The position numbers and the translations under genes are program-made. Below the pieces are notes generated by a model. The model saw only the letters and a list, made by a program, of their open reading frames with translations. It was not told where the DNA came from and did not search any database. From positions 10,418,001 through 10,482,000 of the forward strand of contig CM119372.1 in the NCBI GenBank assembly GCA_051294905.1: 64,000 nt of DNA. The letters run 5' to 3'. Source of the DNA: Botryllus schlosseri (taxonomy: Eukaryota). Positions 1 through 64,000 of the stretch are shown here, piece by piece; within the stretch, counting starts at the first letter, position 1; the number at the start of each line of letters is the position of its first letter.

Positions 1-1364
1 GATATTTCATGTTGGTGTGAACGTTAGGACTCAGAAATGTGTGTCAATTCAGGGCCCCTCCAACCATATGTCAATTAGCCATGAATCGTAGGAATTCCCT
101 GATAAGCGAGCTGCATCCGATCGGGTTTCGTCTTACACTACGCCATTGTGACCGCACATGTGACTTCCTGATTTCCTTCTATTGTGCAAAATGCATTCAT
201 TGTGGACGAGTGCGGCCTGATACAATTGTTCTATCGTAGTTAATGCATGAATTGATATATAACATTGATACAACCCGATTGTATAAAATGGTTTATTTTG
301 AATCAGCAATCTTTCCAACTCCATAATCTTAACTCGGACCGTTCACCGCTTACTTGTTCGCGTAGCCTACATTTCCATCAGACGTCCAGAACATTTGCTA
401 TCGTTGGAATGATAAGATTGTGTTAGATATGCTCTACATAGGTACAGTATGTGTGACTGAAGGTATTTACCAAGTTTAGAAGTTGAAATATCTGATGAAA
501 CAAATTGTGCATCCGCAAATATATGAATTAGGTTGTGAAATGAATTGTCATCCCCATACCAATTTTCCAGTTGGTCACAACAACTACAAAGTTGATAATG
601 AACCCATTTTTGGGTGACTTGACTCGAGTCACAAGCTAAGAATGACTTCACTTGAGTCGGATTCAATGTATAAAAAATATTAAGCGGCTATAGTCACTCG
701 CAGTCATCAAATATTGTATTTGGCAAAACATTCTGATTCTTTTAAATGAGCATGTCATCATTACAGATCATTTATTCACTGGATTCAAATTTCGTTATTT
801 GACGGGAATGGTAATGTCTGTTTGATGGTAACTAAACGTTTTCAAGACGTTTTATTAATCAGATTAAGTGGTGGGTGTTTGAATTGGAAATAACCTATCA
901 AATATTATTTGGGTTGCGGCGCAATTTGTAAAACGCAAAAGGATTAACTGGACGTTGTCATATTTCATGGGAGAATAGCCTTCCTATCAGTGTTGGGATC
1001 AAGTCACTACCTTCGCGTCACGAGTCATCTCGAGTCATTGCACATTTTGACTCGAGTCAAGTCAATCGATTTTCAAAGGTGACTCGAGTCAAGTCAAGTC
1101 ACTCGTTTTTTGGAGGTGACTCGAGTCAAGTCAAGTCAAGTCAAGTCACGAGTCAAGTGAAAATTCAAGTCAAATTGAATTTTCGAAGTATGAGTGATCA
1201 TTCAAATTCATTATATTTTACAAGCTGTGTTAAAGAGTTCAATTGGTCATTTATCTTGAATCAAACAACGAATATAAAGTTAAATATACATGCAAAAATG
1301 CGTTGTATCGCTCACGCACACGTAGAACTCCTAATAAAATAAGTTAGTAACTGAATAGCTACAT

Positions 1365-2716
1365 CAGGGGTGTCAAACATACGACCCGTCAAATGATTTC
1401 ATTCGGCCCGCGAAGAAATTCTGAGTAGGGGAGATGTGGTACCGATAGATCAAAAATTGGAAAATGATCGCTGGCCTCAAAATATTCAGCCGAAAACAGC
1501 AGGTCTTTTGCTGGCTCAGCACTTTGATACAAGCTCTACCTATCGCGCACATATACATGAATATCCGTCTTTTCAAAAAATATTTATGGACGTTCAAAAT
1601 TTGTTGCTCGAACGTGTCATCGGTCCCCACCCGGTGGGTCCAATGGCACACGACCCGGGGACCTATGACACATATACCCTAAATACCTCAGATGTGACAA
1701 CTTTTCTTGCTCAGTATTATAATCTAAGCTACAGTAAGCCAAAGAAGAATGTTTGATCGCAACCGTCAAAAAATAGAATAAATATAAACTCAAATGTTGT
1801 CATAAAATCACATTTCGATTTAGGCTCGGACTTATAAATTTGATGGTACATACATATTGCCCGAAAATCGACAGTGTGACTTCCAAATACCTCGTTATAG
1901 CGATAAAACATCATATATAATTATTACATAAAGATTTTCTGTACGTAGGCATGTTTCATTTGTTTTATGATAAGTATGCTTGATTATTTTGCTTGATTTG
2001 GCTATTGTATCATCGGTCCCCAACCTACGAATTTTAAACGTGAATCGAAAAAAATTCCACTCAAGGAAAGTACTGCAAAAATAATAGGTGCCATTATATA
2101 GCCTGATACAAGCCCTACACTGCACAATAAAAATGATTGCTGGTTTGCTCGTGTTGAAGGTTACAAAGAAAAATGTATATGTCGATATAAATTTACTTTA
2201 CACCCCCAAAACAAAAAACATCTGTGAGAGACCCCATAGCTCGCGCACGTCGAATTTTTTTGTATGTGAGGAAAGATTTTGCCAGCAAGCAATTGTAGAC
2301 AAGTTCACGGAGTGTAATCATGGAATGATCATAGAGAATTTTCAAAGTATTTTCGGTCCCAGTGATCCATCGGTACCACATCTCCCCTATATGTTGAAAT
2401 TGCGTGATTTTATCCAACACATTTATCGAATTTGTAGTAAGAAATATAACTAATAAATACTCCTCCAGGATAGCAAATTTCGAGTATGTTCAGTTCATAG
2501 GCCACATTATAACCACCCGACAGCGGAGTTGTGATTGTAGTCATCGTCAGGAGAAAATCGCTGACATTGACACCCATATTCCGAGAATGCGAAAAAGTGC
2601 ATATATATTGAGTTAAGAGTTAGTAACATTTTGGAATCATTTGACTGGTATGCGGCCCGAGAGTGATCTGAATATTTGACTTCAACCCGCGACGTCAGTT
2701 GAGTTTGACAACTCTG
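1365..2716. mobile_element. Nested non-autonomous hAT element (CAGGGGTGTCAAA ends)
   Basis: CAGGGGTGTCAAAC at 1365 and GTTTGACAACTCTG ending at 2716. Flanks AGCTACAT/AACTACAT match 7/8. Confidence 0.75.
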
Positions 2717-2861
2717 AACTACATGCTACATTCTCTGATTATCAGCCAAAATAGAGGATCGAATGCGAAGCCTCGAAAATATGAAAGAAATGGATATGGT
2801 ACAATACACTAGCCATCTATGCACAAGCACATCTGTGAGGATATGCATGCATAAAATTTTT

Positions 2862-3190
2862 GGGGAAGCGAGTGGCGCAGTTGGTTACGCACTGCAGTCA
2901 CGACACCAATGGATGTGGTTTCGAATCCCGGTTCTGACCAACATCTACGTGTCAGAGGTTTCTCTGGGCTCCTCATCGCCGATCCCACTACTACGGTAGT
3001 GCGTTGAAAAGCCCAGACCGAAAGTGAGCCGTGCTACAAGTCGGCAGCTGAGAAGAGGATGAAAGCCGTCCCCATGATTACGAAAGGCAAAGACACTATG
3101 AACATTATCACAATTCATGTCGTGGCAGCACATAGCTTGAAAAAGCGATAAGCGCCACTGTGTTGTACCAATAATAATAATAATAATAAT
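2862..3190 (+). mobile_element. tRNA-derived SINE with (TAA)n tail
   Basis: Pol III A box (TGGCGCAGTTGG) and B-box-like GTTTCGAATCC, with a (TAA)n tail at 3170-3190. TSD ATGCATAAAATTT at 2847-2859 and 4268-4280, the second copy displaced by the LINE. Body segments recur at ~15520-15685, ~16330-16440 and ~12165-12200. Confidence 0.8.
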
Positions 3191-3196
3191 GCATAA

Positions 3197-4258
3197 CAAT
3201 GCTCAAAATGAGAGAAACGATATGGGAATCGATGACTCTTCATGGACAGCACAAGAAGTTAACTTCACAGCCCCATGTAGACGAGCTTTCATGGACCTGG
3301 CTATCCAGCTCTGGCCTGAAACCGGCAAGCGAAGGATTCATTTTCGCAGCACAAGACCAATCGCTTCCTACAAAATACTATCGCAAAAGAATTCTGAAGC
3401 AAAACACGGACGGCAAATGCAGAATGTGCCACAACCAAAATGAAACTGTAGCACATCTCATGTCCGGCTGTGGTGCACTTGCAGCTACCGAATACACATG
3501 GAGACACAATAGGATTGGTCACTACATTCATCTTGAATTATGCAAACATTTTAACATCACCACTTCGACAAAAAATTGGTATGATTACAGCCCAGCACCA
3601 GTGACAGAAAACGAACAAGTAAAAATTCTGTGGGATGTACCAGTCATAACTGACCGCGAAATCAGGAGCAACCGCCCGGATATAATCGTCAAACTAAAGA
3701 AGAAAAGAGAATGCTTATTCATTGAACTGGCTGTCCCAGCTGATCACAACCTACTGCAAAAAGAATCAGAAAAATACTCCAAATACGCAGACCTCAAAAT
3801 GGAATGTGAGAAAATGTGGCGATGCAAAATAAACATTGTACCGATAGTCATTGGTGCTACAGGGGTCGTGAGCAAAAAACTCATGAGGCATATCCAACAA
3901 ATTCCGGGTAACGTTCGATTCGACATGATCCAGAAAATCACATTATTGGGCACTGTGCACATTCTTCGGAAGGCCTTGAATGCACCACTGGACTAAAATT
4001 ACACTTGTGAATCACAGCATAATTTCTGTAATTTCGATTCTTCGTCTTCAATCATCTCTACCTCTGCACTGTAACCCTTGCCAATTCTTCATCTGCTGCA
4101 ATTCTGTAATCTGACTTCTCCGTGTATTGCATAGGAATAACAATTTGAATGTATTACTGAAATTTTAAAAATTTACTCCAATCTCGCCATTTTCCTTTGG
4201 GGGCAGGTTGCTCCCCGGATTATGTGTGTATCTACCAGTTTTACTGTGAATAAAGAAT
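3197..4258 (+). mobile_element. 5'-truncated R4/Dong-type non-LTR retrotransposon (restriction-like endonuclease class)
   Basis: Contains the ORF at 3199-3996, then a 3' UTR with AATAAA at ~4248. 17-bp TSD ATAATAATAATGCATAA at 3180-3196 and 4259-4275. Confidence 0.85.
3199..3996 (+). CDS. C-terminal 265 aa of the non-LTR ORF: CCHC zinc knuckle plus RLE endonuclease; RT domain lost by truncation
   Basis: CRMC...H..SGC knuckle, RHN motif, ILWD, and RPDII...IELAVP...KYSKY (PD-(D/E)xK-type RLE). AAQDQSLPT is typical of R4/Dong-like ORFs. The frame is uninterrupted. Confidence 0.88.
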   Translation: MLKMRETIWESMTLHGQHKKLTSQPHVDELSWTWLSSSGLKPASEGFIFAAQDQSLPTKYYRKRILKQNTDGKCRMCHNQNETVAHLMSGCGALAATEYTWRHNRIGHYIHLELCKHFNITTSTKNWYDYSPAPVTENEQVKILWDVPVITDREIRSNRPDIIVKLKKKRECLFIELAVPADHNLLQKESEKYSKYADLKMECEKMWRCKINIVPIVIGATGVVSKKLMRHIQQIPGNVRFDMIQKITLLGTVHILRKALNAPLD

Positions 4259-5281
4259 ATAATAATAATGCATAAAATTTGTTCGATCTAAATCATACAA
4301 GTTGGTAAAGGTGAGCGCCGCGCAATCTAAGGACAGAACCGTCCAATAAACAGCGATACGTTGCTATTAAATTAATCTTCTACTACGACAATGCAAGCTG
4401 TGATTATTTCGTTTGCGGTTAGTGTTGTGATGTAGGATCAGTGAAACGTACAATCAGTGAATGACTGGTTGGTCTCACAAGTTACAACGGCATATCGTGA
4501 ATAATCCGAACATGCACAAATACATTGATTTTGTCGACACCGTTTACTTGATGACTTGAAATTGACTCGTAAATTTTGCTCCGAGTCACGAGTCAATCCA
4601 CATTTTTGAAGCGCCGAGTCAAGTCAAGTCAAGTCATTTTTGCAAAGTGACTCGAGTCAAGTCAGGTCATTCGAAAAAGTTGACTCGAGTCATCCCAACA
4701 CTGTTTCCTATATGGTCTGGCTATGTCTGCGGACAAGGATAAGTACGCCTAATGGGTTGAAGGTGCCGTGATATTTAGTAAACGATATGTTAATAGACTG
4801 CAGATGTTGCAGTCCGTTGACAGTGCAAGAAGAAGAATACGTTAAATTTATGATACCGCGACACAAAGGCAGTGATAATGAGAGAAAGTTTAACAAGTTT
4901 TACGCTGCCAATCTTACATGTGCCGGTGCTATGCATCTACATTCGCACTTTAACTCAAACGACGATTAATATCTTGGAAAATGTGGACTCCAAATTGACC
5001 CGAAATCAGAAAATCTGAGATGGGTTGACTTGACACGCGATTTGACTTGACTTGATACACGACTTTAAATTGAAAAGACTTGGCTAATGACTCGAGTCAA
5101 AATTTGCAGTGACTAGAAATGACTTGTGACTCGGAGATAGAGTGACTTGGTTCCAACATTGGTTCTGTATAATACACGGTCAATTTAAGATATCGTTGAT
5201 GACATAGGCAACTGCATATAACATGGCAGCTGGAAGAGAAAAAGTATAATTGCAAATAGAAATAAGCATTATCACACTTAC

Positions 5282-7996
5282 AACCCACACACCAACTTTG
5301 TTGCTTTTCCTTTTCTTCTCCAGTAGACTGTCAATATCGTAGTCCCCTGCTTTCAAAATTTCTTGTAAGATCAGATTGGTGCTGCCGTATGGCGCGTATA
5401 TTCCCGAATCCGAACGGTAAGAAAACGTCAAGTTGAAGGTATTGTCAAACTCGGTCAATTGAGAACCATGGTTTTTTTCCAAAGTCCACCATAAGTACAA
5501 TTTCTTCGGGTTTCTGAAAAATGGTTAATATAGTCGGGTCAGTGTGCGACTTCAGTTATAATATAATCCTATAAAAAGTGTAACTAAAATCAATATGACT
5601 GCTCATTGCCAACGTTCTTAGATTCGTAAATTAGAAAAAACAATTAATGGGAGTGGTATGGTTAGTAAAACATCGTAAACCAATGAAAGCAAATGCAGTC
5701 GTCTGCTACATTGACTTCTCTTATGAGCGCAACGCATATTATTTGAAATGTTTACGATAATAGTATTATTTTCGCAACGTTTCATAGTCCCCCAGCCGCC
5801 GTCGGTGTATAGAGAAATCACATCGTTCGAGAATTTGCCTTCGAGCTTTCGATCGCCATCAGCGCGACGCTGAATCGCAAAGTCTCGGGTCTTTATCGAC
5901 TGACATTGAAATTTCAGACTCATTTCAATATTCTCCGAAGATTTTATAGTGAATTCGGGGCCAAAATTATATAAATAACGACACCTATCGATGATAGCAA
6001 ACACCAGTTAACGCGACATATATGATGGTACGACGTTAAATAATAATATTATTATCACATTTGTCAGAAATGGAGTAGTTATTATCGTTACTCGGAAACA
6101 ATCAATCATTTTACTTGTTAGGCTGTTACTAAATATTTAATATTCATTGTCGATGAATATGCCGAATTAAAACACTCTTTACAATCCCATATGGCTTTTC
6201 CTGAGACATTCAGTCGAAGGTGTAGGCTACGATATATGCTAACCTCTACCAAATAATTTCGCAATGATTGGAATCGAAATAAATCATTTGCGCGTAAACG
6301 GCTGCACGATTGTATTATAGATGACTAATGACTGGAAACAATACCGCGAACAGCGTTGGATTGGTTGTCAAGCGTCATTACGGAAGGTCACAATATTATA
6401 TATATTGTATATGCATAACGTGCTTATAGCAACCTCTTTGGGATGCGTATTGCTAATACTAGAGGGCAATATCTCATGAATCAGTGATAGATACCACAGA
6501 ATTACCACAAACATATTATGCTTGTAACAAATACCCAACTTAGGGCCATCCCAATCGATTGTGAAGCCTTCCCGTTGGTTATGAGATTCTGTTGAAACTG
6601 GTCACACGCACACGCACATGAGAGCGCGCGCCACTGCAAATACATGGTATGATATATTAGCCTTACATGGGATGGTCTTCTTTTTAGTGGGAAACGCGAG
6701 CAGTCAATCAATACTGTTGTATTATTTTATTATCACCGAAACCAACCTTGGTCCGGGCACGGAATTCACACTTCCAGCTCCACTGTAATGGAATATTAGA
6801 GCACCGCTTTCGCTTAGCTTCGAACGATCGTACGTAATATCGCAGTCGATGTGGGCACCACATACTTGCGGATTCGCCAAATATGTTATTTTCGATCCGA
6901 ACTGCGGAGACCATATTAAAATGGTCGGCCTGTGTCCAGGAGGATTTACAATTTCGTTGAAAGTAGGATTTTGCAGGCCGATATAGCTTCCACTGGGAGC
7001 ATGTTCACCGGGAAGAACATCTCTTTTGTTTGGCGATAATCTGTCGAGACGCGGGGGCACGTTCACTATTTCCTCATTTACTGGTGCGTCACCCAATATT
7101 CTCTCGGTAATGGCGCGTTGCTTGGGTTGTATTCCTCGCGAATCATCATCCCTCTCTGGCGTACTCTGAAAACGTTCATACAGTGAAATCAACGATACTG
7201 GTAAAAAGCATAAGAGGGTTGTTGCGAAATGCGTGGAAAGGCATGTGACTTTACATACGCTCGAGACTCGACAGTCGACATTCGTTGACATTTGACAGGC
7301 AGTTTCACAATTTCGATGGACCGAGATGGATATGCGTCAGCCCTCAATATTACTGGGACACGATCTGACACATCACCTCACATCGACATATGCCTCGTAT
7401 ATTTCATCGCTAATTGCATACTATCCCTCATCTCTTTTAATCAACTGTGCATGACTCTTATTTTCATGCTATAGGGCAGGCACTATTAAGCGCCTGATTT
7501 TAAAGACTGCTCCATGTCCAAGCCTCCTATCTTTTCATTATATCGCAATCTTGTGGTGTTTTGATCTCATAAAAAATTCAATAAAATTGAACAATCAAGA
7601 GATGAAAAATTGCATAAACCTGGATAAAATTGAAATTGAAGCTGACAAGAGTTGACGGATGCAATTAAAATCTGAATATAGCCAACTGAAACTAGACTTT
7701 AATTAGAGACAATGAAAATGAGATCTTATTCGATATGCAAACAGCAATACAGACACCGTACACGACGTTTTCACTGCTCAGTGTTCAGTGTACACTGCGT
7801 GTGATTGCCTGAAGTTTGCACTATGAAGTATACTGTTAGCCATAAATTCAAACATTGAATTTAACGGCATAGCAGTGATGCCATCCCATACCGTGCTTGC
7901 CGTGTCCACTTTCACTTTCAGAAGCACTACTCCTACCGAGACCAGTAGCAACAGAATAAATTGTCTTCGTCTACGTCCGCAAATCAAAGCCTTCAT
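5282..7996 (-). CDS. GT10 alpha-1,3-fucosyltransferase-like gene, 5' part: exons 7996-7892, 7165-6747, 5513-5282; catalytic C-terminal exons not found in the window
   Basis: Type II signal anchor (RRRRQFILLLLVSVGVVLL), then CDITYDRSKLSESGALIFH, LYLWWTLE, FNLTFSYRSDSGIYAPYG and KVGVWV, matching GT10 N-terminal motifs. GT/AG sites keep the frame (105, 419 and 232 nt). Confidence 0.8.
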
Positions 7997-10095
7997 TATT
8001 CAGAAGGACCAGGATCCTGACCTACCAGTAAATTCGATGCACATCACAACGCCTACTTGCAACATACACTCGAGGAAACCTGCGAGAGAAGCAGTGCTCG
8101 AGCTTTTATCTACACGATTGCATTGTTGTTAGCACTATACGATGCTCTTTCAAATTTAATAGATAACCTATTAAAGATCGACATCATGGATAGGAAGCAC
8201 AAAGTTACGCTATAATTTGAAATCGGATCGGCACACCTAGGGTTGCATATATAAAACAAAACGCGTTTTAAAACAAGCCTGTTTAAAACAGGTTTATAAA
8301 TATGTTTTAACAAAAATCCTTAGTCAAAGTCAGTATATTTGTGTCAAACTTGACTAAATATTGTCGAAAGACAGGTACGGTGATCATTAAGTCGACTTCC
8401 ACTAGAAATAGTTGAATTATGTGATATGGCACCTTCGAAGTCCTGCATGTATTGGGCACTTGCATCACACAGCTTAGATATCAATCTACCACGGCTGAAA
8501 AACTTATTATAGCTAGAGATTAATAAATTAATTATTTGGTCGGCCGAATCACTGGGTGTAATTTTTTTGTGAAAATGCCGTTACGGTACGGATTCATTTT
8601 GATGAAGCGAGCACAAATAATCTCATAATGGTCGAGTCGATTGATTATTTTGGGAAATATGTGTGGATTGGGTGAGTGCAACTTCCGCGATAAAATAGTC
8701 TACTGCATTGCAGTGTCGAATACAATGTGGGAAATGTCAAGCAGTTGTTACTACACGCAATTCAGTCTGTCGTGGACACATCTTGGAGTTTTTGTCACGT
8801 GAAAATATTTCTTGAATAGTTAGAATGCTATTGTATCTCATGCACTCGAATGCACCAAAATTTAGACGTTATTTTCATAAAATTGGCGGATCATATGGTT
8901 AAACAAAACATTATAAAACACATTTTAATCACGGGCCTTGTTTAAAAAACTTATGCGTCAAGGTGAGATTGGTCTATTTATGCAACTTATATTTAGGTTT
9001 GTTTCCGAGCTTCATATTCTGCACTGTAGGTTCCGCTAGTTACAGGTTGTATGATTTTTTATTTTTACTTTCACAGATCGGAGGCATAAGCATTGCATTG
9101 GAATCATTACTCAAATCTTACATATAATTTGAGCAAATACATGATTACGAACGTTTCAATTATACCAATTTGCCGGACGGGAATGTTTAGGGTCGCCGGG
9201 GTCTAGGTTTGGGTGTACCTACCTCGACGATTATGTTTCTTCAATGTTCATGCTATGCATATATGTGCCTAAAATGGTTAAAAATTCCTGGAAAACAGCG
9301 GAATTAGTGTTGCGTAAAAGACGGAGGCCGCACTTGTAGTAATAGCCTCACAGAGACCATGCTCGAGCTATAATTACTCAGCACTACTAAGATTTACGAA
9401 TATCTCAGACAGGCAGACTATAGAGTTTCGCTCAGGCGAAACGCGCATATAGGTTTTGCGCTGGTCAGAATCAAAGCCGGTAAGGGCTATGGAAATAAAG
9501 ATAACCTCGAAGGGCCCAAACGCCAGTGAATATGCAGACGAAAATATAGGGTACTTGGCAGCAATGCAAAATACAACACCTCTGTATTATATATAGAAAC
9601 CAAGCATTGCAAGCCCGCAGCCCGAACGTGTTGTCTATTCGTGATGCTTTTGTATTAAAATACTGGAAATGACAAGCATGCCTGAAGGAATATCAGATGT
9701 GTATTGGTTGGCGATATTCCATTGTGACGTTCTATTTTTCATTTTGTCATCCAGTGCAATGTGTCATTTTATATTGTCATTCTTGTTTTGACTATAGCTG
9801 CAGCCAATGTAGGGCGTAATAGGTGCTTAATTGATGGATTTTATCGAGACGTTCCGATTTCTTCCTATATCGTTTCATTGTATATGGTCAATCGTAATCT
9901 TGTGGTGATTTGGATTGATGAAAATAATAACACGCAGATCTGAACTGAATTTCTCTTCCAGCCATTGATACAATGGCACAGGGTACTCAGTGAATTACAT
10001 AGGCCGATATGTAACGTGATTTTCGTTACAATCTAAATCTTCAATAATACATCGCCAATATCGAGAAAATTAGCGTCACGTTTAGGGATTAATTA

Positions 10096-10590
10096 CACTG
10101 GGCAACAACTTTGAACGAAAAATATGTCGACTATTATTTTGCATTTGATTTAGGCTAATTTTGGTATGCTGATTCCAAAAATGCCGCTGATTTTCTTCTA
10201 CAACGTCAAGTTCACTATTGCGCGAGTGTCAAACGAGACAACCCACCGAATTATGAGTTATTAGCGTAACTTTGGACCCTGAAACCTGCACTTTATTTGT
10301 CCTGCAGCAGCAATATCAGTTTGAATAAACCAAATAAAGCATTGGAAATGTTAATTTGGAGTCTATTGATTTACTTTCGACAACTTGTAGTTTTTGAAAC
10401 GTTTTATACAGTAAACACAAAATATAAAAAGTAGTATACGTTTATGTTGATTATGAGAAAATGGGGTGGGTGCCTACCCCTAAAACTTGACGTGATAGAG
10501 AAAAATGGAAGTCATTTTTGAAATCCGCGCCCCAAAGTTAGTCGAAATCAATTGTCTGACCAAAGTCAACAAAAATTGTGTTTACCAGTG
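10096..10590. mobile_element. Non-autonomous CMC/Chapaev3-like element (CACTG...CAGTG)
   Basis: CACTGGGCAACA at 10096 and TGTTTACCAGTG ending at 10590, with TTA on both sides. Both ends align in reverse orientation with 55071-56672. Confidence 0.7.
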
Positions 10591-10779
10591 TTATTATCAA
10601 TGGCAATTTCAGCAAACTACCTAAATTATGATAGAATCTAAAGAATAAAACTCCATAAAATTAAAAACCTCATTTTATATTTAACCGTGTGAATGACATT
10701 TCTTGCGTGACGCAGTATTCGCACATTCCGAAATTCTAAATTCGGGTCTGTAATCGCTATCATTCAAAATGGCACTCAC

Positions 10780-10884
10780 TGTCAATGTGTCCACTTTCAG
10801 TTTCAAAGACAGTAATCCGACAAAGAGCAGCAGTAGCAGAAAAAAGTATCTTCGTTTACGGCCAAAAATTAAAATCCTCATCAT
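10780..10884 (-). CDS. Paralogous copy of fucosyltransferase exon 1 (candidate alternative first coding exon)
   Basis: MMRILIFGRKRRYFFLLLLLFVGLLSLKLKVDTLT versus MKALICGRRRRQFILLLLVSVGVVLLKVKVDTAST. Both are 105 nt and phase 0. Donor is GTGAGT. Confidence 0.7.
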
Positions 10885-13800
10885 GCAATACGATCAGGAT
10901 CCCGTCTGTTGATTATCTTCCATGGGATAACGATCCAAGCTTGTTACACACACAAATCAAACGGTACAGGCCTACAGACATACATTACACTTCAACAGAT
11001 CCTTGCAAACGAAGTAGGTTTAGCTTACATGTGATATATAGTACAGAATGTGTAGCCCTCTCCTGCGCGACTTGGCAACCGCAAGCATTGCATTCGCGAT
11101 TCTTATTTTACTCGCGTGTTCGTTTTAAGGCGAGCAAAGATCTCGATAAACAATAATAGTTGCAATTCTTCGCGAGATGTCGCCCAGTTTCATGACAAAG
11201 ATAAAGATGCACAGTTTAATGCCTTGGATAACTTCACTCGATCTGTAGAAACGCATTTTCATTGCCTTCTCGATGAGCCCAAGAAACAAGGACGTTACTA
11301 AATCCTTGCATTCGCTCGTGCAGTTAAATACCAAGGTCATTTTGTCATTTACTGACTGCCGCCGTTTTGACAGGAAAATACAAGCATGAGTCGCTATCCT
11401 CATTTGAAATGGTACGTACAGATACCGCGAAATGAGCGTCATGGTTCATGCATTGCAGAATCTGACTCTACGCCCGACTCGTTACGAGAGCGATTATCGG
11501 AAGTATACAGAACTTATCCAGACATTTAACGCCTTTCTTTGTGACCAAATTACCATTCTTTCACACAGCATCGCGTCATTGTCTTGGCGTTGTGCGTGTA
11601 AAGGTGCCCTTATTTGTTTTTGTAATAGTGGTGGCATGGAATGGAACCGCTGAATTAATGTCGGGCGGGAGTACTAGGCTCGTCACGGTAAGCTGACTTG
11701 AACCAATTTATTGACTGTAGGAGTCTACGTCTATGAATTAAGAAAACTACTAAAAGTTTTGTATCGGTCAAGCGAAACGAGAAATGTTGAGTTCGTATAT
11801 ATATCCATTCATCCATCCATCCATCCATAGAAAACTCAAGGGTGAGCGCAATAACAGCGTTCGAGATTACCGGACCGCTGATTCGATATATTGACTCCGC
11901 CTATACCATCACATGCGCAACATTTTCATCGCTTGACCTTTTATGCTGTCTTCTGTCACTTTTCATTCAGTGTACACTGTACACGCCTCTTATTTTATTT
12001 TCCATAGCTGGATCTGATTGAAAGACTACTCCAACCCTTGTCATTGTATCGCAATCTTGTGGGGTTTTGAAATCATATGAGTATAATAAAAAGGAACAAA
12101 CCAACTGATCAACTAGAATCAAGGTATTTATAGTTGTTAGAAATGGTATCAACTAGGGCTAGGGCTAGACCGAAAGTGGGTCGTGCTGCAAATCGGGAGA
12201 TAAGGAGTCATCATAAAAACTATTGGCCCGATGCAAAATGACTGTCAAAACACCACATGAATACCAAAAACAACAACTAGACCTGGTGCGGAAGTTCGGT
12301 CTCATTCGCATTCGTTATGCGAAACCCGATATTTCAGAGCTCCGTGCTTAAAACGAACTTTGGAAAGTTCTGCACTCTGAACATAGTTCTGAAATAGCAG
12401 ATTTCACAGTAATATTAAAATTTGTATGCAATTGGCTCCTTGAATTAAAACTCCCTATCACTCTCTGCATGGCGGTGACTGCAAAAAAGGAATATGAATA
12501 TCGAATACAGATATAAGACAAACCTAGTATAACCTAAAATTGTATAGGTTCTCGAGACTATCGCTTAAAATATCACGCTATTGTGACTGTGAATAATATA
12601 TTGAGTCGTCACCGCTTCGTGCTTGGCCCGGAAACGATATCATCAGATTATATTCCCGACCAGTGGGAGTTAGTCATTCATGATGAAACCATGAAGGATA
12701 ATTGCAGTGCTAAACTGTTCCCAACAATGCTGTGTGCCAGCAAGGGTATTTGTAGGCCGACAAATATGCCCGGATCTACTAGAATATAACCAATAAGCTG
12801 TTATAAAATCAGGATCGGGCATGTTTCGAATGACACCAAGCGCAGCCTTGTCTGAATAATGAGTATAACTACAGTACCGCCGCAATAATCTTATACCGAC
12901 AGCGTTGCATAATAGAAGGAAAACTATTTGGATTATCATAGTGACGTCATGTATTATTGTTTACGTCCGTGTTCACAAAGAACCTTTTGTAAAAGAATCT
13001 TTTACGGGTTCGCACCATCCCTCCCTACAAATATCAATGTCGAATAACAGCATGGCCGCCTGATTCGCAGAGACAATAATATGACAAAAACCGCCAACCG
13101 CAAATGACAACTAAAAATGACACAACTATCCATCCTATCATGCGCTGCAATTCGTATGCATCGCGAGAAAACATCTGTAACGAACTGTCTACTCTCGAAC
13201 ATATCTCACCACATCGAGATACTTTTTAGGTGTTTTCGTGGTGTCTAAGCCTATACCTGTCATGAAGGGCTCATACCAGATATTCAATGTCACTATAACG
13301 ACTTTGAATATGAGATAATTTTTCTCATTTGTAAGTATGCAGACCACAATGTATTAGGAACAAAGATAATATACAGAAGAAGATACTCGGAGAAGGTATG
13401 TTCCATCTCAATATCATTAATGCAATTATTGTTATGCTATTATGCTATTATATGATTATATGACAAAATATCATATCAAGATTTCCACTATTTACAGCAG
13501 TGTTTCTGTATCACTGTCATTGCCAAAGTTTTGAAATGCAGTAATCTGCAAGTGAGATGTGGAATTCAGAAATTCGCATGATTGAGAATACCACGCTCGT
13601 TTATTCTACCATGCCACTCTTAATGAATGAAAATAGCTCGAATTTCTCATTGTCAACATTGACTTTGACACGCGCGAGCAGTCTGAGCACTTTACCTGAC
13701 ATATGATTTGCTCTCCCTGGCTGTTAGCTCGTTTAGCATATGCTTCGATTTACGAGCAGCGAAGGTTTCTTTCCTAATTCTAGCATCGTTTCGTCGAATA

Positions 13801-14789
13801 TGAGATTCATTACAAATCTCATGCCCATCTCTGCGCCTCACAACTGAACTAGATGTAATTGCGTGCTGGTGATCAAAATACAGAAATAGCTCATATAACG
13901 TCCACTTCATTGTACTCGTTTCAAATCGATTTGGAATTCAAAAGAGATCGTAGGTTCGCTTGGTCCTTTGTACACTCTTTTATGCTTGTCTTAATTCAAC
14001 ATTTCATCAGTGAACCAACGCCTTTTGTATTTGAGCATGACTTTCTCCATTGAGACATACTTATTTTTGAAATATAATTGTCGGCTATCGTAAGATTTCG
14101 TCGGGACCATCAAATATCGCATGTATTGAGCAAGATTTTGAAACTGAGCAATAGTAAAGGGTCGCCGTCATTCCTCAGCTTAGTAACAAACGTCGTGATG
14201 GACTGCGGGCCGCATGATTGCAATAACCGGATAAGTAGTGTCCCAACTTTATCGAAGGGCAAATCTGGTGAGATAAAAGTATACAAGGATAGGATGCGAT
14301 ACGCAATTTGCATTTCTAATGAGGATCAATTTTCTTTGTAGTAGTAGGCTACCGTGTGCAGTCCATTGCATATACTTGTTCACTGTGCAAGTGGGTCCAG
14401 ATTTTAGAAATTTCATCGGCAATTTTCTAGTATACGTACGCAATCTTATTATACCATCAAATGAGAAAGAGATGACAATTTATGGAATTTTAGGTATTCG
14501 TTTGGTGATTACGGTACAGTTATTGCGGTACTGGCTTTGCTGTCTGATATTACAAATGTATGCTGATCTCTGGTTACCGGTGCCAGCGGGTCATTCTGTG
14601 ATAAGTATGTCATGCGTGCGAGCCTGCTTAAAATAAATCAAGTAGCTAAAATTGTAAAATTGCTCTATCAGGTATGCCGGACCCCACTTGTGGAACAGCG
14701 TCACGCCGCCTATCATACAGTCGTCTAGCATGTCCGCATCCAAGTCGAAATACAAGCAATCTCTTCTAACTGAATACTAGTCAGTGTAC

Positions 14790-15071
14790 ACTGTACAGTG
14801 TGCAGTAGTCAACCTTCAGGATCACTGGACCACGACCTAACATATCGATCTCGTCTTCAGCCACATGCCACCGCATTTTGTCGCTTTACTTTGCTTTACT
14901 TTTCCTTCAGCGTGCATGCCTCTTCTCTACTTCGCCTCGACCAAGGTGGGTGTCTGATCTTAAAGACTACTCCACGTCGTTTCGGCACTTTCCTATCTTT
15001 TCATTGTATCGCAGTCTTTGTGCAGGTGTTTTGAAATGATGAAAATATTAATAAACTGATACTGATACTGA
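14790..15071 (+). repeat. 3' end of an L2/CR1-group LINE (or a SINE sharing that tail) with AATAAA and (ACTGAT)n tail
   Basis: Matches the 3' UTR of the RT-bearing copy at 23683-24893. Other copies at ~7490-7590, 11880-12090, 19530-19585, 20568-20750, 25990-26215, 42270-42345, 42925-43180, 44420-44500 and 59696-60010. Confidence 0.75.
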
Positions 15072-15136
15072 TTGTCATACGACTCTGTCATCTAAGATTG
15101 CACACCCGGATAGGATATTTTGTCAGGGTTAGATAG

Positions 15137-15952
15137 CAGGGTTGTAATGACTCGAGTCGAGTCACGATTGTCTGATGACTCGACTTGACTCGAGACATTT
15201 TCTCAAAATACGGAAATGAGTCGACTCGAGTCAATCTGTGTATTGACTCGATTTGGACTCGAGTCATTGCGCATGACTCGAACCAAGTCATATGGCTCGA
15301 GACTCAGACGGCCAAGACCGACATTTCATTGTAATTTCGAAGAATAGTAAAGTGACCAGTGTGACCACACTATTGGGATGTCGTCTATTGGTACTGGTAC
15401 TTGAAAATGCGACCACAAACTACTAAAAGTGAGGAAATTAGTACAATATCAATGCGAACCATTCGATATCACCAAGCAACGTTATGGGTTTAACGAGACT
15501 TCAACTGGAAACTGGGCAGTCAACACATTGACCAATGGGTGCGGGTTCGAGTCCGACCGAGGTCGACTTCAGAATTCCGATACCTAAGTGTTGGAGGTTT
15601 ACCTAGGCTCCTCCTCGCCACCTCACCCGCGTACACGGTGTCTTAAAAAAGCCAAGAGGTGGGCCGTGCAATAAGTCGGCAGTTACGGAAAATAATGAAC
15701 AATGTCGGCCTGGTGTAGATGACCATAGTAGTCGACAAACACCATGAATACCATAAACAAACAAACAAACACATTGACTTGGACTCGGACTCGAGTCATA
15801 ATTCCATGACTCGGACTCGACCCTCTGCTCGATGACTTGAACTCGGACTTGACTCGGTGGTGAATTGAAAATGACACGACTTGGCTCGAGTCAAAACTAT
15901 AAAAGTGAGATTGACTTGTGACTCCGAGCCTTTTCTCTTCGTTGCAACCCTG
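15137..15952. mobile_element. hAT-type MITE (TIR CAGGGTTG[T/C]AA) with GACTCGAGTC arrays and an internal SINE fragment
   Basis: Inverted ends with flanks TTAGATAG/TTCGACAG (6/8). Related shorter copy at 52636-53008. Confidence 0.65.
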
Positions 15953-17213
15953 TTCGACAGTCTTCATAGCACTTCACAGGACTTGATACGTATTGATATA
16001 GTTGGGGCTGCATTTAAAACAAATATCAATTATATCGTGTTTAAACCGTTTTGGTATTTTTTCATTTTATTAAAGTCATGACGGCGCGAATCTTTCATTG
16101 TGCCGTCACGGTGGATTAACATTGACAATTGAAAGTATAAGAATGTGGCTCCTTTGACGAAAAAGTCTTCCGACCCTGTCATGAACGGACCAGAAATATC
16201 TTACACTAGGACTACATCGTTATGCAGCATTTTTACGAGAGACGATTTCGAAGTTAACAACCATTCCATATCGCATACATCGACCTCTCGACCATATCGG
16301 ATGCAAATCGTCCGTAGGCTCATGCCAAATGTTTACGTGTCGGAGGTTTATCTGGGCTCCTGTCGGTGCCGACATCACTGCAATCGCAGTGCATTGAAAA
16401 GTCCTTACGTAAAAATGAGCCGAGCTTACAAGTCGGCAGCAACGACCACGATCGGGACGCATAGGAGTGAGAGCGACTGAAGAATGACTGCGTGAGAGGC
16501 TGAAAGACGTTCCTGAGGATACGAGATATCAAAGACCGATGAACTTAATGAAATTTGTGCCGTGAGCACAAGGCCTAAAAAAGCAATAAGCCCTACTGTG
16601 TTGTGCCCATTAATACAATACAATACTAGATGTTTTTTCGAAAGTATTTATATAATTATGGTATAATTATGCAACGTTAAAAACACATTTCCAAATGCAC
16701 AAATGCATTTTTAAGACACTGTTTCAAACACAATGTTCTAAAACACCATTTGTTTAAAATGCAACCTCAAAAATAGTAGCCTACTGATCTTATGACCGAT
16801 ATGCCATCGCAGAATGCACGGATCAATTTTCATTCGTTGGAATATTGGAGCAAACGGATAGCAGCATGGCCCATTGTGGAAGTTTTAATGACTGCGCCAG
16901 ACCTTCTTATAAAGAATCGCTAATCCATGAAATGTGCTGTTTTTATAATAATGAGATTGCACTGCGGCATGCTCAAATTCACAGATCACATAAAAATAGC
17001 ATGCACGCGATTTTCAGTATCTCGCGACACACGGACATTCATGATTAGTCTACGTCAGGGGTTCTCAGACTTTTTTCAACTACGTACCTTTTCAATTTAC
17101 ATGCATATGATGTAATTTCCTTCGCGTCAGATACATGGCTCTGGCTAGAGACATTGCGTTAAGGGGACCAGCGGCCCGCCACCGAGCTATTAATGGGGGA
17201 CAGAAGTGTAGGG

Positions 17214-17989
17214 CAGTGGTTCTCAATCTTTTCGTCTTCGCGGACCCTTTTTGTACAGTCAAGGACCCCCACGGACCCAAAACAGCAACAGAATGACTAT
17301 TATTGAATATAGCATTACACTATTTATGTGGAAATTGGGGAGACGGTAGCTGCAACTACAACTGCATTTCTCGAAATATGTGGTCGTGTCTTGAAAATCC
17401 GCGCCTTCGATTTGATATGAAAGAGTGTCGAAATTTCCACGAACATAGGAGGTGGCGAATTGTATATTATCGGGCAACGCTTCTGACGACCCCTTTGGGT
17501 ATGATCGCAACATATATGACGCCAAAATTGAGACACTTAGTTTTATGGAACAGATAACGTCCATCCCAGTCATTTCTATCTAGCAGCTCATCTCAAAGTT
17601 GTTTTCGAATAGTGGTTTCGTATATCACAAGTAAAAATGGATCTTTGCAAACATTTTGAGTCACGCAAATTGTCCTTACCATTCCTACTTTTTTCCACAA
17701 CCCCAAGCAAAATATTTCCAAACAGCAATATGTTGGTATCAGTAGGCTATTGTTAATCTGGCAATTAAAATTTGCACAGTAGGATATCTCATCTCGGACA
17801 GTCATTCTGTTGATGTGATTCATTAAGTTGTAGCAGTAATGTAGCGAAACTGCCTAGTAAATTCTCTATTTTGAAAATAAAATAAAAACACCGTTATCAA
17901 TCATATTGGAAACTTGAAGGCATCGCGGACCCCCTGAAAATGCCTCGCGGGCCGCTAGGGGTCCGCGGACCCCCGGTTGAGAACCACTG
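17214..17989. mobile_element. hAT-type MITE (TIR CAGTGGTTCTCAA)
   Basis: Perfect 13-bp TIR and perfect 8-bp TSD GTGTAGGG (17206-17213 and 17990-17997). Confidence 0.85.
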
Positions 17990-20900
17990 GTGTAGGGTAA
18001 GAATAAATTGTGGAGATGCGAAAACAATTTTGCCCAAAGAGGCCATGAACCAAAAACGAACCCGCAAGTACAATACATAAATGGATCACGACCCGAAACT
18101 GGTTGAAAACCTCTAGCCTTAAAGGCTGTATTTGTTTACACACCTTTTCTCGTTCGGCACACAAACGTTAAAATCGTTGTGGCAGAAAATTGTCACTCTC
18201 GCTAATAAGTTGCTGCGCTGGTATGAGCACTGGCACATCAACAGCAGAAAATATTAGAGAAACTGATCGCCATATAAGATATGCTGAACATAGTGCAGGA
18301 GTTCTAGAGTTATGTATCCCTGTGCAGAACTATACTCAAGACCCCACAAAAGAGACTTAGAGATGACATATAATTGAGAGTCATATTCTCACAGCTCGCT
18401 CCGTACGATGTCGAAATTGAAACTTGAGAGAAGCGAAATTGGTCTATATAAGCCAGATAGTTTATGCTCTCCACTGCGCACGCACATATATACCAAACGC
18501 AAATATTGTAATTCATTCCTCCGACATGAAAATCATAAGAAACTTAATATCTAATGCCTAAAACAACATAACTAATCAACCCACATATTGCCTAAACTTT
18601 CTGTGGGAAAACCACCTGCACGATGCTCTACAATACATAATCTGTCACAGAGCCTGTGAAAACGTGGCTTGCCGTATGGTCACGTCCGTGTGATTGATGC
18701 GCTGCACGATGTTCACTTCCGTTCAGCCGCGGTATGATACATCAGTTGTTTACATGCTTCGCTTGGTCTATTCTTCGACAAAATCAGCAGTGTTTTAGCA
18801 TTGTACATTGAATTATGGTTATTTTGCCTTAAGAGTCAAACATCAAATATTTGATTGTATGCCTGCATTATGGAGATTGTGTAAAGTGTATAATGTATAT
18901 AGAACCACGCATAGATATAGTCAAATGTCTCTTATTTCTCCAAACGAAACCATGCATTTGTAAGTTATCGGCGGTCAGCCCCTTATCCTGCAAGATAAGC
19001 TCCCTTCGCAACTGCTGAAAACTTCATCATTCTCGTTGCAGAGTTGATTGAATGTGTGTTTACTGCGCACTGAACATCAGGATTTGCGCCTGTAGTCGAA
19101 AGCAGTCAGTGGCGAGAACCCATCTTCTCAATAAATTTCCATGCATGTTCATTCATTATATTAGCAAAATACTGACTCTTACATAAAAAGTATCATCTAT
19201 GGAAAGAGTTGATGACGGTTTCGGATTCCTAATGGAATGTGTTTTGTATGTCCGTCTGATTTTAGTCCACATAGAGCTGGTAATTTGCGGATTTTCGAAA
19301 CAGTTCAGGTTAAGCCTACTGTAGTTCAAAGCGCCCCCGTTTACTCTCAACGCCTACAATCATCGAATTTGCAGCTATCGCGCCCTATTCCGGGTTGCTA
19401 ACCCTTGCAGGGGGCACCTTCACTTTAAAGAAGCGCTGCGCTCAAAACATGAGCTGGTGTCAAATTAAAGTTGAAGATGAAAATAAATGTTGGCAGTAAC
19501 TATTTTTCTCAGTAAACCACCGTATTCGAACTGCAGCAATCTTGTGGTATCTTGATATGACGAAAAAAATTAATTAATTGATACTTAGGCTATACTATAG
19601 GTAAAAAATCAGGAAAGGTACCATTCCACTTCAGCTATATCTATGGTATCGAGGTCACGCGTCATCACTTCGTAATCATTTTTTTAAATATGTGGCCCAC
19701 ATTTCATCACTGTTTCACTTTCCCTCTAGCTAGCTGTTAGACGATATTGAGAATGGGATTATCACAAACCTCGTCGGCTTAGTTACGGCAAGAATAGGTG
19801 TACGGTACCAGCATAGCAGTGCTCAACGGGCAATTGTTCTCAGTTCCCCCATTAATGCTGCTCCTCGAACTGGTCCTTTTCAATGATATCATTAAAACTA
19901 TTATTACGGACCACATCTGCAATTGCTGCTAGCGGCGTAAGACATCGTCAGAACGACCGAGCGACAAAGGGATAGAAGAGCCCATCTAAAACCTCGACGC
20001 TTCGAAACGTGCTACTTTTTAGCGAGATTCGAACCGCGTTCTGATTGCGAAATTTATTTCGGCATATTCCTCGTGAAATATATTCTTGGCACAGCATGTA
20101 TGTATACTGATGAAGAGGAGGTCAAAGATATAGATCGACCGATATCGGATTTTTGAGCCGATACCATTAAAAGCGAAAACTAGCACCGCAAAGCTGATAT
20201 CCCTGATTTATTATGCCGATATCACTGGTCGACATGATTTTTGTTTTTTGGCCAACATGATGACAACTAAGCCAATTTTTGTAAGCTGATTACAAATATG
20301 AAGTCGCTTTTATCCTATCACGTCAAGATTTCTTATAATCAGTGATTTAAAATTTTGCATTTCAGTGCTATAAACAGCCTGTTCTGTGATGTATTTCTTG
20401 CTGTTGGGTCATAGCTATAGCCATTGTGACGTCATGAGAGGTGGTCAAAGTACTTACCATAGGTACTCAAGTAGAAGTAGAAGTACCGGCGTCAATTTAT
20501 ACTTCAGTAGAAGTAAAAGTACCCTTTTTAGTATGTAAACAAGTAAGTATTCTAGGCCTAGCTTTTGATATCAGTATCAATTTATTTATCTTTTCTTCCT
20601 TTCAAAACATCACAAGACTGCGATACAATGAAAAGATAGGAAGGCGTCGACACGACTTGGAGTGGTCTTTGAAATCAGACACCCACCTGGCCTAGGCGAT
20701 GTAAAGAAGAGGAATTCACAGCACACTGAATGAAAAATAAAGCGACATTGAGGCAGTGAGGCATTTTAGATCAAAAATCTTTAGCATTTGGTGTGCCAAT
20801 GGCTTAGATAGAGCCACATGGACATGGAAAAGATTGTTACTTTTCTCATGTGGTTTTCTTTTGGATTCAATGTCGAAAATCAGCATAAAGTTCAATATCC

Positions 20901-21049
20901 ATTCTGACTTGCGCAATAGGCCTACCACCGATTCCTCAGGGTCCAGATGTCACAATTCTATTGCCTTCAAACGTTTTACCAACAGTTGAAAAAGATTCTG
21001 TCGGTGAAGAGTCTGTGTCTGAAGAATGTTCCTAGCTTGAGTGATATGG

Positions 21050-21705
21050 TGATCAGCAGTTATATAAAGTCGAACCAAGCTGAACTAAATAACTTTGTCA
21101 TAAATTTGAATTTGCCAAATTAATCTGCTCTTAGGTTCCAGACTAAAAGCCAAACATATAGGCCTACTTGGCACTTTCACCACTGTTGCTTGGTATATGC
21201 ATCGTGATAGTGAATACATATGCTTCTTTGCCTCCGAACCCTCTTTAGTCTATTGTGTCGATGTTCAAGGTCTCATAAAGACATTTAGAACTGTGAATTG
21301 CACCTCGTTATTTATGCACCAAGCCTAAAAGCTGTTTTGTCGCACCACACAAATCAGTGTGCTTTCTAGCTCTAGAGCTGGTACAACTGGCATCAAGGGG
21401 TCTTACGAGAATATGAAACTTTTGATTTCAAATTTGGAATATAGTACTCAAACGTGTAAAGTTTCCGTTGATTTTGAATTCAAAAATATGCTACTGGTTC
21501 AACTGTCTAGACTCTAGAACTACAAGGCATCCTTATTTTATGTGTGAATGGGACAGTAGAAATCATTGAATTAAACGTAAGTGGCCGATGAGAGAGTATC
21601 TTACACCAGGCTTTAAAATGTTTCAGAGCATGCTCTTATCGACAGATCTCATGTTGTATTTCCACCGTTATATATTAAACTGGATCTCATGAAATAGTTT
21701 TTAAA
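21050..21705 (+). pseudogene. Degraded Chapaev3-like transposase fragment
   Basis: Frameshifted plus-strand translation gives QAELNNFVINLNL, SYENMKLLI, CEWDSR, WPMREYLTPG and IKLDLMK, which I recognise from memory as CMC-Chapaev3 motifs. Multiple stops. Confidence 0.6.
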
Positions 21706-21964
21706 TAGGGTTACCATATGTCCGCCGACCACGCCTAAATGTCCTCCTTTTTGAGATTTTGTCTCCTTTTTTGACAATTTTTGTTAAATGTATGGCAAAT
21801 TCGACTGAGATAGGGATCAGCACTGAAGTAACGCTCCGGTTGCGATTAAAGTTGACCATTTTTTATATTTTTAGTCGACCACCTGATAATGTGTAAGAAA
21901 AACTGTATTTTTGGCACTGAGCGAGAAAGTTGACCTTTATTTTTTTAGTCAACCGACCACGAAG

Positions 21965-22105
21965 TGGGAAATATTTGCCTGCGCATACATCACTGTAGTT
22001 TTCCGTGTCAACAAGGCACCAAATGTTTGCTGCAGTCTGGTGGGCTTTGAGGTGGAGGTCATTTTGCAGTGTTACAATTTCTATCTCCAACTGTTCAGCA
22101 TCCGG
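21965..22105 (-). pseudogene. Short hAT (GTF2IRD2/SPIN-like) transposase C-terminal fragment
   Basis: EQLEIEIVTLQNDLHLKAH...IWCLVDTENYSDVCA resembles the segment before the hATC dimerisation domain. Confidence 0.45.
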
Positions 22106-22119
22106 ACATGAGTATCATG

Positions 22120-23272
22120 CAGAGGTGGTCAAAGTAGTCAAGAAAGCTACACAAGTACAAGTAGAAGTAGCGACGAAAAATCTGCTCAAGTACGAGTAGA
22201 AGTACTTCTGTAATAAGCAACATAAAACTACTTGAAGTAGAAGTAGAATTGACTGACTTTAAATCTACTCTCAAGTAAGTAGGTAGTTGTGAAAACGATC
22301 GTAATTCGTTAGCATGAACTATGTCAAAAGCTGCAAATGGAGCTATGCGAAAGGTGTAGGGAGCTTGATTCACATTGATGCATCCCATGAGGTTTCAATT
22401 TTTGACAGCATAAGCATTCCTCTCCATCACGGGATGAAAATGATAGCATTGATATGGAAATGCGATACTAATCCTCTGTTTACTCGAACACCCCGTTTTA
22501 GAGAATATCATGGCATGGCGCCCACCCCAAAATTATAAGTCGAAGAGCAAAACGGTGAAGTTGTGTTGGATACGGCTTTAACACTTTGCGCGATTAGTAT
22601 ACATTAATTAAAATTATGACAGGTCGTAAAAATGCCATATAGGCCTAGTGTATAGCTTTATTTTCGGAAAATATAAGGCATTAATAGACTTGCTTTTAAA
22701 CTTCAACATGTATGTTTTCCAGACAATAGAACTGAAACTATAATTAGAACTCAACGTATAATACTCGTAATTGAAAGAAAAATACATATACTACTTCTAA
22801 AAAGCGGAAAATAAATTTAAAGTCTTTTGTCCAGAAAGTTTCAACGGCGGTCTGCTAAAACAGGTCTAACGTTAAAAAAAATCAAAGTCCACTTTTCCAG
22901 ATGAGGACTTGTCATGGGCTGCTAGGTATAATAGGTTATTGCTAGATTGCGAAGCGACAGTTTCAAACGCTATTGGGGCCATACTTACTGTAATGAAATA
23001 TTTGGTAGAGGTGACAATGCGGTGCGATGCGGTGTGAGCGGAACTACGCAACCCTGTATCAAACTTATATTTGGCGACACTTTCGTTAGAACATATCTGC
23101 CACTCCACATATAGGCCTACTGTGCGCGAAGCGCAACGTATAAAAAACAAAATATTACGAAGTAGAAGTAGAAGTAGCGAAAAAGATATCTACTCGAGTA
23201 AGTAGCAGAAGTAGAGGGAAACTATTTGAGTACTTCGAAAACGTAAAAGTACTTCGTTACTGACCACCTATG
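22120..23272. mobile_element. hAT-type MITE (TIR CAGAGGTGGTCA) with AGTAGAAGT subterminal repeats
   Basis: Perfect 8-bp TSD GTATCATG. Colinear with the copy at 51186-52459. Confidence 0.85.
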
Positions 23273-23589
23273 GTATCATGACAGATTTCATTATACTGGA
23301 CAGCAGCAACGATTACAAAAGGTTAGAAACATGGTACTAAATGTAAGAGAAACAAGCTGTGTCATAAGATGCACTACGTAATGGGTATAAAGATACTGAA
23401 AATCTGCTAGTACGTCACGGCTATCTGCTACCGAATAGTAATGTTGTTTACTACTTTGGCATTGTTCTGGACGTCGAGCTACCATAACGGAACCCCCCTA
23501 GGATGGCATTCCGTCATGTTGCCTGTAATAGGCAGTGTGCCGTATCATATAATTATTCAATATCTTGTGATTCTATTACATGTTGGTAT

Positions 23590-25184
23590 CAGAGATGAGC
23601 ATAGATTAGGATTAGGATTTGGGAAACCGGATTTGTGAAAATTTGTCGGATTAGGATTGGATTCACCGATTTTCGGGGAGATCAATCAATCAATCAGGTT
23701 TATTAATATTTTCATCGTTTCAAAACATCACAAGACTGCGATACAATGAAAAGATAGGAAGGTGTCGAAATAACTTGGAGTAGCCTTTAAGATCAGACAC
23801 CGACCTTAGCCTAGGCGAAGTAAATAAGGGGCATGCACACTGAATGAAAAGTAATGCAGAGAATATAAGACGCAAACGATAAAATGAGGTGGCATGTGGC
23901 GCAGGGCGAGGTCGATGTTAGGTCGTGGTACGGTAATCCTGAAGACTGGCTAGTATTGATTTAGAAGAAATTGCTTGTATTTCGACTTGAATGCGGACAT
24001 GCTCGACGACTGTCGGATAGCCGGCGAGATGCTGTTCCACAACTGGGGTACGGCATACTTGATAGAGCAATGCGTTTTCTTGTATTCAGTCCTGATCATA
24101 TGGGTAGTTGTTCTTCGTTGACGCGAGTGTGCTGTAGGGCCTACTTGTGCGCTTTTGTCTCCGAGGTGAAGTAGTCGTTAAAATTTAAGGGACATATTGA
24201 CCGCAATGGAACTGATACATAAACTTGGCAATTTCTAGCGTCCTCATATCTTCCAAGTTTAGAACACCAAATCTTTTGAGAAGCGATTTATCAGTTGCAC
24301 ATCCAAGCCCCCGTGGGGCTTTGGCAATGATACGGATGATCCGATGTTGAGATTTTTGCAGTGGGTCAATTGTATTCTTGCAAGCAGCACCCCAACAAAG
24401 AATTCCGTATTGTAACTTTGATAGGAATAGTGTTGAAGAGTATCAACAGCACGCTGACTGGCAGAGTGTAGCTAAGGCGGCGAAACAGATCACATACCTT
24501 CGATAGTTGTGGTTTGAGTGATTGTATGTGACTCTTCCAGGACATGTCCGAATCCAGTAAAACACCAAGGTATTTGGCATTTTTAGTGTTGGAAATTGGT
24601 TGACCAGCGATGTCAACGGTTAGGTTATCGCAGGAGTTCATGACCAATAATTGGGATTTCGCAGCGTTAACTCGAAGGCTATATTATGGGACGTCCACTC
24701 ATGCACTTTGGGCATTTGATCACGGGTGACGGCATTCAAGCTTGTGGTAGTAGGTGCGTGAGATAGGAGGTGAGTATCGTCAGCGAATAGTGTGGTATTC
24801 AATGATGAGGTTTCAAAGATATCATTGACATATAAAGTAAAAAGGACAGGTTCAAGAACAGAGCCTTGCGGAACACCGCATGTAGCAAGGTGTGGGGAGA
24901 TTGATGTCCTCTGGCGAAGAGCGACAAAGTTCGTCGTCCTACCAAAGTTATTCCATGTACTTTGGCACTAAGTAGGCCTAGGCGTTTTATTTCTTTTTAC
25001 ATAGGCTACTTATAGGCATAAGATGTGGGCCTTTTACCAGGAATTCCAAGTTTATATCGGATTAGGATTGGAATATACAAAATTTCTGGATTAGGACCAG
25101 GACTTGAATCTTCGGATTTCGATTGGATTAGGACATAGAAATTTCAAATCCACTCATCCACTGAGCTATATCCGCTCATCTCTG
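23590..25184. mobile_element. hAT-type MITE (TIR CAGAGATGAGC) with GGATTA subterminal repeats, interrupted by a LINE
   Basis: Inverted ends with flanks GTTGGTAT/GATGGTAT (7/8). Confidence 0.7.
23683..24893 (-). mobile_element. 5'-truncated, degraded L2/CR1-group LINE (RT C-terminal half plus 3' UTR)
   Basis: Minus-strand GVPQGSVLEPVLFTLYVND, LFADDT and KYLGVLLDSDMSWKSHI, with frameshifts. (GATT)n tail. Candidate TSD GGGGAGAT at 23675-23682 and 24894-24901. Confidence 0.85.
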
Positions 25185-25224
25185 GATGGTATATTAGGCT
25201 ACTACCACATATCCGTGAATTGCC

Positions 25225-25560
25225 GTATAATAGATTAAAAAAAGACCTACTTGATCACCTCCTGTCGTTATACTAACACTGCTGCCCTACCTCGCCCAGA
25301 CATTGCTTCATTGATCATTTGCTACCATCGTTTGATTTTTTTTCTATTTTCTTTTTTTTAACTAAACATTTTTTACAGCCAGACTGTTCAGAGTCAAGTG
25401 TACCTGTTTGATGCTGGTGGGATCAGACTAGATGCTGACCTTCACGGTCTTATCGATCATTCCTATCTAATACCGAATACTGTGCATGCATATTTTCTGT
25501 ACCACCAGCACTGTCGTTTGTTATGTATTTTGGTTGGATGAAAAATAAAGACTCTCTCTA
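25225..25560 (+). repeat. 3' end of a second LINE family with (CT)n tail
   Basis: Closely matches 42575-42922. Confidence 0.7.
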
Positions 25561-25590
25561 TATTTAAAAGCTCACTGATACAGTGGCGTG

Positions 25591-26436
25591 TAGGGTTCTG
25601 GTTTAAATCAGACTGATTTATGTCAGTGTGATTTAAATCAGGTTTTTCGTTGATTTTTTATTTTAATTTTACCATTTTGATTTTATTGATTATTTTTTTT
25701 CAAATTTTCGGACGAGATGCGTGAATATGGTTTATTATCGGACAATCATGTGCATTTCATATAAACCGGAGATAGCATCTCGTCACGGGCACCGGTATAG
25801 TTCAGCTGTTTTTCAGACAGACGGGAAAAGAGCAAAGAGCGATAGTCAATCAATATGTTAACGTTTTGCTGTGGATACTAGTTAGTTGTCTGCGACATGC
25901 TGCTGCTATTTCCGAGACACTGGTGGGATACAGCAAGCGTAGCGCAATCGAGAGTCTCTATAGAATTCGAAAAACGTTTTCAGCTATCATTACCATCATC
26001 ATCATTGGTTTATTAGCAATTTTATCAGTTCAATACACCACAAAAAATGCGATATAATGAAAAGAAAGGAAGATGTCGAAGCGATTAGGAGTTGTCTATG
26101 GAATCGGATACCCACCTTGGCCTAGGCGATGTAAAGAGGAGGCATGCACACTGAATGAAAGTAAAGAAGATAGTATAGAAAAAGGAAGCGACAAGAAATA
26201 GGGCGGCATGTCACATAGCTTGAACGTTTTCAGCTATCTGGATGATAATTCACAGCTCCACATTATTACAGGTTAAGCGATATCCTTCATCACCTTGATT
26301 GACATGTCGTCATTCATCCCCTTTTCTTTTGTTCGTGTTGTTGTTATTATGAGTGAAAAAGAAGTCGTGATTTGAATTATTTAATTGATTAAAATCGATT
26401 TTAATCAAGGGCAAAATGATTTAAGCCAGAACCCTA
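25591..26436. mobile_element. MITE with TIR TAGGGTTCTGG[T/C]TTAAATC, inserted in the left TIR of the hAT element
   Basis: 19-bp inverted ends with one mismatch. TSD is ambiguous (2-4 bp). Contains a LINE 3' fragment at ~25990-26215. Confidence 0.65.
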
Positions 26437-26499
26437 CGTAGCAGCAGGTAAACGAATGTACTAGGCAAATAACATATCAATAGCCGCCTCAAAACTGAA

Positions 26500-26854
26500 C
26501 TCGTTGGGCATTCGCCGAAGGGGGATCAGCGACAATATCCTCAAAATCAAGTTTTTGAACGTATAGTCTCTTTCTATAAAAAGAATGGATAGAGCTGATA
26601 GCTGATCATCATTCATGGTAGAACGTAACTAAGATTTTATCAGTTTTAGCTTTGAGTAGCTCCTCTCACAGCTCGCAATTGATACACCAATAATGGTTAG
26701 ACAAAGTTTCAGACACGAGCGTAAACATGGTGTCAAATCAAGTAGGTGTGATTTTACTAACCACTGTAAAACATCAAACGCCGTTGCATTACGATCACAC
26801 GTGGTTTCACTGCTCCGCACCAGCCTCCTAAATCTGTCAATATCCGCAGCTAAC
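26500..26854 (-). pseudogene. hAT transposase C-terminal dimerisation domain remnant (ZMYM1-like), cut at the palindrome insertion
   Basis: LKLCLTIIGVSIASCERSYSKLKLIKS*LRSTMNDDQLSALSILFIERD matches the hATC consensus SCERSFSKLKLIKxYLRSTM. Confidence 0.8.
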
Positions 26855-29800
26855 AGTAGTATATAGTTTGGGCGATCGACGCCCATTCTCGATTTATAAA
26901 GAACAAACAAACATTATCAAGATAATAAACAGTGTAAGAATTAGCTCATTCTCAATTTTGCAGCAATACTTTTATGACCTTGTGTGCGGCAATAAAAAAA
27001 GGGGGAATAATTAGCGATAGAGAGAAAACGAACAAAGAATCTGGATTGACCTTTGTACTCAGACATGAGACTGGAGTACTTCTACTTGTACTTTTCCACT
27101 CGCCTCCTGATTATAATACATTGTAATTTTACTGTATTTTTCCACGATTCACAGCTGACTTCGGTCGTACACGACGGTGATCATAGTTGCCTGCCCTGAC
27201 CTGTTGTTCCGTGGTCCAATTTAGTGGCTTGGGAACAATAACCCGTAAAACTGGTTGACTTGTTGTTCCGCGGTTGATTCATTTTCGTGTACGGTGGGTC
27301 ATAGGAATAATTGCCGGTCGTGACGTCAGTATAGTTTTCTTCTGATCCATGAGATCCTGGTGCGTGTTTTAGGTGTCTATACGTTCGGCTGTGCATAGTG
27401 ACGCATGTAGTCTGTTCCATACTGTCGTACTTGCTCTTGCTTTGTTGTCGACTTAAATAGTAAGGAGAAATGTTCTGGTTATAAATATGTGTGTCATTTT
27501 GAGTCATATCGAGAACCAGAATGTCGTGTATTAGAAATAGGTATTAGGCGCCCCCGACATAGATTAACTTGAATAAAGTACCATTTAGAATATAATAAGT
27601 AATTAAAGAAATAGCTCATTCTCAATTTGACTCGCATCAACGTGTTAATTTCCGATATTGTAGTAATTGGTGCAAGCAAAAACTGCTGTTCCACACCTTT
27701 ACCGCTTTCTAGCGTCTTAGGACAGACAGTCCCAACCAAACAATGTGATGGGTTCTTTTTACTGCTTCACGGTTGGTCAAGCGTAATCATCCCGGTGTCT
27801 GCAAATGATATTCAATTTACCACGGGATATTAATTTTGTATGCTGTACATGATATACAACTTGAATCGATCTGTTGGCGAACTAATGCTTTCCCCGTCTG
27901 TAACATACACATATCGATCACGAGCTCACCACGCACTTTTCGTTCGAGGGCGACTCATTTCGCTGCAGACAATCAGTTGTGTTCGCGTGTATCGTAACAT
28001 ATCCTCAAGACTTGTTATGCCAACACCTCCACGCATATTTACAATATCATACTAAGGAACTATTGCTTCGACAGCCACGCACTATCGCTCGAAGTCGACA
28101 AATTTCGCTACAGACAGTCAGTTGTGTTCACGTATGTGTCGTAAATATATCCTCAACACATGCTATGCCAATACCTCCAAGCATATTTGCATCATACTTA
28201 GGGTTCTGGTCAGGCTGATTTAAATCATCACGTGTCGACAATCGATCGAAGCCCGTCAACTGGTATTTTGAAAGCTAGCGGTATGGTGTATTATTGTGTA
28301 TGGATTGGTGCGGTATTAGAATTGTGGTTACGGCTCGTTGGCGGTGCGAGGATCAGGTTTATAGTATACTATAACTACTTAGCTCGGATACGACGCGCTG
28401 CTATCGTTGCTTTGTCCAAGACCTAATTCACGATAATCAATCTCGCTGTCGAAAATGACATGCGGCCGCGTAGACTGCATAGCGCCATTTTGTTTTGTGA
28501 TCCATCCTGCTGTGCCGAGGATCGAAACATATCCTCAACACATGCCAACACCTCCAAGCATATTTGCAGCATCATACTACGGATATATTGACTCGGCAGA
28601 GTGTTACCGCCAGAGAATTGCTGTGTCACGTCTTCGGGCCTTGCATTTTCCGCTCGGTAACTGCGAGTACGATGTTATTTCAATTGTCCACGAAACGAAT
28701 CGGGGTAGCTCGTTTCATTCGAAATCGGAATCCACTGCGACTATAGGATTGCAAAATCAAAGTCCAAAAAATCCGACTGGCACGTAAAGTACTGGTTTCT
28801 CCATATATTAGGCTGGGTAAAATGTAACATAAATCCAACTCTCAAAGACACTGCTGTAAGGGGAGTGTCGTTGTACATTAATTTGCGTACAGCGAAACTT
28901 TGTATGCGGTGGTGCAATAATGAGGATGAATTGTGCCAGATCACGTGAGGCAATCTAACCTTCTTTCGGTGAGGTGTAAAGATGAGCGGGGAGATTTCGA
29001 AATCTGACTCCACCCCGACTCGGGTTGCTAAATCAAAGTCCAAAAAATCCGGCTGGCTCGTAAAGTCCTGTTATTTCCACATGTTGTGAGGGTAAAATAC
29101 AGCATAAATCCGACTCTCAAGGCCATTTGGCCGCATCCAGACTGGCTTCGCTGAAAACTGATGAAATCTGCGCCGGGTCCGGAGATGTTTCGTGACCTCC
29201 TCCGTCCAGACAAGATTGTTCTGCTGTAATATAGGTGTCGTTGTATAATAATTTACGCCCAAGAAGACTTGGTATCGACCCTTTGGCGGAATTCTGTTTG
29301 GTTCGTCTGTACAGGTGTTATTAGTGCGATCAGATTTGGCGCCTCAAGGAGTATATTGGTAAAAATCACACAACGATGACAATAACTTTACCGGTCAACA
29401 TACGGTCAACGATGCGGTGTGATGTACGTAAATCAGCTGTGATCAATCGAGCGTGACACAATCGCTGTCAGTCATCAATCTGCGACTTGACAAAACTCGC
29501 GTTTTTTGGGTTGACAGCAACGCGATATATTTGATGTCCCCGTCGACCCTCCTAATAGGGTTACCATGCGGCCTCATTTAGGGGAGCATATGTCCTCCAT
29601 TTCCCAGATATGTCACCCAATTCACCTAAATGTACTCTCTTTCTGTCAGTTTGTCCTCCTTGTTAGCTCAACATTTCCAAAAAAAAAACACCACAAGTAA
29701 CGCAAAATGTGGGCCTAGATTACGAAAAGTCGGGTACGTAGCCAAATCGGAAAAATGACCCTATGATGGTATTGTGCAGGCTATTACGTGGATACGTGGG

Positions 29801-29895
29801 CGTGTGTAAACATGTGAATAGTAAAAGCGCCCCAAACTACCGTGAAAAAAGATCGAGCGCACTCGACCATGACGGGGCCACCTTAGTACAGCCAA

Positions 29896-30288
29896 ATGAT
29901 CCCGTGTCGTACCGGGAATAGCCGAGGTGGTGGTACATCATTCTCACAAAATGTACTTTGGAACGCGTGTGAAATCGACATTGTCCGCTACTCGACTGAC
30001 GCAAGTCGCCACTGCAGTCCCTCTCTGTGTATACACAATGTGCTGAGCACTGCAGATCCAGACGAGACTACGCATTCTGGCGAGGTTATCGAGATAGCTG
30101 GAGCGATTTACAACACATGCTACATTTACTTCAAACGGAATGACAAAATATGGTTTTGGAGTACTCAAGTAGTTTTAAGGGAATGTCAGTATCGTGATAT
30201 CGCTTTCTATCCTAATTATAAAAGAGTAGGTCCCCATAAAACTGTCGAGCTCAAGCACGTTGGTAACTGTGATAGTAGACAAAACTGA
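29896..30288 (+). CDS. Hypothetical 130-aa ORF in the left arm (mirror copy 37406-37798, minus), convergent with the IAP
   Basis: Second-longest ORF in the element. Weak resemblance to BRO-N (DKIWFWSTQVVLRECQY). Presence in both arms is not independent evidence of coding. Confidence 0.3.
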   Translation: MIPCRTGNSRGGGTSFSQNVLWNACEIDIVRYSTDASRHCSPSLCIHNVLSTADPDETTHSGEVIEIAGAIYNTCYIYFKRNDKIWFWSTQVVLRECQYRDIAFYPNYKRVGPHKTVELKHVGNCDSRQN

Positions 30289-30529
30289 CTCGAGTACCTC
30301 AGAAATAGTGACTGTATTTCGTTGCTGACCACGCGCCTGCTTATTCACACCGACTGACTCTCCTAGTAAGCAACTGCGCCCCCGTCATCTTCTTATTGCT
30401 CAAATAATTTTACAATTCACGAAATCCAATCTCATTTGTCGATAGTTTTATCAGAACAAAAGTCACAGTTACACAAGTCTCGTAAATAGGTGTCGATACA
30501 CTACAATCGTTTTATCGCCACTATTCAAC

Positions 30530-31708
30530 TCATAGCCCGATCACACGACTGACGTTTCCGCAGATCAATTTTTGACGTTTGATCAACTCTTGCCTGGTTA
30601 TGGGGTTTCTAATCACAGGGCGATTGAGATTAGGGTGTGTCTTTTCGATACGTTGCGCAAACTCGATACCTTTCGTTCGGAGTACGTATTCACACTGCGG
30701 AAACCATTTTGCATGTTCTGTCCAAACCTCGTCTTCACGGTCCCAACGAAGCCCGCCGTCACAGTAAAAGCATTTGGTTCTGTCCGAATCAACGTAGTAA
30801 AACCCCGCTTTTGCTAACTGTTCAACACTAGCTCTAATTTTATTCGGTTCCCAGCCCTTGTCGAACGTTGCGATTCTTTTTGACAACGACGACATGAGAG
30901 GGTTCACGGGTTTAAGACAAGGAAATAGTTGCTCAAGACATCGCTTTTCGTCCTCGGAGGGTTCCTCTGGTTCTTGCAGATGTAAAGTGAGACGTCGTAT
31001 TTTGTCGTCAAGCAACTTATCCAAATTGTCTCGTTCGTACTCGGTTAACGCCACATTCCCCGAATCGTCGCCACGTGCGAAACAACAATCCGAGCGATAC
31101 GTCAAGTGTATTTCAGATATATCGTCTGTAGGCCTCCAATTGCGTAGAACGCCGGAGCAGTTGAAGCACTGCGTTCTGTCCAGGTCACCGAGGTAGAATA
31201 AACCTTGTTTTGCCAACTCGCCGACCGCCCGTGGTATGGGATAGCTGGGCCATTTCTCAAAGGTTTCGCGACGCTCCGACTCCTTTCGCAAGTCGAGATT
31301 CCTAACCCGATACTCGTGCTCCTGATCAACGATATTCGCAAAGTTGATGTTGGCGTTTCCAGCGGCTTTACACTGTCTCAGTAAACTTTTGAAATTCGAT
31401 TTCACAATAGGTATGTTCAACGCGTCTCGTACACAATTCGCGTCATGACGCCGTGCACTCGACCCGGTCCATCTTTCGAGGTACGCACTGCACCCAAAGC
31501 ATTTGATTTTGTCTTCAAATCCTAGCCAGTAGTATCCCTCAGACGCTAAATCGGTGCGTGTTGCGTATGATACTTTAGAGAATTTGGCGAACGTGGCGAG
31601 TCTGTATAATTCAGTGCGGTGTGAACCGGAAGCGATATACACTCGTTTCTGTCCGGGCGGATCAGAGTATCTCTCCATTGACGTTATGCCAAGCTCTTTC
31701 ATAAACAT
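30530..31708 (-). CDS. Inhibitor of apoptosis (IAP/BIRC-like) protein, 392 aa, three BIR repeats, no RING; copy A
   Basis: RLATF...CFGC...H...C; RRETFEKWP...LAKQGLFY...CFNC-x16-H-x6-C; RIATF...LAKAGFYY...CFYCDGGL...EHAKWFPQC. Single uninterrupted ORF. Confidence 0.93.
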   Translation of the reverse strand: MFMKELGITSMERYSDPPGQKRVYIASGSHRTELYRLATFAKFSKVSYATRTDLASEGYYWLGFEDKIKCFGCSAYLERWTGSSARRHDANCVRDALNIPIVKSNFKSLLRQCKAAGNANINFANIVDQEHEYRVRNLDLRKESERRETFEKWPSYPIPRAVGELAKQGLFYLGDLDRTQCFNCSGVLRNWRPTDDISEIHLTYRSDCCFARGDDSGNVALTEYERDNLDKLLDDKIRRLTLHLQEPEEPSEDEKRCLEQLFPCLKPVNPLMSSLSKRIATFDKGWEPNKIRASVEQLAKAGFYYVDSDRTKCFYCDGGLRWDREDEVWTEHAKWFPQCEYVLRTKGIEFAQRIEKTHPNLNRPVIRNPITRQELIKRQKLICGNVSRVIGL

Positions 31709-34455
31709 GGAGTACTAAGACAGAGCTTTTTGTGTCTAAACGTGTCCCATAGGTCAACCGAGTCGGCTCACACATATATTCCTAGTTTATCCTTGAGAGC
31801 TGTATAGATTACCGGTAGCTGTACTTTTATGGCTAATTGACAACCGTTAGCTGTCGCTATTGCACCATTTACATATGTTTTTACCAGGAGCGGGCAACTT
31901 CTGCAATCCGCGGGGTGTGTATAGCAGAGTACCTTTGCGGTGCGTATTGCTGAATCGATGCATTTTTCGACCACCGATCAACATATACAAGGAATAAATC
32001 GTATTCAATCAATGTATTTTAGCAACAGCAATGTCACTACAAAGTCATATCTCGCCGATAATAACGAGGACAATGTGGATTTGAGAACCGTATTTTTATA
32101 CAGGCACCGCCATGTCTGCTTCTCCCTAATCAATTAACACACGGTGCAATACTTAAATAAGATTTCATAGTGGTCTATAAGCCTGATACCCTAAATTGAC
32201 AGAGATATCAATTCATTACAGTTGTTTTCTAACGACGCTACAGACAAGTATCAGTAAACACAAAACGAATTGTCACACTGTTGCGTCAATTCACCGACGA
32301 CTCAGTATGAGACACGCTCGACCAACGAATATGCATGGGACAACCGAAACAGGTGACCTTGCGTGGTGGGTATTTTCGATAACACCGATACGGCAACTTT
32401 ATTCTCTCTACTGGCAATGTGATGGAGAGCGGCTTAATTCATCAGACAAAGGCTGGAAGCAACAACTAGCAAAGACAAATCTAATGGCCACACCGACATT
32501 CACAGGTATTCGATAGACCCGATCATACCGAGGTCATCCCACTTCTGTAATGGCACGGGTACGAAGCATTTTGAACGGTGTTGCTCGGTCGTGGTTTTTG
32601 GCCTTCCAAGACCTCTGTTAGCATCAGTCTATCTCACTGTTGGAGTGCCAATGTCAAACGTCGTAATTGCGATCACTCGCTCATGTGTAGAATATAGAAA
32701 TTGACGCCTGTACTATTTGCACGACCTCATGGCTTTGGTAAACTTACTAAAGCGGAAAGTCACTGCCAAGTTGAACATTGATTGATCGTTCTCTTGTTAG
32801 CGTCGATATTCGCTCGTACGTGCTTTCATGTCTTTGAATTTTTGTTATCGTCGAGTGTGGTCATAAATAGACAGGGGGACAAATTTGATGCGTTCAACAC
32901 AATACGCGTTTACCACATCTCATTCCGGACCGTAACCGATCGTTGACCGAGCCTACGATAAACGTCGCTTTTTACTCATAGGTAAGCAGATGATCTGTGA
33001 AAACACAGGCGCTAACGTGTCATTTCGTTATTCCTTCAACGTCACATGACCGCCTATGAAGGCTTTTTGGGTGCCCACCAATACAGTGTTGAAACGTGAT
33101 CCATAGTAGTTTACACCTGGTGTGGAGCAGCGGAGCGGGTGCAGAAAGTAAATTAGACAACACAAACCAGTTGACTACATCGATGAATATACGAGGGCTC
33201 ATCAATTTTGTCAAGTGACTTTTGAATGGATGTTATTTTTGCCAAATAAACCCCCACTCTGTTTGTAGTTTGAAATAGTAACGTAATTAGTGGTTTTTCC
33301 GTTGGGTTAAACGCACTTTTGAACACGAAGTATATTGGCAAAATCGAGTGTGACACAAACGGTGTCAGTCGTCAATCTCCTGTTTGACTAAACTCACATA
33401 TTCGAGTGGGTTGACAGCAATGCGATACATTTGATGTTCACATCGATCCCTATATTTATAGGGTTGTCCTCCTCCTTTTCCCAAATATGTACAACCTTCG
33501 CCAAAATGTGTTCCTTTTTTGTAAATTTGTCCTCATTTTCAACTTAAAATAACAAAAAAAACCACGAATAACGCGAAATGTAGGTCTGGTCGATTTCGGT
33601 GAGTGACCTTTCATTTAGCTAACTCGCACAACACAAGTAATTGACAGGTATTTCGGTAGTCGAGTCAGATGAAATGACATTGTTTTATAGTCAATCTAAT
33701 GAAATTAGCGGTATAGATATAAAAATACGTCCTCCCCAATCGTAACTTGCAACCTGTGAAAAACGTGTACCGCAAACTATCCCCAACACCCCCAACAAAA
33801 CATAGTTGCGAAAAAATATCATACTATGGACGTATTGACTCGGCGGAGTGCTACCGTGAGAGAAATGCTGTTTGACCCCATCGACCTAGCCTTGGATTTA
33901 CCGTTCGAAAAATTCCACCAGTAGAAGTTGTGATCGAGTGTCGCAATCAACGTCAGCCACGCTCCATCAATCTGTTGCTTTGACAAAACTTGTACGTATA
34001 CACCAGAGATGAGCATTGATTAGGATTTAGAAAAAAAAGTATTTGTGCAATTTTGCTGAATTAGGATTGCATTAGGTTTTGAGATTGATTTACTATGTCG
34101 TACGGGCAATTACTACCGAGCCCCGTCGTGACGATATCGGATTAATCAGTCGTCGAACGACAAGTTAGGGCTAACCGTTTATACTCCTAGTTTATTCTTG
34201 AAAGCTCTATAGATTACTGGTTAGCTGTATTGTTGTGGGCGACTGAAAACAGTTAGTTGTCGCTATTGTACGATTTACACTTTGTGTTATACATTTTTTG
34301 TTACCACCACGAACTAGGAGATCAATCACGACGACGGGCAACTACTCCCAATTGGCGGAATACTGTTTGATTCATTTGTATATTCAGCTTTAGCACCACA
34401 AGAAGTATATTAGAAGTTTATGATTGAATACAATCTTATCCATCAAACAACAAAC

Positions 34456-37400
34456 AAATAACATCCATTCAAAAGTCACTTGACAAAATTGATGAGCCCT
34501 CGTATATTCATCGATGTAGTCAACTGGTTTGTGTTGTCTAATTTACTTTCTGCACCCGCTCCACTGCTCCACACCAGGTGTAAACTACTATGGATCACGT
34601 TTCAACACTGTATTGGTGGGCACCCAAAAAGCCTTCATAGGCGGTCATGTGACGTTGAAGGAATAACGAAATGACACGTTAGCGCCTGTGTTTTCACAGA
34701 TCATCTGCTTACCTATGAGTAAAAAGCGACGTTTATCGTAGGCTCGGTCAACGATCGGTTACGGTCCGGAATGAGATGTGGTAAACGCGTATTGTGTTGA
34801 ACGCATCAAATTTGTTCCCCTGTCTATTTATGACCACACTCGACGATAACAAAAATTCAAAGACATGAAAGCACGTACGAGCGAATATCGACGCTAACAA
34901 GAGAACGATCAATCAATGTTCAACTTGGCAGTGACTTTCCGCTTTAGTAAGTTTACCAAAGCCATGAGGTCGTGCAAATAGTACAGGCGTCAATTTCTAT
35001 ATTCTACACATGAGCGAGTGATCGCAATTACGACGTTTGACATTGGCACTCCAACAGTGAGATAGACTGATGCTAACAGAGGTCTTGGAAGGCCAAAAAC
35101 CACGACCGAGCAACACCGTTCAAAATGCTTCGTACCCGTGCCATTACAGAAGTGGGATGACCTCGGTATGATCGGGTCTATCGAATACCTGTGAATGTCG
35201 GTGTGGCCATTAGATTTGTCTTTGCTAGTTGTTGCTTCCAGCCTTTGTCTGATGAATTAAGCCGCTCTCCATCACATTGCCAGTAGAGAGAATAAAGTTG
35301 CCGTATCGGTGTTATCGAAAATACCCACCACGCAAGGTCACCTGTTTCGGTTGTCCCATGCATATTCGTTGGTCGAGCGTGTCTCATACTGAGTCGTCGG
35401 TGAATTGACGCAACAGTGTGACAATTCGTTTTGTGTTTACTGATACTTGTCTGTAGCGTCGTTAGAAAACAACTGTAATGAATTGATATCTCTGTCAATT
35501 TAGGGTATCAGGCTTATAGACCACTATGAAATCTTATTTAAGTATTGCACCGTGTGTTAATTGATTAGGGAGAAGCAGACATGGCGGTGCCTGTATAAAA
35601 ATACGGTTCTCAAATCCACATTGTCCTCGTTATTATCGGCGAGATATGACTTTGTAGTGACATTGCTGTTGCTAAAATACATTGATTGAATACGATTTAT
35701 TCCTTGTATATGTTGATCGGTGGTCGAAAAATGCATCGATTCAGCAATACGCACCGCAAAGGTACTCTGCTATACACACCCCGCGGATTGCAGAAGTTGC
35801 CCGCTCCTGGTAAAAACATATGTAAATGGTGCAATAGCGACAGCTAACGGTTGTCAATCAGCCATAAAAGTACAGCTACCGGTAATCTATACAGCTCTCA
35901 AGGATAAACTAGGAATATATGTGTGAGCCGACTCGGTTGACCTATGGGACACGTTTAGACACAAAAAGCTCTGTCTTAGTACTCCATGTTTATGAAAGAG
36001 CTTGGCATAACGTCAATGGAGAGATACTCTGATCCGCCCGGACAGAAACGAGTGTATATCGCTTCCGGTTCACACCGCACTGAATTATACAGACTCGCCA
36101 CGTTCGCCAAATTCTCTAAAGTATCATACGCAACACGCACCGATTTAGCGTCTGAGGGATACTACTGGCTAGGATTTGAAGACAAAATCAAATGCTTTGG
36201 GTGCAGTGCGTACCTCGAAAGATGGACCGGGTCGAGTGCACGGCGTCATGACGCGAATTGTGTACGAGACGCGTTGAACATACCTATTGTGAAATCGAAT
36301 TTCAAAAGTTTACTGAGACAGTGTAAAGCCGCTGGAAACGCCAACATCAACTTTGCGAATATCGTTGATCAAGAGCACGAGTATCGGGTTAGGAATCTCG
36401 ACTTGCGAAAGGAGTCGGAGCGTCGCGAAACCTTTGAGAAATGGCCCAGCTATCCCATACCACGGGCGGTCGGCGAGTTGGCAAAACAAGGTTTATTCTA
36501 CCTCGGTGACCTGGACAGAACGCAGTGCTTCAACTGCTCCGGCGTTCTACGCAATTGGAGGCCTACAGACGATATATCTGAAATACACTTGACGTATCGC
36601 TCGGATTGTTGTTTCGCACGTGGCGACGATTCGGGGAATGTGGCGTTAACCGAGTACGAACGAGACAATTTGGATAAGTTGCTTGACGACAAAATACGAC
36701 GTCTCACTTTACATCTGCAAGAACCAGAGGAACCCTCCGAGGACGAAAGGCGATGTCTTGAGCAACTATTTCCTTGTCTTAAACCCGTGAACCCTCTCAT
36801 GTCGTCGTTGTCAAAAAGAATCGCAACGTTCGACAAGGGCTGGGAACCGAATAAAATTAGAGCTAGTGTTGAACAGTTAGCAAAAGCGGGGTTTTACTAC
36901 GTTGATTCGGACAGAACCAAATGCTTTTACTGTGACGGCGGGCTTCGTTGGGACCGTGAAGACGAGGTTTGGACAGAACATGCAAAACGGTTTCCGCAGT
37001 GTGAATACGTACTCCGAACGAAAGGTATCGAGTTTGCGCAACGTATCGAAAAGACACACCCTAATCTCAATCGCCCTGTGATTAGAAACCCCATAACCAG
37101 GCAAGAGTTGATCAAACGTCAAAAATTGATCTGCGGAAACGTCAGTCGTGTGATCGGGCTATGAGTTGAATAGTGGCGATAAAACGATTGTAGTGTATCG
37201 ACACCTATTTACGAGACTTGTGTAACTGTGACTTTTGTGCTGATAAAACTATCGACAAATGAGATTGGATTTCGCGTATTGTAAAATTATTTGAGCAATA
37301 AGAAGATGACGGGGGCGCAGTTGCTTACTAGGAGAGTCAGTCGGTGTGAATAAGCAGGCGCGTGGTCAGCAACGAAATACAGTCACTATTTCTGAGGTAC

Positions 37401-40400
37401 TCGAGTCAGTTTTGTCTACTATCACAGTTACCAACGTGCTTGAGCTCGACAGTTTTATGGGGACCTACTCTTTTATAATTAGGATAGAAAGCGATATCAC
37501 GATACTGACATTCCCTTAAAACTACTTGAGTACTCCAAAACCATATTTTGTCATTCCGTTTGAAGTAAATGTAGCATGTGTTGTAAATCGCTCCAGCTAT
37601 CTCGATAACCTCGCCAGAATGCGTAGTCTCGTCTGGATCTGCAGTGCTCAGCACATTGTGTATACACAGAGAGGGACTGCAGTGGCGACTTGCGTCAGTC
37701 GAGTAGCGGACAATGTCGATTTCACACGCGTTCCAGAGTACATTTTGTGAGAATGATGTACCACCACCTCGGCTATTCCCGGTACGACACGGGATCATTT
37801 GGCTGTACTAAGGTGGCCCCGTCATGGTCGAGTGCGCTCGATCTTTTTTCACGGTAGTTTGGGGCGCTTTTACTATTCACATGTTTACACACGCCCACGT
37901 ATCCACGTAATAGCCTGCACAATACCATCATAGGGTCATTTTTCCGATTTGGCTACGTACCCGACTTTTCGTAATCTAGGCCCACATTTTGCGTTACTTG
38001 TGGTGTTTTTTTTTGGAAATGTTGAGCTAACAAGGAGGACAAACTGACAGAAAGAGAGTACATTTAGGTGAATTGGGTGACATATCTGGGAAATGGAGGA
38101 CATATGCTCCCCTAAATGAGGCCGCATGGTAACCCTATTAGGAGGGTCGACGGGGACATCAAATATATCGCGTTGCTGTCAACCCAAAAAACGCGAGTTT
38201 TGTCAAGTCGCAGATTGATGACTGACAGCGATTGTGTCACGCTCGATTGATCACAGCTGATTTACGTACATCACACCGCATCGTTGACCGTATGTTGACC
38301 GGTAAAGTTATTGTCATCGTTGTGTGATTTTTACCAATATACTCCTTGAGGCGCCAAATCTGATCGCACTAATAACACCTGTACAGACGAACCAAACAGA
38401 ATTCCGCCAAAGGGTCGATACCAAGTCTTCTTGGGCGTAAATTATTATACAACGACACCTATATTACAGCAGAACAATCTTGTCTGGACGGAGGAGGTCA
38501 CGAAACATCTCCGGACCCGGCGCAGATTTCATCAGTTTTCAGCGAAGCCAGTCTGGATGCGGCCAAATGGCCTTGAGAGTCGGATTTATGCTGTATTTTA
38601 CCCTCACAACATGTGGAAATAACAGGACTTTACGAGCCAGCCGGATTTTTTGGACTTTGATTTAGCAACCCGAGTCGGGGTGGAGTCAGATTTCGAAATC
38701 TCCCCGCTCATCTTTACACCTCACCGAAAGAAGGTTCGATTGCCTCACGTGATCTGGCACAATTCATCCTCATTATTGCACCACTGCATACAAAGTTTCG
38801 CTGTACGCAAATTAATGTACAACGACACTCCCCTTACAGCAGTGTCTTTGAGAGTTGGATTTATGTTACATTTTACCCAGCCTAATATATGGAGAAACCA
38901 GTACTTTACGTGCCAGTCGGATTTTTTGGACTTTGATTTTGCAATCCTATAGTCGCAGTGGATTCCGATTTCGAATGAAACGAGCTACCCCGATTCGTTT
39001 CGTGGACAATTGAAATAACATCGTACTCGCAGTAACCGAGCGGAAAATGCAAGGCCCGAAGACGTGACACAGCAATTCTCTGGCGGTAACACTCTGCCGA
39101 GTCAATATATCCGTAGTATGATGCTGCAAATATGCTTGGAGGTGTTGGCATGTGTTGAGGATATGTTTCGATCCTCGGCACAGCAGGATGGATCACAAAA
39201 CAAAATGGCGCTATGCAGTCTACGCGGCCGCATGTCATTTTCGACAGCGAGATTGATTATCGTGAATTAGGTCTTGGACAAAGCAACGATAGCAGCGCGT
39301 CGTATCCGAGCTAAGTAGTTATAGTATACTATAAACCTGATCCTCGCACCTCCAACGAGCCGTAACCACAATTCTAATACCGCACCAATCCATACACAAT
39401 AATACACCATACCGGTAGCTTTCAAAATACCAGTTGACGGGCTTCGATCGATTGTCGACACGTGATGATTTAAATCAGCCTGACCAGAACCCTAAGTATG
39501 ATGCAAATATGCTTGGAGGTATTGGCATAGCATGTGTTGAGGATATATTTACGACACATACGTGAACACAACTGACTGTCTGTAGCGAAATTTGTCGACT
39601 TCGAGCGATAGTGCGTGGCTGTCGAAGCAATAGTTCCTTAGTATGATATTGTAAATATGCGTGGAGGTGTTGGCATAACAAGTCTTGAGGATATGTTACG
39701 ATACACGCGAACACAACTGATTGTCTGCAGCGAAATGAGTCGCCCTCGAACGAAAAGTGCGTGGTGAGCTCGTGATCGATATGTGTATGTTACAGACGGG
39801 CAAAGCATTAGTTCGCCAACAGATCGATTCAAGTTGTATATCATGTACAGCATACAAAATTAATATCCCGTGGTAAATTGAATATCATTTGCAGACACCG
39901 GGATGATTACGCTTGACCAACCGTGAAGCAGTAAAAAGAACCCATCACATTGTTTGGTTGGGACTGTCTGTCCTAAGACGCTAGAAAGCGGTAAAGGTGT
40001 GGAACAGCAGTTTTTGCTTGCACCAATTACTACAATATCGGAAATTAACACGTTGATGCGAGTCAAATTGAGAATGAGCTATTTCTTTAATTACTTATTA
40101 TATTCTAAATGGTACTTTATTCAAGTTAATCTATGTCGGGGGCGCCTGATACCTATTTCTAATACACGACATTCTGGTTCTCGATATGACTCAAAATGAC
40201 ACACATATTTATAACCAGAACATTTCTCCTTACTATTTAAGTCGACAACAAAGCAAGAGCAAGTACGACAGTATGGAACAGACTACATGCGTCACTATAC
40301 ACAGCCGAACGTATAGACACCCAAAACACGCACCAGGATCTCATGGATCAGAAGAAAACTATACTGACGTCACGACCGGCAATTATTCCTATGACCCACC

Positions 40401-40824
40401 GTACACGAAAATGAATCAACCGCGGAACAACAAGTCAACCAGTTTTACGGGTTATTGTTCCCAAGCCACTAAATTGGACCACGGAACAACAGGTCAGGGC
40501 AGGCAACTATGATCACCGTCGTGTACGACCGAAGTCAGCTGTGAATCGTGGAAAAATACAGTAAAATTACAATGTATTATAATCAGGAGGCGAGTGGAAA
40601 AGTACAAGTAGAAGTACTCCAGTCTGAGTACAAAGGTCAATCCAGATTCGTTTTCTCTCTATCGTTAATTATTCCCCCTTTTTTTATTGCCGCACACAAG
40701 GTCATAAAAGTATTGCTGCAAAATTGAGAATGAGCTAATTCTTACACTGTTTATTATCTTGATAATGTTTGTTTGTTCTTTATAAATCGCGAATGGGCGT
40801 CGATCGCCCAAACATATTACTACT
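34456..40824. repeat. Right inverted arm (6369 bp)
   Basis: Mirror of 26855-33238. The 1217-bp spacer is 33239-34455. Confidence 0.97.
35986..37164 (+). CDS. IAP protein, 392 aa; copy B (K255R and W335R relative to copy A)
   Basis: Mirror copy of 30530-31708 with an intact frame. HAKRFP replaces HAKWFP. Confidence 0.93.
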   Translation: MFMKELGITSMERYSDPPGQKRVYIASGSHRTELYRLATFAKFSKVSYATRTDLASEGYYWLGFEDKIKCFGCSAYLERWTGSSARRHDANCVRDALNIPIVKSNFKSLLRQCKAAGNANINFANIVDQEHEYRVRNLDLRKESERRETFEKWPSYPIPRAVGELAKQGLFYLGDLDRTQCFNCSGVLRNWRPTDDISEIHLTYRSDCCFARGDDSGNVALTEYERDNLDKLLDDKIRRLTLHLQEPEEPSEDERRCLEQLFPCLKPVNPLMSSLSKRIATFDKGWEPNKIRASVEQLAKAGFYYVDSDRTKCFYCDGGLRWDREDEVWTEHAKRFPQCEYVLRTKGIEFAQRIEKTHPNLNRPVIRNPITRQELIKRQKLICGNVSRVIGL

Positions 40825-42345
40825 GCTAACTCCCATTTACCAATACTGATCCTAATCGAAAGCTATTGTTGCCCTGGTTGATTCCGGAAATACAATTTAA
40901 AATCTGGTCCGGGCAACGGAACCACCCCGAAATAGCTGTCAAAGTTTGAAAATCGGCATTATTCCGAATAATAATAATCGCTCGATACAATTTCCATTAT
41001 CATGGTCAATTGGTCAATGTGTTGCGGCGCCCCGATTGTTCGGAACATTCGGCCTTGACGGCTATTTCGGAGTCGTTCCATTGCGATGCTCACATTTTTA
41101 TGTGTGTCTTCGGAATCAGTGCGACACTAGCTTTTGATTGAGATCAGTTTGATTTAATTTTGGCTCTCGGGACTACCAGTTACTCTGCTTTAACCGACTG
41201 TGTATAGGCTACTGTGCACTCCTGTGCAGCCCCATATGCCGTCCCCTTGGAGCCTGCCGCTCCTGGCGCAGAGCATAACCGCCAAGTGGCTGCTACGCCA
41301 CTGCACTGATAATAATCTGACGAATATTGGTGAATGCTGCTACTCGATCTATTTTGAGAATAGTCTCGCGGGCTACTCATCTGGTCCTCGCGGGCTACCT
41401 GGGGGCCGCGGGTACCGCGTTCGTGACCCCTGCAGTAAAGGGTGTATTTGTAGGACCTTAAATCAGAACCCTCACCAAAAAAAATACATGACTCTCTTTC
41501 ATTGAAGTTGCATCTAAATTTCTTGGAAATACTGAGGGTCCTGATTATTTGGAGGTGTTTCGTATCATATACGGACCTAAACGGGCATAAGCGCCCTTGA
41601 TACAGCCGTTTTTGAGTAAAATTTTTATTCGTTTTTTTGCGAAAAATTGTGACGTGATGAGTGAATTCTGACGGCAAATTCAGAATCAGCATCGTCAAAT
41701 TAGGTAAATTCAATTAACCGGTCTAAAAAAAAGTTGAAAAATGTCTACCAGTGATATTCAAAAGAGCTTAGCTCAAGACTCATTTCTAAAACTTCAGATC
41801 TTGGTTAATGGACATTGGACATTGCGATGGGTATATGGCCGTCCGTTAGTCTGCGATGGTATACGGCAATTCCGTTGTCTACGGATATCAGCTTACAGTT
41901 TATACTTAACTGGCACTTCCGCAGTAGCTGACACGAACGTCCTGCGTTCTGTGTAGTTCTTGACTGGCAGTTCAATAGAGACGACAACAATTGCCTTTTC
42001 CAGATATATTGTACGGGTCGATAGTAATTCGGATAGTTTAAGCAGTAAGTACAGCGTACATGAGTCTCGTATATAAATCAGAGTCCATTATACGATATGC
42101 GCTAGGTAATATACCAGCGATAAGTCACGTGATATAGAATTATACCATAACAGATAGGAGAGAAATGGAGCCAGAGCTCCTACAACATGCAATAATAGAA
42201 ACTAGAAAGGCAGCATCTGGACGAGCTATAAGAATCCCAAATCAGAATTCGTAGATTCAACTCAAAACAACTTCAACACACCACAAGACTGCGATACAAC
42301 GAAATGATAGGAAAGGTGTCGAAACGACTTGGAGTAGACTTGGAC

Positions 42346-42922
42346 ATAATCGTTGAGTTATATTTTTCATCTGAATAAGTCACACACAATGTAGGCTACA
42401 ATGCGATAAGATGACTTTTTCATACCTGCCAAAAATGTCCACTCCCACTACACGAGATCCTCGTCTAAAGGAAATATCTACTTACCCCCACCCAATAGCA
42501 ACCTAACTAAGAGATCTATCGACTACTCGGGACCTATCATCTGGAATGCATTACCACCACACATCCGTGAATTACCTTATAATAGATTCAAAAAAGCCCT
42601 ACTTGATCACCTCTTGTCGTTGCACTAACACTGTTGCCCTACCTCGCCCAGACATTGCTTCATTGATCATTTGCTACCATCGTTTAATTTTTCTTCTATT
42701 TTATTTTTTTAACTACTGTAACCTTTTTTACAGCCAGACTGCTTAGAGTCAAGTGTACCTGTTTGATGCTGGTGTGATCAGACTAGATGACCTTCACGGT
42801 CTTATCGATCATTCGATCCTATCTAATACCGAATAATGTGCAAGCATATTTTCTGTACCACCATCACTGCCGTGCGTTATGTATTTTGGTTGGATGAAAA
42901 TAAAGACTCTCTCTCTCTCTCT
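42346..42922 (+). mobile_element. L2-type LINE 3' fragment (ORF2 C-terminus, 3' UTR and (CT)n tail)
   Basis: KRSIDYSGPIIWNALPPHIRELPYNRFKKALLDHLL* is a typical L2/CR1-group ORF2 end. AATAAA precedes the CT repeats. Confidence 0.7.
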
Positions 42923-43578
42923 CACACAATGCGATGTAATGAACAGATAGGAGGATATGTCGAACGACACGCAGTTGCGATCCTTTTTAGACTGACATCC
43001 ACCTCGGATCTTTTTCGTCGGATCTTTTTCGGGGCGTTTTTTGTCGCCTTAAGAACGGCGATGTAAAAAGGAGGCAGGCGTACTGAATGAAAAGTAAACG
43101 GATATAATATAAAAAACAGGCGACAAAAAGTGGTAACATGTATCGGGAGGCGAGATCGATATGTCAGAGGTCGTGGTCGTCGTCCGTGGTTCTATTATAG
43201 AGTAGTTCTAGTTCTATAACTCGCTATCGCTACTACCATGCTGTGACGTCACGGAAATTGTCGGTATTTTTTGCATCTAATGGCTGAGACTGATATTTTT
43301 TTCAAAGTGTGACATCGACTCGATTTATCGTCGAACTGATAACAATTCGTCGGGCCTTTGTCAAGGACTGACGGGTCACATTGAAATATCGAAAGATAAT
43401 ATTTGGTCGCTAGGTGATGCACATGGTGAAGGGTTGTTTACAAATGAAGAGCGGCAATGCAGCAACGCGGTGCGGCGCAATGGTTGCGTGCAGTGTTCAT
43501 CATCATTCATCACGCTTTACGATGGATTTATGCCGAATTAAAAGCGATAGAACTGTTAAACATTGATAGCCATTAGCC

Positions 43579-46500
43579 ATGGATGCGAGACGTGACGGAC
43601 GAACATCGAGCAGGCTTATTTCGAGACGCCAGTCGGAATCTGTCGTCTTTGATGATGGAACGAATACATTTTTCTGGTAAGTTTTCGCCAGAAAATAATT
43701 TCATACCGAATACCGCTTGAACAAAATAGATCTTTTTGTTTCAGGCGTGCTCATACAATCTTAGCCCTTGTGTGCATTGTGGCTGTTCTGTCGTATATAG
43801 TATTTACTGAAGAAGAGTCCAAAGACGTTGAATACAATGTTAAAAGGTATGATTATATTGCAATATCATGATGTTTTGATTTGTAGAAAATTATAGAAAT
43901 ATGATGATGACTTCGCAATGTCGTAAACCCAGTCAGCATTCACCGAAAACAATCAACTATTTTTATGCTTTTCATCCTATTCTAACCTCGTTGAATGTGA
44001 AATCGTTTATCAGTTAAGTTATTAATAGTCAAGTATATATTTCGGTCCAAAAGTGACTCAACAGACAACACCAAATTTCACTGGATGAATATTTAGGACC
44101 GGACTCTGTTGAGGTATTGGGTGATCATCTAGTCGACTATACCCAAAGTGGATGTTGGTACGGTAATCATAATTCCAAGTGGAGTTTGGGTTCGACTTAT
44201 GTTAATCATAAATAACTATATCAATATAACACGTAATGGAATGATAAACTAAAATCAACAGTGGAACAGATTGGGGGTACAAATTTTAATCAAACAATTT
44301 CCCTGCTTGAGTTAGAAATGCAATCAATGCATCGATTTCTGAGACTATATAGCGATTTTACAGTACCACCTTGGCCTGCAGGTATTAATAAAAGAACTTG
44401 TAAATACGATGCATGCACAGTATGCACATTGCACACTGAATGAAAAGTAACATAAGATATAACAGAGTGACAAGAAATGAAATGAAGAGGAATGTGTCAG
44501 TAGGGAAAATCGATATGCCAAACGGTGGTCCAGTAATATCAAGTACAGACAAGTATTCTTTTTGTTTGGTTTTGATTTTTGTCTTGACTGTGGGATTACT
44601 GGCCAAATACTAATTCACTTTTGTGGCCTGTTATACTTGATTGAGCGATGTGTTGTCTTGTAATTCGTGCTGAACTTATCGAGCTAACCAGTGGTGGGAT
44701 TCCAATTTCCAAGTTATTGCCAGACCGTTTTATCACAAAATTCATATTTATAAGCCGGTTCTGTAACAAAAAGTAATTGATATTAACAAGTAGCCTAATG
44801 CTAACCAGTTCGCTGATCTCATAAATTTAGTGAGACTGTTCTGTAGAACCGGTACAAACCGCCTGAATCTGACCACGAGTGCTAACCCAATTTGCTTTTA
44901 TAACTGATTAGATACCGTATGTAATTTGGTTAGGTATGACCAATCCTTATCAATGTTGCTGGTTTTGATGGGATTACTATTGGGAAACCACTTACAAATA
45001 CTGCTGTCATAAGCAGCAAATCACTTCATTCCTTTTCTTATATGTATGTGCAATGTGTGAAGCTAATATGGTCTGGAGGACCAACCTTAGTTTTGACCAC
45101 GAACTCTATGCGTAGCATGGTGATTTGACTCCATCTCGAAATGTAACCTCTGGACTTTTATTTCAGAGGAATCATTGCAGGGATTCTCATGTTTCTGGCT
45201 ATCGGTATTACTCAAGTTAAAGATGGCCCGTTCACTAGACCTCATCCAATTTTCTGGAGGTTTCTATTTTGTGCCAGCATTCTGTATGAGTTGGGGATTC
45301 TCTTCATTTTGTTTCAAGTGAGAAATGATTTTATTCAAAATGATCGCATGTATCTTTGTGTCAAAGGCCGTACCATGATGTTTTATATCAAGAAACATGC
45401 AACACCGATTTAATGATAATACTGCAACCTTGCTATCAACATACTTATGCATTTTGAAGGTGTTTCCATGCTGTTGTATTCTTTGGATACATTCAATAAT
45501 GAACGAGTTTCTTAATGGAATATGTTTACCATCATCCACAACGACCACAAGCCAATTTATTGCGTGAAGTTCAGGATTGACTGTCATATCAGTATAGTCA
45601 ATATCATAGATTTACAGAGATTGATGACCTAGACTCGGGAAATCTGTTGACTGATTTTTGGACAATGCTAATCCTTATTAGGGATCATATCCCACATAGT
45701 AGGCTATGTGGAGGTGGAAATAAGTCTGATCTCAGATCTTCCGCTTATCCGGCCATCTTTTATATCAGTGAGTCTCAACTGCCGGTCCATGTCAAATTCC
45801 TGCCGGTCTGCCAGATATATTTCAATTTTATTCTCAATTACAAAATGTAAGTGGTTCAAGGCTTGTAATTTAATCAGAGAAATAAAATACGGCTTTCCCC
45901 ACATCACAATGCTGCAATTGTTGTATCAACCGGTTTAAAAGTAGTCTACAATTCGTTTGAAACGTTGGTAACATGTGAAAGCTGAGAAGACATTTTAAAC
46001 AAAATTCGACGGAATTCAACAGTAAATTTAATGACACTTGACGGTATAATGGAATACAGCTAACAGCGAAGTCGCATTGTGACAGGAGTTTGCCTTTACA
46101 CAAACTTCAATAACAAACGTGTAATATCAAAGAGACTGCACCAAAGTTCCCATTAAAGTTACAATTTCTAGTTTGAAGAGCTTCTTGGAGGTACAGAAAT
46201 TCAATATACAATTGAATAGTATATTCGTATTGAAATGAACCCGAATATTTTCGGCTGACACTCGTCAGGGGTAATCGTCAGCAACTAGTAGAAAATTGGA
46301 AAGAACGTTGTATATCAACAACACATAAACGAGCATGTCCCCAGATTTATCAGAACACGTGCATCACGCGCGGTAAAAAGTTCACCGTTCTGCAAAATTT
46401 GTTTTGAAATTTTACCAGTCCGTAAGCTAAAAAGATTGAGAACCACTAATCTACAAAACTACATGCATGTGAGGCATTTTTATGTCAACAAAATGTAAAT

Positions 46501-49500
46501 GTGAAATATAATCCATAATTCCTATTCGTAATCTAGATGTTAGGATATAGTAAAATCAACTTCAATAACATTATCTTATCCGATCATAACAGTAGCAGAA
46601 GCAATCTATTCCCATTCCAAACTGAATATATGCGAAGTAATAACTGACGTTACAATATTTGATTGCTAATTATCACTTTCAATGTGCCATTGACTAGAAT
46701 GCTTGTATGGTGACAATGTGCAGGAAGCCTTATTGTGTAAGTTTTGGAGAGAGTTCAAGTTCGGATTGTGTTATTTTTATTCTTTGAAGTTATGAGGATG
46801 ATCAGTCTGATCACTGATCACATAACTATTATGATTATAATGTTTTGTCTCATCATGTTGAATGCCTGTATCATTTTCTCAAAACTGTGCAATTTGAAGA
46901 ACTTTTGAAGAAGTGCGATTACACTGCCCGCATGGTCATAAACCCGATTGAACGGTCAATAGATGGGTTGAAAATAGAGGAATTCTTCTATTTACTTATG
47001 TCATTCACTTAGCGGTATTTTTATTTAATATTTGGTGCAGTTTCCTCAATGGGAAATGTGCTGTGCCGTGATGAACAGTGAATGTCATTTTATGGTACAT
47101 GTGAGCCTTGTATTGTGCTGTGAATCGTTGCTGACTTGATATATCTTTTGTTGACAATAGAATGTGTATTTTTGAGACGTCAAACAGATCTCATAGGGCT
47201 GCGAAAAATCTTTCTATCTGCTTCTCTAAATACCATATTCCATTTCCTAACATGTAGGGCCAAAATATTGAAGCACAGTATCTTTTACCAGGAGTTGACG
47301 TAAATTAAAGACTGGGTATTCCTATTATATTACAATGAATATTTGTAGCCTATGCTCTATTAGCACAGTAAAGTGATTTTGCAATACGCCAGTGTCGTTT
47401 AGGAGTTACCCTCCAGTAGTGTGTTTGCGGGTAATTGTCAAGTTGATAATTAACTTGTTAGAGAGAAGCACACAATAATCGCTTGTCTACTTTATCTCTA
47501 TTCTCAGTCAGCAGATCAAGCGAGGTTTTTCCTCACCTACCTCGACCCCAGCCTCAATCAACCCCTGGATTTCCGAGCGTACGGTGGCAACTGCACTGTA
47601 TGGGACCCGGGACATAAGGATGGACCTCTGCATAATGTCATGGTATACAAATAAACTGGCTGTAAAGATGTAGCCTTCAATTAATAGAAACTGGGTCATG
47701 TATAATTCGAGTCGCACAAGTTCCAAGTCATTCTATTTCGAAACATTGAACATCCCCATCATTTGAGTGTTTTGGAATTCAGCTGTATCAAGTTGAACCT
47801 GGTAACACGCAATTTTCTAAATTAGCTTAATGCTGCGCCTATTTATTCATTGCTAAGTATATACACTCTTAGCTATATATAGTTTATTTGGACTATCGTT
47901 TATGATAGTTATTCATATCTAGCCACGTTTCAAAAAGGTAGCACACCCCTGATTTGGACAGCATCTGTCGTGTTATCCACCGAAACCACCATGTATCTGT
48001 TTAATTTGATACAGGATAAAATGGACGGATTTGTGACAGCCCACTTCTTAGGATGGTTCTTGAAGGCCTTGATTTTTCGCGACATCTGGATGACAACAGT
48101 TATCAGCGCTACGTTTGAACTGTTGGAATACACGTTCGAGCATCAACTTCCCAATTTCTCCGAATGCTGGTGGGACCATGTGAGTATATACTTGAGATGT
48201 CGTGTGTGTGATGTACAATTTGGATGTCTCTGTTTCAGTGGATACTCGATTTTCTGGTTTGCAACGGTCTCGGAATATATTTAGGACTGAAGTGTCTCAA
48301 GTATCTCTCTGTGAAGGAATACAAGTGGATTGGTCTCTGGCATATACCATCTTACAAGTAAATTTATGATGATGCATTCGCCGTAATTTTCACTTTGCGA
48401 GCACCTTTAACCCGGTGGTGTGTTTTTTTTATATTGCAAGTTCTGGAATTTTTAACAATAGAAATCGAAAGACAACAGCAATTACTTGTAAGAGATCACT
48501 TGCTTTTACACCATTCCTTGACATTCAGTGGGAGTGATCTTGTGCTGCAATCTACATTGTTATCATTAGTGCAGGGATGGTCAGAGTAGTGAACGTTATA
48601 TGCCAAGTAGAAGTTGCATTTTTCAAGACATGTCAAAAGAAGAAGATGTAATGTTTGAGAAGTAGAATAAAATAATAAAATAGATCTGGTCGAGGGGGCC
48701 ATATAGGCTACTTTTAGCAGTTAATCGCAGGTGGGCACCATAGAAATTGCAAGATGTATCTTCATTTTCGTGATTGTGACTATCCCAAAATGACAAATCA
48801 CACTACAAATAGATGCGAGTTTTGAATATATACTCCGTTACGGTGATATAGGGCCATTTTGTCGGTTGTTATGGAAATTTTACTCATTCAAGTGATGCAA
48901 AAATATTCCAAAACTACTTTCTACTTTATTAAATTCAAATTGTGAAAAGTAAGTAGTTTTGCCTGAAAACAGGTTGAGTAGAAATTGTCTAAATATTATG
49001 TACTCGATGATACCATGCTATGCAGTGCTATTTACCTACTGGTGCTCCACTTCGCTGTATTAAAAAAGAATAAATCGCTTGTTACTACTGCTTACCTAAC
49101 CTTTTGCAGAGGAAAAATGCGAAGGGTGGTTGGGCAGTTTAGTCCGTACAGCTGGATCAGTTTCCGTTGGAAGCCGACGGAAAATCTGTACCGATGGCTG
49201 TTGGTGTCGTTTCAGATCTTTATGGTAAATGTGTGATCGTGATTCGTTGTTGCGTGTGTGATGTCACCGATTGCGTTCATCTTACAGATTTTGCTCGCCG
49301 AATTGAATACCTTCTATCTCAAATTTGTTATGTGGATGCCGCCTGACCACCCTCTGGTACTGACGAGGCTTGTGTTTATTGGCCTTTGGGGTGGAGTTGC
49401 TGTTAGAGAAATGTATGACTTCATGAACGGGTAAGCCGATTAGTCTTTGGTAAGTTACGTTTATACCTTGAAAATTCGATTACGAGAAGAGGCAAGCGCT

Positions 49501-52500
49501 TGTCACACTACCTTTTGTGAAATGGAGCGGGAAACTTTGGACCACAGATCCCATTCGATATTATTTCATAGACTACGATCGAAATCCAAAGCACTTTCTG
49601 TTTGTTTATGGAAAAAGATGACACGACTCTAGTGGGTTTCAACTAACCAGGTTTTGTTGAGTAAAGTAGTTTATAGATAGAACTGCGTCGTTGTTGTGAG
49701 GGAAATTGCCATGAACGGTGAACGCGTAGCTCAATGATGAAGATGTATAGTTTCAAAATTACACCTATTTGTGATACATTGAAAAACACAAAGGAAGTTG
49801 CATGATGTATCAAGTATTTCTACCAACCTCACCAAGGAGTAGGGAAAGTTTAGAACATGTATAAAAGGGGAGTAAACGCACTTGCTCGTCAAATCTAAAG
49901 CACTGCTTACCAAATCTGTGTTTTTTTCTTATGTTCCTCTTCGCGAAGCCAAATTTACATGGTTACATGTACTTTAATATATTCAGCTCATTCTGGTGTG
50001 GCACTGCTACTCAAATACTCCACTGGCATCATTTAGTAAGGCTACTTCGAGTTGCTGATTCTGGTTGCGTGCTCATGCTGTGGAATTGTGACTTGTTAAC
50101 CTGAGTTCGTCAGCACACACTGACATATGACATCAAATCTACACAGGGTCACAGACAAGTTTGGACAGCAGGCCTGGATGATTGTGATGATCATATGTAC
50201 TGAGCTTCTTGTTGTCGTTAAGTTCGGGTGGGATGTTATCACCACACCGTTTCCGACCTACATAAAGCTGTTCTGGATCGGTGCATTCGTCTGCTATGTG
50301 TTGTGGACTTTGTGGAGATTCCAAATGAAGTAAGTTCTTGAATAGTATGTTCATATTCAATGTACTATTTTAAGATTGTACATTGAACGCTCTCCTATTT
50401 GAGATCTCATTTCATGCTGGTGACATCATATTTTGTGATATGATTGTTGATATACAATGTTCTTTCCAATTCTCTATTAGTTGCTGACGATTACTGCTGA
50501 CGAGCGTCAGCCGAAAATATTTGGGTTCATTGCAATATAAATATACTATTCAATTGTATATTGACGTTCTGTACCTCCAAGAAGCTCTTTGAAATAAGTT
50601 CTGTGATTGGTAATGCCAATGCAAGTTTAATGGGTCTTTTGGTGGTTAAATTTTTATCACAGATCATATTAGCCCACACATCACTACATAAATGTGATTA
50701 TGAATCACATATAGGCTACCTGAATTTTTGATATTAACTTTCGTGCAAATACGGTTCTAGTGGGTGGAAACTGACAAATCAGTTTCATTGCTCAAAGCAT
50801 TACTGTAGCACAGTGGTTCTTAAACTTGTAGACCCCGACCAAAATATGAGTTTTAATGGCATCTCGCGACCCAAGCATCGCACATCAAAAAGAACATTTT
50901 TAATGTTGGTATATGCTATTTTTTCACGGGCACGTATGACTGAGAACGTGCAGACACTTGTTGATGAAACACCCACAATTTGGTTTTTCTGGGGTCGCAT
51001 TTGTGCTACTCTCTACTCAGATTGCAAAGACTGGACTCTTCGGTTCCGACGACCGGAGATATCGATATCAAAGGCTTTGACCAACCACTGACGGTCAATT
51101 TTGGCCAAGGTCTTACTGCCGGCTGTATTTTTGGCACCGCACTTTGCTCGGCTGTGTGTTGGTCGCAACTTGACCTCAAAATACCCAGAGGTGGTCAAAG
51201 TAGTCAAGAAAGCTACCCAAGTAGAAGTAGCGACGAATAAAATCGACTCGAGTACGAGTAGAAGTACTTCTTCCATGATAAACCCTAAACTACTTGAAGT
51301 AGAATTGACTGACTTTAAAAGTACTCAAGTAAGTAAGTAGTTGTGAAAACGATCCTAATTTGTTCACATGGATTGTAAAAAGGTGCAAATTGAGCTATGC
51401 GAAAGGTGACAAGCTTGATTCATATTGATGCAAACCAGCAGGTATCTAATTTTCGATAGCATAAGGATAAGCATTCGTCCACATCATGGGATGAAAATAA
51501 TAGTATTGATATGGAAATGCGATACTAATCCTCTGTTCACTCAAACAGCACGTTTTAGAAAATATCATGGTATTGCGCACTCCCCCATATTATAAGACCT
51601 GTAGTTTAGTCGAAGAGCAATACGTAGATGGTGTGTTGGATACGGTGTAAACACATTGTGCAATTAGTAAACGTTAAAAAATATGGTGGACCGTAAAAAT
51701 GCAATATTGTGTAGCTTTATTTCTGGAAATGGAAGGCATTACTACATTTGCTTTTATACTTCAACATGTACGTTATCCAGACAAAAGAACTGATATTAAT
51801 TAGAAATCAAAATATATGGTACTTGGAATTGAAAGTGAAATATAAATCTAAAAACGGAACATGTATTTAATGTCTTTAGTCCAGAAAGTTTCGAAGGTTG
51901 GTATGCTAAAACAGCTCTAAAACTAGAGAAAAGTCAGAGTCCACTTTTCCAGATTAGAACACGCCATGGACAGCTAGATTACGGTATGATGAGTATAATG
52001 CTAGATTGCGAAACATCAGTTTCAAACATTATGATAAGCCATATATACTGTGATGAAATATTTGATATGGGGAAGGGTGACAATGCGGTGTGAACGGAAC
52101 TACGTCAACCTGCTAACCTAAATTATATTCACCGATACTTTCGTGGAATCATACTGGACACTCAGCATTCACTGCGCGCGAAGCGTGACCAAAATTCTAG
52201 GCTTAACTCGACGCTTATGAAAATTAAATGTCGATACTTCGTGAAAACAGCCCCGAAATTTCTCAGGCTATCTTCCTGATTGGAGTATTAAACTACATCT
52301 ACTTGACAAACTGAAAATAGCTAAAACTAAGTAAGTAGATCACAAAATATTATGAAGTAGTAGTGGAAATTCAGATCTACTTGAGTAAGTACCAGAAGTA
52401 GTGGAAAACTACTTGAGTACTTCGAAAAAGAAGAATTACTTCGTTACTGACCACCTCTGAAAATACCTGTGTATCATACACCCACACCGGCTCGTCGCAC

Positions 52501-53336
52501 GCCACTAACACTGGTCAACTAAACCAACGGTATCCGATAATCTGTTCTCCAGAGAAACCAATGTCAGGCAAATCTTGTCATAAATTCAAACCACTGTATG
52601 TAATACAATGCGGGGCACATTTTCATGATTAAGACCAGGGTTGTAACCAAGTCATAAGTCAAGTCATTTTCAATTCACCATCGAGTCCAAGTCAGTGAGT
52701 AGAGAGTCGAGTCCAAGTCAAATTGTTCGCAGTTCAGTTTTGGGTTCAACTCACTTTTTTCAACTCTGCTCGGGTGATATAGAATGGCTTGCATTCGTAA
52801 TATCGTAGTTTTCCACAGACCTAACAGTTTCTGGCCCTATTTTCCAAGTATCAGGACTGATAGGCGAAATACCAATCATGTGGTGACTTGGTGGTGGTCT
52901 GGCTTGGCCATCCTAGTCTCCAGTCATACGATTTAGTTCGAGTCCTACACAATGACCCGAGTGCAAGTTTAGCCAATACACAAATTGAGTCGAGTCATTA
53001 CAACCCGGATGAAGACATATTGTAGCAATGACCTTTCTTAGAAAATTCATATTAGAGTACACGAAACAATGCGTTGTTCCTTCATTGATCGATTACTTTT
53101 TGCTGGTGGAATAGCAGTAACCGCAGGGGTGAAACTACATTGTCACATTGTGTTGTATTGACAGATTTCCACGGGTCAAAGCCTTGATTGATGAAAGCCC
53201 CAATCTAAACAAGCCGATCCGCGATTATCTAATAGATACTGATGATAATTCTATGTATTCGGATGAAGACTACAAAACTTCAAATGGGCGGGTGAGGAAA
53301 CGTAAATCCAAGACTTTGGAGACTGTAATGGAATAA
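43579..53336 (+). CDS. PTDSS2: Phosphatidylserine synthase 2, 10 exons (43579-43676, 43745-43846, 45167-45317, 47508-47642, 48015-48179, 48239-48357, 49110-49224, 49288-49430, 50147-50329, 53165-53336), ~460 aa
   Basis: [52 protein letters not shown] and [17 protein letters not shown] match PTDSS2. All introns are GT-AG and the frame is consistent (1383 nt). Confidence 0.95.
51186..52459. mobile_element. hAT-type MITE (TIR CAGAGGTGGTCA) in PTDSS2 intron 9
   Basis: Perfect TIR and perfect 8-bp TSD AAAATACC. Same family as 22120-23272. Confidence 0.88.
52636..53008. mobile_element. hAT-type MITE (CAGGGTTGTAA ends)
   Basis: Flanks ATTAAGAC/ATGAAGAC (7/8). Related to 15137-15952. Confidence 0.65.
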
Positions 53337-53577
53337 ATCCTGTACCGTATGCGTAATGAAATTTGTATTGAGATCTTCTGTAAAATTTTATTTTGTATTT
53401 TCCTGTTTACGAGCTGAAATTGCCTCTTTTTCTCTGGCAACACAAGAGTGCTGAACCATACGTATTATTTTTCATATTTTAACGGCGTGAGTTGTGTCTA
53501 GTAATGTCCTAGGATGATTTTTGTGACGTCTTCAACTGTCCGTACATGACCGACTGACAGTCTATGAGTAATTGTGC

Positions 53578-53583
53578 AATAAA
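53578..53583 (+). promoter_or_regulatory. Candidate polyadenylation signal of PTDSS2
   Basis: AATAAA ~240 nt after the stop codon, followed by GT-rich sequence. Confidence 0.4.
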
Positions 53584-54612
53584 GTCTGTTGATGATTCCG
53601 AATGTGGGAAGTTCTAGCAGTTGGGAGACCTTGCCAAGCTTGTTTAAATAGTCTTGCAGGTTAGAGGCGATATAACAAAAATGGCCATACTAACAAATTG
53701 TGTCGAACACAACTAGTATCCATATTGCTCAATGGTAGTGGTACAACTCTCAAAGTTACCTCATTATACGCAAATTGGATCTTTGGCCGTACTCCTGCTC
53801 CATGTCAATTCAAAAGAAATATACTGAAAATTCAAACCCAGCCCTACTAGAGCCCACAGCCTGACACTCCTGCCCTGGCCAAATCCCATAGTCGTGGATC
53901 TGACTCCTTGATCCACATTACTTACTGCATGCACGCAATATTAATTCATATCTTGTGTACCTTAATTGTAAGAAAGGTGCAGTAACACAGTTTATAGAGC
54001 CGTATACAAATCTATACATATGATTCTGAGCATACTCTGCACTCCACGGATGAGTTGAACGCATTCGAAGAACGGTAGAAGACCTCAAGACAGCATCACG
54101 TTGGACAATAAGAGTGGTTTTGACAAAACTTCGAAAATTAGTGTGAACCCAAGTTTCGATGCATTCATCCTCTAGGTACGGTATATTTCAGAAAGTCTTC
54201 GTAGATGCCTAGCAGGCAATGATTCTTGCTGTAATTCGCATTCCACATCAAAATGAGAACAGATATCAATCGTAAACCAAATATAATGTTCTGACTGATA
54301 TCACTGTGAATAACCATTGAACTACGAAATGACATTTGTATATTCATGTAGACAGAAGAGTAAGGACAGTTACACCAGTTGTGCTATACAACATACGCAT
54401 TCATGAACATTGCTTGGTATAGGCATTGCTTTGACTTGATTGAGTTCTATCTATTTCATCAAGGCATGACCAAGTCAAATAAAACCGAACGTCCTTATCC
54501 ATCCGGCACGGTATCGTCAGCGGAACCAGGATTTGCAACACTGAGAAATCGCAGTTGAGGATTCCAACTGCTCCCAGTATTGCAGAATTGAAATTGATTG
54601 GTGCTTATAATC

Positions 54613-57600
54613 TCATGTGTAGTATGCAGGCTTCTTCACAGTGAGACCATGCTCTGCAAGCGTTGGAGCCAGATCCTCCAGCGTCAAGACATACCTGGAC
54701 ATCCCCAACAATGAAGATATTGTTGACGGAGAACACAAACACTCTTACTTCTTTTCCTTTCCTTTTGCGGGTCGATTTTGGGCACCCTTTAGCTTGTTTG
54801 TTTGAAGAGCATCGTTAATGATGTCAGAGAGGAACTTTTGCGCCGCCAATGCGAGTATTCGTGACCTGGAACAGTCACAGTCAGAACCAATCTTTTCATT
54901 ATTTTCTGTGATTATCCCAATGCAATCATCCATTATTCACTATCTAGTAACTACCAAAGAGAGAACACTGATGATCACGCCGATCGGTTTTATGAGGGAG
55001 CATATTTGAGCGATAGGACTTCATGAGGATTGAATAGTCAATAAAGCAGAATTATTTTTTTTCACATTATCACTGGTCAACACAGTTTTTGTTCACTTCG
55101 ATCAGGCTATTGATTTTGACCAACTTTTGGGCGCTGAATTCAAAAATGACTTCCGTTTTTCTCTATCAAGTCAATTTTTTTGGTTAGGCACCCCCCACAT
55201 TGCCTCAAAACCCACATATTAGCACTACTTTTAATATTATGTGTTTATTGTATAAAACGTTTCAAAAACTACAACCAGTCGAAAGTAAATCATTAGACTT
55301 CAAATAAACATTTGCACTGCTTTATTTGGTTGATTTAAACTGATATTGCTTCTAGAAGACTAGGGTCCAAATTCACGCTAATAACCCATAATTCTGTAGG
55401 TTGTCTAGTCTGATACTCGAGCAATAGTCAGCTAACATATATAAGCTCCAATCTACTCTGGTATCTTATCCCCATCATCTTCAGATGTTGGGGGACATTT
55501 TCTCCTTGGCCATCTCTGACTATGTCAAGGTTTCCAGGGAAACTATCAAGATATTTCAAGTTTTTCTTAAATGTCCGCTGTCCGACATAAACATATGGCA
55601 GTGGCACATGTGTATCCTTATTGTCTGACCACTAGAAAACACAATATTTCAAAGCTGACTCATATGATCCAATTGTGCTCGTGACATTGCAATAATTCAA
55701 TGTTTCTGTATTACTTTTAATGTTTCTGTATTATTCACGAAGACTAACTGAGTGTGCAATTGTTACTGCACCCAAGACGTCGCCAGTGCAATTGTTACTG
55801 CACGCACGACTTTGCCATCTTGAAGAATGGCACACTTTAGGATCTCTTTTGAGCTACCTATAGGCATTTGCCATTCACTGGACTTGTAAATCGGGATTCC
55901 TAACTCCTCCAGTAATCCATGGTAACGGTATCATGCCAATGCCAGTATCACGGCCATTCACAAAGCTACCGAAAGTAGGCCTATGAAGAAGAGGCTGTTT
56001 CTCCTGATCAAAAGTGAGATACCTTCTCTACCTTGCCAAGTAATCTTTTCTCACTTCATAAGGATGTTAAAAGTTCCGAAGATTTCTGTTCCAAGTCCCA
56101 AAGCTACGTCATATCAATAACTCGTGTTGATGGACTACTCTACATTCTGAATCAACTTCGATTTCGAACATCTTCATCATTTGACCTGCTATCCCTAAGA
56201 TCTTCATCTTGATCTAAATTGTCGAGCGTATGGGACTTTCAGGTTACTCTGGATAAGCTGAATGGGGGCATTGGAACTATAGCTGATAGCAAATGTCATG
56301 TTTAATTTTCTTGCCATATCCAGCAGTTTGCATCAAATATGTGTGATAAATATCCTTGGATAATTGCATCCTCTACCAAAAATGGGTGAAAACATCGGCC
56401 TAGATCGATACCAATACCTTTTTCCTACACAATTCAATCGAGTCCTTGACTATATAACTTATTATATGGTAAAAGTGTGGATTTTTATACGGTATGGAAA
56501 AGTAATATGCCTAAAATGAAAATTTGCATATTTTGGGCATATGTCATAGAGCGAAAAGTTGACGTGATAGAAGAAAACCGGTGGCATTTTGGGAATCAGC
56601 ACGCCAAAATTAGCCTAAATCAAGTGTAAAATCAAAGTCAACAGATTTTTTGTTGTAAATTGTTGCCCAGTGTTATGAATAGATTTTATTTTTCGTTGCA
56701 TCATATGTGGAAATTCTTCGCCTCCAGATCGCACTAACTCAACTACAGGCCAGCGCGACTCAATATGTCCATGTCCATGTTGTTTAGCCGAGCAAATTTC
56801 TACATTCTTCATGAGTAGATTAGATTTCATATCCTTTGTTGAATCTAAACTAGCTAGCATTCTAGAGAAGCCTTATTCTACAGCTGCTATTGCTATGTGC
56901 CACTTGAAGCAAGGAAAATAAGTTCTGGTGTCATTCGAGCTTGGGCACATGGACCTAACATCATTTTACCTTGGTGGCAGTAAAAGCTGTGATTTGGCTC
57001 AACTTGATCAGATTTTGTCAGTGTTGGGATGACTCGAGTCACCTTTTTCGTATAACTTGAATTGACTCGAGTCACTTTGCAAAAATGACTTGACTTGACT
57101 CGACGTTTCAAAAATGCAGATTGACTCGTGACTCGAAGCAAAATTCACGAGTCAATTTCAAGTCATCAAGTAATCGATGTCGACTAAATCGCCGTATCGT
57201 GTATACGATCGGATTATTAACCGATCACTCAATGATTGTACGACTGTACGTTTTACCGAGCCTTCATTGTTACATCAATAATGAATTGATTGTTAACGCA
57301 GTGATCGGAGCGTATAGCTTACATTGTCGTAATCCTGCTCAATTCAACCAACCCTCTTGCGTGCTTTAAATGGAACGAATATTGTCCATACGTTTATAGT
57401 TGTATATCATGGATATATATGTGGGTAGGGTATGGCTCCATATCATTTTATTGAACCTTCTGATGCTTCATATGCTATCCTATATTTTGGCTGGAAATTT
57501 TAGATCAGGGGTGGGCAGAGCTGCTTAACGCGTGAGCCGCATGTCAAAATTTGTTGCCTTAGAAGACTCACAACACAAAAATTGATATATACTACTATAT

Positions 57601-59476
57601 TTCGTCACAAGGAAATGTAGAGTATCGAATGAAGTTTATTATTGTGTGGTATCAGACGATGCGTCTCCACCTAGGCTGCAAGGTGTTTGAAATCGGACTG
57701 ATATGACGTCAAACCAAACAGTGGGGAGTTCGGTTATCATAATACTTCATAACCATGTCTTTTTTGGGTAACTCTTGGAAATTCAGGTTTTGGTGTTTGG
57801 TTTTGTAATGACGTTTCAATTATAGCTGTGTGATTATTGGGCGAATCTTGACGGAAAAGGCACAGTGGGTTACGTTCATTATCACCGAATGCACATTGCA
57901 CACTCATTGAAGAGTCGCAATCAAAGACTCAAAGAGCATGCAGCACGCGGCTCGTGAGGCGTAGTTTTCCCTCCCCTATTATAGACTGAGGCTAGACCGC
58001 TATACTTGTGTAGTTTGACAGTACTACGTATGCATGAGCGATAGAGCACCTTCTTGCGTGTATTATCAACTCTTTATTCGTTCCTTGATTCAGAATAAAT
58101 GGGGACTCCATCCATATTTAAAACAGTTAGCAAAATGCAATGACCTTGAATTATGTATCGTACTTTGAAAATTCAACTTGACTCGAATAGTGACTTGACT
58201 CGTGACTTGACTCGAGTCACCTCAAAAAATCGGGTGACTTGACTTGACTCGAGTCACCTTCGAAAATCGAGTGACTTGACTTGACTCGAGTCAAAATCTG
58301 AAATGACTCGTGACTCGAAGGTAGTCACTTGATCCCAACACTGGATTTTGTGATTTGAATAAAGTGACTCAAGTTCACTAGTATAATAGCATAATGCTTA
58401 AATTGAAGGTAGATTCGAAAACCATATTAGCCCATTATCTCAGGACCCTTGCAAGAAAAATACTATTTCCACAGGGTGGTATATGGAAAATAAAACTTGG
58501 ATTATTATGTAGATTGGATTAAATAGATATCCCACTGAGAAGTATATATCTAATCATAAAAATGTTCCATGTAAAGAGCGTATAGCTGCTTGAAGCAACT
58601 GGGTTCTATATACCTAAATAACGGTATATATTATCAAATCTTTGAAAAGAAAGCCTTACATTCTTGGGTCTGTGGTGTCTACACCAGCTTTGTTCAAGTA
58701 ATGTGATGCAACGACATCTGGTATCTGAAAAGGAAATCACAAATTTGTGGGCATCATTGTGTAGGAGCACCGGTATTCCAGCGGTATATTACCCTATTCT
58801 ACAATTCCTACTGACTGCGTATCGATTTTCATGAGATACATCAGTAGATAGGGACTTAAATACCACATTGCATAGGGTATTCATTAATCCTAGATCGTAG
58901 CTACTGAAGAATATATAGTTTAAAGTTCTTTTTGCATCGACTTGAGCCTTGTTTCACGGCAGTATGTTCGTTACGCAGTATTAAAATTTGTGTATGTATG
59001 TTGAGCTATGGGTCAGGGTTCCTGCCCTTACACCATTGCTATAATATTTGCATTATAGTGTACTTAGTGAATACTTTGTGACACGACTCCATGTGACTTG
59101 ACTTGACTCGAGTCACCTCTAAATGACACGACTCGGTCAGCTTAAAAATTCGAGCCATTTGACTTGACTCGAGTCAAACGTACATTGACTCGAATTGACT
59201 TGTAGCTCGAAGTCGAAGGTGGTGACTTGATCCCGCCCAACACTGCATGCTGTAAGTTACGTACCAAGGTACCATGCAATCATGCATGTGTTTGAACCCA
59301 GTTCGAAAGCGCATGATTCCCAAGTTTTTTTTTATGGTTTCACTGAGACTTACCGTTGGAGTTATGTCCTCAATTTGTGCAAGAAATTCCGAAATCTCAG
59401 CCTGAGACATCGATCCAGCTTCATCGCCACTGCCTCCATGCGCCGCAGTAGGTGAGGCGTCGGATAGCCCATTCAT
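54613..59476 (-). CDS. TAF10: TFIID subunit 10, 4 exons (59476-59354, 58724-58660, 54865-54749, 54694-54613), 128 aa
   Basis: EFLAQIEDITPT|IPDVVASHYLNKAGVDTTDPRM|SRILALAAQKFLSDIINDALQ...|YVLTLEDLAPTLAEHGLTVKKPAYYT*. GT-AG introns, 387 nt in total. Confidence 0.95.
55071..56672 (-). mobile_element. Internally deleted Chapaev3-like transposon in TAF10 intron 2
   Basis: CACTGGTCAACA...TGTTGCCCAGTG ends with TTAT on both sides. Degraded transposase-like translation at ~56000-56300. Ends shared with 10096-10590. Confidence 0.65.
57019..58343. mobile_element. hAT-type MITE (TIR CAGTGTTGGGAT) with a nested CAGGGG...CCCCTA element at 57506-57978
   Basis: Perfect TIR and perfect 8-bp TSD GATTTTGT, with GACTCGAGTC arrays. 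A further partial end lies at ~59085-59245. Confidence 0.88.
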
Positions 59477-62390
59477 ATTTGCGGTAATTTCTCGTGATGC
59501 GATGCTCAAACACAAATGAGTTAACACCCAACGGTCGCCGTTCAGATTATATATAGTTCAGCGCTATCGCCTTGAAAAGCACTACGAAGAGATGGGTGAG
59601 TGGGTTGGGTGTACTGTATATTCGATGCCATAAAAAAATCACTGAGCAGCTGACCATGGAGATTATACGATGTCAACCATGAATTTTAAATCTTTTGATT
59701 CAGTATCAGTTTATTAATATTTTCATCATTTCAAAGCCCCGCAAAGCTGCGATACAATGAAAAGATAGGAAGGTGTCGAAACGACTTGAAGTAGTCTTTG
59801 AAATCAGACACCCACCTTGGCCTAAGCGAAGTAGAGAAGAGCATGCACATTGCACAATCGCACACTGAATGAAAAGTATAGCATAGGATGTAAAAGGCAA
59901 GCGACAAAATGATGTGGCGGAAGGCGAGATCGATGTTAGGTCGTGGTCCGGTAATCCTGAAGGCTGAATAGTATTCATTGAGAAGAAATTGCTGGTATTC
60001 CGAATGCGGACATTCTGGGCATCCCTAAAAGACGGAGAAGCGGAGGAAGCGGAGAGTGGACCCTAAAACGCGGAAACAACGGAGACGGCGGAGAGAGCCA
60101 AAAATGCCGATTCCTAAAAGACGGAGATAGCGGAGGAAGCGGAGAGCGGAGCTTTCGGTCATTGACCTTTATAGACACGCGCATACGCAACTCTAAAACG
60201 TGTAGACGGCGGAACATATAAACTTTCGAGCTAAATGACAATTAAAAGACAACATATGAAGCTGAGATCAGAATCTGTAAGCGAATAGTCAGCCATTCGA
60301 GTTCGAGGGATGACGAAGCGGACGGTTATAATATACTGAAAGCGGAGTTCGATGCGTAGCGAAATATATTTCGAAACAGCAGAGAATAACGGAGAAGTCA
60401 GCCATACGAGTTTCAGGCCAATTTGGCGACTGATTGCCCATCGATGAGATGACATAGCGGACGGTTATGATATAGGCTACTGACAGCGGAGTTCGGGGCG
60501 TAGCGTATCATTCATCATATGGTGTTATATTTCTTTTTGAGAAATTATAGGCATAAGATGTAGGCTACATGAAAGAGAGCAATCTCTGACCAGTACCTTT
60601 GGGAAGGAGCAACCCCCTATCAAAAGTAGGCATAAGATGTAGGCTTTCTAAAAGAAATTGCAAGTTTATATCGGATTAGAATTAGGATTTGAAGATTTGG
60701 ATTGCATTTGGACATAAAAATTTCAAATCCACTCATCTCTGCTCCATCCGCTCTCCAGAGCAGCTCTGCCAGGCCCTGCCAGCTGGCAACTGCCACCCGT
60801 GAACCGGCTAAGCCGCGTTGAGGATGATACTAATGACGTGCTCTTCAGCGGTGGTTAGTAACGAAGTACTTCAACTAGATTTTGCCTACTTACACTACTT
60901 TGAGGGGTTATGCTGAGATGCTCTAGTTTTCTAGGCAACCAAAACTAGGCCTAGAATACTTACGGTACTTTGGAATTATATAAATAATAAATAAAATTGG
61001 AATAAATTGGAATTGGAATTTACTATACCTGTACTTCTACTTGAGTATAAATTTACCACGTTACTTCTACTTGAGTATAGTTTATGACAACTTTAATCAC
61101 CTCTGTTACTATTATTTTTATTTCAATGGATTCGGATAGTTGTTGAGACTGATATTCATTTTTTCACTTACACTATATTCATCACTATTGCCTTTATCAT
61201 CTCTGAAGCTTTGAGTTGACCATAATCGCCAATCTGAAGTACGAGTAGAATTAATACTTATTTAATCAAGAGTTTGTGACCGTATCGTATATTGAAGATA
61301 TATATACCAGTCCGTAGACAGTAGTATTCTATCACCGCTTACCATAGAGAACAGTAATATTACCATCATCTATCGATGTACAGGGCAAGGTATAATGCTG
61401 TTAAGGGAGTATTCTGTAAAATATAAAATTCAACATAATTATTATAGATATCCACAGTAAAGAATTTTGAATGTCATTTGCTATGTAAAGCTTTTCCATT
61501 CCATTAACCCAGTGGTTCAGGTTCCTAATCGTATTTAGCTTGTTGCACACTAGATAATCATTAAAACTCTTGTGGCACACTTGGGCCGAGAAAAGATGCT
61601 TTAAAAAACATCGATGTTTTTTATTACATTAAGAACATATACAATAGAAAGGAGGTTGAATTGTTCACAAACTTACCTGCATTTTGTATTGCACATCCGT
61701 AGATGGTAAAAGGTTTTTTGGATATGGCGAACAAAACCACTTGCGTTGTAATCGCCGAACAAACATAATCACGAATAACAACCCGCGTTTCGTCATTAAT
61801 TCCAAGCAGTGTCCCTCGTTTACAGCTTTTAATTACACTCAATAAAAAAGCCATGTCCACCTAGCCATCAAAATGCATATTTTAATACCATACTGATTGT
61901 TTCTGCACGGATTATGGAATAGGATTTGATAGCCGACAGCTAAAAACCTCCGAATTTCTTTTGAAGAAATTGCTTTGAATTTTCGTAACTGCTCTTTTGT
62001 GGAAAGATTGCTTGATGGATTAGAATACCATAACTGCTTCCATTGTCACTTGTGCCTATTTATCAGTATACTAGTCTTAAGGCCTTTTTCAAAATATTTT
62101 ACAGCTCTTCTTCAAAAATGTTCGCGGCACAACTAAAAATCTGTGGCGGCACACAGTTTGGAAATCACTGTATTAACCTATGTAGATTTGGAATGAATAT
62201 TTATCAAAGCTCATTTTGACAATATGGGCCTAATCCAACTATAGCGATCTGCTGAATTGACATCACGTTTGGTTCGCAGTCTAGTACTTGCCTTAAGTTC
62301 TGCCTTTTCCAACAGATTTTGTAAATGGATGACATATTCGTTGTATAAGCTTACTATTATTACTACAATTAGGACTCCATTTTATAAGCG

Positions 62391-64000
62391 ATGAAATTCG
62401 GGGAGAATCTGCAAACCCATCTAACTCCGGAATGGAGAAGTCAATACATCGATTATGAGTTTCTGAAAACACTATTGTATGAATGTAAAGAACAGAGTCC
62501 GGACGCTGAACTCACCGAAGAATTGTCCATGCAAAGGTACTTTGCGAGATTTGAGGAAAAGTTTTTCGCGGTATGCGAAAAGGAGCTTACAAAAGTCAAC
62601 ACATTTTTTTCTGAAAAGCTTGCCGAGTCGACGAGAAGATTCACGTCCCTGCAAAGTGAGCTTCAAGCGCAGAAGGCGGCGAGACGAAGCATACGTTCTA
62701 GGAGAAAGAGTGAATTTCGCATCCCCAACAAGCAGAAAACGCAAGTCCGCACAGTGAAGGATTTGAAATTAGCATTCTCCGAGTTCTATTTGAGTTTGAT
62801 ATTATTGCAAAATTACCAAGATTTGAATTTCACTGGCTTCCGAAAAATCCTGAAAAAACACGATAAAAATCTCGCCACCGACAGAGGTCATAAATGGAGG
62901 ATGGAGAATGTGGAGACCGCTCCATTCTATACAGACTCCTACATTGGCCAGCTGATCTTGAAAACAGAAACGGATTACATCAATGATCTTGAAGGCGGGG
63001 ATCGTTCAAAAGCAATGAAACGATTAAGAGTACCTCCATTGACAGAGCATCAAAGGTACCCTCGGTGGACGGTTTATAGAGTGGGATTTTTCACTGGAAT
63101 GTATTTTGTTTCTTTTGTTGCGGCCATTCTTGGAATCGCATTACTCGAAGTACAACTCGATCCATGGCTAGTGGTCGACTTGTATAGACCTGGGCTTGTG
63201 TTGTACTTATTCCTCTTTTTTATTGGTATCAATACTTGGGGCTGGCGATCAGCTGGGGTGAATCACGTTTTGATATTTGGAATCGATCCGCGAAAGCATC
63301 TTTCCGCCTATCATTTATTTGAATTAGCTGCGATCTCGGCGGTCCTGTGGACAATCAGTGGTATATTATTGATTATTGGGAACTTGGCACCTTTTCCCGA
63401 ACCGGGCATGCCAGTCTATCTCAGCCCTGGAATTTTATACGGTATCTACATCGTGTTCCTGTTGAACCCGTTTCCAATTTTTTATCACAAAGCAAGATTT
63501 TGGTTGCTGAAAAGACTGTGGCGGCTTTTGGCTTGTGGGTTTTATCCTGTGGAATTTGCCGACTTTTGGCTTGCGGACCAGCTGACAAGTTTAGGTTCGT
63601 TATTTCTGGATTTGGAATTTATCATCTGTTATTATAGTATCGATGGAAATGTCTACAATGGCTGGAATCAGGCAGACCCAGATGCAAGAGTGTGTGGCTC
63701 CTACGCGTATGGACTCCGTGCTGTCCTGGCATGTTATCCGGCGTGGATACGGTTCGTGCAATGTATAAGGAGATTTTACGATTCCAGAAAATGGTTCCCA
63801 CATTTTGTCAATGCTGGAAAGTATTCGACAACGTTTTTCAAAGTTACTTTTAGCGCACTGTTCGCTCTTCACTATCAACACACCCGTCAATTACACAGCG
63901 TGTACTTTTACGTCTGGCTTGCCAGCCTGTTCATTAACAGCTGTTACACTCTAGCCTGGGATATAAAAATGGATTGGGGATTTCTTGATAAGAATGCTGG
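62391..64000 (+). CDS. XPR1: SPX-EXS phosphate exporter XPR1, 5' part; one open frame running off the window end
   Basis: MKFGENLQTHLTPEWRSQYIDY, LKLAFSEFYLSLILLQNYQDLNFTGFRKILKKHDK, AMKRLRVPPL, GVNHVLIF, VEFADFWLADQLTSL and WDIKMDWG. It is missing from the ORF track because there is no stop inside the window. Confidence 0.96.
   Translation, partial: MKFGENLQTHLTPEWRSQYIDYEFLKTLLYECKEQSPDAELTEELSMQRYFARFEEKFFAVCEKELTKVNTFFSEKLAESTRRFTSLQSELQAQKAARRSIRSRRKSEFRIPNKQKTQVRTVKDLKLAFSEFYLSLILLQNYQDLNFTGFRKILKKHDKNLATDRGHKWRMENVETAPFYTDSYIGQLILKTETDYINDLEGGDRSKAMKRLRVPPLTEHQRYPRWTVYRVGFFTGMYFVSFVAAILGIALLEVQLDPWLVVDLYRPGLVLYLFLFFIGINTWGWRSAGVNHVLIFGIDPRKHLSAYHLFELAAISAVLWTISGILLIIGNLAPFPEPGMPVYLSPGILYGIYIVFLLNPFPIFYHKARFWLLKRLWRLLACGFYPVEFADFWLADQLTSLGSLFLDLEFIICYYSIDGNVYNGWNQADPDARVCGSYAYGLRAVLACYPAWIRFVQCIRRFYDSRKWFPHFVNAGKYSTTFFKVTFSALFALHYQHTRQLHSVYFYVWLASLFINSCYTLAWDIKMDWGFLDKNA

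Follow-up and report, generated by a model that had tools for sequence, protein, structure and literature searches.

A 14-kb palindromic insertion with two IAP genes in Botryllus schlosseri, probably a helper-dependent derivative of Maverick/Polinton elements

We analyzed a 64,000-nucleotide stretch of the Botryllus schlosseri genome (GCA_051294905.1, contig CM119372.1, positions 10,418,001 to 10,482,000, forward strand), hereafter the window, with positions counted from its first letter. It holds an insertion of two long inverted arms around a spacer, with one IAP gene in each arm. In the feature list, copies A, B, and X and helper 1 are related elements elsewhere in the genome, described further below.

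26355..26854, no strand: left flank, a portion of the dispersed hAT-like repeat that is the insertion target
26849..26854, no strand: left target-site duplication (TSD) copy, GCTAAC; paralogous empty sites have one copy only
26855..40824: the whole insertion, with AGTAGT...ACTACT ends and a 6-bp TSD
26855..33238, plus strand: arm 1, 6384 bp, with AGTAGT at its start; in haplotype it agrees with the sister lineage to which copies A and X belong
26855..27101, plus strand: terminal 247 bp in common with helper 1 (82-84% identity, first 16 bases identical), a candidate cis site for integrase and protein-primed initiation
28228..28525, plus strand: subterminal stretch, 88% identical to a region ~0.7-1.0 kb inside the right end of helper 1
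30530..31708, minus strand: IAP gene 1, a 392-aa ORF with three BIR domains, lacking introns and RING
33239..34455, no strand: spacer, 1217 bp, non-palindromic
34456..40824, minus strand: arm 2, 6369 bp, arm 1 in inverted copy, with ACTACT at its end; in haplotype it agrees with the sister lineage to which copy B belongs
35986..37164, plus strand: IAP gene 2, the intact mirror copy, differing from gene 1 by K255R and W335R
40825..40830, no strand: right TSD copy, GCTAAC
40831..41320, no strand: right flank, the same dispersed repeat continuing

The left junction reads gctaac followed by AGTAGT, and the right junction ACTACT followed by gctaac. An ORF at the left flank (26632-26913, minus strand) carries a hAT dimerisation domain by Pfam. 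Seven paralogous copies of the target repeat are empty sites, with contiguous flanks and a single 6-bp target, and at these sites the left and right flank matches overlap by exactly 6 bp. The segment 26855-40824 is a precise insertion. Across 14 elements with AGTAGT termini (the window copy and 13 others), the 6-bp TSD was perfect in 13, the window copy included, and had one mismatch in the other. In the family of the window element (family 1), 19 of 20 aligned ends conformed to AGTAGT...ACTACT, the remaining end being AGCAGT. AGTAGT termini were also present in two coding elements, helpers 1 and 2, and in a palindrome of a second family (family 2).

The arms account for 91% of the element and, by exact comparison, are 99.405% identical over 6385 columns. 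They are separated by 21 mismatches and 5 gap openings, giving 40 differing columns, half of which (20) fall in the outer 214 bp. The two arms are different sister haplotypes, so arms are not always homogenised, and patchy exchange is visible in them. Positions 104-1217 of the spacer are found again, with 88-95% identity, in the middle of other copies of the family. TRF found no tandem arrays between 26855 and 40824, and Rfam returned no matches across the whole window at gathering thresholds. A prior sequence-only reading had described AGTAGT...ACTACT ends with a perfect GCTAAC duplication, and two ~6.4-kb inverted arms filling ~91% of the element around a 1217-bp spacer. Both junctions and the seven empty sites bear out the first description and the coordinates the second, at an arm identity of 99.4% rather than a perfect match.

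We searched stop-to-stop ORFs of at least 50 aa in arm 1 and the spacer against Pfam, and 1 of the 58 matched a family: the ORF at 30530-31708 on the minus strand, which contains BIR (PF00653, E 5.3e-46) in three stretches. This ORF and its mirror copy, divergent and two residues apart, match the earlier description of one intact IAP gene per arm, placed head-to-head, as the only recognisable gene. By regular expression, the C..C...H......C pattern is present in BIR2 and BIR3. Pfam detected no RING in the element ORFs, and tblastn of the C-terminal parts of six ascidian IAPs against the arm gave no match at E ≤1. The best named relatives are ascidian BIRC7/XIAP-like proteins (36-45% identity), which do have RING, and the ascidian IAPs align to the window IAP only over their own residues ~53-488. 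Pfam and tblastn found no polymerase, rve integrase, or capsid module (double jelly-roll MCP, penton, packaging ATPase, maturation protease) in the window element, and tblastn with 16 helper 1 ORFs found no core-gene remnants beyond one subterminal stretch.

The insertion belongs to a dispersed family. A subterminal 24-mer of family 1 had 121 forward and 128 reverse matches (249 in all) in the 495-Mb genome, with 0 and 0 for the control, which corresponds to roughly a hundred copies. Among 100 listed places, 42 adjacent plus/minus pairs of the 24-mer were found, with 16 pairs spanning 13.4-15.0 kb and 10 spanning 16.0-16.9 kb. Our census covered 10 non-autonomous family-1 copies, one family-1 helper, hybrid X, and, from family 2, one copy together with the ends of one helper. 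Every one of the 10 non-autonomous family-1 copies was palindromic and had its own 6-bp duplication, and palindromy is a family-wide trait rather than a peculiarity of the window copy. Arm identity within copies was 98.3-99.95%, and the copies were 79-99.9% identical to the window copy; sister copies differed by just 0.1-0.6%, with perfect TSDs at unrelated sites. Three of the 10 (copies C, H, and J) are palindromic and have no IAP, and Pfam recognised no family in their 10 ORFs; spread therefore does not depend on the IAP. Copy L has a decayed IAP and a 12-kb insertion at its centre, in which Pfam matched neither of two ORFs, and its arms are still alike.

The same termini bound an autonomous element, helper 1. 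This 16.4-kb, non-palindromic element has ~340-bp TIRs and a TGCGGT TSD. Its polymerase has exonuclease and polymerase motifs recognised by eye, and phi29 DNA polymerase was the top solved match of the family profile (E 1.6e-4). PF03175 (pPolB) gave no matches in the whole genome or in the control genomes, and this genome-wide blank reflects the divergence of the polymerase, since the model also misses the helper 1 polymerase ORF itself; 1 of 12 homologues of this polymerase carries PF03175. A phmmer search of the polymerase against PDB sequences returned nothing relevant. The integrase ORF matched rve (E 2.6e-7, 31.3 bits, just below the Pfam cut-off of 32.6) and the phrog_956 transposase (E 6.3e-5), the integrase being the only PHROGs match among 15 helper 1 ORFs. 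For one ORF, 25 of 30 Atlas matches were Pox_A32 clusters (score 0.98), which we treat as a lead to an A32-like packaging ATPase. A 504-aa ORF has a predicted double jelly-roll fold (pLDDT 78) that matches the capsid proteins of Sputnik, PBCV-1, iridovirus, and mavirus at E ~1e-14, and the predicted fold shows it to be a double jelly-roll capsid protein. Neither a protease nor a penton was identified in the helper 1 ORFs by Pfam or PHROGs. The polymerase has 15 full-length matches in the genome, at 97-100% identity and with long open frames. The one helper copy that was read has no BIR.

Helper 1 and the window element are joined in a further copy. Hybrid X is a transposed satellite-helper hybrid, in which positions 1-7570 of the window element (99.84% identical), comprising arm and spacer with the IAP, are fused through a 4-bp overlap to the polymerase half of helper 1. 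It has one end of each type and a perfect TTCATT TSD. A second pair of elements resembles the first. The family-2 palindrome has 7382-bp arms with 99.97% identity (2 differing positions), a 31-bp spacer, and an ATTACT TSD; it carries an IAP, its sequence is unalignable with family 1, and Pfam found no families in its three non-IAP ORFs. Its terminal 37-mer also bounds helper 2, a 17.7-kb, non-palindromic element with an AACGTG TSD, which encloses a polymerase 64% identical to that of helper 1. The IAPs of families 1 and 2 are 70% identical in amino acids.

These elements bear on whether the insertion is what its ends suggest. The sequence-only reading had allowed that the ends might match another transposon class, and the absence of core genes from the window element would fit a 6-bp-TSD DNA transposon or a foldback type merely resembling Maverick ends, very long inverted repeats being typical of foldback-type elements. 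Chimeric foldback reads can, moreover, yield false palindromes in an assembly. However, the only coding elements with these termini are Mavericks, of two lineages; hybrid X ties an arm to a polymerase module inside one TSD; and the arms lack the tandem sub-repeats of the foldback type. An assembly artefact is excluded by the 11 palindromes (10 of family 1 and 1 of family 2), which lie at separate loci and each have their own TSD, together with the seven paralogous empty sites, the Maverick-only coding partners, and hybrid X. Another superfamily or an artefact is thus extremely improbable, and a host-only inverted duplication was likewise rejected. Of the checks suggested earlier, the search for further copies whose 6-bp TSDs differ yielded nine non-autonomous ones, and that for an autonomous pPolB/INT/MCP element sharing the termini yielded helper 1, with its polymerase, rve integrase, A32-like ATPase lead, and double jelly-roll capsid.

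The symmetry of the palindromes could itself be a replication strategy rather than an accident of replication that conversion preserves. The unit would then be one arm plus a loop, a ~7-kb linear duplex hairpin-closed at one end and copied by rolling-hairpin-like replication, with the 14-kb palindrome as its unfolded form. Family 2, with 2 differences across 7382-bp arms and a 31-bp spacer, is as expected of an unfolded hairpin, and palindromy is universal in both non-autonomous families and absent from both helpers. In many copies of family 1, however, the centre is a conserved, non-palindromic stretch of 1.1 kb, and the two haplotypes of the window copy would not be seen in a unit regenerated from one arm. 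The helpers, moreover, encode a protein-primed polymerase, and Pfam recognised no hairpin-nicking protein among the helper 1 ORFs. We therefore consider a hairpin-closed unit unlikely.

We then considered whether the IAP is maintained. Within family 1, IAP dN/dS was 0.18-0.33 (binomial p = 5e-9 and 1e-3), and between families 1 and 2 it was 0.15; the range of 0.15-0.33 indicates purifying selection. The genome search listed 107 IAP matches, of which ~73 reach at least 90% identity, and among the matches listed most copies have open frames and some have stop codons. In a single-cell library, RNA reads ran in the sense direction and were piled on the 3' end of the IAP ORF (58 reads from ~3% of one run), and their variants are those of sister copies rather than of the window copy; another RNA run (X21) gave 1 read. 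On this thin read evidence, sister copies of the IAP gene are transcribed. Run X11, guessed to be RNA, was rejected as expression evidence, its coverage being alike over coding and non-coding parts. Two loose-end strings in RNA reads were rejected as splice junctions: one reflects a sister copy that differs in length by 12 bp, and the other has no match in the window.

Purifying selection and the open frames of most listed IAP copies would also suit elements that were mobile in the past and are now host IAP amplicons, the host benefiting from many IAP copies, an account compatible with a Maverick origin. Ampliconic sex-chromosome palindromes are maintained by intrachromosomal gene conversion, and the same process could keep these arms 98.3-99.95% alike, even in copy L with its decayed gene, and leave the patchy exchange between arm haplotypes. 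Against this stand the sister copies only 0.1-0.6% apart with perfect TSDs at unrelated sites, the long open polymerase frames of the helpers, the transposition of hybrid X itself, and the existence of gene-less palindromic copies. The near-identical sister copies, the open helper frames, and hybrid X indicate recent or ongoing mobility, and purely host-maintained amplicons are very unlikely.

We read the window insertion as a non-autonomous, helper-dependent Maverick/Polinton derivative, with a probability of about 0.8, and family 1 was apparently spread by intact virus-like relatives in the same genome. A satellite-like derivative keeping Polinton/Maverick ends had been proposed at the outset, and the other copies and helper 1 support it. 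The element would retain only its cis-acting ends, AGTAGT and then ~250 bp that resemble the termini of the helper, while co-resident 16.4-kb Mavericks would supply the protein-primed polymerase, rve integrase, packaging ATPase, and capsid in trans. Mobilisation of the palindromes in trans by the helper is probable; past the first 16 bases, the termini of helper and satellite are just 82-84% identical, which counts against it. AGTAGT is a twofold AGT reiteration, of the kind used by protein-primed replicons to recover their ends, and terminal reiteration is described as serving protein priming (PMC5175343).

In its body, the element has one of its ends duplicated in inverted orientation. A plausible, if tentative, origin for such a palindrome is that the polymerase switched strands or copied by snap-back while replication was protein-primed and strand-displacing, by analogy with the inverted-duplication defective genomes of adenovirus. 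Repair of the hairpin heteroduplex that a displaced strand forms, or gene conversion between the arms within the chromosome, could keep the arms alike, and mixed-arm copies such as the window copy would be accounted for by exchange between elements that replicate together. Since each arm holds one RING-less, three-BIR IAP, every transposition would add two anti-apoptotic genes. The proposal that this provides a mobile route for amplifying IAP genes gains support from the 107 listed matches. The IAP may delay the death of cells replicating helper and satellite, which would explain its conservation.

A more speculative extension, which we hold to be rather doubtful, is that the two co-diverging helper/satellite pairs are bipartite virus-like systems. 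The Maverick would give replication, integration, and capsid, and a genome-sized palindrome, made and renewed by the strand-displacing replication of the helper, would give the anti-apoptotic gene that the helper lacks, with the satellites packaged in helper capsids. Compatible with this are the inter-family identity of the IAPs (70% in amino acids), which is similar to that of the helper polymerases (64%), and the one helper copy read without BIR. The satellite sizes also cluster just below helper length, with the two unrelated palindromic families at ~13.4-15.0 kb and the helpers at 16.4 and 17.7 kb.

These elements offer a concrete, testable mechanism for the dispersed amplification of intronless IAP genes. 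In a survey of 312 species, intronless IAP copies are put down mainly to retrotransposition or to unspecified DNA transposons (PMC13159474), and in a term search the text of that survey yielded neither "Maverick" nor "Polinton". The findings also indicate that Maverick/Polinton elements can give rise to large families that are gene-less or carry only cargo. In our literature searches, the phrase "non-autonomous Polinton(s)" was found only in discussion of Tlr1, and no link of Polintons or Mavericks to whole-element palindromes was found. Near-perfect 14-kb palindromes are here tolerated in dozens of copies, in one family with a 31-bp spacer. How palindromes stay stable, how their arms are homogenised, and how protein-primed polymerases switch strands could thus be studied in a natural setting. 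Should the satellites prove to be packaged, they would form a helper/satellite system in an animal Maverick, with a host-control gene.

Compared with autonomous Polintons/Mavericks, the window element is alike in its 5'-AG..CT-3' ends, TIRs, 6-bp TSD, and length of ~14-17 kb, and its partner helper encodes the expected pPolB, rve integrase, packaging-type ATPase, and double jelly-roll capsid. It differs in having none of these genes itself and in inverted repeats that take up 91% of its length rather than a few hundred bp. Foldback transposons such as Drosophila FB and Galileo likewise combine very long inverted repeats with a coding capacity that is small or absent, and many of their copies are non-autonomous. 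Foldback-type elements, however, have TSDs of 7-9 bp and inverted repeats of tandem sub-repeats, whereas the window element has a 6-bp TSD and, by TRF, no tandem arrays in its arms, and its partner is a Maverick rather than a P- or FB-type transposase.

A mechanistic parallel may lie with adenovirus defective genomes, helper-dependent forms of a protein-primed linear replicon in which one end is inversely duplicated, leaving two good origins. The shared traits are the protein-primed origin, the inverted duplication of one end, and helper dependence; unlike those genomes, the elements here are integrated and heritable, have split into several lineages, and bear a host-derived gene that is under selection. 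Adenovirus termini, as described, likewise show trinucleotide reiteration (PMC5175343). Animal Maverick-like adintoviruses are reported to carry Bcl2 and IAP homologues (PMC8502044), so an IAP on this kind of replicon has precedent. In adintoviruses, as reported, the gene is part of a complete viral genome, whereas in B. schlosseri no other gene accompanies it on a palindromic derivative that has been amplified to dozens of copies. Like viral and cellular IAPs, the encoded protein has three BIR domains; unlike them, it lacks RING and is encoded by an intronless gene that a transposon carries.

The AGTAGT...ACTACT ends and 6-bp GCTAAC target-site duplication (TSD) proposed in the sequence-only reading were both found in the window sequence, at 26855 on the left (gctaac/AGTAGT) and at 40824 on the right (ACTACT/gctaac). 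An inverted-repeat search recovered both of the inverted arms and the spacer described there. The "100%" arm identity given by that search is a rounding; exact comparison yielded 99.405% over 6385 columns (21 mismatches and 5 gap openings), and the arms are thus not identical. Forty columns differ between them, half (20/40) within the outer 214 bp. The arms carry genes for IAPs, BIR-domain proteins that block cell death:

26855-33238, arm 1 (inverted-repeat search)
1217 bp, spacer between the arms
34456-40824, arm 2 (inverted-repeat search)
30530-31708, minus strand, IAP gene 1, 392 aa with three BIR domains (Pfam E 5.3e-46)
35986-37164, plus strand, IAP gene 2, the intact mirror ORF, differing from gene 1 by K255R and W335R

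Pfam analysis of 58 stop-to-stop ORFs of at least 50 aa from arm 1 and the spacer matched a family in a single ORF within the element, in agreement with the suggestion that an IAP, intact also in arm 2, is its only recognisable gene. No tandem arrays were found within the element, and no Rfam family was found across the whole window. Codon 335 of IAP gene 2 (36984-36986) encodes Arg for the Trp of the BIR3 "HAKW" motif, as in both arms of copy B, a related element; we take this Trp to correspond to the peptide-groove Trp of XIAP BIR3. Elsewhere in the window, two ORFs had Pfam matches (3190-3993, plus strand, and 6725-7336, minus strand), one a weak, below-cut-off match to zf-RVT, a retroelement remnant, and the other a fucosyltransferase N-terminal domain at the cut-off (E 1.8e-6).

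Both flanks are parts of one dispersed hAT-like repeat, the insertion target. The only other Pfam match among the 58 ORFs, a hAT dimerisation domain (E 7.6e-5), lies in a left-flank ORF (26632-26913, minus strand), and the flanks at 26355-26854 and 40825-41320 had 873 and 2644 first-look candidates in the genome, respectively. Each flank was searched separately. At seven paralogous loci common to both lists, the two alignments overlap by exactly six bases, and the flanks are therefore contiguous there with a single target hexamer; at two more, the alignments are adjacent with an offset of about three bases. Other matches appear in one list only because the best 40 of 873 and the best 40 of 2644 candidates were scored. 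The window element is a true, precise insertion.

This element belongs to a family of non-autonomous copies, family 1. The best 40 of 330 genome candidates for its first 500 bp fall mostly in inverted pairs 11-23 kb apart. Genome-wide, a subterminal 24-base motif has 121 forward and 128 reverse occurrences (control, 0/0), corresponding to about 125 elements. Among 100 places listed, 42 adjacent plus/minus pairs were seen, whose inferred lengths form clusters of 16 pairs at 13.4-15.0 kb and 10 pairs at 16.0-16.9 kb. Nine extra copies were taken from paired matches to the first 500 bp. All nine are palindromic, with arm-arm identities of 98.3-99.95%, and share 79-99.9% identity with the window copy, the arm interiors of copies C, H, and J being largely different from its own. 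As anticipated, each has its own 6-bp TSD, which is perfect in eight copies and has a single mismatch in the ninth. Of 20 aligned ends, 19 have an unchanged AGTAGT; about 30 variable bases follow, and then conserved blocks. The AGT reiteration is twofold, except for one end of copy L, where it is threefold. Palindromy is therefore a trait of the whole family. The census comprises 10 family-1 copies, one helper, one hybrid, one copy of a second family, and the ends of one second-family helper, from search tables that score the best candidates only. Copy L (G000:C3:11094632-11117978) is old and its IAPs are decayed (identity 78%, with 5-6 stops in each); its centre holds an insertion of about 12 kb with an internal 3567-bp perfect inverted repeat (L033:6043-9609 versus L034:8880-5314). 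Separately, runs X8 and X13, under two other organism codes, contain 42-47% of sampled flank, arm, and spacer 31-mers, indicating that near-identical element sequence is present under other species labels.

The recurrent pairs of about 16.4 kb represent a different kind of element, and the copy examined (L040, L041) is non-palindromic and packed with ORFs. This helper 1 has TIRs of about 340 bp that are 93% identical and a TGCGGT TSD. It shares its first 16 bases with the window element, is 82-84% identical to it over the terminal 247 bp, and also matches it over a 300-bp subterminal stretch (88%); besides this stretch, comparison of 16 helper ORFs with the window element found no helper remnants. 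The autonomous partner with the same termini that had been predicted was thus found, encoding a polymerase, an rve integrase, and a capsid protein. The polymerase ORF (1016 aa) contains, by eye, FDYES, FNGSRYD, LDSNCLYL, KDIANSCIGK, and YSDTDS, presumably the family B exonuclease and polymerase motifs. Pfam gave no match to this ORF, which has only 12 homologues in a large protein collection, one with PF03175; for a profile built from 10 of these sequences, the best match of solved structure was phi29 DNA polymerase (E 1.6e-4). A whole-genome search with PF03175 found nothing, as the model misses this divergent polymerase. The integrase ORF (365 aa) has an rve match of E 2.6e-7, whose 31.3 bits fall just below the cut-off of 32.6. 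For a 504-aa ORF with 339 homologues, several named "F54H12.2-like," the predicted fold (pLDDT 78, pTM 0.76) resembles the double jelly-roll major capsid proteins of Sputnik (TM 0.59), PBCV-1, iridovirus, and mavirus, with E about 1e-14; BFVD gave further matches to adomavirus, MELD-virus, and virophage proteins. A 219-aa Walker-A ORF is a candidate packaging ATPase, as a lead only, with Pox_A32 packaging ATPase making up 25 of its 30 nearest Atlas clusters (score 0.98). No protease or penton protein was recognised among the helper 1 ORFs, and no BIR was found in the copy examined. The genome holds 15 full-length matches to the helper 1 polymerase at 97-100% identity and two more lineages, at 64-65% (4 matches) and 38-39% (18 matches). 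The 18 matches listed for this third Maverick-type lineage have open frames of 1212-1306 aa.

A physical link between satellite, the non-autonomous palindromic element, and helper is provided by one hybrid, element X:

G000:C5:1057222-1072800 (L042, L043), hybrid element X, perfect TTCATT TSD

Its left 7.57 kb corresponds, with 99.84% identity, to the first 7570 positions of the window element (arm 1 and 1186 of the 1217 spacer bases) and is followed, after a 4-bp overlap, by a match at 95-99% identity to the helper's right 7.3 kb, polymerase included. The two parts meet 31 bp short of the expected start of arm 2, a structure expected if a replicating satellite and a helper had undergone template switching or illegitimate recombination. 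The perfect TTCATT TSD indicates that the hybrid itself transposed.

An alignment of arms from four elements (the window copy, A, B, and X) revealed that the window copy is a mixed palindrome, with arm 1 of the A/X haplotype (11-12 differing columns) and arm 2 of the B haplotype (7-11). Like arms differ at 10 columns within A and 10 within B, and A-type and B-type arms at 39-45. The second arm of copy B also has an A-type patch (window-equivalent ~29958-30455). Together, the mixed haplotypes and patch indicate exchange and patch conversion of arms, either from element to element or from arm to arm. Across longer spans, arms within a copy are far more alike than lineages are to each other; candidate processes are repair of a hairpin formed by the palindrome's displaced single strand, a template switch at the centre as the element replicates, and gene conversion in the chromosome. 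A fresh snap-back event for each copy is argued against by a family-1 centre conserved over 1.1 kb and by arm boundaries identical in A, B, and the window copy.

The IAP protein query matched at least 107 genome places (105 of 451 candidates scored), nearly all in inverted pairs; about 73 of those listed were at 90% identity or more and about 31 at 61-71%. A second palindromic IAP family, family 2, and its likely helper are represented by:

G000:C4:18241053-18255845 (L044, L045), family-2 palindrome, 14.8 kb, AGTAGT..ACTACT ends, ATTACT TSD
G000:C1:29035972-29053642 (ends L046, L047), likely family-2 helper, 17.7 kb, AACGTG TSD, TIRs of at least 390 bp

The family-2 copy has 7382-bp arms with 2 differing positions (99.97%) and a 31-bp spacer. 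Its IAP genes are convergent and near the centre, encoding 407 aa with three BIRs and 69.9% amino acid identity to the window IAP; blastn of this copy against family 1 and helper 1 found no similarity. The 37-mer at its ends is found 8 + 9 times genome-wide (control, 0/0), and one pair of these occurrences delimits the 17.7-kb element. This element, read at its ends, is 90-91% identical to the family-2 copy over the terminal 165 bp and encloses a polymerase match of the lineage with 64% identity to that of helper 1, which makes it the likely helper of family 2. These common termini point to two Maverick lineages, each with a palindromic IAP derivative, and IAP divergence between the families (69.9% identity) is similar to that of the helper polymerases (64%).

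The nearest named relatives of the cargo IAP are ascidian (Styela clava at 45%, then Clavelina, Ciona, and Phallusia), most with a RING, and the cargo is probably of host-lineage origin. Ascidian IAPs align to it only over their own residues ~53-488, and their C-terminal parts found no match in the arm, so the cargo is a RING-less, intronless, three-BIR protein. BIR+RING proteins annotated in Endozoicomonas (P0023 and P0087) show 30-35% identity to it (E 4e-72 and 3e-46); one of these bacteria is named after ascidians. These are IAP-like proteins of bacteria associated with ascidians, the presumed host group. Substitution patterns indicate that the cargo is under purifying selection: dN/dS is 0.18 between the window copy and copy N (p = 5e-9, from 29.5 synonymous and 20.5 non-synonymous differences), 0.29 and 0.33 in other comparisons of diverged element lineages, and 0.15 between families 1 and 2, where synonymous sites are near saturation. 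A single-cell RNA library gave 58 reads from ~3% of the run, in the direction expected for sense transcripts, with peak depth at 30455-31008, the 3′ end of the ORF. Read variants (10 of 11 reads at 30620, for example, differ from the window copy) indicate transcripts from sister copies, not the window copy. Copies C, H, and J lack an IAP or any Pfam-recognisable ORF and some IAP copies have stop codons, which speaks against a strict need for the cargo.

Polintons have been defined by pPolB and integrase (PMC5499653). IAP and Bcl2 homologues have been reported for adintoviruses (PMC8502044). In the literature searched, non-autonomous Polintons or Mavericks are named in a single paper, with reference to Tlr1; Repbase-type catalogues may also list such elements. 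Among the papers listed that connect Polintons or Mavericks with palindromes, foldback or snap-back structures, or long TIRs, none deals with whole-element palindromes judging by title and abstract, and one preprint gives terminal palindromes of 52 nt. A 2026 metazoan IAP survey mentions transposition and intronless copies, and neither "Maverick" nor "Polinton" (PMC13159474).

Integration with a 6-bp stagger, multi-copy spread, termini common with gene-complete Mavericks, a transposed hybrid, and cargo selection are the direct findings. The helper integrase and a terminal-protein/polymerase complex probably work in trans at the AGTAGT ends. The first palindrome could have arisen by strand switching on a displaced strand, which would be analogous to adenovirus defective genomes. 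The AGT reiteration would fit the terminal repetition by which protein-primed replicons recover their ends, as in the trinucleotide jump back of adenovirus (PMC5175343). The near-helper length of the satellites may reflect a packaging limit, and the IAP might keep cells alive for longer while the elements replicate in them.

Follow-up and report, generated by a model that had tools for sequence, protein, structure and literature searches.

A RING-less IAP gene is the only recognisable gene of a palindromic, non-autonomous Maverick/Polinton in Botryllus schlosseri

IAPs are used by DNA parasites such as the baculoviruses, whose IAPs usually have two BIRs plus a RING. Linear genomes replicated by protein priming, such as those of adenovirus and phi29, give rise to helper-dependent, defective snap-back genomes by fold-back duplication of one end. 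On animal mobile elements, IAPs are already known from adintoviruses, which in the sections cited carry accessory IAP and Bcl2 homologues (Starrett et al. 2021, PMC8502044), and BIR domains are already known from Burro retroelements (PMC6431247). The hallmarks of Mavericks, as given in the sections cited of Barreat and Katzourakis (2021, PMC8097293), are an (AGT)2//(ACT)2 end motif and a 6-bp target-site duplication (TSD). According to the excerpted text of a 2026 survey, IAPs have expanded in many animals mainly through dispersed copies, often without introns, with transposition only suggested (PMC13159474). We found no description in the open-access literature of palindromic Polinton derivatives that lack the core genes and carry an IAP.

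Here we describe such an element in a 64,000-nucleotide stretch of the Botryllus schlosseri genome (GenBank assembly GCA_051294905.1, contig CM119372.1, positions 10,418,001 to 10,482,000 of the forward strand), which we call the window. The original prediction for this DNA reported a pair of intronless open reading frames (ORFs), each with three BIRs and no RING, and took them for two diverging gene copies. The ORF list and Pfam bear out the pair, at 392 codons each and with no introns, but the two ORFs belong to the arms of one palindrome; both lie within a single multi-copy mobile inverted repeat, a point that the prediction had missed. The unit, 13,970 bp at 26855-40824, has 6.39-kb inverted-repeat arms that are 99.4% identical, differing by 23 substitutions and 5 gaps, and that flank a 1,217-bp spacer (Table 1). 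AGTAGT opens the element, ACTACT closes it, and GCTAAC stands on both flanks.

Table 1. Features of the palindromic element, in positions of the window
Feature	Position	Strand	Basis
Left target-site duplication, GCTAAC	26849..26854	+	Element-end inspection
Left arm, begins with the Maverick end motif AGTAGT	26855..33238	-	Arm alignment
IAP ORF, left-arm copy (K255, W335), 3 BIR, no RING	30530..31708	-	ORF list and Pfam
Non-palindromic central spacer, 1,217 bp, common to other family-A elements	33239..34455	.	
Right arm, ACTACT at end; outer ~4 kb largely the C13-element haplotype	34456..40824	+	
IAP ORF, right-arm copy (R255, R335); likely start Met11 at 36016	35986..37164	+	
BIR1 zinc-ligand motif Cx2Cx14Hx3C (Hx3C, tunicate-type state)	36193..36261	+	
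BIR2 zinc-ligand motif Cx2Cx16Hx6C	36526..36609	+	
BIR3 zinc-ligand motif Cx2Cx15Hx6C	36922..37002	+	
Codon 335: CGG (Arg) here, TGG (Trp) in left arm	36988..36990	+	
Weak trace immediately 3' of the stop, possibly of a decayed RING (family A)	37190..37260	+	
Terminal ~247 bp in common with complete P5-type Polintons	40578..40824	-	
Right target-site duplication, GCTAAC	40825..40830	+	Element-end inspection

The window element has ends of the (AGT)2//(ACT)2 type, a 6-bp TSD and terminal inverted repeats, as Polintons do. Neither an ORF nor a remnant of the polymerase, integrase, ATPase, protease or capsid genes was found in it, and tblastn at E<=0.01 detected no remnants of these helper genes in the four satellite elements tested. 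Because the core genes are absent, we do not class it as an autonomous Polinton: it is a non-autonomous Maverick/Polinton, and the IAP ORF is its sole recognisable gene. The same ends recur elsewhere. We examined 22 elements: in 16, an exact 6-bp TSD adjoins the AGTAGT ends, and two further ones resolve to an exact TSD (one of them with its start placed 3 bases in), which brings the count to 18 of 22; of the remaining four, two have one TSD mismatch, one has two, and for one no ends were found. Both arms also contain a short high-copy repeat (35570-35783 and its mirror copy), visible as a peak of depth and with matches beside another Polinton.

The rest of the window holds a spliced host gene at 54454-59515, presumably TAF10-like, with joints at 54691/54746, 54863/58658 and 58724/59354 in runs X15 and X16. 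Just left of the element, 26629-26913 on the minus strand resembles what we take to be a C-terminal fragment of a hAT transposase. A non-LTR retrotransposon tail lies at 3199-3996 on the plus strand (zf-RVT, E 1e-4, under the curated cut-off), and a Fucosyltransferase N-terminal exon (PF17039) at 6722-7291 on the minus strand.

Copies were sought across the 495.5-Mb genome, and because 105 of 451 family-A candidates were scored, the counts for this family are lower bounds. Family A, to which the window element belongs, comprises at least 76 IAP matches at a minimum of 46 loci, at least 30 as inverted pairs. Family B has 41 matches to an IAP that is about 70% identical to that of family A and points inward, on near-perfect palindromes of 14.4-14.8 kb. 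Beyond the ORF the two families have no DNA in common, and the dispersed copies of both have distinct flanks. IAP-less palindromes with family-A ends and intact TSDs are present at C10:4.67 Mb and C3:30.4 Mb; the IAP is therefore dispensable for spread. The relative at C3:30.407-30.447 Mb consists of three tandem 12.9-kb units plus one right arm, with 39.9 kb between its matching duplications. Among 11 elements, the arms of one element are 0.17-4.3 differences per kb apart and the nearest other elements 0.5-78 per kb. Several elements have stops in both of their arms. Satellites without nested insertions are mostly 13.6-15.0 kb long and helpers 15.0-16.4 kb, sizes that would fit a packaging limit. 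A closing loop of 28-37 nt, mostly with a small inner hairpin, was present at 7 of the 13 family-B loci tested. The two orientations of this central loop are uninformative as a sign of flip-flop, the direction in which a palindrome inserts being arbitrary.

Complete Polintons, the putative helpers, are abundant in this genome (144 integrase and 120 capsid matches). Given these matches, the blanks returned for the genome with the Pfam profiles for pPolB (PF03175) and the adenoviral protease (PF00770) are false negatives. We sampled seven Polinton types and compared their ends with those of the IAP elements. Over the first ~245 bases, type P5 matches family A and type P7 matches family B. The first 250 bases of the window element's ends show 0.78-0.96 identity to P5-type ends, against 0.50-0.58 to the six other types, and family-B ends show 0.74-0.80 identity to P7-type ends. 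In its outermost 45 bases, the right end of the window element is identical to one end of the P5 copy at C5:16.11 Mb (45/45); other Polinton types agree at 14-23 of these positions. The window element thus has termini in common with a gene-complete Polinton in this genome, as expected of a Polinton derivative. From these shared ends we infer that the satellites are probably mobilised in trans by the matching Polinton.

The outer 45 bases of P5-type Polintons and family A vary in a cassette-like manner, and in two pairs a helper copy and a satellite copy have identical end variants (45/45). Two other candidates were set aside. Between the type P1 Polinton at C11:4.51 Mb, considered as a helper, and the IAP elements there is no DNA similarity. 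As for the helper itself being the IAP carrier, none of seven P5/P7-type stretches (four with both ends, three incomplete) has this IAP inside, and the one weak match in them (E 0.004) falls outside the element. The complete P1 element (C11:4.507-4.526 Mb) does carry a caspase-domain (C14) gene and an E2 gene, and a type P3 Polinton carries a single-BIR gene. In DNA, the E2 genes of P1 and P2 Polintons resemble the E2 of a third group of IAP carriers, family C (below), at 67-78%, a likeness hinting at more traffic in cargo.

In the IAP ORF, Pfam identifies PF00653 three times (E 9e-46), with the C-C-H-C zinc ligands of the BIRs present; at E<=0.1 it reports neither a RING nor a CARD or UBA family. 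An E3 ligase of this kind would have a C-terminal RING, with UBA and CARD in cIAPs; all that we found of these is a broken RING remnant in family B. The predicted ligand spacings (x14Hx3C, x16Hx6C and x15Hx6C) agree with ours. The description of BIR1 as degenerate is apt for the shortened loop before its His, which is special to this protein, but not for its Hx3C, which is common to tunicate and Endozoicomonas homologues. Translation likely starts at Met11 (36016), because this residue is aligned with the family-B start and one sub-lineage has a stop at codon 10. That stop, directly before Met11, occurs in 1 of 41 copies, and further copies have open frames of 382 aa.

The peptide grooves of the second and third BIRs carry changes that are fixed throughout. 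In BIR2, Ile replaces the Glu or Gln of homologues before the His, and Tyr-Arg replaces His-Phe. In BIR3 of both families, one residue is deleted at the position of cIAP1 C309/XIAP D309, and alignment of the A and B proteins places a second single-residue deletion in the preceding strand. We checked groove positions 306-311, 314, 319 and 323: most are kept, 309 is deleted in all, and the equivalent of W323 is Arg in the right-arm copy. Counting F324 as well, BIR3 retains equivalents of G306, L307, R308, W310, D314, E319, W323 (Arg in the right arm) and F324. A structure model (mean pLDDT 74, rmsd about 1.8 A) predicts that BIR3 adopts the fold of cIAP1 BIR3; it bears on the fold and not on binding. 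The family-wide changes in the BIR3 and BIR2 grooves outweigh W335R in importance.

A RING exon downstream, which the original prediction had named as an alternative, was not convincingly detected in the six frames of the window by a profile that scores a control RING at E=3e-19. At the end of the family-B ORF, a RING remnant is broken over several frames; its frameshift-aware score with a family-C RING query is 76, against a null maximum of 44 among 60 random stretches. The corresponding trace in family A scores 30-41, against null maxima of 37-48. These data show that in family B the RING was lost in place on the element; a spliced RING exon is therefore unlikely.

The two ORF copies differ exactly as predicted, by W335R (30706/36988), K255R (30945/36749) and one silent change (31322/36372). 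Residue 335 is W in 37 of 41 family-A copies, R in 3 and a stop in 1. R335 is found in the right arm of the window element and in the two arms of a C13 element, of which one arm also has a premature stop. Because R stands in both arms of this second element, on another contig, the suspicion of a sequencing error can be dropped. In an alignment of seven arms, the right arm of the window element agrees over its outer ~4 kb with the C13 haplotype, at about 15 differences that are linked, and the left arm tracks C5 elements. In addition, the two window arms are 3.2 differences per kb apart, while the left arm is 2.2 per kb from another element. The window element is therefore mosaic, with parts from two sub-lineages, and the contrast between W and R is a side effect of this mosaicism. 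In the best DNA run only the W allele was found at the site, in 37 of 37 contigs, although contigs drop rare variants. W335 aligns with the HAKW tryptophan of cIAP1 and XIAP BIR3, which upholds its predicted equivalence to XIAP W323, a part of the BIR3 peptide groove in the portion cited of PMC6360406. From this equivalence, Arg at 335 would likely weaken the binding of peptides by BIR3. W335R is a rare inherited variant and likely represents no more than decay.

The best protein matches of the IAP ORF are in Styela, Clavelina, Ciona and Phallusia, with Styela clava P0001 at 45% identity. Searching the genome with the Styela protein gave 26 matches to an intronless IAP of about 580 aa with three BIRs and a RING, which we call family C. 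At the loci fetched (C10:1.09-1.14 Mb, C5:19.55-19.59 Mb, C11:19.50-19.54 Mb and C3:31.12-31.16 Mb), the carriers of this IAP are elements of 40-47 kb that have an IS1595-like transposase as well as gag- and pol-like genes. These elements have short GG..CC ends, with 8-bp duplications that are exact in 3 of 4; their pol is RT-RNaseH-Tpt1 with no integrase match, and LRR and E2 genes are also aboard. In a quick tree search of 33 proteins, in which A+B sit on a long branch, A+B and the IAPs of family C are sisters (SH-aLRT 98), placed among those of Styela. The tree indicates common ancestry of A+B and C, not a direction of transfer.

The phylogenetic check proposed in the original prediction thus came out in part: the mobile IAPs were placed, but the host multi-exon IAP was not recovered, two genome searches with Styela proteins having been swamped by mobile copies. 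Its view of a captured IAP holds as far as carriage by a virus-like element goes, the carrier being a Maverick/Polinton satellite. Direct retroposition from a host gene is at most a candidate origin: the nearest relative of the A/B IAP is itself intronless and mobile, a RING-bearing IAP on a reverse-transcriptase element. The 250 bases past the stop contain no poly(A) tract, and neither AATAAA nor ATTAAA occurs within 1 kb. The A and B IAPs have diverged at 0.59 of silent sites, against 0.74-0.84 (saturated) for the core genes of P5 and P7. This lower divergence, together with the opposite orientation and the unrelated flanks, suggests that the IAP moved from one satellite lineage to another after the split of their helpers, if rates did not differ. 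No relative of the IAP was found among viral contigs, and 14 distant loci match in metagenome contigs. Proteins of Endozoicomonas with three BIRs and a RING (P0010 and P0074) group with tunicate IAPs, suggesting a possible transfer from host to symbiont.

Between the A and B IAPs, dN is 0.167 and dS 1.16, a dN/dS of about 0.14. Variants present in at least two elements have an omega of 0.25-0.38 in family A and 0.15-0.22 in family B (p<=1e-4 at all the transition-bias settings used). Purifying selection acts on inherited variants, and the protein therefore likely serves the element. Private variants of family B have an omega of 0.8-1.2 and differ from the shared ones (Fisher p=2e-6); constraint on shared variants with neutrality of private ones is the pattern expected of a gene that is useful during spread and decays after insertion. 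In family A the private variants have an omega of 0.39-0.58 (p=0.21 against shared variants), in a sample biased by its selection for similarity of the protein. We found no RNA specific to the ORF, which was no deeper than the non-coding arm in X15 and X16; these runs contain spliced transcripts of the organism, as contigs that are a poor measure of level. The raw RNA run X22 has 0 reads on the element, but it also lacks the host gene and so does not bear on expression; none of the runs listed as containing the element is on record as RNA.

We consider it probable that the ORF, as the only recognisable gene of a core-less 14-kb palindrome with Polinton ends, travels on an element that relies on the polymerase and integrase of the matching Polinton for replication and integration, and that the RING-less IAP keeps the cell alive meanwhile. 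The helper's polymerase and integrase would act on the shared ~245-bp ends. The palindrome may have arisen by fold-back copying of one end, and copying from arm to arm would keep the halves uniform, so that the two ORFs would be one gene present twice. The protein would bind caspases or IAP antagonists through BIR3 and the linker region between BIR1 and BIR2, with no ubiquitin-ligase activity, and would shield the cell during the active phase of the element. W335R would be a mildly damaging variant of one sub-lineage, and the arms would differ at this residue because the element is a mosaic.

This reading has competitors. Amplification and assembly are known to yield long near-perfect palindromes, but we give practically no credence to a chimeric fold-back of reads as the source of the inverted duplication: some of the 23 substitutions and 5 gaps between the arms are in common with other loci, the TSDs match on both sides, and the same layout is found at dozens of loci with differing flanks. 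It is also very improbable that the two copies are diverging in function, with a new specificity in the one that has R. R335 is indeed inherited, recurs on another contig and affects a groove residue. However, it is confined to 3 of 41 copies, of which one has a premature stop, while another copy has a stop at this very codon; both arms of the sister element have R; mosaicism explains the difference between the window arms; and the contigs of the best DNA run, which drop rare variants, have W throughout.

What the protein does, and for whom, can be read in two further ways. If the host benefits, the palindromes are a vehicle, and IAP copies are kept for their anti-apoptotic dosage in stress, metamorphosis or regeneration. 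Intact frames (31 of the 41 sampled family-A copies are open from Met11), private family-A variants that look constrained, and the frequency of dispersed IAP expansions in animals, as stated in the text cited of PMC13159474, would all suit such a role. We nevertheless regard it as improbable, since neutral private and constrained inherited variants in family B point to selection during transposition and not at the locus, several elements have stops in both arms, and ORF-specific enrichment of RNA was not found in the X15 and X16 contigs. A stronger competitor, though still an unlikely one, is that the RING-less protein is a decoy or dominant-negative that sequesters antagonists or adaptors, or that interferes with RING-bearing IAPs encoded by the host or by family C, and so tunes immune (NF-kB-type) signalling. 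In all A and B copies the BIR2 and BIR3 grooves are altered, by the Ile/Tyr/Arg changes and the one-residue deletion; UBA and RING are gone as well, yet the protein is under purifying selection. Moreover, tunicates are reported to lack caspase-9 and Apaf-1 (PMC13159474, sections cited), and BIR1 domains bind adaptors, not caspases, in the portion cited of PMC6360406. On the other side are the groove residues that BIR3 retains and its modelled similarity to the fold of cIAP1 BIR3. The decoy reading is compatible with the element part of our preferred explanation, helper-dependent spread of a core-less palindrome.

More tentatively, Polintons may have long-lived satellites: capsid-sized fold-back genomes whose ends track a specific helper, and between whose lineages, and with an unrelated reverse-transcriptase element, an anti-death gene has been traded, the IAP having become RING-less after capture and being selected only in the active phase. 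If selection acts only then, the palindromes would replicate and be expressed outside the chromosome, perhaps in helper particles. This would amount to a satellite-helper system in an animal germline, and would supply a concrete mechanism by which dispersed, intronless IAPs have expanded across animals. The replication of Polintons also becomes testable, because core-less palindromes of helper size, ends that track the helper and cargo selection linked to transmission predict extrachromosomal fold-back intermediates. At least 140 IAP matches in one genome belong to three mobile-element families (76, 41 and 26), with carriers identified for the loci fetched, and gene counts would be inflated wherever such mobile copies are taken for host IAPs. 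By itself, the W335R difference carries little weight.

The window element resembles the Mavericks/Polintons described in the sections cited of PMC8097293 and, for the anole Polinton, PMC3014272, in its ends, its 6-bp TSD and its size of 14-16 kb. It differs from them in that its inverted repeats measure 6.4 kb (91% of the element) and not a few hundred bases, and in that it lacks genes for a polymerase, integrase, ATPase, protease or capsid proteins, its only recognisable gene lying inside the repeats. Adintoviruses likewise have an IAP on a Polinton-type animal element, but in the excerpts of PMC8502044 the elements are gene-complete, whereas the IAP of the window is carried, twice, on a core-less palindrome. 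Burro, the giant Gypsy elements of planarians, are also mobile carriers of apoptosis regulators (BIR and BCL2-like); as presented in the part cited of PMC6431247, however, they are LTR retrotransposons with the BIR within a polyprotein, and here the ORF stands alone on a DNA element. The encoded protein has the same order of three BIRs and the tunicate-type Hx3C of BIR1 as ascidian XIAP/BIRC7-like IAPs, from which it differs by the absence of a UBA-like region and RING, by two single-residue deletions in BIR3 and by its changed BIR2 groove. Its BIR3 is like those of cIAP1 and XIAP in predicted fold and in most groove residues. Unlike snap-back genomes, elements of the window type are integrated and inherited, and they form long-lived families.
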